A stretch of DNA of 63,804 nucleotides, filler included, from an uncultured bacterium (GTDB lineage Bacteria; CAYUVA01), in assembly GCA_964448115.1 (NCBI GenBank). It is 3 parts of 3 records of this genome, joined end to end, with 100 filler letters (N's around TTAATTAATTAA, not from the genome) between each part and the next. Parts side by side here need not be neighbours in the genome. Positions count along the whole stretch, not along the records: positions 29,500 to 57,927 come from CAYUVA010000050.1; 2 more parts are not named here. The stretch is one strand, 5' to 3'. Shown one piece after another: positions 1 through 63,804 of this stretch (within the stretch, counting starts at the first letter, position 1; every line of letters begins with the position of its first letter). Both the position numbers and the translations under genes were made by a program. The notes under the pieces were generated by a model that saw only the letters and a list, made by a program, of their open reading frames with translations, did not search any database and was not told where the DNA came from.

Positions 1-103
1 TGATATTCACCCCGTGTTGTCCCAGTGCCGGTCCCACGGGGGGTGATGGGGTTGCTTGTCCCGCTGGAACCTGAAGTTTTACCACCGCAATGACTTTTTT
101 CAT
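1..103 (-). CDS. rplK: 50S ribosomal protein L11, 5' part (runs off window edge)
   Basis: Manual translation [42 protein letters not shown] motif; follows nusG. Confidence 0.97.
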
Positions 104-143
104 AGATATATCTCCATATATATAATTTGCTTCATATAATTGA

Positions 144-713
144 TTAGAGCGGTTCTACCTGCAGGAACTCGAACTCCACCGGTGTAGCCCTACCGAATAT
201 GCTGACCATCACTCTGACCTTGTTTTTCTCTTTATTCACCTCATCAACCACGCCATTGAAGTTAGCGAATGGTCCATCGATTATTCTAACCTTGTCTCCA
301 ACATTGAGTGCTGATTTCTGCTTAGGTTTTCTATGTCCCGATTCCATCTGGTGAACGATCTTCTTTACCTCGCTCTCCGGGATTGGTGGTGGTTGTGCTC
401 CGCCGACGAAGCCGGTTACCTTAGGTATATTGCGAATAAAGTGCCAGTTGATCTCGTTCATTCGCATCTTCACCAGTATGTATCCGGGATAGAATTTTTT
501 GGTCGATATCTGCTTTTTGCCCCCTTTCATCTCCACGACCTCCTCAGTGGGGATGAGCACCTGTGTTATCTGATCTTCAAGCCCCATGGTTACGATCTTT
601 TGCTCAATGGTCGCCTTAACCTTGTTCTCGAAGCCGGAGTAAGTATGTACCACATACCACTTCATTTCCGGGACATCTTTCTTCTTTTCATCCATGTTAT
701 CGTTGCTTGGCAT
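144..713 (-). CDS. nusG: Transcription termination/antitermination factor NusG
   Basis: [25 protein letters not shown] motif [21 protein letters not shown]; start trimmed to ATG at 713. Confidence 0.97.
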
Positions 714-729
714 AACAAAAATTCCTGAT

Positions 730-930
730 TTACTTGAGGAGGATCTTGATTCCCCTGGCGAGGGCAAAATCAACAAGCCCAAGGTATAATCCAAAGATGA
801 TACATGCCACGATGACCACAATGGTGAAGTTTATCACCTCGGCTCTTGAGGGCCAGGTTACCTTGTTCATCTCTCGCTTCACTTCCTTAAGGAATCTTAT
901 TATCCTTGCAGGCAGCTTTTCCTTTACCAA
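730..930 (-). CDS. secE: Preprotein translocase subunit SecE
   Basis: EMNKVTWPSR motif plus one TM helix; between tRNA-Trp and nusG. Confidence 0.95.
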   Translation of the reverse strand: MVKEKLPARIIRFLKEVKREMNKVTWPSRAEVINFTIVVIVACIIFGLYLGLVDFALARGIKILLK

Positions 931-962
931 TTGAATAACCTCTTTATTTTCAAGTACTTACA

Positions 963-1036
963 CAGGCCAGGAGGGACTCGAACCCCCAGCCCGCGGATTT
1001 GGAGTCCGCTGCTCTACCAATTGGAGCTACTGGCCT
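963..1036 (-). tRNA. tRNA-Trp (CCA)
   Basis: Acceptor AGGCCAG/CTGGCCT, anticodon loop CT-CCA-AA, GTTCGA T-loop; usual rpmG-trnW-secE position. Confidence 0.96.
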
Positions 1037-1049
1037 ACACAATCTCATT

Positions 1050-1199
1050 CTATTTAACCTGTTTATGTAAGGTGTGTTTGCGTTCATGAGGACAATATTT
1101 CTTGACCTCCAGCTTAGTTGGGGTCTTCTTCTTGTTCCTGGTGGTCGTATAATTTCTCTGCCTACAGACCGTGCATTCGAGTGTAATAATGTCTCTCAT
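1050..1199 (-). CDS. rpmG: 50S ribosomal protein L33 (49 aa, absent from ORF track)
   Basis: Manual translation [49 protein letters not shown]. Confidence 0.96.
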
Positions 1200-1212
1200 G
1201 AAGCTATCTCCG

Positions 1213-2418
1213 TTATTCGATTACCTGGGTTACCACGCCTGCTCCCACGGTCTTTCCGCCCTCGCGTATGGCGAAGCGCAGTCCCTCTTCCATGGCAATA
1301 GGGGTGATCAATTTGACCTCTAGGTTTACATTATCGCCAGGCATGACCATCTCCACGCCCTCGGGTAGCACGACCGAGCCGGTAACATCGGTGGTTCTGA
1401 AGTAGAACTGTGGCCTGTACCCGGTGAAGAATGGGGTATGCCTACCACCTTCTTCCTTGCTCAGGATATAGACCTCGCCCTTAAAGTGTGTATGAGGGGT
1501 GATGGTTCCTGGCTTAGCCAGCACCTGTCCTCTTTCCACCTCATTTCTTTTTATGCCTCTCAGCAGGCATCCGACATTATCGCCAGCGATGCCTTCATCG
1601 AGGATCTTGCGGAACATCTCCACGCCGGTAACTACCGTCTTGACAGTAGGTCTGATCCCGACTATCTCGACCTCCTCGCCGGTTCTGATGATACCTCTCT
1701 CTATCCTTCCGGTAGCCACGGTACCGCGTCCGGAGATCGAAAAGATGTCCTCGATAGGCATGAGGAATGGCTTGTCCGTGATCCTCTCCGGGGTTGGAAT
1801 GTAGCTGTCCACCGCATCCATCAGTTCGAAGATACACTTTGTCTTTTCCTCATAGTCATCATCGGTAGGCTCAGCTTCCAGGGCCTTAAGAGCGCTACCG
1901 CGTACGATGGGTATCTCGTCGCCGGGGAACTGGTACTTGGTCAGCAGGTCTCTCAGCTCCAGCTCGACCAGCTCGAGCAGTTCGGGGTCATCCATCATAT
2001 CTACCTTGTTGAGAAAGACTACTATATAAGGGACATTAACCTGTCTGGCGAGCAGGATATGTTCTCTGGTCTGTGGCATGGGTCCATCAGGCGCCGAGAC
2101 GACTAAAATAGCGCCATCCATCTGGGCAGCGCCGGTAATCATGTTCTTAATGTAGTCGGCGTGTCCTGGACAGTCCACATGCGCATAGTGCCTATTCTCG
2201 GTCTCATACTCGATATGCGCGGTTGCGATAGTGATGCCTCTGGCTTTCTCTTCGGGCGCATTGTCGATGCTGTCAAAGGTGCGATAGGCTATCTTAGGAT
2301 TCTTATAGGATAAGATCTTAGTGATAGCCGCGGTGAGCGTGGTCTTGCCATGATCGATATGTCCGATGGTTCCCACATTAATATGGGGTTTATCCCTTTC
2401 GAACTTCTCTTTAGCCAT
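1213..2418 (-). CDS. tuf: Elongation factor Tu
   Basis: MAKEKFER start with [25 protein letters not shown] motifs. Confidence 0.99.
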
Positions 2419-2463
2419 AGCTCTCCTCCTTGGAAATCCAAATTGTGGTTTTGCTTCCCTTAA

Positions 2464-2535
2464 AGCCCACGATGGGAATTGAACCCATGACCACCTCCTT
2501 ACCAAGGAGGTGCTCTACCTCTGAGCTACGTGGGC
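2464..2535 (-). tRNA. tRNA-Thr (GGT)
   Basis: Acceptor GCCCACG/CGTGGGC, anticodon GGT. Confidence 0.95.
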
Positions 2536-2562
2536 TTTTTGGGGTTATTGTTTTACCCATCA

Positions 2563-2635
2563 AGCGGGAAACGGGACTCGAACCCGCGACCCACAGCTTG
2601 GAAGGCTGTTGCTCTACCAACTGAGCTATTCCCGC
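2563..2635 (-). tRNA. tRNA-Gly (TCC)
   Basis: Acceptor GCGGGAA/TTCCCGC, anticodon TCC. Confidence 0.95.
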
Positions 2636-2652
2636 CAGTGGCGCGCTTCCAG

Positions 2653-2735
2653 TGGGGAGAGGAGGATTCGAACCCCCGTAGGCGTAAGCCGGCAGGTTTA
2701 CAGCCTGCTGCCATTGACCGCTCGGCCATCTCCCC
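2653..2735 (-). tRNA. tRNA-Tyr (GTA)
   Basis: Acceptor GGGGAGA/TCTCCCC, anticodon GTA, long variable arm. Confidence 0.95.
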
Positions 2736-2781
2736 GTCTCTATCATGTCTTTAACTATCTGCATCCTTATTAGCATTCCTA

Positions 2782-2854
<73 letters not shown>

Positions 2855-2965
2855 CTGTAATCGAGTAACCATCTTGGGGCAGCCGATTATATCCCGCTGT
2901 CCTACATTCACTTTCATATTCGTCTTTATCATTGCATCCATCCTCAAGATTGATGCAAAGAGATA

Positions 2966-2994
2966 TTTTTACCACAGGCATTTTATCTTGTCAA
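2966..2994 (-). promoter_or_regulatory. Putative sigma-70 promoter of the tRNA-tuf operon
   Basis: TTGACA-17 nt-TAAAAA on minus strand, ~110 nt upstream of tRNA-Thr. Confidence 0.55.
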
Positions 2995-3361
2995 CTATTT
3001 TTTGGGGAATTTTTTCGAATCGAAGCAAAAAAATGCAAATATGGCTAGTAGAGCATCAAATATCAGGCTTGTCCATTGAAAATAAAGACCTTTTTAAGGA
3101 GATCTCCCTCCAGGAGATCAGGCTCAGTCTTAAAAAGCAAAAGTAACATTTGGACAAAGCAGATCCTCACTGAATTATTATGAAAAGTTAAGCTCAATTG
3201 AAGATTAACCCTCAAGTAATGTTCCGTTTCTATCATGTCTAGTAAGAATATCGTTATCACAAGGGATAAAAACAAGAATCTATGATCCCCTATAATTTAT
3301 AGCGCAGTTAGCATACAAATATGTTTGATTTTCCCAACTCGTTTAACCGAGAACGAAACGA

Positions 3362-3374
3362 TAACTCATTGATT
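3362..3374. promoter_or_regulatory. Putative IHF binding site
   Basis: TAACTCATTGATT matches YAANNNNTTGATW exactly; AT-rich context makes chance matches more likely. Confidence 0.4.
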
Positions 3375-3500
3375 TTCAATTACTTTTTTATAATATGGGC
3401 ATATCATTACCCATCATTACCTCTATAATTTCAGCTCCATCAAAATATCTCCTGAAGAGATATGTCAATACGGCATCAATAGCTTAAGAATATGGAATTC

Positions 3501-3546
3501 ATACCATATATAGTACAATGAATATTCAAAACGCCATATATTGTGA
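3501..3546. promoter_or_regulatory. Tandem NrdR-box-like sites upstream of the dnaA-like gene
   Basis: ATACCATATATAGTAC (3501-3516) and ACGCCATATATTGTGA (3531-3546) versus consensus acaCwAtATaTwGtgt; 30 bp start-to-start. Confidence 0.6.
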
Positions 3547-3819
3547 GATGTTCTTGATAAATCTAAATATTGAATAATATTTCTCAATATTTAGCATGGT
3601 TTCAATATCGGCTGCTTTTTTATTGATAAATCCTCAATCCAGATAACATGTTCAAGCACATACACACCGTTTGCTTAAATATGGCAGATAAATTGAATGA
3701 GGCTGATAACTTATTGTATCTAAAGGCTTTATTAAGTCAATAAATTTTTATGCCCCGATTAGGATGCTGTTAAGATGTCATTGACAGCAATCGAACTTAC
3801 AAATAATTCTATTAGTATC

Positions 3820-5196
3820 ATGAGCAATTGGAAGAATTTACTTCAGAGAAGTCGTCATTTCATAGGTCCTCTTTCCTATAACATCTGGTTCAAGTATGCC
3901 GAAGTAGTAGAGGAATCGTCCCGGTTGATTCGCGTCTGCCTTCCCACCGAGTCGATCAAGAACTATGTTGAATCTCGCTACACCAAGTTATTCAAGAAAG
4001 AGCTTGCAGCAATGGGACTTGCCGATGCTAAACTAATCTTTGAGGTCAAGCAAAACGGAGACAATGCTCGTAAATTCAAGCAGTTGAATATTCTTGAAGA
4101 ACAGAAGCCCTCTGCAAAGCCAAGTGCAATCATGGCAGCGAAACAACCATCAGCCAATAACAGCCTGTTCAGGCTCAATATCAACTGCACCTTTGACAAT
4201 TTTCTAGTAGGTGATCCCAATCAATTCGCCTTCAGCACCGTATATCAGCTCGCCAGGAAACTACATCTGCCCTACAATCCACTGTATATCTACGGATCCC
4301 AGGGTGTTGGAAAAACTCACCTTCTAAGCGCCTTGGGAAACTCAATATTGACCTTGCATCCCCAACTACGCATCCTCGCTTGCAGTGCAGAGCACTTTGT
4401 CAACAGGTTCTATGAGCATCTTGACAACAGGAACATGAACGGCTTTCGAGCCATCTTCAGGAATATCGACCTTTTGATAATGGACGATATCCAGGTAATG
4501 ATCGGCAAACCGAAGAGCCAGGAGGAGTTCTTATACACCTTTAATGAGCTTCACCAGGCGGGGAAACCGGTGATCCTCTCAGCAGACAAACTACCCAATC
4601 GGTTTCCCAATTTCATGGAGGATCTAGTGAACCAGTTCCGCGGCGGACTCATAATTCCCATAGACAAGCCAGATCTCGATCTCAAGATGAAGATCATACA
4701 TTCGAGGCTTAAAGGATCGAACCTAGAACTTGACGAGGAGAAGATAAGGTATATCGCCATGAAAGGAGGGAACGATATACGCGATATATTGTCCATCATC
4801 AACTCGCTAACCGCCGAGGCTATGTTCAATGGATCGAGAAACATCAGCAAGGCTGTGATCGATAAAAAGTACGCCCAGGTTCTGAGCCAACATGCGGAGA
4901 ATGTCAGCTTCGATACCGTGTTTAGAATAACCACAGGGCACTTCAATATAAGCCCTGACCGGGTGATCTCTACTCGAAGAGACCGCTTTACGGTCATGGT
5001 GCGTGGACTTATCATGTATCTAGCTCGCAAACACACCGATCTCTCCGCTATACAGATCGCAAGAAAACTGGGGAGAAAGGATCACTCCACGGTTCACAGA
5101 GCCGTAAAGAAGATGCAATGGACAATCAAGACGGATCCAACAATAAAAACGATTGTGGAATCGCTGGTAAAGAAGATACACCAAAATCCGAGTTAG
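3820..5196 (+). CDS. Divergent DnaA paralogue (domains I-IV present, arginine finger lost)
   Basis: Domain I YNIWF, TFDNFLVGDPN, Walker A GSQGVGKT, Walker B LLIMDDIQ, QEEFLYTFNEL, domain IV GRKDHSTV; no dnaN next to it; start 3775 or 3820. Confidence 0.9.
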   Translation: MSNWKNLLQRSRHFIGPLSYNIWFKYAEVVEESSRLIRVCLPTESIKNYVESRYTKLFKKELAAMGLADAKLIFEVKQNGDNARKFKQLNILEEQKPSAKPSAIMAAKQPSANNSLFRLNINCTFDNFLVGDPNQFAFSTVYQLARKLHLPYNPLYIYGSQGVGKTHLLSALGNSILTLHPQLRILACSAEHFVNRFYEHLDNRNMNGFRAIFRNIDLLIMDDIQVMIGKPKSQEEFLYTFNELHQAGKPVILSADKLPNRFPNFMEDLVNQFRGGLIIPIDKPDLDLKMKIIHSRLKGSNLELDEEKIRYIAMKGGNDIRDILSIINSLTAEAMFNGSRNISKAVIDKKYAQVLSQHAENVSFDTVFRITTGHFNISPDRVISTRRDRFTVMVRGLIMYLARKHTDLSAIQIARKLGRKDHSTVHRAVKKMQWTIKTDPTIKTIVESLVKKIHQNPS

Positions 5197-5213
5197 CAAG
5201 GAGGGCAATAGCT

Positions 5214-5957
5214 CTATAGGTTCTTCAGAACATAACCTATCCTGAAGATTACCAGCGAGCCATCAGAGATCATGGCATTGAACTTGCTGCGAGGATATAT
5301 GATGGGTGCCTCGCCAGGGCGGTTTGGCTTTAAAAAGACCAATTCGTCCTGAACATCGATGATGCCTACCCTGATGCTGTCTTCCTCGATTGCAAGGATA
5401 ATATCTCCCGAATCCCAGTTATCTCCCGGAGAGATGATCAGCATATCCCCTTTCTCAATCTTGGGGGCAAGGAAATCATCAGGACAATGGATGGCAAAGG
5501 CGTTGGGATCGCTTATATAATGCAAATGCAGAGCATCGACCACCACTTCGGCTGGAATTAAGATACGGTCCCCTTGTCGTATAGGCTCAAAGTAAGACGG
5601 CTTTACCGATTGAAGCACCGGTAACTTATGCTTAATGCTCTGCTCATCTGAAGCGCCGCTGATCGCCAGGGTTCCATCCAGCCTGCCGTGCATCTGCTTC
5701 TGAATGCCCTGTATCTTGCGCCGCCTTTTCTCCTTTTCGATAAGATTTATAAGTATATCGGGAGAGAATCCTAGTTTCTCTGCGATCATTATGGCTGCTC
5801 GATAGCTCGGCCAGGCGCTTCCAGCCTCGATTCTACCGAAATAGCTCATGCTGAAGTTAAGCTCTTCAGCTAAGCCATGCTGGGTAAATCCAGCATCCTT
5901 GCGCTTCTTTTTTATAAACTCGGCAACGGTCAGCTCGCGATCCTCTGAGACTGCCAT
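5214..5957 (-). CDS. XRE-family HTH regulator with degenerate S24 (LexA/CI-like) C-terminal domain
   Basis: HTH IKKKRKDAGFTQHGLAEELNFSMSYFGRIEAG; S24-like AFAIHCPDDFLAPKIEKGDMLIISP; AGGAG RBS before ATG 5957. Confidence 0.8.
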   Translation of the reverse strand: MAVSEDRELTVAEFIKKKRKDAGFTQHGLAEELNFSMSYFGRIEAGSAWPSYRAAIMIAEKLGFSPDILINLIEKEKRRRKIQGIQKQMHGRLDGTLAISGASDEQSIKHKLPVLQSVKPSYFEPIRQGDRILIPAEVVVDALHLHYISDPNAFAIHCPDDFLAPKIEKGDMLIISPGDNWDSGDIILAIEEDSIRVGIIDVQDELVFLKPNRPGEAPIIYPRSKFNAMISDGSLVIFRIGYVLKNL

Positions 5958-5987
5958 GTTCGATTCTCCTGGACTCCGCTTTTTGTC

Positions 5988-6109
5988 ATGTTGATTAAAC
6001 AATAATAGTAATAATCTTTTCTGATTTTTTGTCAAGATCATGTTGGCAGATACTTAATACAAATGTTGATTTGAGTAATAATTCAACATAAATTAAGCAA
6101 ATATGTTGA
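5988..6109. promoter_or_regulatory. Five ATGTTGR half-sites (candidate operator array)
   Basis: ATGTTGA at 5988, 6063, 6103; ATGTTGG at 6040; inverted TCAACAT at 6083; overlaps minus-strand TTGACA at 6030-6035. Confidence 0.45.
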
Positions 6110-6150
6110 AGCAATATTTTTTCGTTTTTATTAGGGCGATCATATGCTCA

Positions 6151-7824
6151 TCATTGTCCATAGATGCCACTCTCAGTCGGCAAATCCTCGAAGTAGATAT
6201 CAAAATAAGCCTCCAGTCGATCCCCCCTGGGAATCGCAGTCGCGTTCACACGCGAAATAACCTTGTACAGATCCATCAATTCTGGATCTATATAGCCATA
6301 TCTATCCTTCAACTCCTTGCCCCAAGCTGTAGTGGGCAGCATCATCTCATCCTGCACCTGCGATATCAGCTCACGGTAGTTAATAAGGCAGGCATATACT
6401 CCCTTGTTGAAGTCAACATATTGCATCCCAGGTTTCGCCATCGCTTTGTCTGTTCCATCCTGGTAGGCATCTATAACCGCATGGAGTTCATTCTCATTCA
6501 AGGATATTACCCCATATCCATCGATGGCTGCATACCCTAGGGAAACAAAAGGTAGCGGTACTGAGCCTACTTTGATTCTGTTATACTCGGAGATTATCGG
6601 CTCGAACTTTACTTGACCGGCGCCACCGGCATAAAGGTCTCTTAGCATTGAGGTTATCATATCCTCCATAACCGCCAGCTCATCTTGATCCGGCTGTTTG
6701 AACTTAAAGATTATCGATGTGCTAAATGGAACCAGTTTAAGGTTACCAGCCATGATAAACAGCTCCTGGGTGCTGACTTTTTTAATCCTTTCCATCAGTG
6801 ATTTGATGACATCTACCACCTCAGCTTGCCGTATTTGGGGTGCAGCATAGCGGTTGAAGAACTCCTTGGCTGCACTGATGGGGAGCTTGAAGCCCATGGT
6901 GCTCTGCTCGCTGAAGAACGACGGATACTCGGTCATCTCAACTGTATTGAGTATAAATCTCTCGTTCGGAGGATTTTTCAGTCTTGCTTCTGATGCGATA
7001 TGACAAGCGGAATCAGCGGTTAACGACACATAAAGCTCAATGTATTCTGAAGCCATCCTCCCCTGCCAGGAGGTTACATCCTCAACCTGCACTTTGGACA
7101 GGTCGATAAAGAGAGTGATGTTGGGGAAATGCTTGATTCCTAAGCGTTCTTTGCAACCTGATAATCGTCTTGATAGAGAATGTTCCACCTTTAAGTTAAG
7201 ATTGTCTATCATGCGCTCGGCGGATTGTCGCTCAGATGAGAAGCCTAAAAATCCCTTGTGGATGAAAAGATTGGCGCTGGGATAGCCCTTCATGGGAGAG
7301 TTGGCGCTGAAGATATCCACATCCTCGTAGCTACTTTTTACCAGCTGCGTGCTCTTTTGCGAGATGACCTTAAGGAACATCTTGCCCAGAACCGACTTGA
7401 AGCCAGTAAAACTGAGCATAGAAATCTCATTAGCTTCATAAGCAGGTTTTATATCCACAGCAATTGCGCTTTTATTCATAAACAGATTTGCCATGAAGAG
7501 GATCGCTTGCTTTGCATCCCCTTCTGCGGGCATATCCTTCAAATCACCTGGAAAATCCTTAAGCTCACCAATAGCCTTGGCAAATTGATCATTGAGATCC
7601 ATGCTATGTTCTAACTTTTCACTGGCTACCTGGTAGAAATTGCTCTCAAGAACCTTCTCAGCCAGGGGACCAATACGATTGAAGATGATAATCCCATCTG
7701 CCTGCGATGGCATTAGATTTAGCATTTCTATCTCGCTAGATGGCTCGCTTCCACGATTGGATAGGTAGAACCAAGCACCAGCAATGATAAGGACAACAAG
7801 TATGAGCAATAGAGCCTTTTTCAT
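6151..7824 (-). CDS. Membrane-anchored exported hypothetical protein (possibly DUF3352-like)
   Basis: Long ORF; N-terminal anchor MKKALLLILVVLIIAGAWFYL after GAGGAG RBS; family call tentative. Confidence 0.7.
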   Translation of the reverse strand: MKKALLLILVVLIIAGAWFYLSNRGSEPSSEIEMLNLMPSQADGIIIFNRIGPLAEKVLESNFYQVASEKLEHSMDLNDQFAKAIGELKDFPGDLKDMPAEGDAKQAILFMANLFMNKSAIAVDIKPAYEANEISMLSFTGFKSVLGKMFLKVISQKSTQLVKSSYEDVDIFSANSPMKGYPSANLFIHKGFLGFSSERQSAERMIDNLNLKVEHSLSRRLSGCKERLGIKHFPNITLFIDLSKVQVEDVTSWQGRMASEYIELYVSLTADSACHIASEARLKNPPNERFILNTVEMTEYPSFFSEQSTMGFKLPISAAKEFFNRYAAPQIRQAEVVDVIKSLMERIKKVSTQELFIMAGNLKLVPFSTSIIFKFKQPDQDELAVMEDMITSMLRDLYAGGAGQVKFEPIISEYNRIKVGSVPLPFVSLGYAAIDGYGVISLNENELHAVIDAYQDGTDKAMAKPGMQYVDFNKGVYACLINYRELISQVQDEMMLPTTAWGKELKDRYGYIDPELMDLYKVISRVNATAIPRGDRLEAYFDIYFEDLPTESGIYGQ

Positions 7825-7976
7825 TGAACTCTCCTCAGTGTGTTTTTTATGTAATATCGCATCGTGATGAAAAGGATACAATAATTACTGTCCCGGTGTA
7901 AACCAGATCATTCTGTCTGAAGCTAAGTGGCTGTAATTAAACATCTTTTTAACATTGGACAAACCTTAGCCTTACT

Positions 7977-7992
7977 TGGCACAGGGATTGCT
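7977..7992 (+). promoter_or_regulatory. Sigma-54 (-24/-12) promoter
   Basis: TGGCAC-AGGGA-TTGCT matches TGGCAC-N5-TTGCW; 38 nt before ATG 8031. Confidence 0.75.
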
Positions 7993-8030
7993 TTAATAGT
8001 AGGCGTATTATTAAACAAGCAGGAATAAAT

Positions 8031-8234
8031 ATGGCTACTACAGTAGAAAAGATAAGATACTCGAAGGGGCAGCCCAACAACGGAGCTAAGATACTGGCTA
8101 GGAGCTTCTATAGGGAGCTGCTCGAGAATGGCTACAGTGACGAGCAGATAGTCGAGTTCTCCTCCGAGCTGATTAGCTGCATCGCTGACAACCTGGAGAA
8201 TGAGGACGACCAGGAACTAGAGCCATCATCATAA
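8031..8234 (+). CDS. Small acidic helical hypothetical protein (67 aa)
   Basis: ATG with AGGA RBS, upstream sigma-54 promoter, downstream hairpin; core AKILARSFYRELLENGYSDEQIVEFSSELI. Confidence 0.75.
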   Translation: MATTVEKIRYSKGQPNNGAKILARSFYRELLENGYSDEQIVEFSSELISCIADNLENEDDQELEPSS

Positions 8235-8254
8235 GCTATTATCTTATCATCCCC

Positions 8255-8293
8255 TACTCCCTGGTGCCGGCAACTGATAGCTAACAGGGAGTA
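8255..8293 (+). terminator. Stem-loop after the small protein gene
   Basis: TACTCCCTG...CAGGGAGTA 9-bp inverted repeat with a large loop; weak U tract. Confidence 0.35.
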
Positions 8294-8532
8294 CCTTCTT
8301 ACGCATCTTACCTTATGTAACCCAAACGATACATTCCACTCTCGTTTTCTCGTTTCTATTTTCTAGTTTAGATTACTTTCTTAGAAAGATAACGCAATTT
8401 CGCGCGTCATAGTTTTCATGCCTCCCGAATAGGTCTGGATTGGGGCTGCTCTTGACATGAGATTTGTTTCGCCAAGGGGCACCTCCATATCATTCTCATC
8501 CCACATTTTGTCATTACCTTGAAAGTAGGCTT

Positions 8533-8779
8533 TCAATGGAGATGAGACAAAGTCAGCGGGAGAGGATAAAGTTCCTCATTATCAGTCCGATGACTGCGTT
8601 CAATGAAACCATTGCGCCACGGGCTTCCTAGAGGAATTAGCATATAAGCCATCCCCAAGCTCTCCACTGCCTTTTGAGATGCTGTCCGCCGCTCAGGATG
8701 AAATGTGTTCTTCGGGATACAAGCGTTTGACCTCTTGTCGTTGCTTGAGTCTCAAGGCTGCATTGGCATGAAGTGGCAT
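8533..8779 (-). pseudogene. Internally deleted IS481-family transposase remnant
   Basis: GAGGTG RBS then MPLHANAALRLKQRQEVKRL (8779-8693); in another frame LGMAYMLIPLGSPWRNGFIERSHRTDNEELY (integrase-core motif). Confidence 0.75.
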
Positions 8780-8855
8780 AGTAACACCTCATTTTGCCAA
8801 ACAGCATAGTGTATGCAAAACTAGTATATCAACACATCTAAAGACTATAATCCCC

Positions 8856-10925
8856 CTAATCAACCATCTCCACCAGTGTATTTACTGCTTCTTCGCGTCC
8901 CACCACTATGAGAATATCGCCCTTTTCCAGCTTACTATCCGGCGAGGGAACCTCGTTGCATCTCTCAGCCTCCTTCAGCTCTCCATCTATCTCCATCCAC
9001 ACTATCTTTTTTATTGCGATGACATTTATATTGTAATTAGCACGCAGATCAAGCTCCTTAAGCGACTTGCCGATGAAGCTCCCTGGCACTGGAAGCGCTC
9101 GTATAGTATATCCCTTGCGCAGTTCGATATAGTCCCTACGGGGTCTTTGTTTCTCCTCGCGGATGAATTTTAGGGTGGATAGGTCATCCATCAGCAGCAC
9201 CTCTCGATTATATGCAGCTATAACATCGCGATAGGTAACCAGGCCGACATAACTATGGTCATCCTCGCCTCTAATCACCGGCAGGGAATCTAAATCATAC
9301 TTGCTAAGGATCTCCATGCTCTTTGCCAGATCATCATCGAGGGTAATCATCGGGGGATTGGGCTGCATAAGGTCTCCAGCCACCACCAGGCTATCAAGCC
9401 TTCTTTCATTCAGGAAGCGCTTGATATCGTTTAATCGAATATATCCGACCAGCTTACCTTGACGATCGGTTACATAATAGCTGCCTTGATTGCTAGCCAT
9501 AGCATGTTCCAGCAAGTCTTTGAATGGGGTTGCGATGTTGATCGATTCAACATCGGTGCGCAGTATATCTCTCGCCTTGATGGAGCGCATTATCCGCTCC
9601 TCCCTTCCACCGAGGATATTGATTCCCCGACGCGCTAGTTTGATCGTATAGATAGATTCGCGGTGGATTATGGCTGAAAGGGTAGCGCTTATGATACAAC
9701 AAAACATCAGAGGGAGGATGATCTTGTAATCGCCGGTCATCTCAAAAAGGATAAGAATGGCTGTAATAGGCGCTCTTGTGGTGCCGGATACAAGTGCAGC
9801 CATTCCAGCCATTGCGTATGCTCCGCTCTGAGCAGTGATATTCGGAAGCAAGCTGTGGATTACCTGTCCGAAAGCGCCGCCGGTAACGGCACCAATAAAG
9901 AGCGATGGAGCAAATATGCCCCCTGAAAAACCGCTCCCTAGGGTCATAGAGGTAGCAATGAGCTTGACTAATATAAGCAAAAGCATCAGCTTGAGTTCTA
10001 GCCTGCCAAAGATCACCTCCTGGATCGTCTCGTAGCCGTTACCCAGCGTGTTGGGGATAATTATACCAATAAAGGCAATCATTACTCCGCCAACAAGTGC
10101 GGTCATATATTTAGGAATTGGCAGCCTATCGAAGATTTCCTCGCTGTAGTACAACGATTTAATGAACAGAACCGAGATGAGCGCAGTTATGACACCGAGC
10201 ACAAAGTAAAGCGGCAGCTCCAATGGACTGACCAATGCGTAATGAGGAACATCGAATGCCGGATGATCGCCAAGAAATATTCTGCTTATGACCGTTGCCG
10301 AGACAGCCGAGATTACTATGGGGCTGAAGGTGCCAATGCCAAAGTCGCCCAGAATAATTTCCAGTGCGAAGATTGAACCGGCTACTGGCGCGTTGAAGGT
10401 GGCTGCGATGCCGGCTGCTGCACCACAACCGACCATGATGCGCAGGCGATTTTGGCTTACCTTTAGCAACTGTCCCACCCATGAGCCTATCGAAGATCCG
10501 ATCTGTACGATGGGTCCCTCTCGTCCAGCAGAGCCTCCAATGCCTATTGTGATGCCAGAGACCAGCAGTTTTATCAGGGAGACTCGAGGTCTGATCCTTC
10601 CACCATTGACCGCAACGGCTGCCATGACCTCGGGCACCCCATGCCCTTTTGCCTCCCTAGCTAAAAAGTAGATGATGGGTCCAACCATAAGCCCACCTAA
10701 CGACATTACCAGCAAGATTCTCCACCACGATACAGGGGAGAGCACTTCAAGAAAATTGCCACTGCTGCCATAGGATATCTTCTGTACCAGGTAGATGAAG
10801 TGATAGAAGCCAACTGCTCCAAAGCCACCAAGAATGCCGATAATTACCGCTACCCCAATGAGAGGAAATGCCCCCGGAAAGCGGAGGCGGTTGAAGATCT
10901 CTGGAATCTTTTTATCTTTCAACAT
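8856..10925 (-). CDS. CLC-family anion channel/transporter with CBS pair and C-terminal RCK_C (TrkA-C) domain
   Basis: GHGVP, GREGP, GGIFAP motifs; CBS repeats; tail GKSLKELDLRANYNINVIAIK...LEKGDILIVVG. Confidence 0.92.
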   Translation of the reverse strand: MLKDKKIPEIFNRLRFPGAFPLIGVAVIIGILGGFGAVGFYHFIYLVQKISYGSSGNFLEVLSPVSWWRILLVMSLGGLMVGPIIYFLAREAKGHGVPEVMAAVAVNGGRIRPRVSLIKLLVSGITIGIGGSAGREGPIVQIGSSIGSWVGQLLKVSQNRLRIMVGCGAAAGIAATFNAPVAGSIFALEIILGDFGIGTFSPIVISAVSATVISRIFLGDHPAFDVPHYALVSPLELPLYFVLGVITALISVLFIKSLYYSEEIFDRLPIPKYMTALVGGVMIAFIGIIIPNTLGNGYETIQEVIFGRLELKLMLLLILVKLIATSMTLGSGFSGGIFAPSLFIGAVTGGAFGQVIHSLLPNITAQSGAYAMAGMAALVSGTTRAPITAILILFEMTGDYKIILPLMFCCIISATLSAIIHRESIYTIKLARRGINILGGREERIMRSIKARDILRTDVESINIATPFKDLLEHAMASNQGSYYVTDRQGKLVGYIRLNDIKRFLNERRLDSLVVAGDLMQPNPPMITLDDDLAKSMEILSKYDLDSLPVIRGEDDHSYVGLVTYRDVIAAYNREVLLMDDLSTLKFIREEKQRPRRDYIELRKGYTIRALPVPGSFIGKSLKELDLRANYNINVIAIKKIVWMEIDGELKEAERCNEVPSPDSKLEKGDILIVVGREEAVNTLVEMVD

Positions 10926-11050
10926 AACAATATATATGCTTTCTGGAAGTGTGGGACAGTCAATATTAAACGACCGAAATAGTTAACTTAACAGGTTAAT
11001 ATATTTTGCAGAAATCAGTATTAAAAGGATCATAAACCTCGAAGGAACCA

Positions 11051-12766
11051 TCACTTGTTCCTCTCCTTCCATATCACCTGTTTGTACTTCATGATCAGCT
11101 CCTTGTCGTATCCATAGCTTTCTGCCTTGTCCAACTCCTTTTCCGCCTGGTTCAGCTCTCCCTGTTTGAGCAAGTTTGTGAAATTTACAATCGCCATCTC
11201 TGCAAGCTCGCTTTTTATTTGCTCAATCCTCCCCTTAACATCGAGCACCTCGTCAATATAAACCGCCGGGTCGTGCTTTAGGGCGCGGGTATAGTAGTCA
11301 AGGGCTTTTTTGAGGCTTATCTCGCTCTTCTCCTCTGACTCCGCAAGGTATCCAAGCCTGAGTAGGGCTTTAGCCCTCATTCCATCTAGATCAAAGGTAT
11401 CCAATTTCTCCTTGGGGATATAGTTTTCGGCTATATTGAGGTAAAAAAGTGCTCGATTCTGATTCTCCAGCCTGGTCGATTTTAGATATTCCTTTGCCAC
11501 TGCGATAGCGATATTCCCGACAAAGGTCTTAGCCTGTTGTTCGTTGCCGAATGTAGCCCCAGAGCGCAATGCCTTTTTCATTTGCAGATCGAGCTTATCG
11601 AACCAGTGATAGTTATCGCCACCCATGCTTAGATTATCGTTGATATTAAATCCCCATGGCAGATACTTGCCTTTAAGCAAAATCAGGTTTTTCTTCGCTG
11701 GATTATATCGAACCATGTAGGTGCGGCTGTTTTTCATGCATAGGATAAAGAATCCGAGAACCAGTATTACGAGTAGTGCGCCCCAGAAATAGACCGCCTT
11801 GTTTCCGACAAAGACATCATCCAGCTCGGCTGAGACCCTTATTTTATCAGCCTCTTTTCTTGACTTTAACTCTTCTGCAATTCGAGAATCGATTGCATCT
11901 TTTTCTTTTCTACCCTTCTTTTTTGCTGAAGGGATCGCCTCGCCTTCATCTTCGTATAGCTTGAATCCCTTGAGCTTTCTGTCCCCCTGGTAGGCATCGA
12001 CCTCTTTTTCAAAGTTGCTTCCCTCCAGGGATATTATGGTTACATTATCCGGTGCTCCCCTTTCCTTTACCTCTGCGATGAGCTTATCAACCAGGTTAGC
12101 AGGGTCACCGGGATTGTCGATTACATACTCGAAGATCTCCTCGTCAGACATGACCCCATGCAGTCCGTCGGTGCACAAAAGATAGTGATCCGTATTGCGG
12201 TAGGGTATAGTGCTTATCTCCACCTCGACATCAGGACTTCCGCCGAGCGCACGAGTGATTATATTCTTGAAGGGTGAGCGACCCGCTTCCTCCTCGGTGA
12301 TAGCCTCGGAATCTATAAGCTCCTGAACCCGTGAGTGATCCTTGGTTACCCTCTGGATAGAGTCCTTGGTAATGCGATATAGCCTGCTATCCCCCACATG
12401 ACCGATGAAGATTGTATCATCTTCGATGAGAGCGACCACAACCGTTGTTCCCATGCCGAGCTGATCTGGATTCTTTTCAGCGTGATTAAAGATCTCCCGG
12501 TTAGCTATCTTGATCGCATTGGTGATATCCTTGATGTTGTCCCCGTAGGGATCGAGGGACTGTTCCTTCTTAGCCCTTCTGGACTCGGCGGTGCGTATGA
12601 AGTACTCGTTTATCTTATCCACAGCCAGTTTGCTCGCCAGCTCCCCGGCTGCATGACCTCCCATGCCATCTGCCACCACGAAGAGCATCTGCCTTTCGTT
12701 TATGAGCAGCGCATCCTGGTTGTTGTTTCGCTTATTGCCGGGATCGGTTTTTCCAGCAGCCTTCAT
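11051..12766 (-). CDS. PP2C/Stp1-family Ser/Thr phosphatase with TM helix and TPR-like C-terminal region
   Basis: RNNNQDA, VADGMGGH, MGTT, HVGDSR, TDGL, DNVT motifs; TM helix near aa 325-345. Confidence 0.9.
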   Translation of the reverse strand: MKAAGKTDPGNKRNNNQDALLINERQMLFVVADGMGGHAAGELASKLAVDKINEYFIRTAESRRAKKEQSLDPYGDNIKDITNAIKIANREIFNHAEKNPDQLGMGTTVVVALIEDDTIFIGHVGDSRLYRITKDSIQRVTKDHSRVQELIDSEAITEEEAGRSPFKNIITRALGGSPDVEVEISTIPYRNTDHYLLCTDGLHGVMSDEEIFEYVIDNPGDPANLVDKLIAEVKERGAPDNVTIISLEGSNFEKEVDAYQGDRKLKGFKLYEDEGEAIPSAKKKGRKEKDAIDSRIAEELKSRKEADKIRVSAELDDVFVGNKAVYFWGALLVILVLGFFILCMKNSRTYMVRYNPAKKNLILLKGKYLPWGFNINDNLSMGGDNYHWFDKLDLQMKKALRSGATFGNEQQAKTFVGNIAIAVAKEYLKSTRLENQNRALFYLNIAENYIPKEKLDTFDLDGMRAKALLRLGYLAESEEKSEISLKKALDYYTRALKHDPAVYIDEVLDVKGRIEQIKSELAEMAIVNFTNLLKQGELNQAEKELDKAESYGYDKELIMKYKQVIWKERNK

Positions 12767-13415
12767 CTAGTTCGATTCCTTCTTGGTCAAGGATATCCCT
12801 TGCCAGATTCAATGCTTCCTGTTCTTTTCCTTGTCTAAGCCTTTCAAATATATCTGAATCGATCAATTTTTCAAATAGGATCTTTCGAGCTTGCTCATTT
12901 TTAATCTGTTTTTTTATGATCTCCCGAAGATCGCTCATAAGGTCGAGAAAGATCTCGTACTCATCGCCGATTATCTCGGCAAGTTTTATGCGCAATTCTC
13001 TAGCCAGAGCTGGACTGGCGCCGCTAGTGCTGATCGCTACTTGCAGCAGTCCGCGGCGCAGGGTTGCTGGCACGATGAAATTGCAGTGCTCGGGATCATC
13101 TACCATGTTCACCAGTTTCCCCTTCTCGATCGCCTCATTGTAAACCTGTTGATTGATCATCGGCTCATCGGTGCATCCAAAGATGAGGAAGAAATCCTGA
13201 AGATCTCCAGGTTGGTAGCCTCTATTCCGATAGATGATCTCCCCTTTATCCACCAATCTTTCAATCTCGGGTATTACGGCAGGGGCGATCAGGGTAACTT
13301 TGGCCTTTGCCTCAAGTAACCCTTGGACCTTGCGGGCAGCCACCTTACCGCCACCTATCACTAGGACAGGCTTGTCGTGTAAGTCCAGAAAGATAGGGTA
13401 GTATCGGGCATTCAA
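12732..13415 (-). CDS. sirC: Precorrin-2 dehydrogenase/sirohydrochlorin ferrochelatase (SirC, CysG N-terminal type)
   Basis: YYPIFLDL, GGGKVA, NMVDDPEHCNFIVPA, ISTSGASP. Confidence 0.9.
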   Translation of the reverse strand: MNARYYPIFLDLHDKPVLVIGGGKVAARKVQGLLEAKAKVTLIAPAVIPEIERLVDKGEIIYRNRGYQPGDLQDFFLIFGCTDEPMINQQVYNEAIEKGKLVNMVDDPEHCNFIVPATLRRGLLQVAISTSGASPALARELRIKLAEIIGDEYEIFLDLMSDLREIIKKQIKNEQARKILFEKLIDSDIFERLRQGKEQEALNLARDILDQEGIELDEGCWKNRSRQ

Positions 13416-13873
13416 TGCTGAGAAGATCCTTTCAGGCTCTTGACCGTGGAGATGAACTGCCCGGCATCCTTGAAGGAGCGATATACTGAGGCGAAACGGA
13501 TATAGGCGACCTCATCTATCTCCTTTAGGCGACGCATTATATGCTCACCGATGATCTTGGTCGAGACCTCCTTTTCGTCAGATTCCAGGACGATCGCTTC
13601 CACCTCCTCGACGATTTTTTCCAGGACAGCCATCTTGATATTCCTTTTCTGGCAAGCTTTCATTAGCCCAGCCAGAACCTTCTGGTGGCTGAAGTCCTCC
13701 CTTGCGCCATCCTTTTTTATGACCTTCAGGTTCACCTGCTCGATGCGCTCGTAGGTAGTGAACCGTTTCCCGCATCGATAGCACTCGCGGCGACGGCGGA
13801 TGGAAACCCCATCAGCAGAGGCACGAGAATCGATAACTCGATCATCGAGGTTGCCGCAGTAAGGGCATTTCAT
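13412..13873 (-). CDS. nrdR: Transcriptional repressor NrdR
   Basis: MKCPYC, IRRRRECYRCGKRFTTYE, ATP-cone, AYIRFASVY. Confidence 0.97.
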   Translation of the reverse strand: MKCPYCGNLDDRVIDSRASADGVSIRRRRECYRCGKRFTTYERIEQVNLKVIKKDGAREDFSHQKVLAGLMKACQKRNIKMAVLEKIVEEVEAIVLESDEKEVSTKIIGEHIMRRLKEIDEVAYIRFASVYRSFKDAGQFISTVKSLKGSSQH

Positions 13874-13883
13874 GTGATGCTCC

Positions 13884-14417
13884 CTAGGGTAAAATTATCA
13901 TCTCTACGCCAGCCTCGGCAAGAAGCTCATCGGCTAGCGGATCATCGTAATGATGTCGATAAAGTATGCGCTTTATGCCGGCGTTTATACACATCTTGGC
14001 GCAGACCACGCAAGGCTTGGTGGTGCAATACATATCCGCGCCAGCGATGCTGACCCCGTGATGAGCTGCCTGGATGATGGCGTTTTGCTCCGCATGAAGC
14101 CCACGACAAAGCTCATGTCTCTCCCCGGAGGGGATCTTATATTTAGCCCTTATACAACCTGCTCGATCAGCATGGGAAACCCCGCTGGGAGCGCCGTTAT
14201 AGCCGGTTGCCAATATCCTTCTATTCTTCACCACGATAGCTCCCACGCGCCGGCGCAGGCAGGTTGAGCGCAGGCTCACCAGCTCGCAGATCATAATGAA
14301 ATACTCATCCCAAGAGGGGCGGACGATGCTTGTATTATCCAAGCTACAAAGCGCTTCATCTTTTAGTTGAAGCCATTTATTGATATCGTATAGCAGCCTT
14401 GATGAATCCTCATTCAT
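13884..14417 (-). CDS. dCMP deaminase family protein
   Basis: [26 protein letters not shown] zinc motifs. Confidence 0.9.
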
Positions 14418-14880
14418 CTAGTTCATCCATGACCTGGTTGATCATATCATTGCGTCGCTGGTAACGATCCGGCTGGGTAATAAAGTCGGTCTCAAGCCAT
14501 ACCTTTACTATCTCCAACCCGAGATCACCCCCCACAACCCTTCCCCCCATAGCGAGAATATTGGCATTGTTGTGCTTACGCGACATCATGGCAGTAAAGA
14601 TATCATTGCACAATGCGCAACGTATCTGGGGATGACGATTGGCGGTCATGCTCATCCCGATGCCGGTGCCGCATACCAGGATCCCTCTATCAGCATCCTT
14701 TTTAACCACCGCTTTTACGACCTTGGCTGCATATACGGGGAAATCGACCGATAGCGGGGCATCATCGGATAGATCAAAAACCTTTTCTATGACACCTCTA
14801 TCTTCGAGTTCATTCAGATAATCGAGTATGCGATTTTTCAGCTCCCTTCCCCCATGATCACATCCTAGGGCTATTCTCAT
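14410..14880 (-). CDS. rpiB: Ribose-5-phosphate isomerase B
   Basis: [19 protein letters not shown] motifs. Confidence 0.95.
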
Positions 14881-14913
14881 GCCGCCTCCTTGCTTCAGTC
14901 CTTTCTTTTATAG

Positions 14914-14942
14914 ATACTATATATAGAAGTCTTTTTTGTCAA
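14914..14942 (-). promoter_or_regulatory. Sigma-70 promoter of the rpiB-nrdR operon overlapped by an NrdR-box-like palindrome
   Basis: TTGACA(14942-14937)-17-TAGTAT(14919-14914); palindrome CTATATATAG at 14917-14926. Confidence 0.6.
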
Positions 14943-15122
14943 GAATACGATATAGGGCTTTTGATCCAAAGCTCGAAGCACCTGGCACCTTTTCTTGTCA
15001 TTGACGTATCCTGGATTTTAAACCGAGAATTTGGGGTAACAACTGATTACTGACAACCCGGTCCATATATTCTATAGTATTTTATTGCTGTCATTAACAG
15101 GTAAGCAAGTATTCATCAGTTC

Positions 15123-17015
15123 ATGGATAGCTACCAAAAGGTAATACGGATATTGATGCCCTCTTTGTTGTGTCTTTTCGCATTCCTTTTAGCAATCACT
15201 CCCATAATGAACCTCGATTTCTGGTGGCATATTGCGGTAGGAAGGCTGCTTTGGGAAAATGGCATCCTGCCTGATAAGGATCTTTTCAGCCACACTGCGC
15301 AAGGTCTTGCTTGGGATAACAAGGAATGGCTCTTTGATGTGATCCTTTACCTGGTGGTCAAGCACTTAGGTATTACCAGCGCCACCTTATTCAAGGCACT
15401 TTTGGTCGCTATTTGGATCTACCTGGTCTATAGGGTCATCGAAAAGCAAAGCGCTCAGCCTGCTCTATCCGCCCTGTTCAGCATTATTATTCTCTACAGC
15501 AGCCGGCTTATCTTCACCGAGCGCCCTTGGCTGGTAACCATCCTTTTTGAGGCTTTGTTCCTGCTTATTTTGTTGGATTACAAGGATGTAAGAACCCCCT
15601 ATGTATGGATGCTTCCCTTGCTGATGGTCTTATGGGTCAATCTACATCCTGGAGCGGTGATCGGGCTGTTTATCGTATTTTGCTTTCTGCTCGATGAGTT
15701 GATACAAGGCACAGATAAAAGCAAAAGAGAGCCGGGGAAAGCTAAACCGGTGATTGCCAGGGAGATGTTCTCGACCTCCAGTCGCCTTTTTACCCTGGCG
15801 GTCGTTTTCCTCGCTGTGGCGGTTGCCATACTGGTAAATCCAGTTACCTTCAAGCGATACACCGCACCGGTGGAGCTTTTCTTCCTGGCAGGAGATTACA
15901 CCGCTGTTTTGAATGAGACCCAGGCGCCGACACTAACGAGTCATTCTGTATTTTTCATACTCTTGGCTTTGTGCATTATCATGTGGCTATTATTTATCAC
16001 CAAGACTCGTCCCAGCCAGGCGGTGCTTTTATGCTTTTTTGGCTTGGCTGCTTTATTTTGGCAACGAAACATTCCTTTATTTTCCACCGCATCCGCCTTT
16101 CTCATCGGCTCATCGATCCGCCAGTTGAGTAGGCTGAAAGAACCTGATATCAAGCATTTTCTTGACACCAACCGCATTGCCATCCAGTTGATAGCCATTA
16201 TGCTGCTCGCCTTGGGGTGTATACTGCTTCCTTGCTCCGACCACTTCGGTTTGGGGGTAAATCTCTCGGTTTTCCCTGACCAGGCGCTTGATTTTATGAG
16301 GAAGAATCACCTGGAGGGGAACCTGTATAATATTTATGACTGGGGAAGCTACCTTATGTGGAAAGGCTACCCCCAGTACAAGGTCTTTATCGATGGCAGG
16401 GGACCGGATGTCTATCCAATGAGGATATGGAGGGACTACCAGTCTATACAGCGTGGGGATGACCGCTATTCTCAATTATTAGACAAGTATGAGGTGGAGC
16501 TGGTCCTCGTCTCCACTGCCGATCGGCTGCAAAGGCTGATAAATCGGCTAAATTCCGATGGAAACTGGACACTGGCTTTCGGCAGCTATACAACCAGGCT
16601 TTATGTCAGGGATAAGGGAGTAAATGCCGGGTTCGTTGAAGTTCACAAGGGTATCTCTAGGTTTTGGGAGCTGCTTCCAGGTGAGCCGGATAAGGCTTTT
16701 ACCTTGATGCAAAACCTGGTCGATAAGTATCCTTATGAGGCGCATGGATACTATCACCTGGGTATATATTACGGGCAGGCAACCAAAGATTACAAAAGGG
16801 CGATCGAGATGTTCAACAAGGCTATCAAGCTAGCGCCCAACTTCGCCGATGCATATAACAACCTGGCAGTGGTCTATAGCTTGATCGGAGACCATGAAAA
16901 TGCACTAAAGAGCCTCCAGGATGGATTAAAGGCAGCCCCGGATTCCAGGATTCTAAGGCAAAACCTGAACCTTCTCAAAGGGAAAATGCGTACCGATGGT
17001 AAAGCTGGAAGATAG
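15123..17015 (+). CDS. Polytopic membrane protein (GT-C-like) with C-terminal TPRs
   Basis: DFWWHIAVG, many TM helices, WVNLHPG, FIDGR, TPR repeats. Confidence 0.75.
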   Translation: MDSYQKVIRILMPSLLCLFAFLLAITPIMNLDFWWHIAVGRLLWENGILPDKDLFSHTAQGLAWDNKEWLFDVILYLVVKHLGITSATLFKALLVAIWIYLVYRVIEKQSAQPALSALFSIIILYSSRLIFTERPWLVTILFEALFLLILLDYKDVRTPYVWMLPLLMVLWVNLHPGAVIGLFIVFCFLLDELIQGTDKSKREPGKAKPVIAREMFSTSSRLFTLAVVFLAVAVAILVNPVTFKRYTAPVELFFLAGDYTAVLNETQAPTLTSHSVFFILLALCIIMWLLFITKTRPSQAVLLCFFGLAALFWQRNIPLFSTASAFLIGSSIRQLSRLKEPDIKHFLDTNRIAIQLIAIMLLALGCILLPCSDHFGLGVNLSVFPDQALDFMRKNHLEGNLYNIYDWGSYLMWKGYPQYKVFIDGRGPDVYPMRIWRDYQSIQRGDDRYSQLLDKYEVELVLVSTADRLQRLINRLNSDGNWTLAFGSYTTRLYVRDKGVNAGFVEVHKGISRFWELLPGEPDKAFTLMQNLVDKYPYEAHGYYHLGIYYGQATKDYKRAIEMFNKAIKLAPNFADAYNNLAVVYSLIGDHENALKSLQDGLKAAPDSRILRQNLNLLKGKMRTDGKAGR

Positions 17016-19269
17016 AAAAAAGTTAAGCACCGGGGATTGGCTCGCCCTTTTGCCACTGTCGGTTATCGGTCTTGCAGTACCTTTGATAGTTACCCCAGGC
17101 TTAGTGGAGCCGTACTCTTACATGAAGGAATCTATCTTTGAGATGCTGCTCGCTTTATCTCTGCTGGGATATACATTCAATCTTCCGAAGAAGACTGGAT
17201 TGAACTTCTCGATACATTACCTCCAGTTGCTATTGGTAGCTTCTTTTCTCATCTGCTGTATATCGGTGCTCGGCTCCGAAACCAGGTTTTATGGTGCTCG
17301 ACGCCTGGTGGAGATAGGCGAGCTGCTGACATTTGCTTTTTTGATCAGTCATCTTTGGCGCCATCGACTGGCAAGGTCTCTGCTGATCGCTGGATTCATG
17401 CTCGGTGCGATCATAACCTCCGTTTACGGGATATTACAGTGGAATGATGTCATCAGGGTGAACTGGCAGGCATTGCACTGGGAGGCTGGACTAGGAAGGA
17501 GGATATTCTCAACCATCGGCAATCCGAATTTCCTCGGCGAGTATATTCTTTGCCTTATCTGGCTGCCATTAGCCTTGTATTTAATCTCCAGACATCCCTT
17601 GCTGCGCCTGACCGCAGGTGCGGCCTGGCTGCTGATGTACGCTGCGCTGTTGTACACAAACTCGTGGGGATGTTACCTGGGAGCTTTGGTTGGGGGCATC
17701 TTCTTCACGATATTATTCATAAGATCAAGATATTCTACCAGTGCGACCAGGGATCGCATAGTGGTTGCAATTATTGCTTTTTTATTGACTGCATCCTTTG
17801 TTCGCTACAAGGGTAGCCAGGTAGTCGGCGAGACCACCGGCGCTGTTGCCAGGGCTCTACTGTACCAGGCTGCTGTTGATATGATAAAAGAGCGTCCGCT
17901 TACAGGTTTCGGACTAGATAACTATTTCGCCTACTCGAATAAATACATCTCCCGGCTATCGACCAAGCCACAATACAACGAGATATTCATCTCCAACCCC
18001 AACCTTATCTTGCGCAATCCAGGCAGGGTGCACAATGAGCTGTTGAGCCTCTGGGTGGAGCTGGGCATCATCGGCGCCATACTAGGATTGTATTTCAGTA
18101 TAATCACCATGAGGTACATAATTCGGGAAGTAAAGCTGACTGATAGTAAATCAGCGCTCGACCTAATTTGCTGTGCAGCAGGTCTGGCAGCGGTCGTGGC
18201 TCAATCAATGGTCAACTTTCCATTGAGGACTACCGTCCCATCCATGGCTTGTGCATTCATCCTCGCAGCAGCCATCGCTAGGCTGAACAATGGAAATATC
18301 ATCATTGCCAGGGGTAAAGCCGCTTTAAGCATGGCGCTTGCTATAATGCTTGCATCTGCCACCATGGCTGCTTTCTTGTGTTATCGTAGCATCTCCCGCA
18401 TCAAGTCCCAGGTGCACTATACCAAACAGGAAAGGTTCGCGACCCAAGGGATGATAGGTGAAGCGCTCGCAGAGACGGTGGCATCCAACAACGCTCATGT
18501 TCTCTCGACCGAATCGATATTTCGCCAGGCAAAATATTCTCTGATGCTAAAAGAGTTAGATTTGGCTCAGCAAGCCATCTCGCTATGTAAACGCATCCAG
18601 CCTTTTCATGAATACACTCACTTTCTCGATGCGCAGTTGCGGGCTGCCAAGGGTAATCACGAGGCAGCCATTGAGGGGCTGCGAGCTGCCATTGAGCTGG
18701 AACCGAGGTATGCCGCCGCCTATATTTTGCTAATCGAAAGGGCGCTCAAGCTAAAGCGAATCGATCTCGCTGCCGAGTATTATGATCGCGCCCTAGCTTA
18801 CATCAAGTCGAGCCAGGATTTAATAAACACGGGAGGCATCCTGGCAGCGCACCAGGGGGATCTTGAACAAGCGAGGCAACGATTCAAGGAGGCTGACAAG
18901 ATGCTAAACGGCAACGTCGTGGCAAGATACAATCTGCACGTTATAGACTCCTTTAGCCCTGATGTGGCGCTAGGGCACTTGATCGGATACATCGAGTATG
19001 GCTGGATAACCGACCGTCTGAACGAGGGACTAAGGAGCTTTTCTGATGGTGATCTATCAAGGGCAAACTCCTTCTATGAGACCATCCTTAGGCGATTTCC
19101 CGATTATGTGCCCGCAGTATCGAATATCGGCTCTGTTTATCTGCGACAGGGGGATCTTAATAATGCAGCCATTTACTTTAATAAGGCTCTATCCATCGAT
19201 CCCAAGCACCAGGTAACCAGAGAGAACCTCAGGTTTCTCGAGGCAATAGCAACCCAAAAGCTTAAATAA
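16996..19269 (+). CDS. O-antigen ligase/oligosaccharyltransferase-like membrane protein with TPRs
   Basis: STIGNPNFLG, RPLTGFG, VHNELLSLWVELGIIG (Wzy_C-type); TPR tail. Confidence 0.85.
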   Translation: MVKLEDRKKLSTGDWLALLPLSVIGLAVPLIVTPGLVEPYSYMKESIFEMLLALSLLGYTFNLPKKTGLNFSIHYLQLLLVASFLICCISVLGSETRFYGARRLVEIGELLTFAFLISHLWRHRLARSLLIAGFMLGAIITSVYGILQWNDVIRVNWQALHWEAGLGRRIFSTIGNPNFLGEYILCLIWLPLALYLISRHPLLRLTAGAAWLLMYAALLYTNSWGCYLGALVGGIFFTILFIRSRYSTSATRDRIVVAIIAFLLTASFVRYKGSQVVGETTGAVARALLYQAAVDMIKERPLTGFGLDNYFAYSNKYISRLSTKPQYNEIFISNPNLILRNPGRVHNELLSLWVELGIIGAILGLYFSIITMRYIIREVKLTDSKSALDLICCAAGLAAVVAQSMVNFPLRTTVPSMACAFILAAAIARLNNGNIIIARGKAALSMALAIMLASATMAAFLCYRSISRIKSQVHYTKQERFATQGMIGEALAETVASNNAHVLSTESIFRQAKYSLMLKELDLAQQAISLCKRIQPFHEYTHFLDAQLRAAKGNHEAAIEGLRAAIELEPRYAAAYILLIERALKLKRIDLAAEYYDRALAYIKSSQDLINTGGILAAHQGDLEQARQRFKEADKMLNGNVVARYNLHVIDSFSPDVALGHLIGYIEYGWITDRLNEGLRSFSDGDLSRANSFYETILRRFPDYVPAVSNIGSVYLRQGDLNNAAIYFNKALSIDPKHQVTRENLRFLEAIATQKLK

Positions 19270-19280
19270 AGCTGTTTTTA

Positions 19281-20405
19281 TCAAGCCAATCCGCGCTTCC
19301 TCAGTTCCTCTCTAGCCTTATCGAACAGATCGACCGCGCGCTGCGAGCGCACCCACTCGGTGAGATCCTCGATGCCATCCTCGAATCTGACCGTTGGCTG
19401 GAAGCCGAGCAAACGGCGAATGCGTGATATATCAGCATAGCAGTGCCTGATGTCCCCCTCACGGAACTGGTTGGTGATGGATGGCTCGATGCCCCTGTGG
19501 GGGGCAATTTTCTTGATAAGCACCCTTGCGATGTCAAGGATGCTGATGTTGTTGCCGGTGCCGACATTTAGCACCTGGTAATCGGCATCCGGCTTCTCCA
19601 TTGCGAGGATGTTCGCCTGGGCGATGTCTTTGACATGGATAAAATCCCTGCTCTGTAAGCCATCCTCATAGATTACAGGCGGGTTGCCGTTGAGGATACG
19701 AGAGGAGAATATTGCAGCCACGCCGGTATATGGATTTGACAGCGCCTGGCGGGGTCCGTAAATGTTGAAGTATCGCAGCGCCACGGTCGGTATCTTGTAC
19801 GAACGCCCCACGGCAAGGAACATCTCCTCGTGGTCGCGCTTGGTTATCGCGTAGATCGAGGTCGGATAGAGCAGCTTGTCCTCATCGGTAGGCATCGGCT
19901 GGCAAGTATTTGTGCACTTGGGGCAGAGCATCTCCCATTTACCAGCCTGCAATTGTTGCTTGGAACGCAGTTGGGGCATTACCTCTCCGCACTCTGGGCA
20001 CTTGTACTTACCCTCGCCATAGATCGACATGCTGCTCGCCACCAGGATCTTTCTCACCTTGTTGGGGCGGTTGACGATGACATCGAGCAGCACTGCACCG
20101 CCAAAAGAGTTATAGGATGTATACTTGGCTATCTGGTACATCGACTGCCCCACGCCCACCGCAGCCGCCTGGTGGAGCAGGATCTCGACCCCATCGAGAG
20201 CCTGGTAAACCGTGTCAGCATCCCTGACATCGCCTTTGATGAATTCGGCATCCGGGTGCAGGTATTCTGGCACTTGCGCGTTTTCCCCGTGTACCTGCGC
20301 TTCGAGATTATCCAACACCCGCACCTGATAACCCTTCTCGATCAGGGCATCGACTATATGCGAGCCGACAAAGCCGGATCCTCCTGTAACCAGCACTTTA
20401 GTCAT
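19281..20405 (-). CDS. NAD-dependent nucleotide-sugar epimerase/dehydratase
   Basis: TGGSGFVG, YAITK, RYFNIYGP, RDFIHV; insert with two CxxC pairs. Confidence 0.92.
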   Translation of the reverse strand: MTKVLVTGGSGFVGSHIVDALIEKGYQVRVLDNLEAQVHGENAQVPEYLHPDAEFIKGDVRDADTVYQALDGVEILLHQAAAVGVGQSMYQIAKYTSYNSFGGAVLLDVIVNRPNKVRKILVASSMSIYGEGKYKCPECGEVMPQLRSKQQLQAGKWEMLCPKCTNTCQPMPTDEDKLLYPTSIYAITKRDHEEMFLAVGRSYKIPTVALRYFNIYGPRQALSNPYTGVAAIFSSRILNGNPPVIYEDGLQSRDFIHVKDIAQANILAMEKPDADYQVLNVGTGNNISILDIARVLIKKIAPHRGIEPSITNQFREGDIRHCYADISRIRRLLGFQPTVRFEDGIEDLTEWVRSQRAVDLFDKAREELRKRGLA

Positions 20406-20429
20406 GGTCGGTTTGTTCTCCTTTACAAA

Positions 20430-22556
20430 TCAATCCTTGAATATCGAGATGCGTGCATCAACTATCTTGGCTCTCTTGCCCTTGGGGAAGCAGATTATCG
20501 GATTGAAGTCCAACTCCTTTATCTCCGGGTGATCTCCAACCAGTTGGGACAAACGCATTATGCATTCCATTATAAGCTCGAAGTCGATCGGCTTCTCCCC
20601 GCGTACCCCCTTGAGCAGCGGATAGCCCTTGATCGACTCGATCATCTCTCTTGCGTCCACATCTGAGATCGGCCAGATCTTGACCGAGATATCCTTGATC
20701 GTCTCCACATAGATCCCGCCCATGCCGAACATGATAAGGGGTCCGAACACCGGATCATGGTTCATACCGAGAATGACCTCTTTACCCCTATCCACCATCT
20801 CTTGCACCAAGTACCCGTTGATATTTCTGAAATTATCCCGCATCTCGTATATGGCGCCCTTTAGCTCCATCTTGTTCTTGATATCGATATAGACACCGCC
20901 GACATCGGACTTATGCACCACATCCTCGGCAATAACCTTAACTACCACAGGGTACCCGATCTGGTCGGCGAATTCGGTAGCTTCCTTGATACTGGTAGTG
21001 ATCATGTATCTAGGCACTGGGAAGCGGTAAGCCTCAAGTATCTGCTGCACCTCGGTGTCGAGCAGCCTTTCTCTATTTTCTCTTCGTGCCTGGGAGATTA
21101 TCTTTCTCGCCCCCTTTTTATCGACCTCGAAGGTATGGATCTTCCCTTCAGGTCTAGCGCGCAACTCGCTATATCGGGTCATTGCCCTGATGGCATTGAC
21201 CGCGGATTCTGGAAATGCATACATGGGGACACGCTTGTGCACGCTATCATAGAGATCAGGTCCCTTATCCTCATCCTTGCCCATGACACAGCCTAAAATA
21301 GGGATATCGTACCTTCTGTTCACCTTCTCTATGACCTCGACGATCTCCTTGGTATCAACGATTATGGGTGTTACGAAGATAACTAACACCGAATCTACCT
21401 CGCCGGATTGGCATATAAGATCAAGCGAAGCCTCGTATTCTTTGGCGCCTCCCATGGCGATCAGATCGACCGGATTGGAGACAGAGGCGTCCTGGGGCAC
21501 GACCTGGCGTAGTTTCTCGATAAGCTCATCCGAGAAGCGAGGTATCTCAAGGTTGAGGCTCACCGCTGCATCGGTCGCCATTATCGCCGGACCGCCAGCG
21601 TTGGATACAATGGCGATGCGGTTACCCTTGGGCAGGGGCTGATTGCTAAAGGCAAGGGCAAGGTCGAACAGCTCATCTATGGTGCGCACACGCAGGATGC
21701 CGCATTGCTCGAAGAGCGCCTCGGCTGCAACATCGACCTCGGCAAGCGCCCCGGTATGCGAGCTGGCTGCCCTGGCGCCGGCAAGCGTTCGACCCGCCTT
21801 GACCGCTATTATCGGCTTCACTTTTGTTATCTTCTTGGCTATCTTTGGAAAATTCTTCGGATTGCCGAAGTTCTCCAAGTACATCAAGATAACATCGGTC
21901 TGATCATCGTCCTTGAGGTATTCGAGCAGGTCGTTAGCCGAGACATCTGCCTTGTTGCCCATGGATGCGAAGATGGAGAAGCCAAGCCCGAGCTGCTCAG
22001 CCCTTGCCAGAATGATCACCCCCAGAGCTCCGCTTTGAGATAAAAAGGCGATTCGACCCGGCGGAGGCGCACTCGGCGAGAAGGTCGCATCCATCATAAC
22101 CTGGGGATGGAAGTTGATTACCCCCATGCAGTTGGGTCCGATCATGCGCATATTATACTGTCCCACCACCTGCTTCAGTTCCTCTTCGAGCTTGATCCCA
22201 TCTCCGCCTACTTCCCTGAAGCCGGCGCTGATGACAACCAACCCCTTTACGCCCTTTTGGCCGCACTCTTTGGCGACCGAGATCACATGCTGCTTGGGGA
22301 CGATGACCACTGCCAGGTCAACCTCATCTTGGACCTCGCTGACCGAGCCGTATGATTTGATGCTTCGCACCACCTGCGCCTTGGGGTTGACCGGGAATAT
22401 CATGCCGTTGTAGTCGTACTTGAGGAGATTATCTATAATCGCCCTGCCGATGGTCTTCTCCTTGCGTGATGCGCCAATTACCGCAATAGCGCGTGGCTTG
22501 AAGATGGCATCCATGCCCTCAGCCGAGCAAAGCGGGGCTTCATCATCGGATTTCAT
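20430..22556 (-). CDS. ADP-forming acetate/acyl-CoA synthetase (alpha-beta fusion)
   Basis: IAVIGAS, GPNCMG, SQSGA, SHTGAL phospho-His, HKSDVGGV ATP-grasp, LDFNP. Confidence 0.92.
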   Translation of the reverse strand: MKSDDEAPLCSAEGMDAIFKPRAIAVIGASRKEKTIGRAIIDNLLKYDYNGMIFPVNPKAQVVRSIKSYGSVSEVQDEVDLAVVIVPKQHVISVAKECGQKGVKGLVVISAGFREVGGDGIKLEEELKQVVGQYNMRMIGPNCMGVINFHPQVMMDATFSPSAPPPGRIAFLSQSGALGVIILARAEQLGLGFSIFASMGNKADVSANDLLEYLKDDDQTDVILMYLENFGNPKNFPKIAKKITKVKPIIAVKAGRTLAGARAASSHTGALAEVDVAAEALFEQCGILRVRTIDELFDLALAFSNQPLPKGNRIAIVSNAGGPAIMATDAAVSLNLEIPRFSDELIEKLRQVVPQDASVSNPVDLIAMGGAKEYEASLDLICQSGEVDSVLVIFVTPIIVDTKEIVEVIEKVNRRYDIPILGCVMGKDEDKGPDLYDSVHKRVPMYAFPESAVNAIRAMTRYSELRARPEGKIHTFEVDKKGARKIISQARRENRERLLDTEVQQILEAYRFPVPRYMITTSIKEATEFADQIGYPVVVKVIAEDVVHKSDVGGVYIDIKNKMELKGAIYEMRDNFRNINGYLVQEMVDRGKEVILGMNHDPVFGPLIMFGMGGIYVETIKDISVKIWPISDVDAREMIESIKGYPLLKGVRGEKPIDFELIMECIMRLSQLVGDHPEIKELDFNPIICFPKGKRAKIVDARISIFKD

Positions 22557-22728
22557 AGCTTAAATCCTTGATATAAAACTGATTTTATCATTGATTACAG
22601 CGACTATTGATAATAGTTACCATCGTTATTGCTGTCAAGCGAAATCAGAAAAATCAGTATAACTGCCCGTTTGCGGAGTATCCCTTGATATAGTCATTTT
22701 TCATATCATATTTATTTAAAAAACCATA

Positions 22729-22756
22729 GGGCGCCGATCAATGTTGACCGGCGCCC
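22729..22756 (-). terminator. Rho-independent terminator after groEL
   Basis: GGGCGCCG...CGGCGCCC stem, T run shortly after on minus strand. Confidence 0.7.
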
Positions 22757-22787
22757 CTGATTCTTTTGTCAATAATTGTTCTATCGG

Positions 22788-24428
<1,641 letters not shown>

Positions 24429-24602
24429 TTATTATACATCTTGTATATCAATCCAATAGTATAACACAATTGCTATCGGTTTGTTCCAGTGTTTTGTTGG
24501 TCAACAATTACTTTCCTAATCATTTGCCATCCAGGGCAATTTAGCTTACATTTTGATTAAAAAATGAATATTAGGGACTTTTTTGGGTTGAATTAAGAGT
24601 TC

Positions 24603-26009
24603 ATGAGCCTGGAGATCGATATCCTTCTAATGCCGTCACTGCCGAGCCTGGTGGTAAATCCCCCCAGGCTTCCCGATCTCGGCATGGGCTATCTGGCTGC
24701 TGCTTGCAAAAAAGCTGGCTTCAAGGTGGCTTTATTTGACTGGAACTACCAGGCTGATAAAGATCAACTCAGGAAGGATATCGCCGACCTTAAACCCAAG
24801 TCGGTCGGGGTCAAGGTCTTCACCAAGGATGTCTGGGCAGCATGTCAGACCATAGACATCCTGAAAGAAGCATTAGGTGATGTACCTGTTATTATTGGCG
24901 GACCTCACATCAGCGCCATAGAGCCGGAGGAGATCTTTCTCGATCTTCCAGATGCTGATTATGCCTTGCGCGGAGAGGCGGAGATCTCCCTGCCGATGCT
25001 GCTTGAGAATATTATCGATGCCACAGACAATCTGGAGGGAATTCCTGGTCTTGTATATCGCAAGTCTGATGAGGTAATCATCAACCCTCAACCGCTACTG
25101 GTGGATGATCTCGATTCTCTGGGATTACCGCAATGGGATCTAATGGATCCTGCCGGGTACGATCACCCCTTCAACCGCGCTGGAAGGAGTGCCGGGGTAA
25201 CCGGCACCATCAACATCACCCGTGGCTGCCCGGATAGGTGCACCTTTTGCTGCGCTTATCGGGTGAACGGAAGAAAAGTAAGGGCACGCTCTGCCGAAAG
25301 CGTGCTCGAGGAGATCGAGCTGCTATACGAGAAGTACGGCGTGCGCCTGCTGCTCATCAGCGACACCAACTTCATATTCTATCGGGAACTTGTCGAGCAG
25401 GTCTGCGAAGGCATAATCCGCCGTGGTTATCGACTTAAATTCAACAGCCCGACCGGTCCCAATATCCGCATCCTGGATACCGAGCTGCTCAAGCTGCTCA
25501 AGCGTGCCGGTTGCCATTTCATCGGCTTCGGCGTGGAATCAGGCTCCCAACAGATGCACAAGAGAATAAAAAAATCTGCCCCCCTTGAGCTGGTGAAGGA
25601 GAAATCACGATTGATCCGCAACATGGGGATGGAGGTCTTCGGATACTTCATGTTCGGCTTCTTTGATGAGACTAGGAAGCAGATGCAGGAAACTATCGAC
25701 TATGCTTTCTCGGTCCCTTATGCCCACCGTAACTTCGATGTGGTCTTTCCTCTCCCTGGAACCGTGGAATATAGGTATCTGCTCAAGCGCCACCAGCTAG
25801 AGCGCATCGATTGGGCTTCATTCAAGCTCCAAGATTCGCCATACCAGGTATGTGAGCTGACCTACCCCCAACTGTTCAATCTTAGTCGCAAGGCATCCTT
25901 GAGACAGAAGATGCAACCCCGAAATATAGCTAACCTGGCTCGGGAACTATTGGTAAATAAGGAGCTGCGACAAAGGTCTCTAAAGAGGTTAAAAGGGCTT
26001 ATTCGTTAA
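24603..26009 (+). CDS. Cobalamin-binding radical SAM protein
   Basis: LGMGYLAA, IGGPH, RGEAE, TRGCPDRCTFC, GVESGS. Confidence 0.92.
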   Translation: MSLEIDILLMPSLPSLVVNPPRLPDLGMGYLAAACKKAGFKVALFDWNYQADKDQLRKDIADLKPKSVGVKVFTKDVWAACQTIDILKEALGDVPVIIGGPHISAIEPEEIFLDLPDADYALRGEAEISLPMLLENIIDATDNLEGIPGLVYRKSDEVIINPQPLLVDDLDSLGLPQWDLMDPAGYDHPFNRAGRSAGVTGTINITRGCPDRCTFCCAYRVNGRKVRARSAESVLEEIELLYEKYGVRLLLISDTNFIFYRELVEQVCEGIIRRGYRLKFNSPTGPNIRILDTELLKLLKRAGCHFIGFGVESGSQQMHKRIKKSAPLELVKEKSRLIRNMGMEVFGYFMFGFFDETRKQMQETIDYAFSVPYAHRNFDVVFPLPGTVEYRYLLKRHQLERIDWASFKLQDSPYQVCELTYPQLFNLSRKASLRQKMQPRNIANLARELLVNKELRQRSLKRLKGLIR

Positions 26010-26016
26010 TGGAGCT

Positions 26017-27975
26017 TTATCTGAGTATTATCTGCTCAAGCGAAGCCTCCCCGCTAAATCGGAGACTAGTGCTATCAAAGCGATAGCTCCATGCCTGTTG
26101 TTTGCTTTTGCCAGACAGGTTTAACTCCAAAGTGAACGGCTCGAATTGGTCGGCATTCAACCTGAGATCCCCCTCGATCCGACATCCATTGAATCTTCTG
26201 CTAAGCGGCTCCAGGAATACCTGATCTCCAGGTACAGTAAAGAAGTGTTGCCTGATTTCGACCGGTTGGTATCCATCGGTTCGTCTCAGGTTTATCAACC
26301 TGTGCACCAGATTTCGGTCATAATCGGTCAACAATCCATAGCCTTTCAGCTTACCATCGACGCCTAATCCGCTGCCTACCATGTCAAGACCATACCTTTT
26401 TTCTTCGGGCTTTATATGGATGGAGACATAGGGGCTTTTATATATCGAAAGCGTGATAGCTTTTTGCGGCGATACCTTAAGTCGCCTTATCTCGGCGCCT
26501 GGCTGTGGTTTAACATCATCACTAGGCTCAATTCGCAATATAGTCCCCTCCACCAGCTCGTTATTCTCACGGTATAGACCGTGTATCTGTCCGTAGTATG
26601 GTATCACTCGCCGATCGCCATATATGGTTCTAAGCTGCGGATAAAGCCCGCCGAAGACCGGCGAGCAGGCAATATAAGTCCGCTCATCCATTAAGCCATC
26701 GATATGATCCTTGACCAGGCTGAATCCGCTCTCCCACCTGCCGAATCCGCCGCTACTTGCGCAAACAGGGTAGATGTTGAAGTACAGGTTGTGTAAAGGG
26801 AACAAGGTGAAAATCCCTGCCATGGATAAAACGATCAAGTTCTTGGTTTTCTGACCGAGAAAAAATTCGCCTAGGCTGATGGCAAACGCAGCAATTATGA
26901 CCGGCCAGGCAACCGATATGATATCCAAGTATAAAGGGAGCGATGGCTTTATCCAGTCGAACCCCTCCCAACTGCGGTGCTTGGTGATCTGAGGCACTAC
27001 CAGCAGGGCTACCAGCAGCCAGGAGATGATAAACAGCGAGACCTTGTCCATCTCGCCTGCGCCCTTGAGAGCTATAAACAAAACAGCAACGAAAAATAGA
27101 AGCGGAAGGATTATGCTGCCTGCGCCGGCAAAAGCCTGGTAGGCATCGAGCCAGAAATAATCCCCCTTCAAGGCATGAAACAAGGTCCATAGATAGCCGA
27201 ATAATCTCTGGAAGAACCTGCTTACAAGTCCGCTGCCTAGTCCGACCGGGTGTCCCTCCGGGCTGGAGAGATACCACATCAATCCCGAAAAATCGCTGAG
27301 CGCGTTGTATAAAAGCCAAGGCGAAAGGGATGCCACTGCTCCGCTGATGATTAGTCGCAAGGAGCGCCGGTTGTTAATAGGTTGATATTCCCTCTCGAAG
27401 ATATGCAAAACGACTATTGGTATGATCATAAGCGCCATGTAAAGATGTCCATGCATTGCCAGTCCCCACAATATGCCGGCGATGAAAAGCCGGTTAGCCC
27501 TTTCTCTGGGGGGAAGCAGTAATAACAAGCTCCATGCGGTAAATAGGGGAACCAGAACTAGCGAATGTACCGTCCTGGAAGCAGCGATGTGCCAAGGGGA
27601 CACGGCAACTATCGAAGCTGCCAACAGCCCGGCATTCTCAGAGCCAAGCAACCGTGCGGCAAGCTTGTAGATCAACCAAACGAGGATCACACCACAGGCT
27701 GCAACCAGCGCGCGAGCAGTTACCACGCTGACCCCGAAGAGAAGGAAACAGAAAAAAAGCAACCACTGCATAACCGCTCCCCGATAGACCTTCTCGCCGA
27801 CCAGCCATGCCATGGGATCATCCAAGCCCGCCTTGAGCATGTAAACAGCATGAGCAGTGGTAGCGCCCTCGTCATACTCGAAGCCTGGGATCCGAGATAG
27901 ACCATGGAAGCGAAAAAAGGCTGCTACTATTAAAATAACCAGTAATAGCAGTAAGTTAACAAATTTATTATTCAT
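26017..27975 (-). CDS. ArnT/PMT-like (GT-C) glycosyltransferase
   Basis: FRF...YDEG acidic motif after first TM helix, SPWHIAASR, multiple TM helices. Confidence 0.8.
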   Translation of the reverse strand: MNNKFVNLLLLLVILIVAAFFRFHGLSRIPGFEYDEGATTAHAVYMLKAGLDDPMAWLVGEKVYRGAVMQWLLFFCFLLFGVSVVTARALVAACGVILVWLIYKLAARLLGSENAGLLAASIVAVSPWHIAASRTVHSLVLVPLFTAWSLLLLLPPRERANRLFIAGILWGLAMHGHLYMALMIIPIVVLHIFEREYQPINNRRSLRLIISGAVASLSPWLLYNALSDFSGLMWYLSSPEGHPVGLGSGLVSRFFQRLFGYLWTLFHALKGDYFWLDAYQAFAGAGSIILPLLFFVAVLFIALKGAGEMDKVSLFIISWLLVALLVVPQITKHRSWEGFDWIKPSLPLYLDIISVAWPVIIAAFAISLGEFFLGQKTKNLIVLSMAGIFTLFPLHNLYFNIYPVCASSGGFGRWESGFSLVKDHIDGLMDERTYIACSPVFGGLYPQLRTIYGDRRVIPYYGQIHGLYRENNELVEGTILRIEPSDDVKPQPGAEIRRLKVSPQKAITLSIYKSPYVSIHIKPEEKRYGLDMVGSGLGVDGKLKGYGLLTDYDRNLVHRLINLRRTDGYQPVEIRQHFFTVPGDQVFLEPLSRRFNGCRIEGDLRLNADQFEPFTLELNLSGKSKQQAWSYRFDSTSLRFSGEASLEQIILR

Positions 27976-29399
27976 TGCCTTTTAGCCATCTGTTGTAACG
28001 CAACCGAGTAAAGCGCTTGGATCCTATTGCGGGCGGCTTGAGTGGTCGGAAACAAAGCCAAAGCTATCTCCAGGTGCTTTATTGCAGGAAACCATTGCTT
28101 GTTATAGTAATAGTAAGCCCCGATGTCGAAGAATTTACGAGAATACTTATCTTTGGTCAACTGGTCATCAACCTGTCCGAGATAAGCATCCTTCCATCGT
28201 TCGGCAAACCTATCCGGTGAGGTTAATGGATAAGGCGTCTTTCCCGGTGTATGCAATCGATAGAGCAATCCATTTACCTTTACCTGGAACTTCAAGCCCA
28301 TATCTGCAAGATCTGGCAGGTAATCACCCTCGAGCAGATAGACAGGCATTCCATTCATGTTCAATCTGATGATCCCGGCGGTAACAGCCAGGTTGAAGCC
28401 GCGGCTGTCCTCGAATATGCCAGGTTCTATGCCCGGCATGTTGAATTCCAATTCTTGAGCCTTTTTCGTAAGATATTCATAATACCAGCGGAATGATAAC
28501 AGATGTCGGAACATGAAGCATGTATCCTCATACCTGCCCTCCACGCCCTGAAGATACCAGTAGATGAAAATATCATCGCTGTTTTGGGAGATCACCAGTG
28601 ATGGTCGGCTCTCATCAAGCCCAGAAACTCTGGCTAATCGACCCAGGTAATCGCTATCGCTGAAATCCTTGAAGGGATAGGAAAGACAATTGAATAATAG
28701 AGCAAGGGAAAAGAATAGGTAAAGGGAGAGCTTGATTAGCCGTTTATCGGTTAGATCGACCAGCCACCAGAACCCCCTGATCGCCAGATATAGACACCCC
28801 ATGATTGCTGGCAGCAGGAAGCGATCCCTCTCTGATGTTGAATATATGATTACCGCGCCGATATTGAATATGACCAACAGGCTCATAGCCCACCCCGCTG
28901 CCTCCTTGCAGGCTAAAGAGGTTGCTGCACCCAGTAGCGCGAAAAAGCATAAGTATCGCAGGCTATGGCTGTTTATTATCCCAAGCGTGTATTTAAGCCA
29001 ATAAAACCAGTGAGGATGGTCGAGCCAAAATGCCCGCAATGAGGGAAGCGCTTCTTCTGAGGCGCTAACCAAAGTAATGAATCGTGTGATGTTGGTCGGC
29101 AAGCCCCAAATAAATCGATCGCTAACCTCAGCCCTGATCGGGTCATACATAAGCACGCTCAATCCGAGCACGAAAAAACAAGCGATCATTAAATAATATA
29201 GCTGAGATATTTTGCTTGAGCCACGATGGCATGCGAAGTTGGCTATCATTACCGGTGGCACCAACAACATGATCGATAGATGATGGCAAAATCCCAAGCC
29301 GAATATAAAAGATATTAAGATCAGATACCTGGCATCTCGATTCGATTGGTGTCTTTTAAGGCAATAAATGATGGTCAAAAACAAGGCTAGGTTCAGCGT
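27972..29399 (-). CDS. DUF2723-like polytopic GT-C membrane protein, 5' end cut by linker
   Basis: GLGFCHH, YDPIRA..WG, WYLQGVEGR; frame stays open to the linker. Confidence 0.7.
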   Translation of the reverse strand, partial: TLNLALFLTIIYCLKRHQSNRDARYLILISFIFGLGFCHHLSIMLLVPPVMIANFACHRGSSKISQLYYLMIACFFVLGLSVLMYDPIRAEVSDRFIWGLPTNITRFITLVSASEEALPSLRAFWLDHPHWFYWLKYTLGIINSHSLRYLCFFALLGAATSLACKEAAGWAMSLLVIFNIGAVIIYSTSERDRFLLPAIMGCLYLAIRGFWWLVDLTDKRLIKLSLYLFFSLALLFNCLSYPFKDFSDSDYLGRLARVSGLDESRPSLVISQNSDDIFIYWYLQGVEGRYEDTCFMFRHLLSFRWYYEYLTKKAQELEFNMPGIEPGIFEDSRGFNLAVTAGIIRLNMNGMPVYLLEGDYLPDLADMGLKFQVKVNGLLYRLHTPGKTPYPLTSPDRFAERWKDAYLGQVDDQLTKDKYSRKFFDIGAYYYYNKQWFPAIKHLEIALALFPTTQAARNRIQALYSVALQQMAKRQ

Positions 29400-29499
29400 N
29401 NNNNNNNNNNNNNNNNNNNNNNNNNNNNNNNNNNNNNNNNNNNTTAATTAATTAANNNNNNNNNNNNNNNNNNNNNNNNNNNNNNNNNNNNNNNNNNNN
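29400..29499. other. Artificial contig linker
   Basis: 44 N + TTAATTAATTAA (stops in all six frames) + 44 N. Confidence 0.97.
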
Positions 29500-30041
29500 A
29501 AGACACCACCCCCGCCGGAAGTGGAGGTATTGTTGCAATTGGAGATCTCTACCTGGTGGATGAAGGGGGATGCCTGATCGCAGTGAATACCGACCTGTGC
29601 ATACTCGATTAGCGCGTATTCAACGATACAGCCGCTGATGTACTCGCCTTGCTCATCGAAGAATGCGTCTATTGCCTGGTTCTCGAACTTGATGCGCTTC
29701 CAGTCATTAGGTTGGGGAGAAGGCTGACTTGAGGTTAAGAGCACCGGGTCTTCAGCCGTGCCCCTGATCTTGAGGGTGCCGCTTTGCACGAACAGCCCCA
29801 CGCCAGCAGCGAACTTGATGGTAACCCCAGGCATGACATTGATAGTCCCACCGCTTATTATGTTTATATCCTCGGTAGCGAGGTAATATGTCGAGTTCAT
29901 ATCCCAGGTGGTTACACCGCTGTAATCTCCACCTATCTCGATGGGATCCTTTGCCCAAAGCGCCTGCGAGTGTAAATCTGGCACCATGCATAATGATATC
30001 CAGAGTAGTATCAATATGATAACCGTCTGTTTTACTCCCAT
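29500..30041 (-). CDS. Secreted protein with parallel beta-helix-like N-terminus, 3' end cut by linker
   Basis: Signal peptide; PGVTIKF, GTAEDPVLLTS, W-x-x-I-x-F pattern. Confidence 0.7.
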
Positions 30042-30303
30042 GGCTGCTCCTTTATCTTTTCCATTGCATTAAATACTAGCTAATTATCAATAAAGGATCA
30101 AAGGTTGATTAAAAAAAGGAAAACTTGGACTCAAGTGGCATATCCGTGCTTGTTTTCCATATCTAAAAACCAGGATAAATCAATTACAGAAGTAATCGGT
30201 AAGAACCTATAAAACTGATATCTTGAAGTAATTGACCGGGTGTATTAAGATCTGGTGATGTACCGTGTTGTGGAAAAATACTAAAAGAAAAGGAGTATAA
30301 CTT

Positions 30304-31062
30304 ATGAGAAGGTTGATCATCCATGTAGCGGTCATCGCTATATTCGCAATTCTAGTCGGTGCTGCTCATGCCGAGGTCAAGGCGATCAAGATGAAGGTCG
30401 GCTGGGAGACCATCATGGACAAAAAAGTGCTCGGACAACGAGAGAGCATCGCCTATATTGCAAAGGATATGGCTGTCCTTGAGGATGAAAACGGCATGGT
30501 TAAAAACATCATTCGCAGCGATGAAAAGAAGATGTATCGCCTTAACATGAACGATAAGACCTACCGCGAGCTGCCCTATCGGGATATGGCTCAAAGCCCC
30601 AAAGCGAAGAGAAGATTCATAGTTACCCAAGACAAAGAGACAAAAAAGATCGGTCAGTATAACGCAAAGAAATATACCCTTAAACCGGCTTCGGACATAG
30701 AGACCTTCTATGTGGAGTTCTGGGTTACAGACAAGATCAAGCTCCCCTTTGGAGTGGAGAATATATTGCTTGCCAATATGAGCCTGCGCCATTTCCAGGA
30801 CTACCTGCTCCAGGACATGAAAGGCGCCTTCCCTTTGGAGATAAGAACCGTCTCCAAGATAAGGCACGATGTGATTCGAGTACACCGCTTCTATGACATC
30901 GAGCAGATCGAGATCGAACCCGCAATCTTCGAGATACCTAAAGACTTCACCAAAAAAGAGATACCCAGGGTAGATAAAGTTATGGGCAAGGATGTCAAGG
31001 AGATGATGAACCAGCCCAAGGCACCCGAATCCGAACAGCCGGCGGCAGCCAAAGAGAAATAG
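30304..31062 (+). CDS. Exported DUF4412-like protein
   Basis: Signal peptide ending AHA; KKIGQYNAKKY, FWVT, FEIPKDF; AGGAG RBS. Confidence 0.7.
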   Translation: MRRLIIHVAVIAIFAILVGAAHAEVKAIKMKVGWETIMDKKVLGQRESIAYIAKDMAVLEDENGMVKNIIRSDEKKMYRLNMNDKTYRELPYRDMAQSPKAKRRFIVTQDKETKKIGQYNAKKYTLKPASDIETFYVEFWVTDKIKLPFGVENILLANMSLRHFQDYLLQDMKGAFPLEIRTVSKIRHDVIRVHRFYDIEQIEIEPAIFEIPKDFTKKEIPRVDKVMGKDVKEMMNQPKAPESEQPAAAKEK

Positions 31063-31081
31063 GCTTTCGCTGGGGAATAAA

Positions 31082-31459
31082 ATGACCCCCTGCATCGGTT
31101 GCGATCTTATCGAGGTGGATAGGATGCGGCGCGTGGCTATCGAAAATCCACGCGTCCTGGAGAGGATCTTTACGCCAAGAGAGCTGGCATATTGCCGGGG
31201 CAGGAGAAGATATGAAAGCCTTGCCGGGCGATTCTGCATCAAGGAGGCGGTGATGAAGCTGCTCGGACACGGCTTCGGAAGGATATCGTATCTCGACATA
31301 GAAACCTGCAACGATGATCAAGGAGCACCTTTTGTCTCCCTTCATTCCTCAGCAGCAGATCATGCAAAAGAGCGCGGCATAGATGATATCGCAATATCGA
31401 TAAGCCATAGCGCAGCAATGGCAATGGCAGTGGCTGTAGCCGTAAGGGGTAAGGCGTGA
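31082..31459 (+). CDS. acpS: Holo-[acyl-carrier-protein] synthase
   Basis: IGCDLIEV, RIFTPRE, GRFCIKEA, ISISH. Confidence 0.93.
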   Translation: MTPCIGCDLIEVDRMRRVAIENPRVLERIFTPRELAYCRGRRRYESLAGRFCIKEAVMKLLGHGFGRISYLDIETCNDDQGAPFVSLHSSAADHAKERGIDDIAISISHSAAMAMAVAVAVRGKA

Positions 31460-31518
31460 GGGGCTTTTAACCGCAAAGCATGTCCCCGCCAAGGCTGGGG
31501 AATACTAAGGCGCAAAGA

Positions 31519-31980
31519 ATGGATGCAATTGATCGAAGGCTGCTGGATATCCTGCAGCATGAATTTCCGCTGGTCAGCCGCCCTTATCAACGCATTGGTG
31601 AACAGGTCGGCATCAGCGAGCAAGAAACCATCGACCGCATAAAAAGCCTTTTCGAGCGCAACCTGGTGCGAAAACTCGGAGCATTCATCGCACCGTTCAA
31701 GATCGGCTACAAGAGCACCCTTATCGCCATGAGAGTCCCTGAAGAGAGCATCGATGATCTTCCCGAATTCTTCGAGAATCTGCGCGGGATTACCCATGTT
31801 TATCAGCGAGACCATAGGTTTAATGTCTGGTTTACCTTCATATATAAGAGTGAAAGCCAGCTTCATAGGCTCTTGGATTCAATAGAGAAAGAATTCGGCA
31901 TCTCTGATATACTGAACCTCCCTCAATTGAACCGCTTCAAGGTCGATGCCAGGTTCGATATACAGAATAATGATGATTAG
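31519..31980 (+). CDS. ahbA: Siroheme decarboxylase alpha subunit (AhbA/NirD-like)
   Basis: Lrp/AsnC-like FPLVSRPY, GYKSTLIAM, THVYQR, FNVWFT. Confidence 0.85.
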   Translation: MDAIDRRLLDILQHEFPLVSRPYQRIGEQVGISEQETIDRIKSLFERNLVRKLGAFIAPFKIGYKSTLIAMRVPEESIDDLPEFFENLRGITHVYQRDHRFNVWFTFIYKSESQLHRLLDSIEKEFGISDILNLPQLNRFKVDARFDIQNNDD

Positions 31981-32455
31981 AGAAATGAACCAAGTCAACG
32001 ATCTACAATTAGAAATCCTTAGGCAGGTGCATGATAACATACCTTTATGTCCCAAGCCCTTCGAGGCGATCGCTCGAAAACTAGGCATTGATGAACAAAA
32101 AGTGCTCGATGAGCTTGCTAAGATGCTTCAAGATGGGATCATACGCAGGTTTGGCGCGGTGATCAGGCACTACAATGTCGGCTATTCGACCAATGCAATG
32201 GTGGTCTGGGATGTGCCTGATGACAAGGTTGCTAAGATAGGAAACCGCCTTAAGGGCTACAAGCGCATCACCCACTGCTACCAGAGGGTGAGCACCCCCG
32301 AATTCCCCTACTCGCTTTATACGATGATTCATGCGAACGATGAAAGGGAGCTTGCAGCGTTTATTGAAAAACTAAAAGGGATCATCGGCGACCACCCCCA
32401 TTTCATCCTGCGAACGGTGAGGGAGCTTAAAAAATCGAGCTTCCAGGTTTACTAG
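31970..32455 (+). CDS. ahbB: Siroheme decarboxylase beta subunit (AhbB/NirH-like)
   Basis: NAMVVW, THCYQR, YSLYTMIH, ELKKSS; start approximate. Confidence 0.87.
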   Translation: MMIREMNQVNDLQLEILRQVHDNIPLCPKPFEAIARKLGIDEQKVLDELAKMLQDGIIRRFGAVIRHYNVGYSTNAMVVWDVPDDKVAKIGNRLKGYKRITHCYQRVSTPEFPYSLYTMIHANDERELAAFIEKLKGIIGDHPHFILRTVRELKKSSFQVY

Positions 32456-32504
32456 CGGCGAGCAATTATATATACTTAACTTGACTTGGAATCAGGAGGA
32501 TTCG

Positions 32505-32810
32505 TTGAATAAGGATACTGGAAAGCTCACCAGGAAGATGATCTCACAGGCGCTCTATGAAAAACACGGTGGCTTCACTCGTGAAGAAGCCCATCGGGTT
32601 ACCAACCTCGTGCTTGAATTGATCGCAGATGAGCTTATATCGGGAAACGAGGTCAGGCTGGTGAACTTCGGCGTCTTCAAGGTCTTTGAGAACAAACCGA
32701 GAGTTATTGTGCACCCGGCTAGTGGAGAAATTGTGCCACTGAAAAGGAGGCTGACGGTCAGATTTACTCCCAGTCAAACATTACTAAAGAAAATAAATCG
32801 AAAACCATGA
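32505..32810 (+). CDS. IHF/HU family DNA-binding protein (IhfA position)
   Basis: VRLVNFGVF, HPASGE, FTPSQTL; TTG start after AGGAGG; ihfA-merR-tRNAPro gene order. Confidence 0.85.
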   Translation: MNKDTGKLTRKMISQALYEKHGGFTREEAHRVTNLVLELIADELISGNEVRLVNFGVFKVFENKPRVIVHPASGEIVPLKRRLTVRFTPSQTLLKKINRKP

Positions 32811-33166
32811 CCGAGATACCAGACAAGCTATATTTTAAGATCGGCGAGGTCTGTAAAATACTTGGTGTAAAGCCGCATACCCTGCGCTTCTGGGAGCATG
32901 AAATCGAGGCAATCAAGCCGAAAAAGAGCCAGGCAGGGCATCGGCTTTACTCCAGGGAGGAACTCCAGAAGTTGATCAAAATAAAACAGCTCCGATACGA
33001 GAAGAAGCTACAGGTAAGCGGAGTGAACCAACAGCTCATGCAAGAGAAAAAAGGTAGAATAAATGTTGAGGCGGTCGATGATGCACCGATTATTAGCGAT
33101 GAGACAAAAGCAAAACTAAGGGACATCCGCAATCGACTACTTGAAATTGCAAAGAAGTTGAAGTAA
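32807..33166 (+). CDS. MerR-family transcriptional regulator
   Basis: PDKLYFKIGEV, HTLRFWE, GHRLY. Confidence 0.9.
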   Translation: MTEIPDKLYFKIGEVCKILGVKPHTLRFWEHEIEAIKPKKSQAGHRLYSREELQKLIKIKQLRYEKKLQVSGVNQQLMQEKKGRINVEAVDDAPIISDETKAKLRDIRNRLLEIAKKLK

Positions 33167-33240
33167 TATTAACCTGTTGAGGCAAGGGATCCTAGGGGCT
33201 CTTCCGGTAAGATCGGGAAAAGCCCCAAGTCTTGTATTTT

Positions 33241-33314
33241 CGGGGCGTGGCGCAGTCTGGAAGCGCACTCGGATGGGGTCCGAGTGGTCGCTGGTTCGAA
33301 TCCAGTCGCCCCGA
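33241..33314 (+). tRNA. tRNA-Pro (GGG)
   Basis: Acceptor CGGGGCG/CGCCCCG, anticodon GGG, GTTCGAA T-loop. Confidence 0.95.
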
Positions 33315-33319
33315 CTTTT

Positions 33320-34450
33320 TTATGTAACCATCCCCTCAAGAATCGCTAGCGTCTCTTTTGCGCAGCGATGCCAGCTAAAAGCCTTTGCTCGAAGCAGGCT
33401 CTTGCCCTCCAGTTCGCCCCTCAGATCGGCATTGGTGGACAGCTCGTACAACCTATCAGCCATATCATCAGGGGATGTGGGATCGAAATAGAGCGCAGCG
33501 TCTCCGAGCACCTCCGGCAGCGAGCTGCGATCGCTGGCTGCAACAGCCTTGCCACAAGCCATAGCCTCCAACGGCGGCAAGCCGAAACCCTCGTAGAACG
33601 ATGGAAACACGAAGAACAATGCGCCGTTGTGCAGGGCGATGAGATCCGATCGCGAAACATATCCGGTCATAAGTATATGCTCCTTCAAGCCAGAGTCGTA
33701 GATCTGCTTGACCAATCCCTCCATCATCCAGCCGAGCTTGCCAGCCAGAACCAGCCGAATTGATGCCTTGCATCGAACGCGCAGGATATCGTAAGCCTTG
33801 ACCAGGTTCTCTATATTCTTGCGCGGCTCCATGTTGGTCGCACAGAGGATATAATCACCGCTTACTTCGTACTTTTCGAGCACCGGCTTCACTATCTCTT
33901 CGGGAAGCTGCCTGAAGTCATCGCTGATGGCTAGATGCACGGCATGTACCCGTTGGGGCTTTATGTTGAAGCGCTGCAATATTTCGCCTCGTATGAACTC
34001 CGAGTCGGTGATGATAGCCTTTGCCTTGGCGATGGAGAGCCTGGTTATTAGGCGCATGTAGCTGTTGTACCTGATGGTGTTGGTTCTCGGCTTCAAGTAG
34101 TGCGCCAGGTCGTGGATGGTAACCGCCATGCCGTGCCTGGCGCGGTCGATGATCGGCAGGTGGTAAGCTGGGTCGAGGAAGCAGTCCACACCCTGCCTTG
34201 ACAGGATTCCAGGTAATTTAAGATTCTTCCAGGGATCTGAGCGTAGGTGCTCCTCAATATCATGCTTGACCTCGATTATCTCGAAATTATCTCCGATAGA
34301 GGCTAGATGCTTTATCCCCTGCGGATTGATAAAAAGCAGGTATTCATTGCTGGCATCGATCTTAGCCAGTCCTTTGACCAGGTTCAGCGTGTATGAGCCA
34401 AGTCCGGCAAATTCGCCGCTTATTCGCCTGCAATCGATGGCTATCTTCAT
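33320..34450 (-). CDS. Glycosyltransferase family 4
   Basis: VTIHDL, EPRKN, PSFYEGFGLPPLEAM. Confidence 0.92.
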   Translation of the reverse strand: MKIAIDCRRISGEFAGLGSYTLNLVKGLAKIDASNEYLLFINPQGIKHLASIGDNFEIIEVKHDIEEHLRSDPWKNLKLPGILSRQGVDCFLDPAYHLPIIDRARHGMAVTIHDLAHYLKPRTNTIRYNSYMRLITRLSIAKAKAIITDSEFIRGEILQRFNIKPQRVHAVHLAISDDFRQLPEEIVKPVLEKYEVSGDYILCATNMEPRKNIENLVKAYDILRVRCKASIRLVLAGKLGWMMEGLVKQIYDSGLKEHILMTGYVSRSDLIALHNGALFFVFPSFYEGFGLPPLEAMACGKAVAASDRSSLPEVLGDAALYFDPTSPDDMADRLYELSTNADLRGELEGKSLLRAKAFSWHRCAKETLAILEGMVT

Positions 34451-35157
34451 TCCAGCATCTCCCTTCTGAAGCGCATCTTGAACAGGTAGGTAATGTTTAT
34501 CCATCCATCCTTCCATAATGAGAGCTTGCTCTTACCGATACGCTCTATGTACTTGAACTGTATGGGCACCTCGCGGGCGGCGATGTTGGGGTGGCGGAAG
34601 GCTTTTATCTTGAACTCCTCGGAGAAGGGCATCCCCTCGCTCTTTACCTCGATAAGGTCGAGTATCTTGCGCCTGAAGATCCACATGCCGGACTGCGAGT
34701 CGCGAAGCCTTACGAAAAACAGCATCCATACCAGTATGGTCAGCCCGATGTTGCCGAAGTAGCGCAGCAAGTTCTCCTTTGACTTGGAAAAGTCGATCGG
34801 AAGCCGAGCAGCGGAGATGAAGTCGAGCTTATCATCGTAAAGCACATCGAGCAGGTAATTTATGGCGATGCGCGGGTATGTGCCATCGCCGTCCATGGTA
34901 ACGATCACATCGCCAGTGGCGGCTGCGAAGCCAGCCTTGTAGGCTGCACCATAGCCCTGCTTGCGCTCGGTGATAACCCTTGCTCCCATCTCGGATGCAA
35001 CTTGTGCGGTATTGTCGGTCGAGTTGTTATCGACCACGATTATCTCGTCGATGCTGTCCGGGATGGTTGACAGGGTAACCTGTATCCCTTTCTCCTCGTT
35101 ATAGCAGGGTATGACCAGCGATATTTTCCCTAGCTTATGCACCTGGTACTGATCCAA
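34447..35157 (-). CDS. Glycosyltransferase family 2 (polyprenol-phosphate glycosyltransferase-like)
   Basis: IPCYNEE, VVDNNSTD, MDGDG, DSQSG. Confidence 0.92.
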   Translation of the reverse strand: MDQYQVHKLGKISLVIPCYNEEKGIQVTLSTIPDSIDEIIVVDNNSTDNTAQVASEMGARVITERKQGYGAAYKAGFAAATGDVIVTMDGDGTYPRIAINYLLDVLYDDKLDFISAARLPIDFSKSKENLLRYFGNIGLTILVWMLFFVRLRDSQSGMWIFRRKILDLIEVKSEGMPFSEEFKIKAFRHPNIAAREVPIQFKYIERIGKSKLSLWKDGWINITYLFKMRFRREMLE

Positions 35158-35197
35158 TTCTCAATTCTTATATCATTCCCATTTCTAATGCAAGAAA

Positions 35198-35289
35198 TAC
35201 CATGATACCGTGATAATGTGATAGAGTTTTTTAACCACAATGCCACAAAGGCACCAAGAAAGATTCCTTTCCTTGCGTCTTTGCGTGAT
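35198..35289. repeat. 8-nt-period repeat block (GTGATA-type and ACGCAAAG-type units)
   Basis: CATGATACCGTGATAATGTGATA, CCACAAAGGCACCAAG, CCTTGCGTCTTTGCGTGAT. Confidence 0.7.
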
Positions 35290-35330
35290 CTTCCTTCCTT
35301 TCCTCCTTCAAGCCTCACGCATCAAGCCTA

Positions 35331-36746
35331 TCATATCCAGGTCAAAAAGTCCTTGAACATGCTGGCGACCAGTGATATGTCCCTCGCCGACCTGATGCGC
35401 TTGAGCGTCTTGTAGAACATACGCGGTCGGAAATAAAATCGCCTGTATAGCTTGCTTCGAAGCTCCATTATGCGTTCGGAGCTGAGCTGCTCGGTCTCGA
35501 AGACCGAGAAGTTCTGCTCGTAGAATGTCCAGTCGCGGTTGTTGATCAGACCACCTTCTCTGGCAGTCTCGTAAAGCTCGGAGCCGGGGAATGGCACCGC
35601 GCAGTAGAACTGGGCGAAGTCGAGGTCAAGCTCGATAGCAAACCGCAGCGTCTGCCAGATCTCCTGCTCGGTCTCCCCTGGGTAGCCGATCACGCAGTGC
35701 CCGGTTACCTCCAAGCCGGCTTGCTTGGTCCATTTCACCGCCTGCCGTGCATCATCCAAGGTGGTCTTCTTGTTCATCAGCTCCAGCACCCGCTGGCTCC
35801 CGCTCTCGATGCCGTACCCGACCATCCAGCAGCCAGCCTGTTTGAATTTGCCGAGCATCCTCGGATTCACATTATCGACCCGGCTGTTGCAGACCCAATG
35901 AACATCGAGCTTGCGAGCGATAATCTCATCGGCGACCGCCTCGGCGAAGCGCTGGTTTATGGTGAAACTCTCCGACCAGAACAAAAAGTGGTTGATATTA
36001 AAGCTCCTTATCGCCCACTCCATCTCATCGGCGATGCTTGACGGGCTGCGCAGGTTCAGCTTGTGTCCATAATATGTCGTATCAGCGCAGAAGTTGCACC
36101 TGTAGGGGCATCCCCTGCCGGTGGCGATGAGAAGAAACCTCTTGCCCAAAAATGGCATGATGTACTTGTCGTGCTCGATCAGGTCATAGGCGGGAAAGGG
36201 GAGGTCATCGAGGTTGCGCAGCGGCTCTCGCGGCGGGTTGTGCATTGGCTTGCCGTTTTGCAGGTAGCTGATCCCCTTGATGTTGGCGATCGGCTTGTTA
36301 TGCTCAATAGCCTCGGCAAGCTCCAGCGCGGTCATCTCCGGCTCCCCGCGGATTAGATAATCGATGCTGCCATCCATGCTCAACACATCTTCGGGGAGCG
36401 CGGTTACATGGATGCCGATAAAGGCGGTCTTGATGTCGGGGAGCGCCTCCTTGAGAACCCGGTTGGTCTTGATGTCGCTAGCAATAGATGGGGTTGCTGT
36501 GTTGATTATGGCAAGATCAGGCTTGAATTCGAGTGCCTTGCTTTTTAGCATCTCGAAATCGATCTCCTCAACGATACAATCTGATAGCGCGACCTGGTGC
36601 CCCGCCTTTCGCAGCACCGATGCGCAGTATGCTAGCGAGACCGGCGTCCAGACCGCAGTCCAGGCGCCCTTGCGCTGCATACAGCGCCCCTCGCGCACGA
36701 TCTTGACCCCCTCATAGGCGGGGGGATTTATCATGTAAACTCTCAT
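35331..36746 (-). CDS. Cobalamin-binding radical SAM protein (HpnJ/BchE-like group)
   Basis: REGRC, GIHVT, RGEPE, GRGCPYRCNFC, GIESGS. Confidence 0.92.
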   Translation of the reverse strand: MRVYMINPPAYEGVKIVREGRCMQRKGAWTAVWTPVSLAYCASVLRKAGHQVALSDCIVEEIDFEMLKSKALEFKPDLAIINTATPSIASDIKTNRVLKEALPDIKTAFIGIHVTALPEDVLSMDGSIDYLIRGEPEMTALELAEAIEHNKPIANIKGISYLQNGKPMHNPPREPLRNLDDLPFPAYDLIEHDKYIMPFLGKRFLLIATGRGCPYRCNFCADTTYYGHKLNLRSPSSIADEMEWAIRSFNINHFLFWSESFTINQRFAEAVADEIIARKLDVHWVCNSRVDNVNPRMLGKFKQAGCWMVGYGIESGSQRVLELMNKKTTLDDARQAVKWTKQAGLEVTGHCVIGYPGETEQEIWQTLRFAIELDLDFAQFYCAVPFPGSELYETAREGGLINNRDWTFYEQNFSVFETEQLSSERIMELRSKLYRRFYFRPRMFYKTLKRIRSARDISLVASMFKDFLTWI

Positions 36747-36766
36747 GGCAAGGCAGATTCAATGTC

Positions 36767-36946
36767 ATCACGCAAGGACGCAAGGAAAAAGGTTTCACGC
36801 AAAGACGCAAAGACGCAAAGGATGCAAGAGAAAGAGGTCTCACGCAAAGACGCAAGGACACAAAGTACGCAAAGATTTTCAGATGTCGAATAAGTCATAT
36901 CCAACAGTATCCTTTTCGTATCACGATATCACGGTACCACGATACC
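36767..36946. repeat. Tandem ACGCAAAG octamers followed by a TATCAC-type block, inverted relative to 35198-35289
   Basis: CACGCAAAGACGCAAAGACGCAAAG...; TATCACGATATCACGGTACCACGATACC. Confidence 0.8.
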
Positions 36947-36951
36947 ACCTT

Positions 36952-37644
36952 TTAACCGGAAACCATATCCACAAAAAGGCGAAAGATAAACATCAGTCCC
37001 TTGTATGTGGGGAGCTTGGAATGCCCTGATGCACGGCAGAACTCGTGGCTGGCGATCTCCTTGACCCGATACCCTTTTTTCAGCGCTTTAACCACCATCT
37101 CCTGCTCGATCTCGAAGCCGCGAGAACGCAGATCCAACGACCAGGCAGCCTCTTTTGTGATCGCCTTGAAACCGTTTAGCACATCGGTAAGCTCTGACTT
37201 GTAGCGCAGGTTTATAAGCAGGGTGATGAAGCCGGCGCCGACCATGCGCAGGTAATTGGTCAGGTTGCCGTGAATCTCGTCGCTCCCACCCAGTAGCCGT
37301 GAGCCGATGATCATGTCAGCCTCGCCCTTTATTATCGGCTCCACGAGCCGGGGGATATCGGCTGGATCATGTGAGCCATCGGAGTCGATGAGCACTATAA
37401 TATCGCCCTTGGCATCGTTGATGCCGATGATTATTGCTTCCCCTTTGCCCCGCCCGGAGTCCTGCAAGAGGGTAACTTCGGGGTAGCCGGCTGCGATCTG
37501 TGCAGTTCCGTCTGTCGATGATCCATCAACGACGATTATCTGGTCGCAGTGCGGTCTTACGCCCTCGATCACCTTTGCGATGGAGCCTGCCTCGTTCTTG
37601 GTTGGTATGACCACGCTTACCGAGTCAGCTTTTCTATTATTCAT
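36952..37644 (-). CDS. Glycosyltransferase family 2 (DPM-synthase-like)
   Basis: IPTKNE, VVDGSSTD, IDSDGSH, GSR, FEIEQE. Confidence 0.9.
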   Translation of the reverse strand: MNNRKADSVSVVIPTKNEAGSIAKVIEGVRPHCDQIIVVDGSSTDGTAQIAAGYPEVTLLQDSGRGKGEAIIIGINDAKGDIIVLIDSDGSHDPADIPRLVEPIIKGEADMIIGSRLLGGSDEIHGNLTNYLRMVGAGFITLLINLRYKSELTDVLNGFKAITKEAAWSLDLRSRGFEIEQEMVVKALKKGYRVKEIASHEFCRASGHSKLPTYKGLMFIFRLFVDMVSG

Positions 37645-37683
37645 CAATGTTCTATTATCGCTCCTTCCTTTCACCAAGCCTGG

Positions 37684-37941
37684 CTATTTCATCTTTCTTT
37701 CGATGGATCTTAAGGACCTGTTTATATCCTCCAAGGCTCTTCGTACTCCTTGCAGCTCACCGGCTATCTGTTTTTGTGAGTCGATCAGGTTGTTCACATC
37801 GAACCTGTTGAAGGCTGGATCAGATGCATCTGCTGTACGGCAGCTTTTGATGCTTATATCCAGTGCAAATGTGGCAAGGACTATGAGGGTAACCAAGAGG
37901 ATAACGGTCTTTAGCTCGTTGCTGGTTATCAATTTTTCCAT
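37684..37941 (-). CDS. Small single-TM coiled-coil hypothetical protein
   Basis: ATG 37941 after G-rich RBS; TM helix then heptad tail. Confidence 0.55.
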   Translation of the reverse strand: MEKLITSNELKTVILLVTLIVLATFALDISIKSCRTADASDPAFNRFDVNNLIDSQKQIAGELQGVRRALEDINRSLRSIERKMK

Positions 37942-37960
37942 GATGATCCCCCCTTTCGTT

Positions 37961-40900
37961 TCATTCGATCTTGAACCATGCGCCGTGTCCGTGCCTGCCC
38001 ATGGCGAGTATCCTCCCATCGCTAGCAATATCAAGAGCCATGATACCCCCGGGAAGGTTAGCCTGAAAGGGATCACGCAGGGAGCCGCCGCTCGCGTTCA
38101 TCAGTTTAGTGCCCTGCCTGGTATAGATATGGACCCTATTATCGCCCATGGCATGCAGGTAAATAAGGTTCTGGTCCGCTACCATCCTGATATCAGCGCA
38201 GTCGAGCTTCTCTACCTTTATCTGTTGGGATATCTCGCCGCTGGTATCGAGAAGATAGATGGATCCCTTTTCCCTGTCCAGGCAATATGCCTGGCGAGCT
38301 GATGCGGGGCATATAGCCGATGCCGCCAGCAACACCCTGTGGTCTAGAATCGGCTCATGGCTCCAGGATCCATCAGCCTTTCTATGATGCCAAATAATCA
38401 CCTTTCCGCCGCAGGACACCAGGTTGTCCTCATCGAGCACGGCAAGGTCTATCGGTTCGTACCCCGGCCTGGAGAAGATCACCTCGACTTTTTCGCCGGG
38501 GATTATGCGGACGATCTTGCGATTCCAGAAGTCGGGAGAATATATGCTCCCATCTGGTGCAGTATAGATGAAGAAATTCTTAGGCCAGCTTGCCGGTAGA
38601 ACCGTGCTATAGACTTCGGGCACTGGCATCTTATGCTCGATGATTCCCTGCTCGGACAACATGAGCAGCGCGATATTCACACCCTCGGCTGCGTATATTG
38701 TGCCATCTGGCGCGATGGCAAGGTCGCGTAGTTGCGGTTTGTGCTCCCAGTCATCGCCCAGGTCAACCTTGAAAGGCGCCAGTTGGTGCGCCTTAACAAC
38801 GCTTGGTTGAATGGCAACCGCCCTAAGCTCGTTATCGTAAGGCATCATCGAGTAGAGCATTGTAGCCGGCAAGCCTTCTGAATATCCAGGCGCCTGAATC
38901 TCAATAGACAAGAATGGAGGCTCATCCCCATCGGGCATTTCTCCATAGACCTCCAATCCATTTGCCCCCCAGGAGATATAAGTTCTTGTCCTGTATCCGC
39001 TGGCATCATGCCTCAGTTGCATCACAACACCGTTTACCTTCAGGACAGGATTTTTCGTGTTCGTCCTTAGCGCAACCCTGCTGTAGGATGATGGTTGATA
39101 AAAGAAGCTGCCCGACAGCCGATATGCCACTGCGGAAGCAAAGTCAGGACACAAGGTCGCCATCTCTTTTGCATCAAACCCCCCCTTGCGCACCTGGCAT
39201 GATGCTACCGGTTTTGCATCCTGCTCCCGGCTGCCAAGAAGCTCCAGATTCAAGCCCCTGATGCGCTCGATATCATCTACGGTCGCGGTGAAGCTCCTGA
39301 ATGCCTTTATCCCGTCGGTGTAGATATCCTCGACCCTTCCATTGGGGAAGTACTGCTTTAGCAGGCGCAGGTTGATATCACCATCCGGCGAATAGCCCAG
39401 GATACAAGCGATATCTTTATCCAGGAGATCAAACAAGGGGAATGTCCTGCCAAAGGAATACCGCGAAAAGGTGTTGATGCGCCCAGAACCGCCATAAGCA
39501 AAGTAGTTGACCGTCTCTATATCCGCCGCTGCCATAAGGTATATCTTGTAACTGTTATAATTATCCCTGATGAACTCGCCGATCGCGGTGCTTTGTATGG
39601 TCTGGCTCAGATGCCTCTGTTTGGATGGCTTGAGGATGTATATAATATTGTCAGCAGCGGCAGGGATGACCATAGCAGCCAAGAGCAATGTCAAAACTAT
39701 CGAAGAAGTCTTACTCTTTTCGAATAAACCAGCCAAGGAGCGAGCAACCATGAATATGCCAAGCGCAATGACGATATATACAAGCCCTTGGTGTCCCACG
39801 ATCCTACGCGGATTTGGCTCAGAGAATATGGAGGGCAACCCGAGCACAATAAACCAGCTTACCAGAAAAAAGCATTCCTCGCGTCTCAGGTTGAATACGC
39901 AGTAGGCTAGCCCCAGGATAAAGAACATGGCAAGGTACCGATTGAGCAGCGGTCCATCCCGCTTGAAGATATCCGCTGTCGGGAACATCTTTATATTATA
40001 TGTATAAGCCAGCTTGCGCAGGTTCTCGCTTATCCGCTCCTTGTAGTCCTTGTAGGCAAATACCTGCTTTGGGTTAGTCAATCCTCCAGGAAAAAAGGTG
40101 CGCTTGTGGGGGATTATAATAAGGTAAAACATCAAGGCGGCTCCGATGAAGAAAAAAGGGAGCGAGTGCCATGACCTGACAAAGTAGCGAGCATGGAAGA
40201 CCAGCTTATAGAAAAGGTGCAGAAACATTATCCCAAAGGCTACCTGAAACGGGTAAAAGGTTGTCCATCCGAAGATAACCAGCACCCCGGCTATGAAATA
40301 ATCGTAGAACCTGTTGTATCTGATGCCCCGCAGCCAAAAGAAAAGCGCTAAGGCAAGCAGCCAGGGCACATTTACCTCCAGCTCGAGGCGATCCGCCTCG
40401 ATTGAAGCCCACAAGCCGGTCGCCATCAATGCGCTGCCAAGCAATGCCAGCCTGGTGCCGAATAGAATGCGATACAGAAAATAGCTGAAGATCAATGTTA
40501 AAATGGATGCGACCATGGGAACGAACTTGATGGCTAACTTGCCGGTCCCGGCAAGCCAGATTGCAGGCAGCATCATGTACGGGGCGGTCGAGCCCCTATC
40601 ACGCACCACCGGTGTATAGCTCCATCCCCTTTCCATAAGCAGATGTGCGTTCTCGCCCAGCCAGGTCTCATCGACCCAAAGCCCCAGAGCCTGTGATTTC
40701 CAGTCCGCAACCCGAAGATAGATGCCGATGATCAGTATGATGCCGAGCAAGAAAAGCTCAATCCATCTTCGCTTAAGGCGCATATCGTATGTGTCGATGA
40801 ACGGCTTATGGATGAAAAGCAGATACGCGCAAAGGAACATTGCCGAAATGCCATAGGAGATCCAGCCCGGTGCGATCTTGCCCTGGACGAAGAGGATCTG

Positions 40901-41059
40901 TCCCAATGCCGCTGTGCCTGCAAACAGCCCTACACCGAGGGTTATCTTGGCTTTTTTGGGTTTCAGAACCACAAGCAGCAAGGTAAACATGGCAGAGGCT
41001 ATGATGCCGATGCCGGGCAGTGTCTTATACAACGGTAACAGTTGCAGCTTTGCATCCAT
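37961..41059 (-). CDS. PMT/ArnT-like GT-C membrane protein with extracytoplasmic domain and NHL-like propeller
   Basis: LWVDE acidic motif, many TM helices, DLAIAPDGTIY repeats. Confidence 0.75.
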   Translation of the reverse strand: MDAKLQLLPLYKTLPGIGIIASAMFTLLLVVLKPKKAKITLGVGLFAGTAALGQILFVQGKIAPGWISYGISAMFLCAYLLFIHKPFIDTYDMRLKRRWIELFLLGIILIIGIYLRVADWKSQALGLWVDETWLGENAHLLMERGWSYTPVVRDRGSTAPYMMLPAIWLAGTGKLAIKFVPMVASILTLIFSYFLYRILFGTRLALLGSALMATGLWASIEADRLELEVNVPWLLALALFFWLRGIRYNRFYDYFIAGVLVIFGWTTFYPFQVAFGIMFLHLFYKLVFHARYFVRSWHSLPFFFIGAALMFYLIIIPHKRTFFPGGLTNPKQVFAYKDYKERISENLRKLAYTYNIKMFPTADIFKRDGPLLNRYLAMFFILGLAYCVFNLRREECFFLVSWFIVLGLPSIFSEPNPRRIVGHQGLVYIVIALGIFMVARSLAGLFEKSKTSSIVLTLLLAAMVIPAAADNIIYILKPSKQRHLSQTIQSTAIGEFIRDNYNSYKIYLMAAADIETVNYFAYGGSGRINTFSRYSFGRTFPLFDLLDKDIACILGYSPDGDINLRLLKQYFPNGRVEDIYTDGIKAFRSFTATVDDIERIRGLNLELLGSREQDAKPVASCQVRKGGFDAKEMATLCPDFASAVAYRLSGSFFYQPSSYSRVALRTNTKNPVLKVNGVVMQLRHDASGYRTRTYISWGANGLEVYGEMPDGDEPPFLSIEIQAPGYSEGLPATMLYSMMPYDNELRAVAIQPSVVKAHQLAPFKVDLGDDWEHKPQLRDLAIAPDGTIYAAEGVNIALLMLSEQGIIEHKMPVPEVYSTVLPASWPKNFFIYTAPDGSIYSPDFWNRKIVRIIPGEKVEVIFSRPGYEPIDLAVLDEDNLVSCGGKVIIWHHRKADGSWSHEPILDHRVLLAASAICPASARQAYCLDREKGSIYLLDTSGEISQQIKVEKLDCADIRMVADQNLIYLHAMGDNRVHIYTRQGTKLMNASGGSLRDPFQANLPGGIMALDIASDGRILAMGRHGHGAWFKIE

Positions 41060-41109
41060 TTTCTTAGCGTTGAGATATTACCCGCCATTACGCCACAATA
41101 CAAGTCGGC

Positions 41110-42366
41110 TTAGCCTTCAGTTGCGTCGCCGCTAGCGTCCAGATCCTGGTAAAGCTCCTCGAGTTCAGCGATCATCCTGGCAACCGAGTATTCCGCTCCC
41201 ACCAGTTCCCTGCCGGCTTTGCCCATCCGCTTCCTGAGCTTCTCATCAGCAAGCAGCTCCACCACTCGCCTGGCGAATAGTTGCTCATCATCAGCGAGGC
41301 AAAGATGCTGCCCATCGACTGCATCGATCCCCTCCAGTCCAACCGATGTGGTAACCACGCCTAGCTGCATTGCCAATGACTGGAGCAGCTTGACCTTGAT
41401 GCCGCCGCCGAGACGCAAGGGGATGACAGAGACCTGCATTCGATCAAGGAAATCAGGGAGGTCGCCGATGAAGCCAGGCACCTCGACGCCATACTTAGCA
41501 CTCATTTTATGCAGGTAATTCGGGGGATTTTTCCCCAGCACATAAAGCCTGGTATCGGGCATTCGTTTGCGCACCACAAGCCATATCTTCTCGGTGAAAT
41601 AGGCTATCGCATCCAGGTTGGCATCGTGCTCGAAATTGCCGATAAAGACCACTGAGCCGGGGATTTTAGGTGTATATTTGGGTTTGAATATCTCTGTATC
41701 CACGCCATGGTGGATTATCTTAATTCTCCTTTGCGTCTTTGCGTGCGGATCTCCAATCAGCTCAGCCAGTTGATGTGCATCCTCTTGGGTAACGGTTATG
41801 ATGCGCTGAAAGTTTCGGTAATAGCTCGCCTCGAAGCGCCTCCATTTATTGAGTTGCCACCTGAGAAAAGCTTTTTTCAGCGGATGCCTGGCATTTTCCA
41901 TTTTGCGTAGAGCCGGTTTTGTTCCCAGTTCGTGAAGATCGAGCACCTTTGGGACATCTGCCACGAGGCTTGCATAGGGTGATAGCTGGCTGAACTCAAA
42001 TTGGACTGTGTCTGGCTTCCATTGCTCCAATGCCACTAGGAGCTTCCTTGAAAACTCGGTGCGGCAGTACTTGGCGATGAAGTATGGCTGGTCGCAGGCA
42101 ATCGATCTCAGGAAATCCTTTGCCCTTGAAGCGAGCAGAGATAATGCTCCCCATCCAGCAAGTTCCTTTTTATCTTTGTATGGGACGGTCATCGCGCTGG
42201 CGTAAAGCCCCTTCAATACATCGAGTGTCTCCCCCTTGCGCGCGAAACTAAGCAGGTATAGCTGGTGCTTTTTGCTCAGGTGCTTGAAGTAGTTGTAGAG
42301 GGTCAATCCGCCGGCGTGGGTGGCTTGGGGATGTGGCATGTAGGGCGAGACGATGAGGATCTTCAC
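41110..42366 (-). CDS. Glycosyltransferase family 4
   Basis: PLRLGGGIKVKLLQSLA, VVTTSVGLEGI; GTG start overlaps upstream TGA. Confidence 0.88.
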   Translation of the reverse strand: MKILIVSPYMPHPQATHAGGLTLYNYFKHLSKKHQLYLLSFARKGETLDVLKGLYASAMTVPYKDKKELAGWGALSLLASRAKDFLRSIACDQPYFIAKYCRTEFSRKLLVALEQWKPDTVQFEFSQLSPYASLVADVPKVLDLHELGTKPALRKMENARHPLKKAFLRWQLNKWRRFEASYYRNFQRIITVTQEDAHQLAELIGDPHAKTQRRIKIIHHGVDTEIFKPKYTPKIPGSVVFIGNFEHDANLDAIAYFTEKIWLVVRKRMPDTRLYVLGKNPPNYLHKMSAKYGVEVPGFIGDLPDFLDRMQVSVIPLRLGGGIKVKLLQSLAMQLGVVTTSVGLEGIDAVDGQHLCLADDEQLFARRVVELLADEKLRKRMGKAGRELVGAEYSVARMIAELEELYQDLDASGDATEG

Positions 42367-43304
42367 TTTATCCGAGTCCTTTTGAGCACCTCGATGTCGC
42401 TGAGCGCGCCTCCTGATTCGCACTTCGGCTCATCAAGCTCCCTGTAGCGGGCAAGAGCCTGCTTGTAGCCCAGGTAGCCGTATAAGGAAAAGTTTTTCCC
42501 CACCCGCAGCCAGTTGAGGCGATGAAGCGCTTTATGTTCGGCGATTAACTTGCCATCACTGATATTCTTCCAGAAGAACAGGTAATAGTTTCGATAGAAG
42601 ATCATCCTGATGTAATCCGGGGTGAAGTACCTTCCGATGGTGCCTCGATGGCGATGATGAGCTTTCGCATTAGGGACGAAAAGTGTCCGGTACCCTTTAA
42701 GCCAGGCGCGAAACGAGATATCGGTATCCTCGCAGTAAAAGGGATAGTACAGCGGGTCGAACCCATTGAGCTTGAGGTAGATATCCCTGTTGACCAGGGA
42801 GGAGCCACCGCCAGCGTAAAGAACCTCCTTGATGTCATCATCGAGCACCGGATAGTGCCTGACCTTGATCAGCCCGAAGCGCTTGAACCAACTGGTCAGC
42901 CCGGTCTCCTCCCATCTTCGTTTCCGCGATTGGTGGATGATTCGTGCCGTAACCGCGAAGATATCATCGCCACCGACCATGACCTCCATTAACCTGGCTA
43001 GCGCATCCGCTTCGAGAACCATGTCATTATTCAACAGCAGGGAGTACTTGCCGGATGCGCCCTGCACGCCTTTGTTCACCGATGCTGCAAAGCCTTGATT
43101 GCTTTGGTTGACCATGGTGCGAGTCCAGGGAAATCGCTCCCTGAGCAAATCGACCGTGTTGTCGCTCGAGGCATCATCGACCACGATGACCTCGCAGTCT
43201 ATGGAGGCTATCGCGATGGCACCAGCGAGCGCTTCCAGTGTTGACGGCAGCAGCTTGGCGCCGTTGAAGGTCGGTATTATCACGCTTACATCCATTGTAC
43301 GCAT
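42363..43304 (-). CDS. Glycosyltransferase family 2 (rhamnosyltransferase-like)
   Basis: IIPTFNG, VVDDASSD, LLNND, YCEDTD. Confidence 0.9.
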   Translation of the reverse strand: MRTMDVSVIIPTFNGAKLLPSTLEALAGAIAIASIDCEVIVVDDASSDNTVDLLRERFPWTRTMVNQSNQGFAASVNKGVQGASGKYSLLLNNDMVLEADALARLMEVMVGGDDIFAVTARIIHQSRKRRWEETGLTSWFKRFGLIKVRHYPVLDDDIKEVLYAGGGSSLVNRDIYLKLNGFDPLYYPFYCEDTDISFRAWLKGYRTLFVPNAKAHHRHRGTIGRYFTPDYIRMIFYRNYYLFFWKNISDGKLIAEHKALHRLNWLRVGKNFSLYGYLGYKQALARYRELDEPKCESGGALSDIEVLKRTRIK

Positions 43305-43389
43305 AATACCCCTCAAGCATCGAAAGTTAAAGGCAGAAGGCAGGGAAATTATGATGCGCGAAAACGGGTTGTCTTCATGGGAAAGTAAT

Positions 43390-44916
43390 CTAAAGCGTTC
43401 TTATCAAAGCCTCCACTAGTCCCTCTGCGGTGTACCGCTTCGCTTCGACTATCACCTGCAAGCCATGCTCTCTTGCTGTTTTTGCGGTTACCGGCCCGAT
43501 ACAGGCAGCCTTGATCTTTGAACGGCAGTGCTTAATGTGCTCCTTGGAGACCAGGCTCATGAAGTTGTTGACCGTTGAGCTGCTGGTGAATGTGCATATA
43601 TATTGCTCGTCCTTATCCCAAAGCCCACCTATTTTTGCTTTCTGGTCATCTCTGATGACGGTTTTATAGATCGGGATCACCAGCACCTCTGCTCCCATCT
43701 CTCGCAGCCCACCAGGTAGTTCAGACGGCGCCTCAGCAGCCCTGGGGATCAGAATGCGTGTTTTTTGCTGCATATTGAGATCCTTAAATGCCTTAAGTAA
43801 TCCCCGTGATGAGAACTCTTCTTTAGGCACAAGATCTGGTTTGATGCCCCTATCAGCCAGTTCCTCGGCTGTCTTTTCACCTACTGCTGCAACGCTGTTC
43901 ATGCACAGATGCCTGGCATCGTAACCATGTTTTGATATCTCATCGAAGAATATCTTTACGCCGTTTATGCTGGTGAATATTATCCAGTTGAACTGTTCCA
44001 GTTCTGTAATCGCCTGATGAAGTGGCTCATTCGGTCTTATGGGAACGGTTTGTATGGTTGGTATGGTGATCACCTCGGCGCCATGGTACTCCAGTAGTTC
44101 TTTTAATCTCCTTGATTGATCAGGAGCCCTGGTTACGATCACTTTTTTTGCGAATAATGGTTTTTTCTCCAGCCACATTATCTGTTCGCGCAGCTTTACC
44201 ACCTGTCCGACAACCAGTATTGCAGGCGGCTTGATGCCCTCTTTTCGGGCATTTATGGCGATATCTTTTATCGTCGAGGTGATCGTTTTCTGAAACGGGG
44301 CTGTTCCCCATTGAATGAGCGCAGCCGGTGTGTTTCCAGGTAAGCCATTTGCCTGCAAGCGCTCAGCGATGTATTCGAGATTCTTTACTCCCATCAAAAA
44401 TACCAGTGTACCACCTATAGTAGCCAGCGCATCATAGTTTATCGCCTCTTGTGTCTTCTCGTCTGATTCGTGCCCGGTAATGAAGGTAACCGTTGATGCG
44501 TAATCTCGATGGGTGATGGGGATGGCTGCGTAAGCCGGCGCTGCGATGGCTGAGGTTATGCCGGGGATGATCTCGAAGGGTACATCATGCTCGGCAAGCA
44601 TCTGACATTCCTCTCCTCCACGCCCGAAGACAAAGGGATCCCCGCCCTTTAGCCGGGCAACTGATTTCCCCTCACCAGCTTTTTGAACCAGCAGTTCATT
44701 GATCTGATCTTGTAAAAGGGTATGGCTGGAAGCCTTCTTGCCAACATAGATTAGTTCTGCATCCGCCCTGGCGTACTCGAGCAGATGCGGATTGGCATGG
44801 TAATCATATACGATGACATCTGCCCTTTGGATCAGCTTTATGGCAGCTAGTGATACCAGCCCGACTGCATAGGGACCAGCCCCTATTAAATATACCTTTC
44901 CCTTTTCAGCAATCAT
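43390..44916 (-). CDS. cobA: Uroporphyrinogen-III C-methyltransferase/uroporphyrinogen-III synthase fusion (CobA-HemD)
   Basis: YLIGAGP, RLKGGDPFVFGRGGEE, then HemD IFTSINGV, FTSSSTV, IGPVTA. Confidence 0.95.
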   Translation of the reverse strand: MIAEKGKVYLIGAGPYAVGLVSLAAIKLIQRADVIVYDYHANPHLLEYARADAELIYVGKKASSHTLLQDQINELLVQKAGEGKSVARLKGGDPFVFGRGGEECQMLAEHDVPFEIIPGITSAIAAPAYAAIPITHRDYASTVTFITGHESDEKTQEAINYDALATIGGTLVFLMGVKNLEYIAERLQANGLPGNTPAALIQWGTAPFQKTITSTIKDIAINARKEGIKPPAILVVGQVVKLREQIMWLEKKPLFAKKVIVTRAPDQSRRLKELLEYHGAEVITIPTIQTVPIRPNEPLHQAITELEQFNWIIFTSINGVKIFFDEISKHGYDARHLCMNSVAAVGEKTAEELADRGIKPDLVPKEEFSSRGLLKAFKDLNMQQKTRILIPRAAEAPSELPGGLREMGAEVLVIPIYKTVIRDDQKAKIGGLWDKDEQYICTFTSSSTVNNFMSLVSKEHIKHCRSKIKAACIGPVTAKTAREHGLQVIVEAKRYTAEGLVEALIRTL

Positions 44917-44978
44917 GCCAGCAAGAATAATAGCACCAAATCAAGGCTCTGCAAAGCATGCCCAACCGGTAAGATGTT

Positions 44979-45007
44979 TTGACATTCAAGAGATTTTATA
45001 GTAGGAT
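44979..45007 (+). promoter_or_regulatory. Putative sigma-70 promoter
   Basis: TTGACA-17-TAGGAT upstream of the KamA-like gene. Confidence 0.55.
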
Positions 45008-45117
45008 AACGATTGCTTCGGATAAACTGGGTAGCGTTGGAAGCTAGTTATTGCAAGGTGTCATACTAGGGCTTCTATGCAACATTACAAACTATTTAAA
45101 AACAGGAGAGTATTATT

Positions 45118-46965
45118 ATGAAAACCGCCAGATTATCTCTACAAGAATTCATCAAGCTAGACCTCGACCAGGCAAACCAATTACTATGGTCGGCAAACCA
45201 TGAGATAACAGGACTGCTTGGAAGACACGATGATCTCGAAGCACTTCGTAAAAGCCTTTTCGATTACCTTGCTAAAAGCGAGCTATGGGTGCTTCAGGCA
45301 GATAATAAATTGCATGACCTGGAAAAGTCCGTGGTCAGGCAATGCATCCGAGTGCTGCGCAACATCATAGCACCGATCAATGAAAGTCGAACCGACTATA
45401 GCGCGCTGAGGACTTTATGGGCGCTTGCACGAGGTGTAACTACCCCTGCACAGGCTGGAATCAGCGCAGGATTTATCGCCGAGTTTTTCTACCTGTTCAG
45501 GGGGGTGCGCGGAGAGCTGGATATTTATAAAACTCCATTGGGAGAGGATTCTGATGGTGCAGAGTTCCTTGAATACCATGGCAGTGAAGCGGCTACCAAG
45601 CGATCCGATGAGTTGGATCGCATTGCCCGGGAGATGAACAGGTACTTCGCAAATTATCCTTCGGGCTTGGAGCCTGATGTTATCGAGCGTCGCAACGATA
45701 ACAAGGATCGTATCTTGAGATACTTTGCCTCAGCACAACAAGACTGGGAGGATTACCAGTGGCATCTGAAGCATATCATTCGAGATGCAAAGACGCTGGC
45801 TGATCTTATCGAACTCGACGAGGTTCAAATAAAGGCAGTTGAAAAGTGCAGAAAATACCGCATACCCTTCGGCATCACGCCGTACTACCTCAGCCTTATG
45901 GAACCAAAGAAGGATATGCGCATAGATGCGGCGGTAAGGGCACAGGTCATACCGCCTCCGGATTATGTGAAGCAGATGGCTGCCAATATCAAACAAAGGG
46001 AAGCAATGTTCGACTTTATGGGTGAGCACGATACCTCTCCGATCGACCTGATAACCCGAAGATACCCCAAGGTCTGCATCATAAAGCCGTATAATACCTG
46101 CTCGCAGATATGCGTTTACTGCCAGAGGAACTGGGAGATAGACGATGTCTTCATCCCGTCGGCAATGGCATCGAAGGAAAAGCTCAAAGCAGCCCTCGAC
46201 TGGCTGGAGCAACACCCGATGTTGGGGGATATACTTATTACCGGCGGCGATCCCTTCATCATGTTAGATAAGGTCATCGAGCCTATCATTGATCGCCTGG
46301 CATCCTTTGATCATGTGTATCGAATAAGGATCGGCACCAGGACGCCGGTTGTGCTTCCCCAGAGAATAACCGATAGCCTTTGCGAGATACTGGATCGGGC
46401 ACTAGAGCCGGGCAAGCGCGAGGTAGGCATTGTAACCCATTTCGAGCACCCTTACGAGGTTACCCCCCAGGCTATGGAGGCGGTCAGGAAACTCAGGAAA
46501 CTTGGCATCGGAGTATATAATCAGCAGGTCTTTACCTACTACAACTCAAGAAAATTCGAGACCGTGAAACTGCGCATGGACCTAAGAAAAATAGGAGTCG
46601 AACCTTATTATACCTTCAACATGAAGGGCAAATCGGAAACCAGGGCATATATGACTCCCATAGCCAGGTTACTACAAGAGCGAAAAGAGGAGGCTAGATT
46701 GATCGCCGGCATGGGCAGGACCGATGAACCGGTCTTTAATGTGCCGAGACTGGGCAAGAATCACCTCAGGGCATGGCAGGATCACAATGTATTGATGATA
46801 TTACCCGACGGAAGCAGGGTATACGAGTTCCATCCATGGGAAAAGAATATCCAGAAAATGCCCACTTACATCCATACCGATGTCCCCATTTACGAATACC
46901 TGCTAAGGTTGAGCAAGGACGGGGAGGATGTAAACAACTACAAGAATATATGGTATTATTACTAG
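45118..46965 (+). CDS. KamA-family radical SAM protein (lysine 2,3-aminomutase-like) with long N-terminal extension
   Basis: GITPYYLSL, CSQICVYCQR, TGGDP, RIGTRTPVVLPQRI, PRLGK (PLP lysine position). Confidence 0.9.
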   Translation: MKTARLSLQEFIKLDLDQANQLLWSANHEITGLLGRHDDLEALRKSLFDYLAKSELWVLQADNKLHDLEKSVVRQCIRVLRNIIAPINESRTDYSALRTLWALARGVTTPAQAGISAGFIAEFFYLFRGVRGELDIYKTPLGEDSDGAEFLEYHGSEAATKRSDELDRIAREMNRYFANYPSGLEPDVIERRNDNKDRILRYFASAQQDWEDYQWHLKHIIRDAKTLADLIELDEVQIKAVEKCRKYRIPFGITPYYLSLMEPKKDMRIDAAVRAQVIPPPDYVKQMAANIKQREAMFDFMGEHDTSPIDLITRRYPKVCIIKPYNTCSQICVYCQRNWEIDDVFIPSAMASKEKLKAALDWLEQHPMLGDILITGGDPFIMLDKVIEPIIDRLASFDHVYRIRIGTRTPVVLPQRITDSLCEILDRALEPGKREVGIVTHFEHPYEVTPQAMEAVRKLRKLGIGVYNQQVFTYYNSRKFETVKLRMDLRKIGVEPYYTFNMKGKSETRAYMTPIARLLQERKEEARLIAGMGRTDEPVFNVPRLGKNHLRAWQDHNVLMILPDGSRVYEFHPWEKNIQKMPTYIHTDVPIYEYLLRLSKDGEDVNNYKNIWYYY

Positions 46966-46983
46966 ATCATGGTGGTTTGAGCA

Positions 46984-47967
46984 TCAAGGCATATCAGGGG
47001 AGATAACGAGTAATCCCTGTCCCCAGGTGCAAATATATATGTAGCCAGCCTTATCCTGGTAGATATCATAGATGAAGCTGTCGGCGGGGATGTTGATATC
47101 GCCTAAGAATGGCACCTGTTGGCTGACCATCCATCTGCCATGGATGAACAAGCTCAAGCCACCTTTTGCGGTTCCAGCCCAAATAATTCCGCTTGTATCG
47201 ATAATCAGGTCGGCAATGAAACCTGATCGCAGGCTGCTAGATTTGCGCCATATCTTTTTTGCATCTTTATCAATCAAGGTAATTCCGTTGCCCCATGATC
47301 CATGCCATATCCTTCCTTTAGAGTCCACTGCGACCGAGAAGCTGTTATCTGCGACCAGACCATCATCGGTGTTGATAAGCTCCCAGGCATCCCCATGTTT
47401 CCTCACCAATCCTTTGTAGGTAGCGCACCAGATTTCTCCATCCGGGCTTACCTCGATATCATTGACAAACCAACTTGGGAAGCCATTCTTCGGGTTATGA
47501 TACCTGACTCCCTTTTCATCGTACTGCGCCAAGCCATAGCCTCGGATGCTGAAGTACTTGGTATCATTAGCATCTACAGCCCCGCAATAGAACCACTCGC
47601 CGGGCAATCCATGCTTCTTGCGAAACACGGTTATCTCATCATCTTTTATCAGCGCTAATCCCTGATCGGTGCCCACCCAGATATTGCCTTTCTTATCAGG
47701 GAGAACAAAGTAAATATAATTATTCGGTAAGCCGTCTTTTTGGGTATAAACACGCATCTGGTCGCCATTTTTTCGCATCAATCCAGCATCGGTTCCGACC
47801 CACAGATTACCCTTGCTATCCATATTGACACATAAGGTTACATTGGATGGTAAGCCATCATCGGTGGTCCATACCCCCACCTGGCGGTTGGCGCTCGCTG
47901 ATGAGGCGGCAAGGCATATCATGATGATAGATAGAAATAATCTCCTTTGTACACTAGGTCTTTTCAT
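46984..47967 (-). CDS. Secreted beta-propeller protein (two-component regulator propeller repeats)
   Basis: Signal peptide; repeated DGLPxN...DxxGxxWxGT. Confidence 0.85.
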   Translation of the reverse strand: MKRPSVQRRLFLSIIMICLAASSASANRQVGVWTTDDGLPSNVTLCVNMDSKGNLWVGTDAGLMRKNGDQMRVYTQKDGLPNNYIYFVLPDKKGNIWVGTDQGLALIKDDEITVFRKKHGLPGEWFYCGAVDANDTKYFSIRGYGLAQYDEKGVRYHNPKNGFPSWFVNDIEVSPDGEIWCATYKGLVRKHGDAWELINTDDGLVADNSFSVAVDSKGRIWHGSWGNGITLIDKDAKKIWRKSSSLRSGFIADLIIDTSGIIWAGTAKGGLSLFIHGRWMVSQQVPFLGDINIPADSFIYDIYQDKAGYIYICTWGQGLLVISPDMP

Positions 47968-49001
47968 TCTGGTAAAAGCTTCTTATCTACGAGTAGAGAA
48001 TATAAACGCTGTGCGATCAGCTCGTCTCCAGCGTCTGTCGGATGCAGCGGATCGTATAGGTAAACCTGGTTATATGGCTCATTTGTTGGTTGCATTTCAG
48101 GTATCTCCAGGAAATGAGCCTTATGTTTTATAGCGGTCCTTTTTGCCATAAGGTTGTAGTCATGTGTGTAAAGAGTGATGTTTATGGGGTGAAAGTAGGG
48201 GGTCTTGTGCCGGAAGCGAAATGGGAACTGGATGATCACGGTCTCAATATCGTGCTGCTTATTGAACTGGATTATCTCAGCCAGGTTCTTCACATAATCC
48301 TCTAGCGCAACTCGTGATACTATTCGTTCTTTTTCGATCGGATGGCTTGCAAAAGACTGTATGGCTCGGATCAATAACCTATAAAAGCGCAGCTTGTGTA
48401 GCAGCCTTTTGACTCCTACGGCATAATCGCTTTTCTCGAATATCTCCTTATCGGAGAAGCGGTTTATCCCCGCATCACCAATGGCGGTACAGACGGTGAT
48501 CATGTCCGGCTTTAGCTTGATTCCCCTTTCCCTTATGTAATTTAGGATCTGGAAGCTGGAGTAGCCGACTACGCCGCCATTTATGACCCTTATGTCCTTA
48601 TTTGGACGATTCCTATCTAAAAGGGACTGCAACTGAGCAGGATAGGTCTTGTCTTGTGCTCTGCCTAAGCCGAAGGTTACCGAGTCGCCAAGGCACATTA
48701 TCCGAAACTGATCCGGCGGCTTGTCGAAGCTGATCTCCTCGTTTCGTAATCCTAGTGAGTTGGTATTTACCACCGTGCCCTCTGCCCAACCTTGTTTAAT
48801 ATTTGGCTTTAGGCTCCAAAAAAGCAAGAAATCATCGCGATATTCAGCCCTATGTCGTCTCCCGAAGGTCTCGGTCATTATGAAAAAGGCGGTGTTATCC
48901 TGCTTTGCAACTCCGAAGATCCATAATAGAAGTTCCACGCCACCGAAGAAGATGCAAACAGATAAGAGCATCACAAGGATGTTTAAGAAAAATTTTCTCA
49001 T
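47964..49001 (-). CDS. Membrane-anchored SGNH/GDSL hydrolase
   Basis: LGDSVT, GVVGYSS, DPLHP. Confidence 0.88.
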   Translation of the reverse strand: MRKFFLNILVMLLSVCIFFGGVELLLWIFGVAKQDNTAFFIMTETFGRRHRAEYRDDFLLFWSLKPNIKQGWAEGTVVNTNSLGLRNEEISFDKPPDQFRIMCLGDSVTFGLGRAQDKTYPAQLQSLLDRNRPNKDIRVINGGVVGYSSFQILNYIRERGIKLKPDMITVCTAIGDAGINRFSDKEIFEKSDYAVGVKRLLHKLRFYRLLIRAIQSFASHPIEKERIVSRVALEDYVKNLAEIIQFNKQHDIETVIIQFPFRFRHKTPYFHPINITLYTHDYNLMAKRTAIKHKAHFLEIPEMQPTNEPYNQVYLYDPLHPTDAGDELIAQRLYSLLVDKKLLPE

Positions 49002-49047
49002 AACATACGAGGAGTGCTTTTACGATAAATATCAGCAAGTATCAAGC

Positions 49048-49623
49048 TTAATTTGCAGGTTCTGGGTGTTTCTTAGGTAAAAAATTGGATGCGATTATTA
49101 TCTTGAGTAGATCACCTGGCAGAAATATTATGCATCCGCTTAACAGGATATGCCAGGAGCCAAGGTGGGGCAATAGAATATACAGCCATAACAGCCCGAA
49201 CAGGTATATGGGGAGGCTTGAGATGCCTAATAGCGCAATCTTAGATAGATTTGAGTCGGTTCGATACCGCTCGAAGAGGTAGCCAGCTAGATAGGCAGCG
49301 AATATGAATCCGATTATATACCCCGCGGATGCCGGTGCTGCCAATAGGGCATAGGCATTTTTTAGATTGGCGAATACAGGCAATCCAATGAATCCCTCGC
49401 TAATATAAACCAGGATGGTTGCCACGCCGAGCCTTGCACCTAAAAGCGCTCCAACCAGCAATACCGGTAAGGTCTGCAAGGTTATCGGCACAGGACCGAT
49501 ATTGAAGTTCACCTGTGCACTTAGCGCAATTACGAGGCTTCCCACCAAAACAGATGCCAACTGAACCCTTAAGTCCTTAAGAACAAAGGGGGATTGAAAT
49601 ATTCGCCTAGCTATTATGCTCAT
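49048..49623 (-). CDS. bioY: Biotin transporter S-component BioY
   Basis: PVPITLQT, GLPVFA, GYIIGF, FLPGDLLK. Confidence 0.93.
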   Translation of the reverse strand: MSIIARRIFQSPFVLKDLRVQLASVLVGSLVIALSAQVNFNIGPVPITLQTLPVLLVGALLGARLGVATILVYISEGFIGLPVFANLKNAYALLAAPASAGYIIGFIFAAYLAGYLFERYRTDSNLSKIALLGISSLPIYLFGLLWLYILLPHLGSWHILLSGCIIFLPGDLLKIIIASNFLPKKHPEPAN

Positions 49624-49764
49624 CGAGTGCTGCTCCTGGTAATGAAGTTATCATCAGCCTAGCAAGTTACCATTACACTTGGAGAATTTCAATATACAAA
49701 ACTGGGTATCACTTGGAGCATACTGGATTTTTACAATCTTAACCGATAATATTAGAAGTCGATC

Positions 49765-52152
49765 ATGGATACGCTGGGATCATATCAAAATAAGCTTGTA
49801 ATATTCACTTTTTTGCCCCTGTTCCTCGGTTGTTTTGTTATCGCTCTATTTCCATGCCTCGCATCCGAGTTCGAGATAATCTCTGCATCCTGTTACAGCA
49901 GTTTTTATTATGATGTTGAGGTTGCCGGCAACTACGCCTATTGCAGCGGCATAAGGGGTGTAGATGTGCTTGATATCACGGATCTTCAAGCGCCGGCACT
50001 GCTGGGGACGGTTAATACACCCGGCTCGGCGAGGGGGATGTTTTTAGGCGGCGAATACCTTCTTGTGGCTGATGGCGAGGCGGGTCTGCAGGTGATCGAT
50101 ATCAGCAATCCCGGCTCTTTGTTCATCAAAGGCTCTTACGACACCACCGACTGGAGCTTCGGGGTCTGTGCATACCAGCAACGAGCTTATGTCTGCGACG
50201 ATACCGGCGGCTTGGTAATCCTCGACCTAAGCGACCTCAATCAGCCTCTTTTTCTGGGCAAATGGGCTAATGCGACCTGCCAGGCAAACGACTGCAAGAT
50301 CCTGGATACCGGGATCAAGCTCTACTGCCTGATCGCCGACTATCTCTCTGGCTTGCAGGTAGTCGATGTAAGCGACCCGGCAAATCCGAGCTATGTGGGG
50401 CATCATACCATGGGAAGTGGACACGGATACAACCTGGCTCTGGTCGGCGATTATGCTCTGGTCGCTTATGGAGCAAACCACCTTATAAGTTATGATATAA
50501 CAAATCTCTCCTTTCCTGTCTATGAATGGCAGATGGACACCGATGGTGAGTGCGTTGATATCCATGTTCATGGCAATCTAGCCATCATAGCCGATGATGT
50601 TGGAGGAGTCGCAATAGCAGATATTTCCGATCCCTCCGAGCCAAGTCGCCTGGCGCAGTTGGATAATTTCGTTTACGCCTATGGAGCCTGGGGCGATGAT
50701 AGCAGGATACTGTCCGCCAATGGCTGGCAGGGGATCGACATCTGGGAATCGAGCGCCAAAGACCAGGCGGAGCTTAGGGGCACCTATCGTACCTATGGCA
50801 ATGCCAAGAGCGTCGCCTTCAACGGTAGGTACGCGCTGGTTGCGGAAGGCACCAAGGGGATAAGCTCTGTCGATTTTACATGCTCGCCCCCCCGAATGCT
50901 CGATACATTGGATGTCGGCAGCGCAGAGAGGGTGGTTTGCAAGGGGAGCATCTTCTATGTGGCGGCAGGTGAGGGTGGAATTAAGACCATAGCACTCGAC
51001 GATCAGGGAAAGATACAGGTCCTGGATAGCATCGCCGGCAGCATGGTGCAGTACTTCGAGAACCTACATGTGGTAGGTAATTATTGTTATGTAGTGGGCA
51101 GCGGTCTTGGCTTGAGCATCTATGACATAAGCAACCCGTCTGATATTCGGTGGCGGGCGTCGCTGAGTCCAATATCGTTGATGGGAAGCGATGTCTTCGT
51201 GTTTGGCAACCGGGCCTATGTTCCGAGAATTGATAGTGATTGCCTGATCGTAGATGTCTCGGATGCATCATCTCCAGCGCCCCTAGGTAGCATCCCGCAG
51301 CAGGGTGATTTGCCTTATACGACCGTAACCGCCTTCAGCCGCGGGATCGGGGTCTATGTCGTGCTCGGCAGCCTGAATAGAGCCTTGAAGGTGTATAATG
51401 CAACCGATCCGCTCAATCCGCAGCTTGTCGCCACCTGGGGCTTGACAGCAGCGCCGCAGGACCTAGTGGTTTTCGGCAATGTCCTTCTTGCAGCGATCCA
51501 TTACAACGGCTTGCAGGCTCTTGAGATAAGCGATCTTACGCAGCCGCAGCCGGCGGGGATGCTCAATACCTATGGATATGCTGTTGATATGAACTTGCAT
51601 GGTGATCATATCTATGCAGGCGACACTTATGCAGCGCTAAAGGTGCTTTACTTGACGCCGACACCCAGAGCCACTGCGACGCCAAGCCAGAGCGCTACTT
51701 GTGCACCGACCGGAAGCACGGCGACGGCGACTCCGACACCGACAGCCACAGCGACCCCTTCGCCATCGAAGACACCTACACCAACAGGCTCTGCGAACAC
51801 ATCTACACCGACAGCTACACCTGAATTCAATGTTAATATCCCCATAGGTGGATACATGGAGACGAGGCTGTCTGAGCTCACCGGGGGCAGCATGAGGCTG
51901 GTCGCCATGCTATCATGCACTGCGCCCATCGGTCAGGGCTTGGAGATTTATTATGCAGGCATAGGGAGCGGGATCTACCTGTACGATGATGGTCTGCATG
52001 GCGATTTTGGTGAGCTTGATGGGATTCAAGGTATTAGCTTTGATTTCGCCTATGGTGATCTGCTCGGCGCTGGGGGGATGCACCTGCTTGAGCTTGGTGG
52101 TCGATTTGGCTCGCTCGAGAGGCAACTCTGGCCGCTTCTTGTTATTGAGTGA
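49765..52152 (+). CDS. Secreted LVIVD-repeat protein with Pro/Thr linker and conserved C-terminal domain
   Basis: Signal peptide; repeats such as GLQVIDISNP; TP-rich tract ~51653-51822; tail WPLLVIE. Confidence 0.9.
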   Translation: MDTLGSYQNKLVIFTFLPLFLGCFVIALFPCLASEFEIISASCYSSFYYDVEVAGNYAYCSGIRGVDVLDITDLQAPALLGTVNTPGSARGMFLGGEYLLVADGEAGLQVIDISNPGSLFIKGSYDTTDWSFGVCAYQQRAYVCDDTGGLVILDLSDLNQPLFLGKWANATCQANDCKILDTGIKLYCLIADYLSGLQVVDVSDPANPSYVGHHTMGSGHGYNLALVGDYALVAYGANHLISYDITNLSFPVYEWQMDTDGECVDIHVHGNLAIIADDVGGVAIADISDPSEPSRLAQLDNFVYAYGAWGDDSRILSANGWQGIDIWESSAKDQAELRGTYRTYGNAKSVAFNGRYALVAEGTKGISSVDFTCSPPRMLDTLDVGSAERVVCKGSIFYVAAGEGGIKTIALDDQGKIQVLDSIAGSMVQYFENLHVVGNYCYVVGSGLGLSIYDISNPSDIRWRASLSPISLMGSDVFVFGNRAYVPRIDSDCLIVDVSDASSPAPLGSIPQQGDLPYTTVTAFSRGIGVYVVLGSLNRALKVYNATDPLNPQLVATWGLTAAPQDLVVFGNVLLAAIHYNGLQALEISDLTQPQPAGMLNTYGYAVDMNLHGDHIYAGDTYAALKVLYLTPTPRATATPSQSATCAPTGSTATATPTPTATATPSPSKTPTPTGSANTSTPTATPEFNVNIPIGGYMETRLSELTGGSMRLVAMLSCTAPIGQGLEIYYAGIGSGIYLYDDGLHGDFGELDGIQGISFDFAYGDLLGAGGMHLLELGGRFGSLERQLWPLLVIE

Positions 52153-52179
52153 ATGCCTAAACACGGTTATCTTCTCCTA

Positions 52180-52207
52180 TTGACCTGGTGAATGCTGATA
52201 CTATAAT
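52180..52207 (+). promoter_or_regulatory. Sigma-70 promoter of tRNA-Thr(CGT)
   Basis: TTGACC-16-TATAAT, 15 nt upstream of the tRNA. Confidence 0.65.
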
Positions 52208-52222
52208 AGGTAGCTCACGGTT

Positions 52223-52294
52223 GCCGGCGTAGCTCAGTGGCAGAGCGGCTGATTCGTAATCAGTAGGTCGGGGGTTCAACTCCCCCCGCCGGCT
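52223..52294 (+). tRNA. tRNA-Thr (CGT)
   Basis: Acceptor GCCGGCG/CGCCGGC, anticodon loop TT-CGT-AA. Confidence 0.94.
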
Positions 52295-52337
52295 TGAGGT
52301 ACGATGGTTCCAGGGACTGGAAGATAATCAAGGATGT

Positions 52338-52481
52338 CTATACTTGATTTTTAGGGTCTCCCTGTAATACCCATCTCGCCATAGGCATAGCAACGGAACT
52401 TGGAGTAAAAAACTGACCATACTTCTTCCTGTGTTCCTTGGTGGTCTCAGCAATGTACTTTGACTCAAGAATTGATGACAT
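52338..52481 (-). pseudogene. N-terminal fragment of an N6-adenine DNA methyltransferase
   Basis: MSSILESKYIAETTKEHRKKYGQFFTP then stop; no SAM-binding or catalytic motif. Confidence 0.75.
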
Positions 52482-52710
52482 CCTCAACAAATACTTCATT
52501 ATCGAGATATGCCCTACCACCACTAAAGGTAACATAAAAGACAAGGCGCCACCGATTCAATTCCTTCATGACAGATTGATGTTCAGGCATCTCGATCTTA
52601 CCAATAAGTTCTTTACCTACTAAAACATTTATCTTTATCGTGGTCTTACCTTGATTTTTCACACCTCGTTCTATTGAAAATATACTCCCAAGTTTCGGTA
52701 TTAATTTCAA
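52465..52710 (-). pseudogene. C-terminal fragment of a putative restriction endonuclease (AccI-like from recollection)
   Basis: AT-rich partial ORF KNQGKTTIKINV...KELNRWRLVFYVTFSGG overlapping the methylase start. Confidence 0.5.
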
Positions 52711-52735
52711 TAGGTAACAATACCTACTTGGTCCC

Positions 52736-55700
52736 CTACTCCACCACGGTCAGGTACGGCCACGGGTGGCTGTGGCATAGCTCCTGCCAGGACTGCATCT
52801 CGATAAGGTAATTGCCTATATATGCGCCCGGTCCAACTACCAGCGGTCCAAAGCTGAAGACCCCGGGATCGCCCTCGCTTAGCTCCAAGCCAAGCTCCTC
52901 GCCTGCCATGTATAGCTTCACCGTGTCGATATCCATACCCACGAGATCCTGCACATAAGCAAGTATATACAAGATGCCTCCGCTTGAGCGAGTTATACTG
53001 GTGGTCATGTAGCCGGCAATGAATATCTCCGAGGCGACCTCCTGCGGGTATTCGTAAGGACAGCCAGGCGTTACCGTTGGAGTGCAGGTCGGCGTGTCGG
53101 TCGGAGTGGCTGTCTCGGTTGCAGTCGGCGTGCTTGACGGCGTCGGCGTTGTGCTCGGAGTTGGAGTCCGTGTTGGCGTGGCTGTCATGGTCGCTGTGGG
53201 CGTGCGTGTCGGGGTCGGGGTCGCCTTGGGTACCCCGCAGATGCTTATATCATCGAGATTCCAGCCACAGTACTGAACCGAGCCGTCGGTTGGTCCCATG
53301 ACAAAGCGTATGTAGATATCGCTCAAGCCACGATAGGAGCTTAGATCGAGCGTTATCGGCTTCCACTCACCATCGTACATGGATGAACCGTTCTGCCACT
53401 TGGTTACAAAAGTGAACGGTCCCCAGGAAACTTGGATCTTGGCGTGATCGTAAGTACTTGACTCAACGCCGAGCCAGCGATAGAAACTAAGCTCAACCTC
53501 ATCCATTTGGCTGAAGTCCAAGGGACCTATGGTGCAGTATTCTTCATCCATATTGCTTGGATAGCAGCCATCAGGATTGGAGCTGACCACATAGTCGCCG
53601 GTGTAACCGCTGGTCGGGTCTTCCCTTCCACTGGTGCAGCCACCGGTAGGCTGTACCCACGCCCAGTCCCCGGTGAACTGGAAGTCCGGCGCAAAATCCA
53701 TGTTCCAACTATAGGGACAATAGTAGGCGGTCAGGGTTACGCTGAACTGAAATTCCGCCTGGTAACCATTCTCGCCGACTACATTGAGAGTGAACCAAGC
53801 CATCTCCCCTTCAGGTGTATATACATCGGAACTCCAACGAAAGTGCGGAGTAATGGTGCTCCCCTGTCCCCGTCCGGGGATTGGGTTAAAGTCCGATGTG
53901 CCATCGATTATGGTTATGTATTGATTGTTGGTGCTCAAGATGCCACTTACTTGGGTCATCAGCGCGCCGCCAAGATTTTCTAGTGTAACCTCCATGGCAA
54001 GCTCCTCGCCAGGATCGGCAAAGCCGTCGTCATCTGGATCATCGAGGATGCTGAGGGCATAGAATTCGAGATGCGGCGCATAGCCGATGATGCCGAAGTT
54101 CACATAGCCCTCACTCTTAGTATCGCTCGAGCTCCAATGAAGGGTAAACTGCCCCAGGTGCCCATCCGGTATATCAGGGGACACCTTGATGCGAAGATGC
54201 GGAGGTTGCGAGGTCGCCTCCTGGTTGTTGCCGATATCGCCGAAGCTGACCTCGCTGTTTAAGATGGTCATATATGGATCACCGCTGCTAACCGTACCCT
54301 CGACCCCGCTTGCCTCAATCCCAAGATTACGCAAGGTTATGAGAACATCGATGGTCTCGTTGAAGTCAGCCCTGCCATCACCGTTGCCGAATACCGTGTC
54401 ATCAAGCTCTATACTTTTTAGCAATATCTGGGGCTGGTTACAGGATGCGACATAAGAGATCCTGATATCATCGATGTTCCATCCACAGTATTCTACAGAG
54501 CTATCAGAGGGACCCATCACCCAGCGCAGATAAATAGTCTCCTGGAAATCAGCATAGCTGGAGATATCAAACTGTTGCGATACCCAGGAACCATCATCCA
54601 CAGTGCTGGAGTTCTGCCAGAGGGTTGACCAGGTACTGCCATCCCTGCTTATTTCAAGCGCTGCGTGATCCCAAGTAGATGATTCCACGCCCAGCCAACG
54701 ATAGAAGCTCAAGGTGGTGTCGAACGAAGCGCTGCAATCTATCGGCAAGGTAGTTAGATACTCCTCGTCCATGTTTTCCGAGTAATCGCCATTCAAGTTA
54801 TAGCCATACACATAGCAGCCGGTATAGCCGCTGGTTGGGTCACCGCCCTGCCCGGTGGGAACGCCGAACTCCCAGTCTCCAGTGGTATCCCAGCCAGGGT
54901 CGGTATCAAGAGGCTCATCAAGCAGGTAAAGCCGAATCAGCGTGTGGAAAGCATAATATGCTCCTTCATTGTCATCTACGGTCATATTATTAGCTCGGTC
55001 CGATGCCTGGATATAAAAGCTATACTCGGTGCAGCCGGTCAGATCCGACAAAAGCATAGTATGCTCGGTTTTAAGCGCACCGCTGATTGTAACCAGGTTC
55101 AGATCTGGATAAACGCCGTAAAACACCATTGAGCTAGCTGGCTCATTGGTGCTCCAACTAACCAGCGCGGAGGTATCGGTTACTTGGGTTACAGAGACAT
55201 TGCTTATCTGCGAAGGGATGCAGTCAACCTTTGAGCGATAGGTCTTAGGCACATTATAGTTGCCCAAGCCATCATCGGCATCGATGTATGTAACAGTTAT
55301 ATTATCGTCGTTGGCTACCAGCAGATCGCCATGTTTGCCATAAGTTGAGGTTGTATTGATGCTGCCGGTGAAATAGCCGGATCCAGCAGGTGTCTCGGTC
55401 AGCCATAGCTGATATCCGACCGGGTCGCTATCCGAGACGATGGTTACATTCACATCTCCCGCATCGCGCAGGTCAGCATCGCCAACGCCGATATTTACCG
55501 TGTCCGCGCAGTTGTAGTACATCCGGTCCAAAAAAACCCTGCCATCGGAGAAGCCTAAGTCCCCGCTCACAACCAGCGCATAAGGCTGCGGGCCTTGAGG
55601 AATATTGATCGATCTGATCTTGATTATGTAAGAGCCAGGATCTGGCTCAACGATGCGAACACACTCGACATTATTCAAGCTATCAGCATCGCCATCAGGA

Positions 55701-57616
55701 ACCGAGACTCCATCAACAAAATTGTTACCCTTGTAGGTGGTCGAGTTATGGATTACCTCAAGGTCGAGGTTGTTGACCAGGTCGTATGCAGAGCCAGGCG
55801 TTCCTGGATAATCTGTCCAGACCAGGGTAATCTTCAATTCCTCATCGGAGCTTATGACCGTTACGATGTAGGTATCTTCCTCGTTGATGTTGGTAAATCC
55901 AGCCGAGTCTTCTACAAAGAGATCCCTGTCATCCCCCTCGAAGTACATGGCCCTGTCGAGGTGGACTCTACCCCAGCCCTGTCCTTTTGCGGGGATGTCG
56001 CCATGAGCGCTTCCATCGCCAGTGTAGGAGCCGGTCATGTTGTCAGCGCTGTTAATCAACATGGCTTTGACCAGGGCAGATGAGGGACTGAAGCCGAAGC
56101 TCTCGTTAGGCATTCCCATCGGATACCACCCCTTCTCGAAGTACTCTCGAATGAGGGCTGAACAGCCAGCTATCCCTGGTGTTGCCATAGAGGTTCCGCT
56201 CTTATCGTCAGTGCTACAGTTAAAAGTGCCTATATCGTAATCGCAATCAGCAGAATATATATCAGCACCACACAAGGTAACATCCGGCTTATATCGTCCA
56301 TCGTCCGTAGGACCGTGGCTGGAGAATGATGCCATGTCCTCGGCTGATGAGCCTGCTTCAGTGGCTCCGCAGGTAACCACATTCTTGCAGATGCCTGGAG
56401 TACGACAACTGTTATCCGAGGGTCCCTCATTCCCAGCAGCGAAGCAGGTTACCAGCTCCTTGTAGTCCCAAAGTGCCTGGTCAACCTCCTGGGCAAGCGC
56501 ATTGTATTCCCCATAAGAATAGGGATCTCCCCAGCTATTGGAGTGGATGCGAGCACCCTCGTCATTAGCCTGCTGGAGCGTGTCGTACATGCTGTCCGGG
56601 ATCTCCATATCACCAGGTACGCTTGTGTCCTGGATGATCAGCTTACATTGGGGTGCCATGCCGTCGCCGGTGTCCCGGTAGCCCGGCGTGGCGAAGTCAT
56701 CGCCGGCTATGGTCCCTGCCGTGTGGGTACCGTGGCTGACATTGTCGTAGTCGTTGTATCCCAGGATATCATGATAGGCGACTATCTTGCGCTGGTTATA
56801 ATTGGGCGTCTCGCCGGGGATGCCTTCGGCTTCATCCCAGAAGTAGCACATGTCGATGTCTGCGCCAGTGTCCAGTACAGCGGCGATCTGACCCTCGCCG
56901 AAGATCCCCTTGTCGTGGATCGGCGTTGCCTGGTCGTTGTACAATCCGCTCTGGCTTACCCAGACAGTCTGGTCGTTGCAAAGCTCCGCATCTGGATAGC
57001 GCTCGATCCACTGGACTTCCATCAGTCGGGCTATGGCCTCGGCAGCTTCCAAGGTTTTTGTCCTGGCAAAGGTCGCCTTAATATAGGTCTTGTAACGAGT
57101 GGATATCACCTTATGCACCTGTCCGTTGAGACTTTTTATAGTCTTGGTTGTAGAGGAAGGCGATTCGCCCTTAAAAAGAACTATCCGCAGCTCGAAGAGA
57201 TCTTCCTTAGCCTCTGCGACCTGCTTATCGAGTACCGGTGATAGCTTGTATCCCGGCTCATAAAAGCCGATCCATCTGATCCAGGGATGATCTTTCAAAA
57301 AACGGTATTTGATAGGATCCAGTTTGATGATAAAAGCGTTCTCCGGCACATAGCCATGATGCCTTAAATCCAGCGATGAGAGTAGATTCTTGTTGTCGCC
57401 GTTGATCTTGCTCGCAAACTGTACAATGTAGTAAGCATCGGAAACGCCACGAATAAAATCGTAGGAAAGCGCAGCCTCGAACACCGATTTGGCTGCCAGG
57501 GGATCAAAGTAGGCATTCTTCGTTTTGATATAAAATCCCTCGTTTGCGGTGGAGACACCAATACCTGTAATTATTACAAGCGCTACGATCATCCTGAGTA
57601 TAGTGGTTTCTTTCAT
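52736..57616 (-). CDS. Large secreted S8 (subtilisin-like) protease with FN3/Ig and duplicated beta-sandwich modules, Pro/Thr linker and conserved C-terminal domain
   Basis: Signal peptide; triad VLDTG, HGTHTAG, SGTSMATP; duplicated TGDW..DPTSGYTG..RWLGVE..CGWNxDD module; tail WPYLTVVE. Confidence 0.93.
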   Translation of the reverse strand: MKETTILRMIVALVIITGIGVSTANEGFYIKTKNAYFDPLAAKSVFEAALSYDFIRGVSDAYYIVQFASKINGDNKNLLSSLDLRHHGYVPENAFIIKLDPIKYRFLKDHPWIRWIGFYEPGYKLSPVLDKQVAEAKEDLFELRIVLFKGESPSSTTKTIKSLNGQVHKVISTRYKTYIKATFARTKTLEAAEAIARLMEVQWIERYPDAELCNDQTVWVSQSGLYNDQATPIHDKGIFGEGQIAAVLDTGADIDMCYFWDEAEGIPGETPNYNQRKIVAYHDILGYNDYDNVSHGTHTAGTIAGDDFATPGYRDTGDGMAPQCKLIIQDTSVPGDMEIPDSMYDTLQQANDEGARIHSNSWGDPYSYGEYNALAQEVDQALWDYKELVTCFAAGNEGPSDNSCRTPGICKNVVTCGATEAGSSAEDMASFSSHGPTDDGRYKPDVTLCGADIYSADCDYDIGTFNCSTDDKSGTSMATPGIAGCSALIREYFEKGWYPMGMPNESFGFSPSSALVKAMLINSADNMTGSYTGDGSAHGDIPAKGQGWGRVHLDRAMYFEGDDRDLFVEDSAGFTNINEEDTYIVTVISSDEELKITLVWTDYPGTPGSAYDLVNNLDLEVIHNSTTYKGNNFVDGVSVPDGDADSLNNVECVRIVEPDPGSYIIKIRSINIPQGPQPYALVVSGDLGFSDGRVFLDRMYYNCADTVNIGVGDADLRDAGDVNVTIVSDSDPVGYQLWLTETPAGSGYFTGSINTTSTYGKHGDLLVANDDNITVTYIDADDGLGNYNVPKTYRSKVDCIPSQISNVSVTQVTDTSALVSWSTNEPASSMVFYGVYPDLNLVTISGALKTEHTMLLSDLTGCTEYSFYIQASDRANNMTVDDNEGAYYAFHTLIRLYLLDEPLDTDPGWDTTGDWEFGVPTGQGGDPTSGYTGCYVYGYNLNGDYSENMDEEYLTTLPIDCSASFDTTLSFYRWLGVESSTWDHAALEISRDGSTWSTLWQNSSTVDDGSWVSQQFDISSYADFQETIYLRWVMGPSDSSVEYCGWNIDDIRISYVASCNQPQILLKSIELDDTVFGNGDGRADFNETIDVLITLRNLGIEASGVEGTVSSGDPYMTILNSEVSFGDIGNNQEATSQPPHLRIKVSPDIPDGHLGQFTLHWSSSDTKSEGYVNFGIIGYAPHLEFYALSILDDPDDDGFADPGEELAMEVTLENLGGALMTQVSGILSTNNQYITIIDGTSDFNPIPGRGQGSTITPHFRWSSDVYTPEGEMAWFTLNVVGENGYQAEFQFSVTLTAYYCPYSWNMDFAPDFQFTGDWAWVQPTGGCTSGREDPTSGYTGDYVVSSNPDGCYPSNMDEEYCTIGPLDFSQMDEVELSFYRWLGVESSTYDHAKIQVSWGPFTFVTKWQNGSSMYDGEWKPITLDLSSYRGLSDIYIRFVMGPTDGSVQYCGWNLDDISICGVPKATPTPTRTPTATMTATPTRTPTPSTTPTPSSTPTATETATPTDTPTCTPTVTPGCPYEYPQEVASEIFIAGYMTTSITRSSGGILYILAYVQDLVGMDIDTVKLYMAGEELGLELSEGDPGVFSFGPLVVGPGAYIGNYLIEMQSWQELCHSHPWPYLTVVE

Positions 57617-57771
57617 TCTTTTGACATCCTTTCTGCTCTAACTTGTAGGTTACTTACCCATGCCTATCTTTGGGAGAAACAACTTAATATATATTGTAAA
57701 TTCCATAAAAATTCAAACTTTCTAAGCGATCCATTACTTCGGAATGTAGAAGCAATATAGACGATAGAAAG

Positions 57772-57927
57772 TTTCTCGTTTTCTTGTTTTCTCGTTTTTT
57801 AGTTTCTTGTTTCTAGTTTAGGGGGTTATTATCCCCCTTCTCTGTCATTCCAGCCCCGCATCAAGGGCGGGATAAACTCCGGCAGGAATACAGTAATCAC
57901 GGGAAGTGATAAAGTGATAAGGTGATA
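57772..57927. repeat. Heptamer-like repeats, REP-like palindrome and GTGATA octamers at contig end
   Basis: TTTCTCG/TTTCTTG/TTTCTAG units; TGTCATTCC...GGAATACAG (57843-57893); GTGATAAAGTGATAAGGTGATA. Confidence 0.65.
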
Positions 57928-58027
57928 NNNNNNNNNNNNNNNNNNNNNNNNNNNNNNNNNNNNNNNNNNNNTTAATTAATTAANNNNNNNNNNNNNNNNN
58001 NNNNNNNNNNNNNNNNNNNNNNNNNNN
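57928..58027. other. Artificial contig linker
   Basis: 44 N + TTAATTAATTAA + 44 N. Confidence 0.97.
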
Positions 58028-58062
58028 CAGTCCTTACCCATGAGGCGCATGATCAACCTATA

Positions 58063-58300
58063 TGTCATCCCGAGCGGAGTCCCGATTTTCGCAAAAATCG
58101 GGATAAAGTCGAGGAATCTCTCCCCCCTTCTTCCCCCAAACTTGGGGAGGGGGTCGGGGGATGGGGCTTCTTGTCTTTTCTTCTTTGCATCTTTGCTTGG
58201 CTAGTTTCTAGTTCCTAGTTCTCCAATTCCTAATTTGCGTTCTTTGCGTCTTTGCGTCTTTGCGTGCTCAACTCTTTCTGTTCTGCGCCTTTGCGTGAGA
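58063..58300. repeat. REP-like palindromes and short tandem repeats
   Basis: GTCATCCCGAGCGGA[TCCCGATTTT..AAAATCGGGA]..GTCGAGGAATCTC; C-rich/G-rich hairpin 58122-58167; CTAGTTY heptamers; CTTTGCGT octamers. Confidence 0.7.
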
Positions 58301-58340
58301 TCTGCGGCGGGTTGGGATTGTGGATCTTCGGTAGTGCTCG

Positions 58341-59111
58341 CTATGCCTTTCTTCTAGCCAGAAGGGTAATCGGGGAGCCGAAAAGCCTGGTCAACCCCAT
58401 ACTACCAAGCAAGCCCTCGACTCTGCGGGTGAAGCCAGGATTGTTCAGCTTGCGATGCAGCTTGAAGGGGAGCACCAGTTCCTTGCTGTAGGCGATAAGC
58501 TCGAAGCCACAATCCTCGAGCAACGGGATAATATCACGCTTTAGCGAAAACACATTATAAAGCTGGGTATCATCCCTAAAGATGGAACGTACCTTCAGAA
58601 GCTGGCGATGTATCCATGCCACGCTTGTGATGCTCGGTATATCGAAGATGACCAGGCGGGAGCTTACCCGGCACATCTGCCGGATCGCACTTTTCCAATC
58701 AATGACATGCAGTATCATGCGCGCCGAGACCACCAGCTCGAAAGCTCCGTCCGAAAAGGGAAGCTGGTGAGCATCGCCCTGAACCAGTAGGATCTCTCCC
58801 TCGGATTCTCCTTCGAGCTTCTCCTTGAACACACCTAGCATCTGAGCGGACGCATCGACCGAGACAACAGGGAATTGCTTGCGATAAAAAGGCAATGAGA
58901 TTCTTCCGCCGCCGGCGCCCAAATCCAAGACAGTGAAGTCAGTGGTATCGATCCCCTCTAAAAAGCTGAATATCTCGCGCTGCTGGATCTCATCGAAGAA
59001 GCGTCCTATCTCGCCGGCGAAGCGTGTAGCCTCAAACTGCCGTGCATGTGAAGGATCACGATAAAACTTGTAGCTATAATGCTCCTTGCCCCTTTTTTCT
59101 TCGTGCTTCAT
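58341..59111 (-). CDS. Class I SAM-dependent methyltransferase
   Basis: VLDLGAGGGR, VDAS, GDAHQLPF. Confidence 0.9.
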   Translation of the reverse strand: MKHEEKRGKEHYSYKFYRDPSHARQFEATRFAGEIGRFFDEIQQREIFSFLEGIDTTDFTVLDLGAGGGRISLPFYRKQFPVVSVDASAQMLGVFKEKLEGESEGEILLVQGDAHQLPFSDGAFELVVSARMILHVIDWKSAIRQMCRVSSRLVIFDIPSITSVAWIHRQLLKVRSIFRDDTQLYNVFSLKRDIIPLLEDCGFELIAYSKELVLPFKLHRKLNNPGFTRRVEGLLGSMGLTRLFGSPITLLARRKA

Positions 59112-60346
59112 CTCTTATTGTCAGTCGGTGGTGATAGATCGGGATGCCTGGAAAGCTCCTTGGAGATCTCATCCATATCGAGCGCTTTTGTCTTTAGTCG
59201 CATCCTGTGAATGTTCCCCTTCTCGACTAAGAGGAACCGTGGCTCTTTGAGCACCCAACCTGCTGAGTTATAGAACTCCACCGAGGGAAGTATCTTGTTT
59301 AAAAGCTCATTGATCTGCTGTTCCACCTGCCTGGATCGCTGATGATGGGAATGACCGAAGATAAACGAGGTTCTTTGCGGATTGGCTGGGCTCCAGCCGG
59401 TAAACTCGTTGAGCACTTGCTGGATACGATGAACAACCCAGATCACCTGTTCCTTGTACCATTGCCTTTGGCTGGTGATGCGCACCCTTATGTTATCCAT
59501 CATCTCAGCCCAGCGCACCTTGGTGATCGTCTCAAGCAGGGTGAGTAATTTGACAATGGCATGTCCGATGAAGGTGCTGTTGTAATAGTCTGCCTGGTGT
59601 CCATGCTCGATAAAGATGCGAAGCTCGGGATCCCAGAAATATTCAAGCACCGAGATGTTGGGTAAAAGGAGCTTCTGGTCCGTAAAGTTCTCGAACCAGT
59701 TGTCGTGATTGCCTACCAGTAGGATGATCCTCTTTATGCGCATGAACTCCCATAGTATCTCGCGATACTTCAATAATATGCTTGAGAGGTCGGTTCTCCA
59801 AAGATCGAAGAAGTCACCATTTATGATCAAGACGCCATCGTACATGTGGATGACCTTCAAGAAGCGGATGAACTTGTCCATCTTGTGGAATCTATCAAGG
59901 ATACCTCTGCCGGCAAGATGCAGGTCGGAGACGATGAATACCCTCTCTTCTCCAAGCGGTTGCTTATCAGCCTTGCCGAACACGGTGCTTCTTCTAAGCG
60001 CCTTTTTAGGGATAAAATTGACCTCATTAAACGCCTGTTGCAACTGGTTTGCCACTGGCGTGTCGATCTCGGAGAGATACAGCTTGGACTGCTGATCCAT
60101 TATCATGCCGGCGAGGATATTGGCTGCCTTTAGCCATAATATGGGGTGGAAGCCGCGCTGGCGGTGATAAAATCTCAGGAAGCGATGAGAAGAGGTGGTC
60201 GGCGTTGGGGATGCTTGTTCAAGCAGCTCATTGATTATTCTTTGGCTATCCATCAGCAGGCTGAGCAATAAATTGTACTGCCCGTTGCGCAAGATGGTCA
60301 GCAGGTAATCTAGATTATTGTAGATGTCAGCAGCCAGCCTAGGCAT
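59108..60346 (-). CDS. Calcineurin-like metallophosphoesterase (LpxH-like core) with N-terminal extension
   Basis: SDLH, GDFFD, GNHD, EHGH, FGHSH. Confidence 0.88.
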   Translation of the reverse strand: MPRLAADIYNNLDYLLTILRNGQYNLLLSLLMDSQRIINELLEQASPTPTTSSHRFLRFYHRQRGFHPILWLKAANILAGMIMDQQSKLYLSEIDTPVANQLQQAFNEVNFIPKKALRRSTVFGKADKQPLGEERVFIVSDLHLAGRGILDRFHKMDKFIRFLKVIHMYDGVLIINGDFFDLWRTDLSSILLKYREILWEFMRIKRIILLVGNHDNWFENFTDQKLLLPNISVLEYFWDPELRIFIEHGHQADYYNSTFIGHAIVKLLTLLETITKVRWAEMMDNIRVRITSQRQWYKEQVIWVVHRIQQVLNEFTGWSPANPQRTSFIFGHSHHQRSRQVEQQINELLNKILPSVEFYNSAGWVLKEPRFLLVEKGNIHRMRLKTKALDMDEISKELSRHPDLSPPTDNKR

Positions 60347-60413
60347 TTTCTTTAACTGGCTTTTATAATATGTTTAATAGCGCTGATAAGCAACCGACTT
60401 GTAACCTTATTTG

Positions 60414-62453
60414 CTAATGTGTATATCCTAAAGAACGCAATGCAGATTTGGTCTGGATTGATAGAGGCGCTGACTTGATACCTAAAGGTATTCCCAAGCC
60501 AATGCTCAGCTTACGATTTATCTCATGTTGCTCTTGAAGCGCTGAAGCATATTTTGATGATATCTCTCCCTCAGAATAAAGGTTTATAAGCTCCCTAGGG
60601 TCGCCTGCAAGATAGAATAGCTCATTGAAGCCGTAGCTCCATACAACCAATTTGTGATTTTCCTTTATTATCGCCTCGCCATCCTCCGCAAGCAGGATAT
60701 TCTGGGAGATGATAGCGCGCTTCGATGTTAAAGCGCGCTGGGCATGGTCAGCTAAATTGAACCCTTGCAGTTTCTCTGCATCATAATCTATATCGCAAAG
60801 GCTCAAGATAGTGGGCATGATATCGGTGATACAGGCAATAGATTCATCATCCAATCCACTCGGCAGCGCCCAAGGAGCATAGATCGAAAACGGCACCCGC
60901 AGAAGCTCATCGTAGTGCGTATGCCCGTGCTCCACGCCGCCGTGCTCCCAGAACTCCTCGCCGTGATCGCTGCATAGTACTATTATGGTATTCTGCATAA
61001 GTCCCAAGCTCTGAAGATGTCTAAAAAGCCTTCCCAACGAGTCATCAGTCCGAATGACCTCTTGATCGTAAAGGTCCCGAATCCTTTGTTTATCAGCATC
61101 AGAAAGCCTAATCTCTCCGCTACGCAGCCTAGCCATGTCGCTGAAGATATCACCGATATTACTGCCCCGGTTTTCGGTAGCTACCTTGTTAGCGCCCTTA
61201 TTAACTAGCAATGTATCGTACCTGAATGAGGTCTTTACCTTGGCAGTTAGAGCGCAATACGGGGCATGGGGATCTAGGTAATGCAACCATAGGAAGAACC
61301 TGGAGTCTTTATTGTCAGTAAGCCAATCTATTGCGATGTCTGTGAGTCTCTCGGCTGTATCAGAAAGCGGATTGGCTTTAGTGAACGAATCTATTATCCG
61401 CACCAGGAGAATACCTCGATAAGCCATATATGCCTCTGCGCTTGTGGTCAGGTTCATATAGCTGTCGAAGCCCTGATCGAGATTGAACTCGGTGGCTGTG
61501 TATGGATTGGTAACCACTGCCTTGGTGAAGTAACCCGCTTTCTTCATATATTCTGCCAGCGTCTCAGCCTTGTCGCTAAGCGGAGTCTTGGTATAAGGAT
61601 TGAAGCTGTTGACGCTGATGCCACAGCTATGCACCTGCGGATACAAGCCGGTCAATATAGAAGCAACCGCTGGAAGCGTCCATGGACAGCAGGTATAAGC
61701 ACGCTCGAAAGTAAGGCTCTCCTGGGCGAGTCTATCCATTGATGCTGTAGGTACACTGCTGCAACCATAATAGGAAAGGCGATCCTGGCGAAGCGTATCA
61801 ATTACTATCAGCAGTACATTCGGCTGCGAATCGCTCCTATTAGAGTCAGCACCCTTCGCACTCTCAAATATGCGAAGCCCCTCATGAGCGCTAAAGTATA
61901 AAGCAAACGGCATAAGAACTATTAACATGGCCAAAAAGGCAGCCATTAGACGACCGTTTGACCTTGCCAGACCCATAGGTTCCCTGGTGTCTATGAAACG
62001 AAAGACAATTACCGAAAACGCAATCGCTAAAGCTGCCAATGCGATGGTTACTAGGATCAAGGTCAATAGCTGCGCCATCCGAACGATGCCGGCTCTGCTG
62101 AAGGATGCATATATATCGTTGATAAAGAAGAAACCCTTGAGAATTAGCACTAATATAAGCCCAGACGATACATGCAGCGCGAATAACTTTTGTTGGCTTA
62201 ATCTATAACCTTTTAATAATATTATAATATATAATATCGCTGATATGAAAATCATCATGCAGATTGTCAATAAAATGGAAGATACCAAGGGAATATAAAT
62301 AAAATAAATGAGATTTCTAAAGCGATAGAGCACTATCAAGTTCTGCTGGATTACCTCGATAGCCTCGACAATGCCGAGAAAACCACCGATGATAATCCCT
62401 GCCACCAGAGCCTGTTTAATAAAATGCCTGTACATCGTATCATCTAAAGCCAA
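60414..62453 (-). CDS. Membrane-anchored sulfatase/alkaline-phosphatase superfamily protein
   Basis: Several N-terminal TM helices; IDTLRQD, WTLPAVASILTG, DPHAPY, SDHGEE, LRSLGY. Confidence 0.88.
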   Translation of the reverse strand: MALDDTMYRHFIKQALVAGIIIGGFLGIVEAIEVIQQNLIVLYRFRNLIYFIYIPLVSSILLTICMMIFISAILYIIILLKGYRLSQQKLFALHVSSGLILVLILKGFFFINDIYASFSRAGIVRMAQLLTLILVTIALAALAIAFSVIVFRFIDTREPMGLARSNGRLMAAFLAMLIVLMPFALYFSAHEGLRIFESAKGADSNRSDSQPNVLLIVIDTLRQDRLSYYGCSSVPTASMDRLAQESLTFERAYTCCPWTLPAVASILTGLYPQVHSCGISVNSFNPYTKTPLSDKAETLAEYMKKAGYFTKAVVTNPYTATEFNLDQGFDSYMNLTTSAEAYMAYRGILLVRIIDSFTKANPLSDTAERLTDIAIDWLTDNKDSRFFLWLHYLDPHAPYCALTAKVKTSFRYDTLLVNKGANKVATENRGSNIGDIFSDMARLRSGEIRLSDADKQRIRDLYDQEVIRTDDSLGRLFRHLQSLGLMQNTIIVLCSDHGEEFWEHGGVEHGHTHYDELLRVPFSIYAPWALPSGLDDESIACITDIMPTILSLCDIDYDAEKLQGFNLADHAQRALTSKRAIISQNILLAEDGEAIIKENHKLVVWSYGFNELFYLAGDPRELINLYSEGEISSKYASALQEQHEINRKLSIGLGIPLGIKSAPLSIQTKSALRSLGYTH

Positions 62454-62625
62454 TACCGTATCATCGACCTTCTTCTAATACCGAATTTACCTTTAATATG
62501 CAATATCTCCATACTACTTTTCAGTTCATTGTTGACAGATATCGAATCTTGATGTTTAATTAGTAACGTAGCTTGAAATTGAAGGTGGCTCTTTGAGAAA
62601 ATTACAAGGCAAGGAGGAAATAAAG

Positions 62626-63021
62626 GTGAAAACTTCCGCAGTCGTTCTGGTTTTAATAGCAAGCTTTGCATTGTTGTTTACCTCTTGCGAGGATGACCCA
62701 GAGGTTCTCTTCGGATTGGACTATTTTTACTATCGTCCAGAGATCCCCTATGCCAACGAGCAGTGTATATTCCACTTCGCCTGCAAGGGGGGAACCCCAC
62801 CCTATGATGTCTGGATCGACCTGGATGTCAATAAAGATGCCGATAGCGATGGCGAGTTCGACAATGACAAGGATTTGCTATATGAGGATCTCGCCGAGGA
62901 CAAAGATGGAACCCTTATACAGATCTTCCAGGATGCAAAGGATTATTACTGCAAGGCGTGGGCAGAGGATACCGAAGGGACTCAAGACTACAGGGAGTTC
63001 ACTGTAACCGTACAAGAATAG
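62626..63021 (+). CDS. Putative lipoprotein with PKD/Ig-like fold
   Basis: GTG start after AAGGAGG; lipobox FTS-C; GGTPPY; Asp-rich loop. Confidence 0.7.
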   Translation: MKTSAVVLVLIASFALLFTSCEDDPEVLFGLDYFYYRPEIPYANEQCIFHFACKGGTPPYDVWIDLDVNKDADSDGEFDNDKDLLYEDLAEDKDGTLIQIFQDAKDYYCKAWAEDTEGTQDYREFTVTVQE

Positions 63022-63032
63022 AATAGAAAAAA

Positions 63033-63494
63033 ATGCTCAAATTCACCTGCTACATCGCAGTTACCTTATTATGGGCAATAATCTTCATATCCTGCGATGG
63101 AGAGACCATATATAATCGCCCTGATTTGCCTCCTGATATGCTTTATATCAATGGAGTCTATAACTTCAATTCCTATATCAAGTCCTCCACCTGCGAGCAG
63201 ATGGACTATTATCGCGGTGAGATCGTTATTCATCAGCTCGGATATGAGATCTGGGGGCAGATAAAGAAGTTATACAAAAACGGCGAGAAGCTGCCACAGG
63301 AGCAACAGGAGATCTTCGACTTTTATGGCACCGCAACAACTGACGGGCTATTTATCTACACCAACCAGGAGACTTATTCGGGCAATATTCAAGGATCTTA
63401 TGGGCACTATAATTTCGTGGGCACCTTCTTTGGCGATAATGCTTATGACTGTTCCTGGTCTGGCATCTGGAAGGGTAACGAGAAGGAAGAGTAA
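63033..63494 (+). CDS. Putative lipoprotein
   Basis: Signal peptide with lipobox-like FIS-C; beta-rich composition. Confidence 0.7.
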   Translation: MLKFTCYIAVTLLWAIIFISCDGETIYNRPDLPPDMLYINGVYNFNSYIKSSTCEQMDYYRGEIVIHQLGYEIWGQIKKLYKNGEKLPQEQQEIFDFYGTATTDGLFIYTNQETYSGNIQGSYGHYNFVGTFFGDNAYDCSWSGIWKGNEKEE

Positions 63495-63643
63495 TAGACT
63501 TTTTCTATGATCTCAGTCATTTGAAATACCTGAAAAACCCATATCTAGAATCTTGAAAGTCAAGCACCAAACCCCTTGATAAAGCAGCTAGCAGTCTATC
63601 TACAATATAGATGATCAAAATTAAATTTTTTACATTTTACCTC

Positions 63644-63672
63644 TTGACATTTTGAATCAATGATATTATATT
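63644..63672 (+). promoter_or_regulatory. Sigma-70 promoter
   Basis: TTGACA-17-TATATT, then AAAGGAG RBS and ATG 63707. Confidence 0.65.
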
Positions 63673-63804
63673 ATAATCGAGGTTCTTTAAGTGAAAGGAG
63701 AAGAATATGTATAGAGCAAGATTCTTCTCTACAATAACCCCTACTACTTGAAGGCAAGGCGTAAACTCTTACACTTATCAATACTTCGAGTATGACAATG
63801 CTAA

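Follow-up and report, generated by a model that had tools for sequence, protein, structure and literature searches.

A full-length DnaA homologue without an arginine finger: a candidate non-initiating regulator

What might a DnaA protein do once it has lost its arginine finger? The finger is regarded as central to the ATP-DnaA switch by which bacteria time their replication, and Felczak and Kaguni reportedly found in 2004 that box VII, which carries it, is needed for oligomerisation at oriC. Here, we describe P0001, the product of a dnaA-like gene in 63.8 kb of DNA from a rare uncultured bacterium (the window, by which we mean the whole stretch analysed), in which glutamine stands in the place of the finger. 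We propose, with a probability of about 0.5, that P0001 is a non-initiating regulator derived from DnaA. A natural full-length DnaA without a finger is not described in the main texts of the literature searched.

Is P0001 a genuine DnaA? The initial annotation had called it a full-length paralogue with domains I to IV, both Walker motifs and the sensor II arginine, and as to length, domains and motifs this description stands, with the profile of domain I falling just below its own cut-off. The family was defined by TIGR00362 / PF00308 + PF08299 + PF11638, and P0001 scores 364 bits against the TIGR00362 equivalog model, passing the cut-off of 343.9. In Pfam, Bac_DnaA matches residues 119-279 (160 bits) and Bac_DnaA_C residues 365-431 (62.1 bits), while DnaA_N reaches 22.9 bits (cut-off 24.6). 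The AlphaFold2 model has a mean pLDDT of 85.1 and drops below 50 in the linker at residues 79-116 only; domains I, III and IV are folded and the linker is disordered, which is the four-domain layout of DnaA. Like canonical DnaA (E. coli K-12, and the structures 8btg of B. subtilis, 2hcb and 1l8q of A. aeolicus and 2z4r of T. maritima), P0001 has Walker A and B, sensors I and II and the DHSTV signature, on an initiator-type AAA+ module without insertions or deletions, and its W4 corresponds to E. coli W6. It differs from canonical DnaA in having Asp for R281 and Gln for R285, in the replacement of the E337, G338, Phe46 and Val211 equivalents, in having neither dnaN nor a DnaA-box array nearby, and in being at most 36% identical to anything (28% to E. 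coli DnaA by BLASTP). A second in-frame ATG at 3775 would give a product of 473 aa. The gene is not decaying: its frame is open, its model is confident, and its G+C (45.8%) and GC3 (56.6%) are native, both lying inside the range of the window.

Table 1. Features of the P0001 gene and its upstream region, with positions in the window
Feature	Residues	Positions	Strand	Basis or remark
Non-coding spacer upstream of the gene		2856-3819	.	964 bp, 33% G+C; tie to the gene unproven
dnaA-like ORF (P0001)		3820-5196	+	458 aa + stop; TIGR00362, Pfam, AlphaFold2
Domain I	1-77	3820-4050	+	DnaA_N 22.9 bits; model pLDDT 78-93
Domain II linker	79-116	4054-4167	+	predicted disordered, pLDDT <50; variable and gapped in the alignment
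QLNIL, weak look-alike of the clamp-binding motif	88-92	4081-4095	+	inside the low-confidence linker
Domain III, AAA+ module	119-345	4174-4854	+	Bac_DnaA 160 bits; aligns to 8btg, 2hcb, 1l8q, 2z4r, 8bv3
Walker A, GSQGVGKT	159-166	4294-4317	+	G162, G164, K165, T166 in invariant columns
Walker B, LLIMDD	218-223	4471-4488	+	D222, D223 columns Asp in 119/119
Sensor I, D256 (E. coli D269)	256	4585-4587	+	column Asp in 118/119
Box VII, FMEDLVNQFRGGL	265-277	4612-4650	+	BLASTP against E. coli DnaA; homologue columns; HMMER
Sensor II block RDILS (in NDIRDI)	321-325	4780-4794	+	R321 column Arg in 119/119
Domain IV, helix-turn-helix DNA-binding	365-431	4912-5112	+	Bac_DnaA_C 62.1 bits
Domain IV signature DHSTV	421-425	5080-5094	+	H422, S423, T424, V425 in invariant columns

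The central observation concerns box VII, whose text and position are exactly as first annotated. The claim made there, that R281 has become Asp and the R285 finger Gln, is confirmed by direct alignment to E. coli and by the columns of the 119 closest homologues. In BLASTP against DnaA of E. coli K-12 the alignment has no gap across the motif and sets D268 (GAT, 4621-4623) on R281, Q272 (CAG, 4633-4635) on R285 and R274 (CGC, 4639-4641) on G287; the HMMER alignments to the B. subtilis and A. aeolicus structures (8btg; 2hcb, 1l8q) give the same register. All 119 homologues have Arg at the finger column, and 115 of the 119 have it at the R281 column. In E. coli, R285 forms a bridge to the ATP carried by the next subunit, and sites that prefer ATP-DnaA depend on it, as described in passages of PMC6727663.

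An error of sequencing or assembly is an explanation to which we give almost no credence. It is true that a sequencing-run search finds the DNA of the stretch in one sample and study alone, as contigs and with no RNA holder listed, and that box VII lies on a single one of these, from run X1, which may itself be the source sample (X2 and X3 do not span the motif). Against this, the X1 contig, of independent format and at a depth of about 10 with no variant, is identical over box VII. Read error, a concern already attached to the annotation, is discounted because no Arg codon turns into an Asp codon with fewer than two base changes, the residues on either side keep to the consensus register, and the X1 contig agrees. 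The whole protein, moreover, is divergent and still in frame and well folded in the model.

How unusual is the loss of the finger? The best 149 of 1.84 billion cluster representatives, taken from an exhaustive scan, hold 159 domain III stretches, and 156 of these have Arg at the finger; the other three all come from two tandem-domain proteins. In the sample of the phylum Myxococcota the finger is kept in all 31 parsed loci among L081-L118, and in four of four divergent sole DnaAs (L119, L121-L123); whether best matches, divergent sole DnaAs or weakest matches were read, it was retained throughout. Loss of the finger is therefore unique to P0001 among the single-domain homologues examined. The R281 position is less strict, being non-Arg in some DnaAs that do bear the finger, for example P0161, whose source name gives it as the DnaA of a Planctomycetota MAG.

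Beyond box VII, the residues fall into a kept set and a lost set. Retained are the equivalents of E. coli K178 (K165 in P0001, in a column that is Lys in 119/119), D235, D236, D269, R334, D433, H434 and T435, together with the R395 column, and also those of R227, R245 and L290, as R214, K232 and L277. R395 of P0001, in domain IV, lies in an invariant column and is presumably the basic-loop arginine. Replaced are the near-invariant Glu and Gly beside sensor II (E. coli E337 and G338, conserved in 118/119 and 117/119 homologues), where P0001 has L324 and S325; Phe46, where it has S45 in a column that is F or Y in 108/119 and so not universal; and Val211, where it has Tyr in a column that is I or V in 106/119. 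According to passages of PMC12122000 and PMC6727663, which deal also with Arg245 and Arg285, Phe46 of E. coli holds the helicase for loading and Val211 grips the unwound strand in single-strand origin binding. The losses extend past box VII to the counterparts of E. coli residues for helicase loading, single-strand origin binding and ATP-centred subunit contact. Of the 44 columns with a conservation of 93% or more, P0001 departs at nine, R281, R285, E337 and G338 among them, against a median of one for the other homologues; the remaining 35 are intact and include every ATP-binding and DNA-contact column checked. Judged from these columns, the change in P0001 is selective rather than random, and it gathers on a single functional surface.

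This selective change is accompanied by exceptional divergence. No protein more than 36% identical to P0001 was found, the exhaustive scan of cluster representatives included; JGI metagenome contigs gave no match, and in the Myxococcota phylum sample, of 401 genomes, the matches had identities of just 26-34%. Neither an orthologue of P0001 nor a relative of its host organism turned up in any collection searched, and a neighbouring protein of 576 aa had no relative in GTDB genomes. A search with NusG of the contig returned 80 loci (best 60-61% identity), with no DnaA-like gene in their flanks, and the best match to GroEL is 75-76% identical. Since the organism is so isolated, part of the divergence of P0001 belongs to its lineage. 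Even so, the divergence of P0001 is far greater than that of EF-Tu, NusG or GroEL encoded on its contig. EF-Tu is 69-76% identical to that of genomes G002-G004, which are 73-76% identical among themselves, and NusG is 56-61% identical to that of G001-G004 (68-71% among them, without the close pair G001/G002 at 92%), whereas P0001 is 27-31% identical to the DnaA of G001-G004 (50-53% among them, without G001/G002 at 71%). No terminal branch of the tree is longer than that of P0001 (1.64, where the median is 0.107), and its placement is unstable, as sister to P0107 (support 0.50) or to P0220 (support 0.056), the latter inside a group with DnaAs of Campylobacterota and Latescibacterota by source name; we read this as long-branch attraction.

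Such a long branch, the many conserved positions departed from and the want of an orthologue anywhere searched are what would be seen in a relic, a redundant copy of dnaA drifting to loss and with no present function. We consider this improbable, given that the frame of 458 codons is intact, the predicted fold is confident, the codon composition is native, the changes cluster on one functional surface, and the 35 conserved columns that are kept include all those checked for ATP binding and DNA contact.

What does the surrounding DNA say? The observation that the gene is not next to dnaN or rpmH holds across the whole window: no dnaN, recF, rpmH or second dnaA was found in the 63.8 kb. A DnaA acting at an origin would be expected to have a box cluster, an unwinding element and, as a rule, dnaN or rpmH close by. 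There is no cluster of DnaA boxes anywhere in the window and no change of GC skew at the gene, the skew being negative on both its sides. Since dnaA adjoins dnaN in only two of the five nearest available genomes, the missing synteny counts for little, and distance from dnaN is not diagnostic. The spacer upstream of the gene has no canonical array of DnaA boxes, no box with one mismatch or fewer, and no Rfam family. Two 13-nt copies of TTnTTGATAAATC were considered as DnaA boxes and rejected, as they hold boxes with two mismatches at background density. The TTATC core occurs 10 times in the spacer against 4.8 in shuffles (14 of 500 shuffles reach 10). Repeated 7-mers are not above shuffles, with the best, AATATGG, present in four copies and 212 of 300 shuffles reaching at least four.

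The same neighbourhood raises the thought that P0001 is the initiator of an integrated mobile element or of a secondary replicon. The gene adjoins a tRNA cluster and the AT-rich spacer, and its convergent neighbour encodes a CI/LexA-like repressor of the HTH-S24 type, with matches in phage repressor families. We hold this to be very improbable: the surroundings hold neither genes for integrase, partition or conjugation nor further phage families, G+C and GC3 are native, and the tRNA has its 5' end towards the spacer, the usual attachment end being 3'. The best matches in plasmid and phage databases are ordinary DnaA at 28-31% identity, and the weak DnaC-like matches in PHROG (47.4 bits) were likewise set aside as a sign of phage or plasmid identity.

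In light of these losses, what might the role of P0001 be? We favour a non-initiating regulator because the residues for binding ATP and DNA are kept, while the finger and the residues of the helicase, single-strand and sensor II-flank contacts are lost. Further support comes from the replacement of both box VII arginines, from a divergence faster than that of the host, from a gene that is not decaying and from the lack of origin context. By its residues, P0001 would still bind ATP and, through domain IV, duplex DNA of the DnaA-box type; it would be unable to donate an arginine finger to an adjacent subunit, and would probably have lost the E. coli-type hold on the helicase (Phe46), the grip on the unwound strand (Val211) and the flank of sensor II (Glu337, Gly338). 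We infer that it works beside a canonical DnaA encoded by a second dnaA elsewhere in the genome. One option is that P0001 sits on DnaA-type sites as a non-cooperative binder, and would thus be a competitor or a transcription factor; the other is that it uses its intact ATP face to enter the ATP-DnaA filament and halts growth, and would thus be a cap. In support of such a regulator, some related groups do have a second DnaA-like gene that is full-length and degenerate. An example is L086 in genome G005, which shares with P0001 the full-length layout (Bac_DnaA 153.5 bits, against 160), altered catalytic motifs and a place away from dnaN; it differs in retaining the finger (NELQSRL) and having lost Walker B (LLLEKV), and it is not close to P0001, as nothing exceeds 36% identity.

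Several observations tell against a regulator. P0001 scores above the NCBI cut-off for DnaA equivalogs, and it is not uniquely deviant overall: P0107, given by its source name as the DnaA of an Alphaproteobacteria MAG, deviates in 8 of 43 conserved columns, which is the number for P0001 on that count, and P0079 departs at seven, with both retaining the finger. Neither the R281 position nor the Phe46 column is universal among DnaAs. The altered Glu-Gly by sensor II belongs to the ATP face, which would have to be intact in a cap, and a 964-bp AT-rich spacer with a mild excess of TTATC lies directly upstream, as might be expected near an origin.

The initial annotation had offered a non-initiating DnaA in several forms, and of these the general idea fits the losses beyond box VII and the residues kept for ATP and duplex DNA, while coupling to the clamp in the manner of Hda is unlikely. 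QLNIL is present as annotated, and it is a poor match to the clamp-binding peptide of Hda, QLSLF or QLSLPL, which is N-terminal according to passages of PMC5397184. When the whole protein is shuffled, 14% of the shuffles contain a match to QL-x-[LIVMF]-[LFIM], as do 2% when the linker is shuffled, a statistically weak result. Hda and HdaA, which carry out the regulatory inactivation of DnaA, do resemble P0001 in their DnaA-related AAA+ module, and the QL-type peptide of Hda has a counterpart of sorts in the QLNIL of the flexible linker. Hda is short, however, without domains I and IV and with its motif at the N-terminus, whereas P0001 has both domains and an internal motif, and it reaches only 92.2 bits against the Hda model TIGR03420, below the cut-off of 194.8. 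An Hda-like role is unlikely above all because the action of Hda depends on its own box VII finger, Arg153, by which it sets off hydrolysis on DnaA (passages of PMC5397184), and P0001 has none, with Q272 at the finger column.

The main rival explanation, which we regard as possible and on balance doubtful, is that P0001 is the sole DnaA in a deeply isolated lineage and remains the initiator of replication there, its contacts having been rewired or its origin sites having no need of ATP-dependent cooperativity. Rewiring could, for example, involve R261 and R274, two lineage-specific residues flanking the box VII helix (267-274 in the AlphaFold2 model), which would take over the subunit contact: 79 of 119 homologues have Glu or Asp at the position of R261, Glu is the commonest residue at that of R274, and both could be charge swaps. 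Consistent with a working initiator are the equivalog score, the four domains, which are folded in the model, the retained residues of the ATP site and domain IV and at R227, R245 and L290, the AT-rich non-coding region upstream, and the lack of any close relative of the organism. In the Myxococcota phylum sample, two matches were seen in only about nine of the 388 genomes that had any, so that a DnaA-like gene is mostly present once per genome. Loss of the finger, moreover, need not be lethal for an initiator, since in E. coli the lethality of DnaA(R285A) is suppressed by oriC-allADP, an origin redesigned to have sites that do not depend on ATP-DnaA (passages of PMC6727663). P0001 resembles this and other box VII mutants in having an intact ATP site and no finger, and differs in being natural, in carrying many more changes, and in that the mutant is rescued only with the redesigned origin, as the same passages of PMC6727663 have it. 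Against a sole initiator stand the finger arginine of every single-domain homologue examined (119/119, the 31 loci and the 4/4 divergent sole DnaAs above), the want of a DnaA-box array and of a skew change at the gene, the additional loss of the Phe46 and Val211 equivalents, and a divergence well beyond that of EF-Tu, NusG and GroEL.

Our findings bear on how far the ATP-DnaA switch can be altered, at a weight limited by P0001 being known from one sequence in one sample and having no relatives on which to show that its changes are conserved. If P0001 is a sole initiator, the ATP-bridged filament would be dispensable in nature, an idea for which the evidence to date is an engineered E. coli origin (passages of PMC6727663), and P0001 would be a natural counterpart of DnaA(R285A), with an origin that does not need ATP-bridged filaments and without the Phe46, Val211 and Glu337 equivalents. 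A free-living, deep-branching uncultured bacterium would then begin chromosome replication using an initiator devoid of both box VII arginines. If it is a regulator, as we favour, P0001 would be a natural, finger-dead, full-length DnaA turned cap or competitor. On either reading, its pattern of kept and lost residues would offer a ready-made set of separation-of-function alleles.

Here, we confirm that P0001, the DnaA-like protein under study, lacks the box VII arginine finger, a sequence observation that is statistically striking. The initial annotation read E. coli R281 as replaced by Asp and R285 (the finger) by Gln, and both changes hold: BLASTP against E. coli K-12 DnaA (from its annotated record) runs through box VII without gaps, pairing D268 with R281, Q272 with R285 and R274 with G287, and HMMER alignments to the DnaA of B. 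subtilis (8btg) and A. aeolicus (2hcb, 1l8q) give the same register. Across the 119 best homologues of P0001 (MAFFT alignment), Arg occupies the finger column in 119/119 and the R281 column in 115/119. Scanning 1.84 billion cluster representatives exhaustively with HMMER returned 20,706 proteins at E <= 0.001; the best 149 comprise 159 domain-III stretches, of which 156 have Arg at the finger and the other 3 belong to P0122 and P0124, both tandem-domain proteins. The finger is also kept in 31/31 parsed Myxococcota DnaA loci and in the Myxococcota DnaAs L119, L121-L123, L126 and L128; in the Myxococcota sample, 388 of 401 genomes (counting one flagged unpublished, G200) match P0001, about 9 of them twice. 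That box VII is an artefact is extremely improbable. An Arg codon requires at least two substitutions to become Asp, and the suspicion of read error is allayed by a contig from sequencing run X1 (depth ~10; possibly the source sample) that is identical to the window across the region, box VII lying outside the coverage of the other two runs.

Features of the P0001 locus
Feature	Position (nt)	Strand	Remarks
nusG, secE, tRNA-Trp, tuf, four tRNA genes		-	upstream of the P0001 gene
Non-coding region	2856-3819		964 bp, 33% G+C; between tRNA-Thr(tgt) and the P0001 gene
P0001 ORF	3820-5196	+	458 residues
QLNIL	4081-4095	+	residues 88-92; disordered domain II linker
Box VII, FMEDLVNQFRGGL	4612-4650	+	residues 265-277
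Repressor-like gene (HTH_3, Peptidase_S24)	5214-6041	-	convergent, 18 bp from the P0001 stop
576-aa ORF	6151-7881	-	no Pfam or PHROG family; no GTDB-genome relative
ClC channel gene			downstream, beyond the repressor-like gene and 576-aa ORF

The searches also returned other unusual DnaA sequences. P0161 (by its source name a Planctomycetota MAG DnaA), P0007, P0108, P0179 and P0182 have Asp, Ser or Lys in place of R281 yet retain R285, so some lineages can do without R281. Two-module proteins (P0121-P0125 and others) lead the exhaustive search by bit score; L120 (genome G361) is of this kind, an 853-residue open frame in which the DnaA domain III module occurs twice in tandem. L086 is full-length and DnaA-like, with Walker B altered to LLLEKV and box VII reading NELQSRL, and its MAG (G005) has another DnaA-like gene. 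L128, the sole DnaA-like match of genome G113, has a Bac_DnaA score of just 46 bits.

The annotated domains I-IV of P0001 are borne out by Pfam and AlphaFold2 together, though the N-terminal domain (22.9 bits) falls slightly below its cut-off of 24.6; the ATPase domain (residues 119-279) scores 160 bits and the C-terminal helix-turn-helix (365-431) 62.1. P0001 passes the DnaA equivalog model TIGR00362 (364 bits, cut-off 343.9) and stays below that for Hda, TIGR03420 (92.2, cut-off 194.8). In the AlphaFold2 model (22-row input alignment; mean pLDDT 85.1) domains I, III and IV are folded, and pLDDT below 50 is limited to residues 79-116, the domain II linker. Starting from another in-frame ATG, at 3775, would lengthen the protein by 15 residues. 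Walker A, Walker B and the sensor II arginine (R321) are retained, as first described, and so is sensor I (D256). In the BLASTP residue map, P0001 keeps E. coli W6 (W4), K178 (K165), R227 (R214), D235/D236 (D222/D223), R245 (K232, still basic), D269 (D256), L290 (L277), R334 (R321), a conserved domain IV Arg (R395) and D433-H434-T435 (D421-H422-S423). It has lost, with column counts from the other 119 homologues, F46 (S45; F or Y in 108), V211 (Y198; I or V in 106), E337 (L324; E in 118) and G338 (S325; G in 117), besides the two box VII arginines. According to PMC12122000 and PMC6727663, Phe46 of E. coli DnaA is the high-affinity contact for DnaB (and DiaA), the unwound strand is held by the H/B motifs, V211 and R245, and R285 is the arginine finger. 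Read against these roles, P0001 seems to have kept its capacity to bind ATP and recognise duplex DNA, with the initiation-specific surfaces altered. R261 (column Glu or Asp in 79/119) and R274 (commonest residue Glu) may be charge swaps.

P0001 is also highly diverged. Neither a word-indexed search of 5.8 billion clustered proteins nor the exhaustive scan found a match above 33% and 36% identity, respectively, and its cluster consists of two member sequences, both on one 3,372-bp contig. Mean identity to the 119 homologues is 28.2%, against 38.9% among themselves (5th percentile 28.9%). Its terminal branch is the longest in the FastTree tree (1.64, median 0.107), its placement is unstable, and among 44 columns conserved at >=93% it carries a residue other than the majority one in 9, where the median of the others is 1. 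Such deviation is not confined to P0001: P0107 deviates at 8 of 43 and P0079 at 7, and both retain the finger. A relic, for which one might cite this divergence and against which one might cite the kept motifs, is an unlikely reading. GroEL from the same contig reaches 75-76% identity at best, its named matches (sources name only a few) being scattered over phyla including CSSED10-310, Omnitrophica, Nitrospinota, Deltaproteobacteria and Zixibacteria, and NusG reaches 60-61%, in Myxococcales MAGs. Against genomes drawn from these MAGs, EF-Tu shows 69-76% (three genomes, G001 having no match; 73-76% among themselves), NusG 56-61% (four genomes; 68-71%, excluding the close pair G001/G002 at 92%) and P0001 27-31% (the same four; 50-53%, excluding G001/G002 at 71%). 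By these comparisons the host is a deep orphan, and its divergence alone does not explain that of P0001.

Both G+C (45.8%) and GC3 (56.6%) of the gene lie inside the window spread (50.0 ± 3.0% and 58.8 ± 6.1%), thus it looks native and not recently imported. The neighbouring repressor-like gene is of the CI/LexA-like, self-cleaving type and matches phage repressor PHROGs; no other phage genes lie near it, and we regard a mobile-element initiator as very unlikely. The 576-aa ORF holds three one-mismatch DnaA boxes in ~200 bp (7257-7459), possibly by chance. Elsewhere in the window, a sirC-like gene, two adjoining NirD/L-type siroheme decarboxylase-like genes and a cobA-hemD fusion (12732-13415, 31480-32455, 43390-44916) suggest an alternative, siroheme-dependent haem pathway.

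Could P0001 instead be the one initiator that its lineage has, its subunit contact rewired? R285 bridges to the next subunit's ATP and is needed to fill ATP-DnaA-preferring sites, and oriC-allADP, a redesigned origin to which DnaA-ADP binds equally, suppresses DnaA(R285A) lethality (PMC6727663). Among the papers searched, the phrases used yielded no description of a natural full-length finger-less DnaA paralogue. The whole window contains no second DnaA-like gene, dnaN, recF or rpmH (Pfam, main ORFs; tblastn with E. coli proteins), in agreement with the annotated separation from dnaN and rpmH. This absence of dnaN synteny counts for little, because dnaA and dnaN in the five nearest available genomes are adjacent (1), ~3 kb apart (1), 128 kb apart (1) or on separate contigs (2). 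The flanks of 80 nusG loci from other genomes hold no DnaA-like gene (0/80). At <=1 mismatch, TTATCCACA has 21 sites in the window (13.7 ± 3.5 expected); they form no array, and none falls in the upstream non-coding region, where two-mismatch sites are at background density, 7-mer repeats do not exceed shuffles and Rfam finds no family. The same region has a mild excess of the TTATC/GATAA core (10, expected 4.8 ± 2.2; 14/500 shuffles reach 10), with five same-strand GATAA copies at 3556-3705, and GC skew is negative either side of the gene. We hold the sole-initiator reading as tentative, and as the main rival.

QLNIL was initially likened to the beta-clamp motif of Hda. Its place in the linker stands; the match is weak, a loose pattern of this type arising in 14% of whole-protein and 2% of linker shuffles, and the analysis gives clamp tethering of P0001 no support. 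Hda carries an N-terminal clamp peptide (QLSLF / QLSLPL) and requires its own finger, Arg153 (PMC5397184), whereas P0001 has an internal QLNIL and no finger, and so cannot work the Hda way. Four ordinary, finger-bearing DnaAs of ~433 aa (P0016, P0025, P0031, P0040) have a much better linker peptide, QLELF, a near-perfect clamp-binding pentapeptide, which hints that DnaA of that clade contacts the clamp directly.

We rank as most likely, with a probability of about 0.5, that P0001 is a regulator derived from DnaA, one that binds ATP and DNA but does not initiate replication. At DnaA-type sites it might serve as a competitor or transcription factor; alternatively, it might cap filaments from one side. 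In either mode a canonical DnaA would be encoded elsewhere in the genome.

Follow-up and report, generated by a model that had tools for sequence, protein, structure and literature searches.

In the T9SS of Bacteroidota, diverse cargo proteins with signal peptides carry a small β-sandwich, the CTD, at their extreme C terminus, often behind a low-complexity linker, and PorU itself retains its CTD. Secreted glycoside hydrolases with CBMs classically show a similar order, in which a Pro/Thr linker leads to a terminal β-sandwich. In dockerin/cohesin and SLH-type systems, non-catalytic modules that are terminal, often repeated and placed behind linkers are carried by many exoproteins. To our knowledge, nothing has been described of how bacteria of the phylum CSSED10-310 display or release their many large exoproteins.

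Here we describe an Ig-like C-terminal domain carried by two proteins encoded in one window, the whole 63,804-nucleotide stretch of DNA from an uncultured bacterium that was analyzed. The initial annotation had proposed that the domain is a sorting or anchoring signal of a new kind with its own export machinery.

Two unrelated window proteins share a C-terminal domain

The two genes are convergent, and the open reading frames have the positions and strands first assigned to them:

49765..52152, + strand: gene for an LVIVD-repeat β-propeller protein (passenger 1), 795 aa (ORF, PF08309)
49765..49863, + strand: probable signal peptide of the LVIVD protein, about residues 1-33 (translation, by eye)
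51655..51825, + strand: Pro/Thr/Ala/Ser-rich linker of the LVIVD protein, about residues 631-687 (translation, regex scan)
51826-52149, + strand: tail P0003 of the LVIVD protein, 108 aa (alignment, shuffles, profile search)
52736..57616, − strand: gene for an S8 serine protease (passenger 2), 1626 aa (ORF, PF00082, fn3, NF038128)
57545..57616, − strand: probable signal peptide of the S8 protease, about residues 1-24 (translation, by eye)
53063..53230, − strand: Pro/Thr-rich linker of the S8 protease, about residues 1463-1518 (translation, regex scan)
52739-53044, − strand: tail P0004 of the S8 protease, 102 aa (alignment, shuffles, profile search)

A tRNA-Thr(CGT) lies between the two genes, at 52223-52294.

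As the initial annotation held, the passengers are unrelated. The LVIVD protein matched PF08309 in eight stretches in the Pfam search (E = 2.1e-53) and reached 52.9 bits against the NCBIfam choice-of-anchor B model, below its cut-off of 100. The protease matched Peptidase_S8 (PF00082, E = 4.2e-39) plus fn3 in Pfam, and choice_anch_J (NF038128) in NCBIfam, in two stretches at 35.7 bits (cut-off 30); homologues with 44-47% identity across ∼1240-1300 residues were found in four CSSED10-310 genomes. The hydrophobic N termini of both proteins, read by eye, are probable signal peptides, that of the LVIVD protein being a long stretch whose last residues are Cys-Leu-Ala. In both proteins the passenger is followed by a Pro/Thr-rich linker of ∼56 residues and a tail of ∼105 residues, the layout that had been read from the DNA at the outset.

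The four blocks by which the tails had originally been matched do align. BLASTP of tail against tail saw the first block alone (9/24 identical, E = 0.003), and a MAFFT alignment of the pair gave 32% identity. When one tail was shuffled 3000 times, the observed local score of 59 compared with 29.5 ± 5.4 and the free-end global score of 52 with 14.4 ± 6.5; in each mode the observed score was reached by 1/3000 shuffles (z 5.4-5.8). Judged from this pair of sequences, the likeness is weak yet significant. Homology of the two tails is settled by the profile built from them, since it retrieves many matches, as anticipated: in a library of 1.84 billion proteins, 317 cluster representatives were hit at E ≤ 0.001, and 134 at E ≤ 1e-10.

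Both tails stop a few residues past a Trp-Pro motif, the proteins ending 5-6 residues beyond it in a β-strand-like segment with a final Glu. Inspection of both tail sequences found a hydrophobic helix or basic tail at neither C terminus, and with no NCBIfam match either, a PEP-CTERM, LPXTG or GlyGly-CTERM sorting signal was rejected, in agreement with the first reading. At E ≤ 1, neither tail was matched by any model of Pfam or NCBIfam, including those for T9SS and FlgD-Ig, and membership of the T9SS CTD (TIGR04183/PF18962) or FlgD-Ig (PF13860) families was therefore rejected as well, again as first stated. The type A CTD has its overall layout in common with the window tails but differs from the Ig-like tail family, in which duplication is usual, internal copies occur and the domain is also found by itself. 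Neither dockerin nor cohesin (PF00404, PF00963) was matched by the window tails in the Pfam search; the likeness to these and to SLH-type modules is a functional analogy only, as they are unrelated to the Ig-like tail in sequence and fold.

A domain family characteristic of CSSED10-310

A scan of 185,579 species genomes placed all 14 confirmed loci in 10 CSSED10-310 MAGs, and the domain was found in 11/14 genomes of the phylum. The family is characteristic of CSSED10-310, and the expected restriction to few lineages is largely borne out. CSSED10-310 is a rare, uncultured and probably Gram-negative phylum (PMC8248873).

Against a family HMM of 109 positions, built from 214 instances, the S8 tail scored 66.3 bits and the LVIVD tail 63.2 bits (positions 4/5-108), compared with ∼100-140 bits for typical copies. 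Nine columns are invariant in the window tails and 17 relatives (G9, G20, G21, G59, F61, G69, W102, P103 and L105), and by their Gly-Tyr, Gly-Gly and terminal Trp-Pro-x-Leu signatures both window tails belong to this unnamed family of ∼105 residues. They are nevertheless atypical members by sequence, being single, low scoring and without a match to NF041940. Each window protein has one diverged copy directly behind the Pro/Thr linker instead of the typical tandem pair, and no remnant of a second copy was found in the intergenic DNA at 52100-52800. The acidic Gly/Asp motif is degenerate but recognizable in the LVIVD tail and mostly lost in the S8 tail, which is also ∼10 residues shorter than typical after the central motif.

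Pfam and NCBIfam are silent on both window tails, but part of the family already has a name: NF041940 of NCBIfam (choice-of-anchor X; 37 positions, cut-off 25 bits) covers the central acidic Gly/Asp motif in 43/51 full-length relatives at E ≤ 0.001, and scored at or above 25 bits in 6 of 10 relatives tested. It matched neither the window tails nor the whole window proteins at E ≤ 1, and since their relatives do match, we regard the window tails as diverged homologues of NF041940-bearing domains and not as members. Matches to NF041940 coincide with tail-domain matches in the phylum genomes, but the model spans only about one-third of the ∼105-residue domain and also occurs in other contexts, in genomes without the full domain. 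In two such genomes of the phylum the motif lies inside four proteins; two of the four have a hydrophobic stretch and an Arg-rich tail at the C terminus, so that in these the motif region sits upstream of an anchor-like end and does not substitute for one. The name choice-of-anchor X was not found in use in the literature searched. The analysis defines the domain family over its full length, whereas public models cover no more than a 37-residue motif of it.

Family members usually lie behind a Pro/Thr stalk. A signal-peptide-like N terminus was present in 92/116 complete-looking carriers by a crude test, which supports the expectation that the domain occurs on proteins with signal peptides, and at least 32 Pfam families were found among 51 carriers. 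Small genomes have ∼3-7 carriers, with 5-8 domain matches in MAGs of 2.6-3.3 Mb, counts that rest on incomplete MAGs. The carriers that the smallest genomes conserve resemble adhesins: a protein with 4× lamin-tail domains, an FG-GAP protein and a BNR/sortilin propeller. In five genomes a PorU-like C25 peptidase (∼230 bits against a cut-off of 420) ends in the domain, placed directly after the catalytic domain without a linker. NCBI records of carriers are named for the passengers and not for the tail domain.

Among the best 150 hits, 24 proteins have one copy, 125 have two and one has four, discounting an extra match of <7 bits in 5 of the 125. Between tandem copies lie ∼34 residues with a conserved Trp segment. 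The nearest neighbor was of the same type for 82/93 first copies and 75/93 second copies; first and second copies are, by sequence, distinct types. The initial annotation expected the domain to be always C-terminal. This is so in 122 of the 150 hits, where the final copy lies ≤6 residues from the C terminus (in 89 of them with the stop 5-6 residues past Trp-Pro), but not in the other 28, in which further β domains (PKD, choice-of-anchor-D-like and others) follow; none of these 28 proteins ends in a hydrophobic helix and basic tail. Finally, all 11 positive genomes encode a small stand-alone protein (frame of 171-264 codons) consisting of a signal peptide, the Trp segment and one domain.

Predicted fold and generic structural matches

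The AlphaFold2 model of the LVIVD window tail is all-β with a mean pLDDT of 64.1, and that of a typical relative, P0131, has seven strands and a pLDDT of 86.7. Judged from P0131, the family is predicted to adopt a seven-stranded Ig-like β-sandwich of ∼105 residues. The best VIA-align match of P0131 was the Fn3-like module of CbhA (3pe9, Z 8.8, rmsd 2.3 over 83 residues), and the seven chains at Z ≥ 8 are all Ig/Fn3-like; the Ig-like domain of PPAD (5ak7) scored Z 7.5 and a Ca-binding Ig repeat of SiiE (2yn3) Z 7.4. All of these scores fall in the range that the tool terms common, and the best Foldseek E value was 1.4e-3. The structure prediction and Foldseek search that had been proposed thus returned an Ig-like sandwich with generic matches, which, as far as the model goes, are uninformative on function.

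Structural neighbors such as the Fn3-like/CBM modules of cellulases and mannanases and the SiiE repeat (Z 7.1-8.8) would fit a substrate- or particle-binding module, CBM-like or a calcium-dependent adhesin repeat, that tethers its carrier to external polymers or surfaces. The same can be said of the linker and terminal β-sandwich, arranged as in CBM-bearing glycoside hydrolases, of sub-threshold matches to Big_7, Big_13, He_PIG and a Ca2+-stabilized adhesin repeat, and of the FG-GAP, LTD and BNR proteins among the carriers. We nevertheless consider this reading unlikely, given that no CBM family of Pfam or NCBIfam is matched, the passengers are mostly not glycosidases, the structural scores are all in the common range and substrate targeting does not readily account for the stand-alone protein conserved in all positive genomes.

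The IgSF domain of gingipains and PPAD and the Ca2+-stabilized BIg repeats of SiiE have a similar predicted fold, and an Asp/Gly-rich loop is present in the Ig-like tail too, but the likeness in sequence is below every family threshold. The gingipain/PPAD IgSF domain also precedes an anchor, whereas the Ig-like tail in most carriers has nothing after it. The tail domain of the PorU-like peptidases directly follows the C25 catalytic domain, like the gingipain/PPAD IgSF domain. This linker-free position, the PPAD match at Z 7.5 and the fact that the NF041940 motif is named for lying before anchors and not for being one could indicate an Ig domain whose part is passive and structural, aiding folding or serving as a spacer as after the gingipain/PPAD catalytic domain, with no addressing role. 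We give this little credence: at the tip of a long flexible Pro/Thr stalk a spacer has nothing to space, at least 32 unrelated passenger families would not have one folding aid in common, and neither a spacer nor a folding aid would be conserved as a stand-alone protein.

Sorting signal or docking module

The initial annotation read the tail as a C-terminal secretion or sorting signal for a lineage-specific outer-membrane export or attachment machinery, like the T9SS CTD. Much of what made this attractive stands: the domain is terminal in 122/150 hits, with the stop 5-6 residues past the last strand in 89/122; the passengers vary widely, with 32 Pfam families across 51 proteins, and include the choice-of-anchor kinds B and J, which carry other anchors elsewhere; and the family is concentrated in one lineage. 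Type A CTDs occur in only 2/14 CSSED10-310 genomes, which leaves room for a general tag, and the PorU-like C25 peptidase ends in the tail domain in five genomes, as PorU does in its CTD. On the other hand, two copies are usual, the domain is internal in 28/150 hits and a stand-alone secreted form exists. The carriers are also few per genome compared with a second, unrelated tail family, which is matched 55 to 150 or more times in these genomes and is the more plausible general tag. Nothing was found in support of a dedicated export machinery: no conserved secretion gene adjoins the stand-alone protein gene, and PorV (NF033710) was matched in 0/14 phylum genomes, in a search whose Bacteroides thetaiotaomicron control matched, though under cut-off. 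SprA (TIGR04189) was likewise matched in 0/14, but its controls gave no match either. We therefore regard a sorting signal as improbable, and a docking module as more likely than an export signal.

The post-linker position is also used by other modules. An S8 protease homologue in genome G008 has a dockerin there (PF00404, E = 1.2e-9) and also a weak cohesin match (E = 0.0014, below cut-off), and another S8 homologue and an LVIVD homologue have the second unnamed tail at that position. These different modules in the closest homologues of the window passengers point to docking rather than sorting. So do the tandem repetition; the 28/150 hits with domains after the tail and without a terminal helix and basic tail; the stand-alone protein in 11/11 positive genomes; the choice-of-anchor X motif upstream of anchor-like ends in genomes without the full domain; and the conservation of adhesin-like carriers in the smallest genomes. 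We tentatively favor, from this architecture, a docking or retention module on the mature protein. Against it, the terminal position and exact stop would also fit a recognition tag for a translocon or peptidase, and tandem copies are compatible with a signal role of the last copy.

As a docking module, the tail would stay on the mature protein after Sec export and not be cut off as an export signal. It would act as a non-catalytic module on a flexible stalk, by which proteases, β-propellers and adhesin-like proteins are kept attached to some component of the envelope or matrix of the cell itself. From its motif one may guess that the acidic loop binds calcium, in the manner of adhesin Ig repeats. 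Since the window tails are single copies, one without most of the motif, they may bind more weakly or differently.

Implications for CSSED10-310

The analysis shows how the family is built, as a tandem pair, in a stand-alone form and as a copy on a PorU-like peptidase, and that its post-linker position is shared with a dockerin and a much commoner second tail. One could speculate, though we think it doubtful, that CSSED10-310 has a T9SS-independent display system in which the Ig-like tail is the docking tag, the stand-alone protein an adaptor or cap and the C25 peptidase, held at the surface, the enzyme that processes the second tail, with the window proteins as cargo. If this were true, the two window proteins would belong to a two-tag sorting and attachment pathway without a described counterpart. 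The tandem, stand-alone, peptidase and shared-position findings provide testable candidates for a surface-docking system.

The shared tail defines a protein family

The two tail-bearing genes of the window are convergent, and a tRNA gene lies in the 583-bp gap that separates them:

49765..52152, + strand, LVIVD-repeat propeller gene (795 aa)
52223-52294, + strand, tRNA-Thr(CGT)
52736..57616, - strand, S8 protease gene (1626 aa)

With Pfam and NCBIfam profiles, the LVIVD protein matched PF08309 over eight stretches (E 2.1e-53), with a sub-threshold match to choice-of-anchor B, while the S8 protein matched PF00082 (E 4.2e-39), fn3, and, over two stretches, choice-of-anchor J. Judged by eye, each protein has a hydrophobic, signal-peptide-like N-terminus, and in each a Pro/Thr linker of ∼56 residues leads into the tail, which is 108 aa long in the LVIVD protein and 102 aa in the S8 protease. 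Neither tail ends in a hydrophobic helix or in basic residues. The initial annotation had described just this arrangement, a shared tail behind a linker on two otherwise unrelated proteins with no TM helix or basic end, and the description is confirmed.

Compared directly, the two tails gave a BLASTP alignment over the first block only (9/24 identical, E 0.003), while a MAFFT pair alignment showed 32% identity and placed all four of the blocks noted earlier in register. The observed score was reached by 1 of 3,000 shuffles in each mode, with z-scores of 5.4 (local) and 5.8 (free-end global). When the S8 tail was searched by word index, it recovered nothing but itself among 88 candidates, and an ESM Atlas search with the same tail gave weak Ig-like leads only (best 0.88). 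The decisive result, which confirms the homology of the tails, came from searching a profile of the two against 1.84 billion cluster representatives: 317 proteins matched at E ≤ 0.001, of which 134 reached E ≤ 1e-10. A model of the two tails finds many relatives, an outcome that the initial annotation had named as support, and the domain is not limited to these two proteins.

Architecture of the family

Architectures were counted in the best 150 of the 317 matches, re-scanned with an HMM built from 214 instances of the domain. One copy is present in 24 proteins, two in 125, and four in a single protein; in five of the two-copy proteins an extra match of less than 7 bits was discounted. In 122 of the 150, no more than 6 residues separate the end of the last copy from the C-terminus, and in 89 of these the chain ends 5 or 6 residues past a conserved Trp-Pro. 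The remaining 28 continue for 86 to 388 residues; the initial annotation had named an always C-terminal position as support, and the domain is predominantly C-terminal. Downstream regions in the checked members of this group comprise PKD, Big_7, or Cep192_D4/choice-of-anchor-D-like domains, and two members have only linker downstream and were probably cut by the contig end; none of the 28 ends in a helix with a basic tail.

On sequence grounds, a pair is made up of two distinct types of copy: 82 of 93 first copies have another first copy as their nearest neighbor, 75 of 93 second copies have another second copy, and the two copies within one protein share a mean identity of 38%. The segment between them, ∼34 residues long, contains a conserved Trp and is not Pro/Thr-rich. 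In the window, a search with the family HMM found only two Ig-like tail copies. Loss of a second copy from the S8 or LVIVD gene by frameshift was considered and rejected, there being no remnant in the intergenic DNA.

Among proteins with a Met start well upstream of the domain, 92 of 116 passed a crude signal-peptide test, in agreement with the expectation that carriers are exported, and several of the failures resemble truncated gene calls. The 51 full-length proteins contain 32 Pfam passenger families, including FG-GAP (seven proteins), LTD (four), PKD (four), S8 (three), PQQ propellers (three), and BNR (three), as well as M14, C25, and beta-helix domains. This range of passengers and the exact terminal stop speak for a secretion or sorting signal read by a machine, as the initial annotation had proposed for a lineage-specific export or surface-attachment system; the tandem repeats and the domains found downstream speak against it, and we consider such a signal unlikely.

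Distribution and origin of the window

A pattern scan of one genome per species (185,579 species), with a pattern from an alignment narrowed to typical members, gave 26 matches, of which 14 were confirmed, in 10 metagenome-assembled genomes (MAGs). All 10 belong to one GTDB phylum of 14 genomes whose named records read "candidate division CSSED10-310," a rare, uncultured, predicted Gram-negative phylum that is sister to Acidobacteriota (PMC8248873). The domain is present in 11 of the 14 genomes, with 5 to 51 domain matches each, which in MAGs of 2.6 to 3.3 Mb amounts to ∼3 to 7 proteins per genome. In the smallest genomes, the conserved carriers are a 4x lamin-tail-domain protein and an FG-GAP protein, each with two copies, and a BNR/sortilin propeller with one.

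Because the scan sees near-consensus motifs only, relatives in other lineages are possible. An ESM Atlas search scored 0.92 to 0.94 to unnamed clusters with a few members from Ignavibacteriota, Fidelibacterota, and Bacteroidota, which we treat as a lead only, and one S8 carrier is labeled Candidatus Coatesbacteria. The suggested restriction to a few lineages holds for all 14 confirmed scan loci, but these leads and the Coatesbacteria-labeled carrier point outside the phylum.

The window itself probably derives from CSSED10-310 or near it. Its S8 protein has homologues in four genomes of the phylum, at 44 to 47% identity over ∼1,240 to 1,300 residues, and its EF-Tu is 79 to 80% identical to those of two of them, a value that gives no firm placement. 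No close DNA relative of positions 43000-60000 was present among the 14 genomes; the best DNA match was 66% over ∼0.9 kb in a radical-SAM gene, in addition to tRNA and linker matches.

Several other features of the window were recorded. The middle of the S8 protein (residues 690-1307, approximately 54695-55549), with a choice-of-anchor J region inside it, has very many paralogs in the phylum: 12 of the 14 genomes have 16 to 38 scored matches each, at 38 to 49% identity. Upstream of the tail genes, a run of glycosyltransferase genes (37961-43316, - strand) encodes a PMT_2-type GT-C membrane protein of 1,032 aa, a GT4, and a GT2, and is followed by a fused uroporphyrinogen methylase/synthase and a radical SAM gene. 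A classical cluster of tRNA-Thr/Gly/Tyr/Thr, tuf, and tRNA-Trp occupies 962-2855 (- strand). The window contains 176 N.

Fold and relation to named families

The model of P0131, a typical family member, is a seven-stranded sandwich (pLDDT 86.7), and that of the window LVIVD tail is all-beta (pLDDT 64.1). Foldseek found no match in the PDB at E ≤ 0.001. The best VIA-align match was the Fn3-like module of CbhA (Z 8.8, rmsd 2.3 over 83 residues), followed by sulfite oxidase Ig domains (∼8), the Ig-like domain of PPAD (7.5), and an Ig repeat of SiiE (7.4); scores of that size are common and the matches generically Ig/Fn3-like. No T9SS CTD chain was among the best 50 rows, to which we attach no weight as evidence. 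Based on these models, the fold is Ig-like and nothing more specific. A complex prediction with two P0131 copies, run without controls, scored 0.00, where the mark is 0.42, and is uninformative either way. A domain of this kind might bind external substrates, which we regard as improbable, or be a passive structural piece, which appears slightly more doubtful still.

Pfam has no model for the domain and yielded only sub-threshold matches to Big_7, Big_13, and He_PIG. The central acidic Gly/Asp motif of the relatives is, however, covered by the 37 positions of NF041940 (NCBIfam choice-of-anchor X), which matches 43 of the 51 full-length relatives at E ≤ 0.001; of ten proteins tested, all matched at E ≤ 0.1 and six reached the 25-bit cutoff. 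Neither window tail matched it at E ≤ 1: the motif is degenerate in the LVIVD tail and mostly lost in the S8 tail, which is also ∼10 residues shorter downstream of it. The phrase "choice-of-anchor X" was not found in the literature searched, and in the listed papers that contain "choice-of-anchor," titles and abstract openings concern other letters. NCBI names for the carriers follow their passengers. The view that the tail lies outside characterized families stands for Pfam and for the window tails, but the motif of their relatives is already NF041940. The core motif of this Ig-like terminal module is already known under an NCBIfam name, and the finding is of moderate interest.

Secretion genes and the stand-alone form

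Type A T9SS CTDs were detected in only 2 of the 14 phylum genomes. Ten of the eleven matches are in one MAG, G010, on ten mostly short contigs, several at low coordinates, and may stem from a contaminated bin instead of a genuine T9SS of the lineage. PorV was found in none of the 14 genomes; neither was SprA, but the control of that search was silent too. PorU-like C25 peptidases that directly carry one terminal Ig-like copy occur in genomes G003, G004 (twice), G006, G007, and G011. They match PF01364 (E 8.7e-76) and reach ∼230 bits against NF033707, below its cutoff of 420:

L031:1183-4278, - strand, PorU-like C25 peptidase
L032:637-3936, + strand, PorU-like C25 peptidase
G006:C20, G007:C40, G011:C27, and G004:C70, further PorU-like C25 peptidases

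Each of the 11 positive genomes also has one small open frame of 171 to 264 codons whose match spans the entire small-protein profile. The encoded secreted protein is built from a signal peptide, a stretch of variable sequence, a conserved Trp segment, and one Ig-like domain, for example:

L006:5656-6309, + strand, small stand-alone protein
L005:5713-6312, + strand, small stand-alone protein
L001:5680-6318, + strand, small stand-alone protein

Its neighbors are housekeeping genes and unknowns (SelA, a GAF-HD protein, a FabF-like protein, Mfd), with no secretion gene in the neighborhood. This free-standing form is a further point against a sorting signal with its own machinery.

Alternative end modules and the possible role of the tail

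The closest homologues of the window passengers end in modules other than the Ig-like tail. Two of them, the S8 homologue L025 and the LVIVD homologue L026, have a Pro/Thr linker followed by an unrelated, unnamed domain of ∼115 aa, the copies of which are mutually related (BLASTP E 5e-16) and match nothing in Pfam or NCBIfam, and another S8 homologue, from genome G008, ends in a dockerin:

L025:301-660, - strand, second-tail copy
L026:157-516, - strand, second-tail copy
L024:5755-6504, + strand, type I dockerin (E 1.2e-9), then a cohesin-like region

The cohesin-like region is weak (E 0.0014, below cutoff); together, these sequence matches hint at cohesin-dockerin docking in the phylum. The second tail, with from 55 to at least 150 matches per genome, occurs in exactly the 11 genomes that have the Ig-like domain (G001-G011), in none of the other three, and not in the window (best E 0.037). 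Two genomes without the full domain, G012 and G014, have the choice-of-anchor X motif at an internal position in four proteins, two of which end, by eye, in a hydrophobic stretch and an Arg-rich tail with no NCBIfam match.

The observation behind the initial annotation stands, and its sorting interpretation is only partly supported. Low carrier numbers and the interchange with a dockerin also count against a signal. As a general sorting tag of the lineage, the much more abundant second tail is a stronger candidate than the Ig-like tail. Tandem repetition, placement before other domains, a free-standing form, few carriers, and a dockerin swapped in at the same position are typical of noncovalent docking modules and unusual in export signals. 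Our data fit a modular end-piece common to many exported proteins of these bacteria, and we tentatively favor, at a little short of even confidence, a docking or retention module that would bind something rather than be read by a machine.
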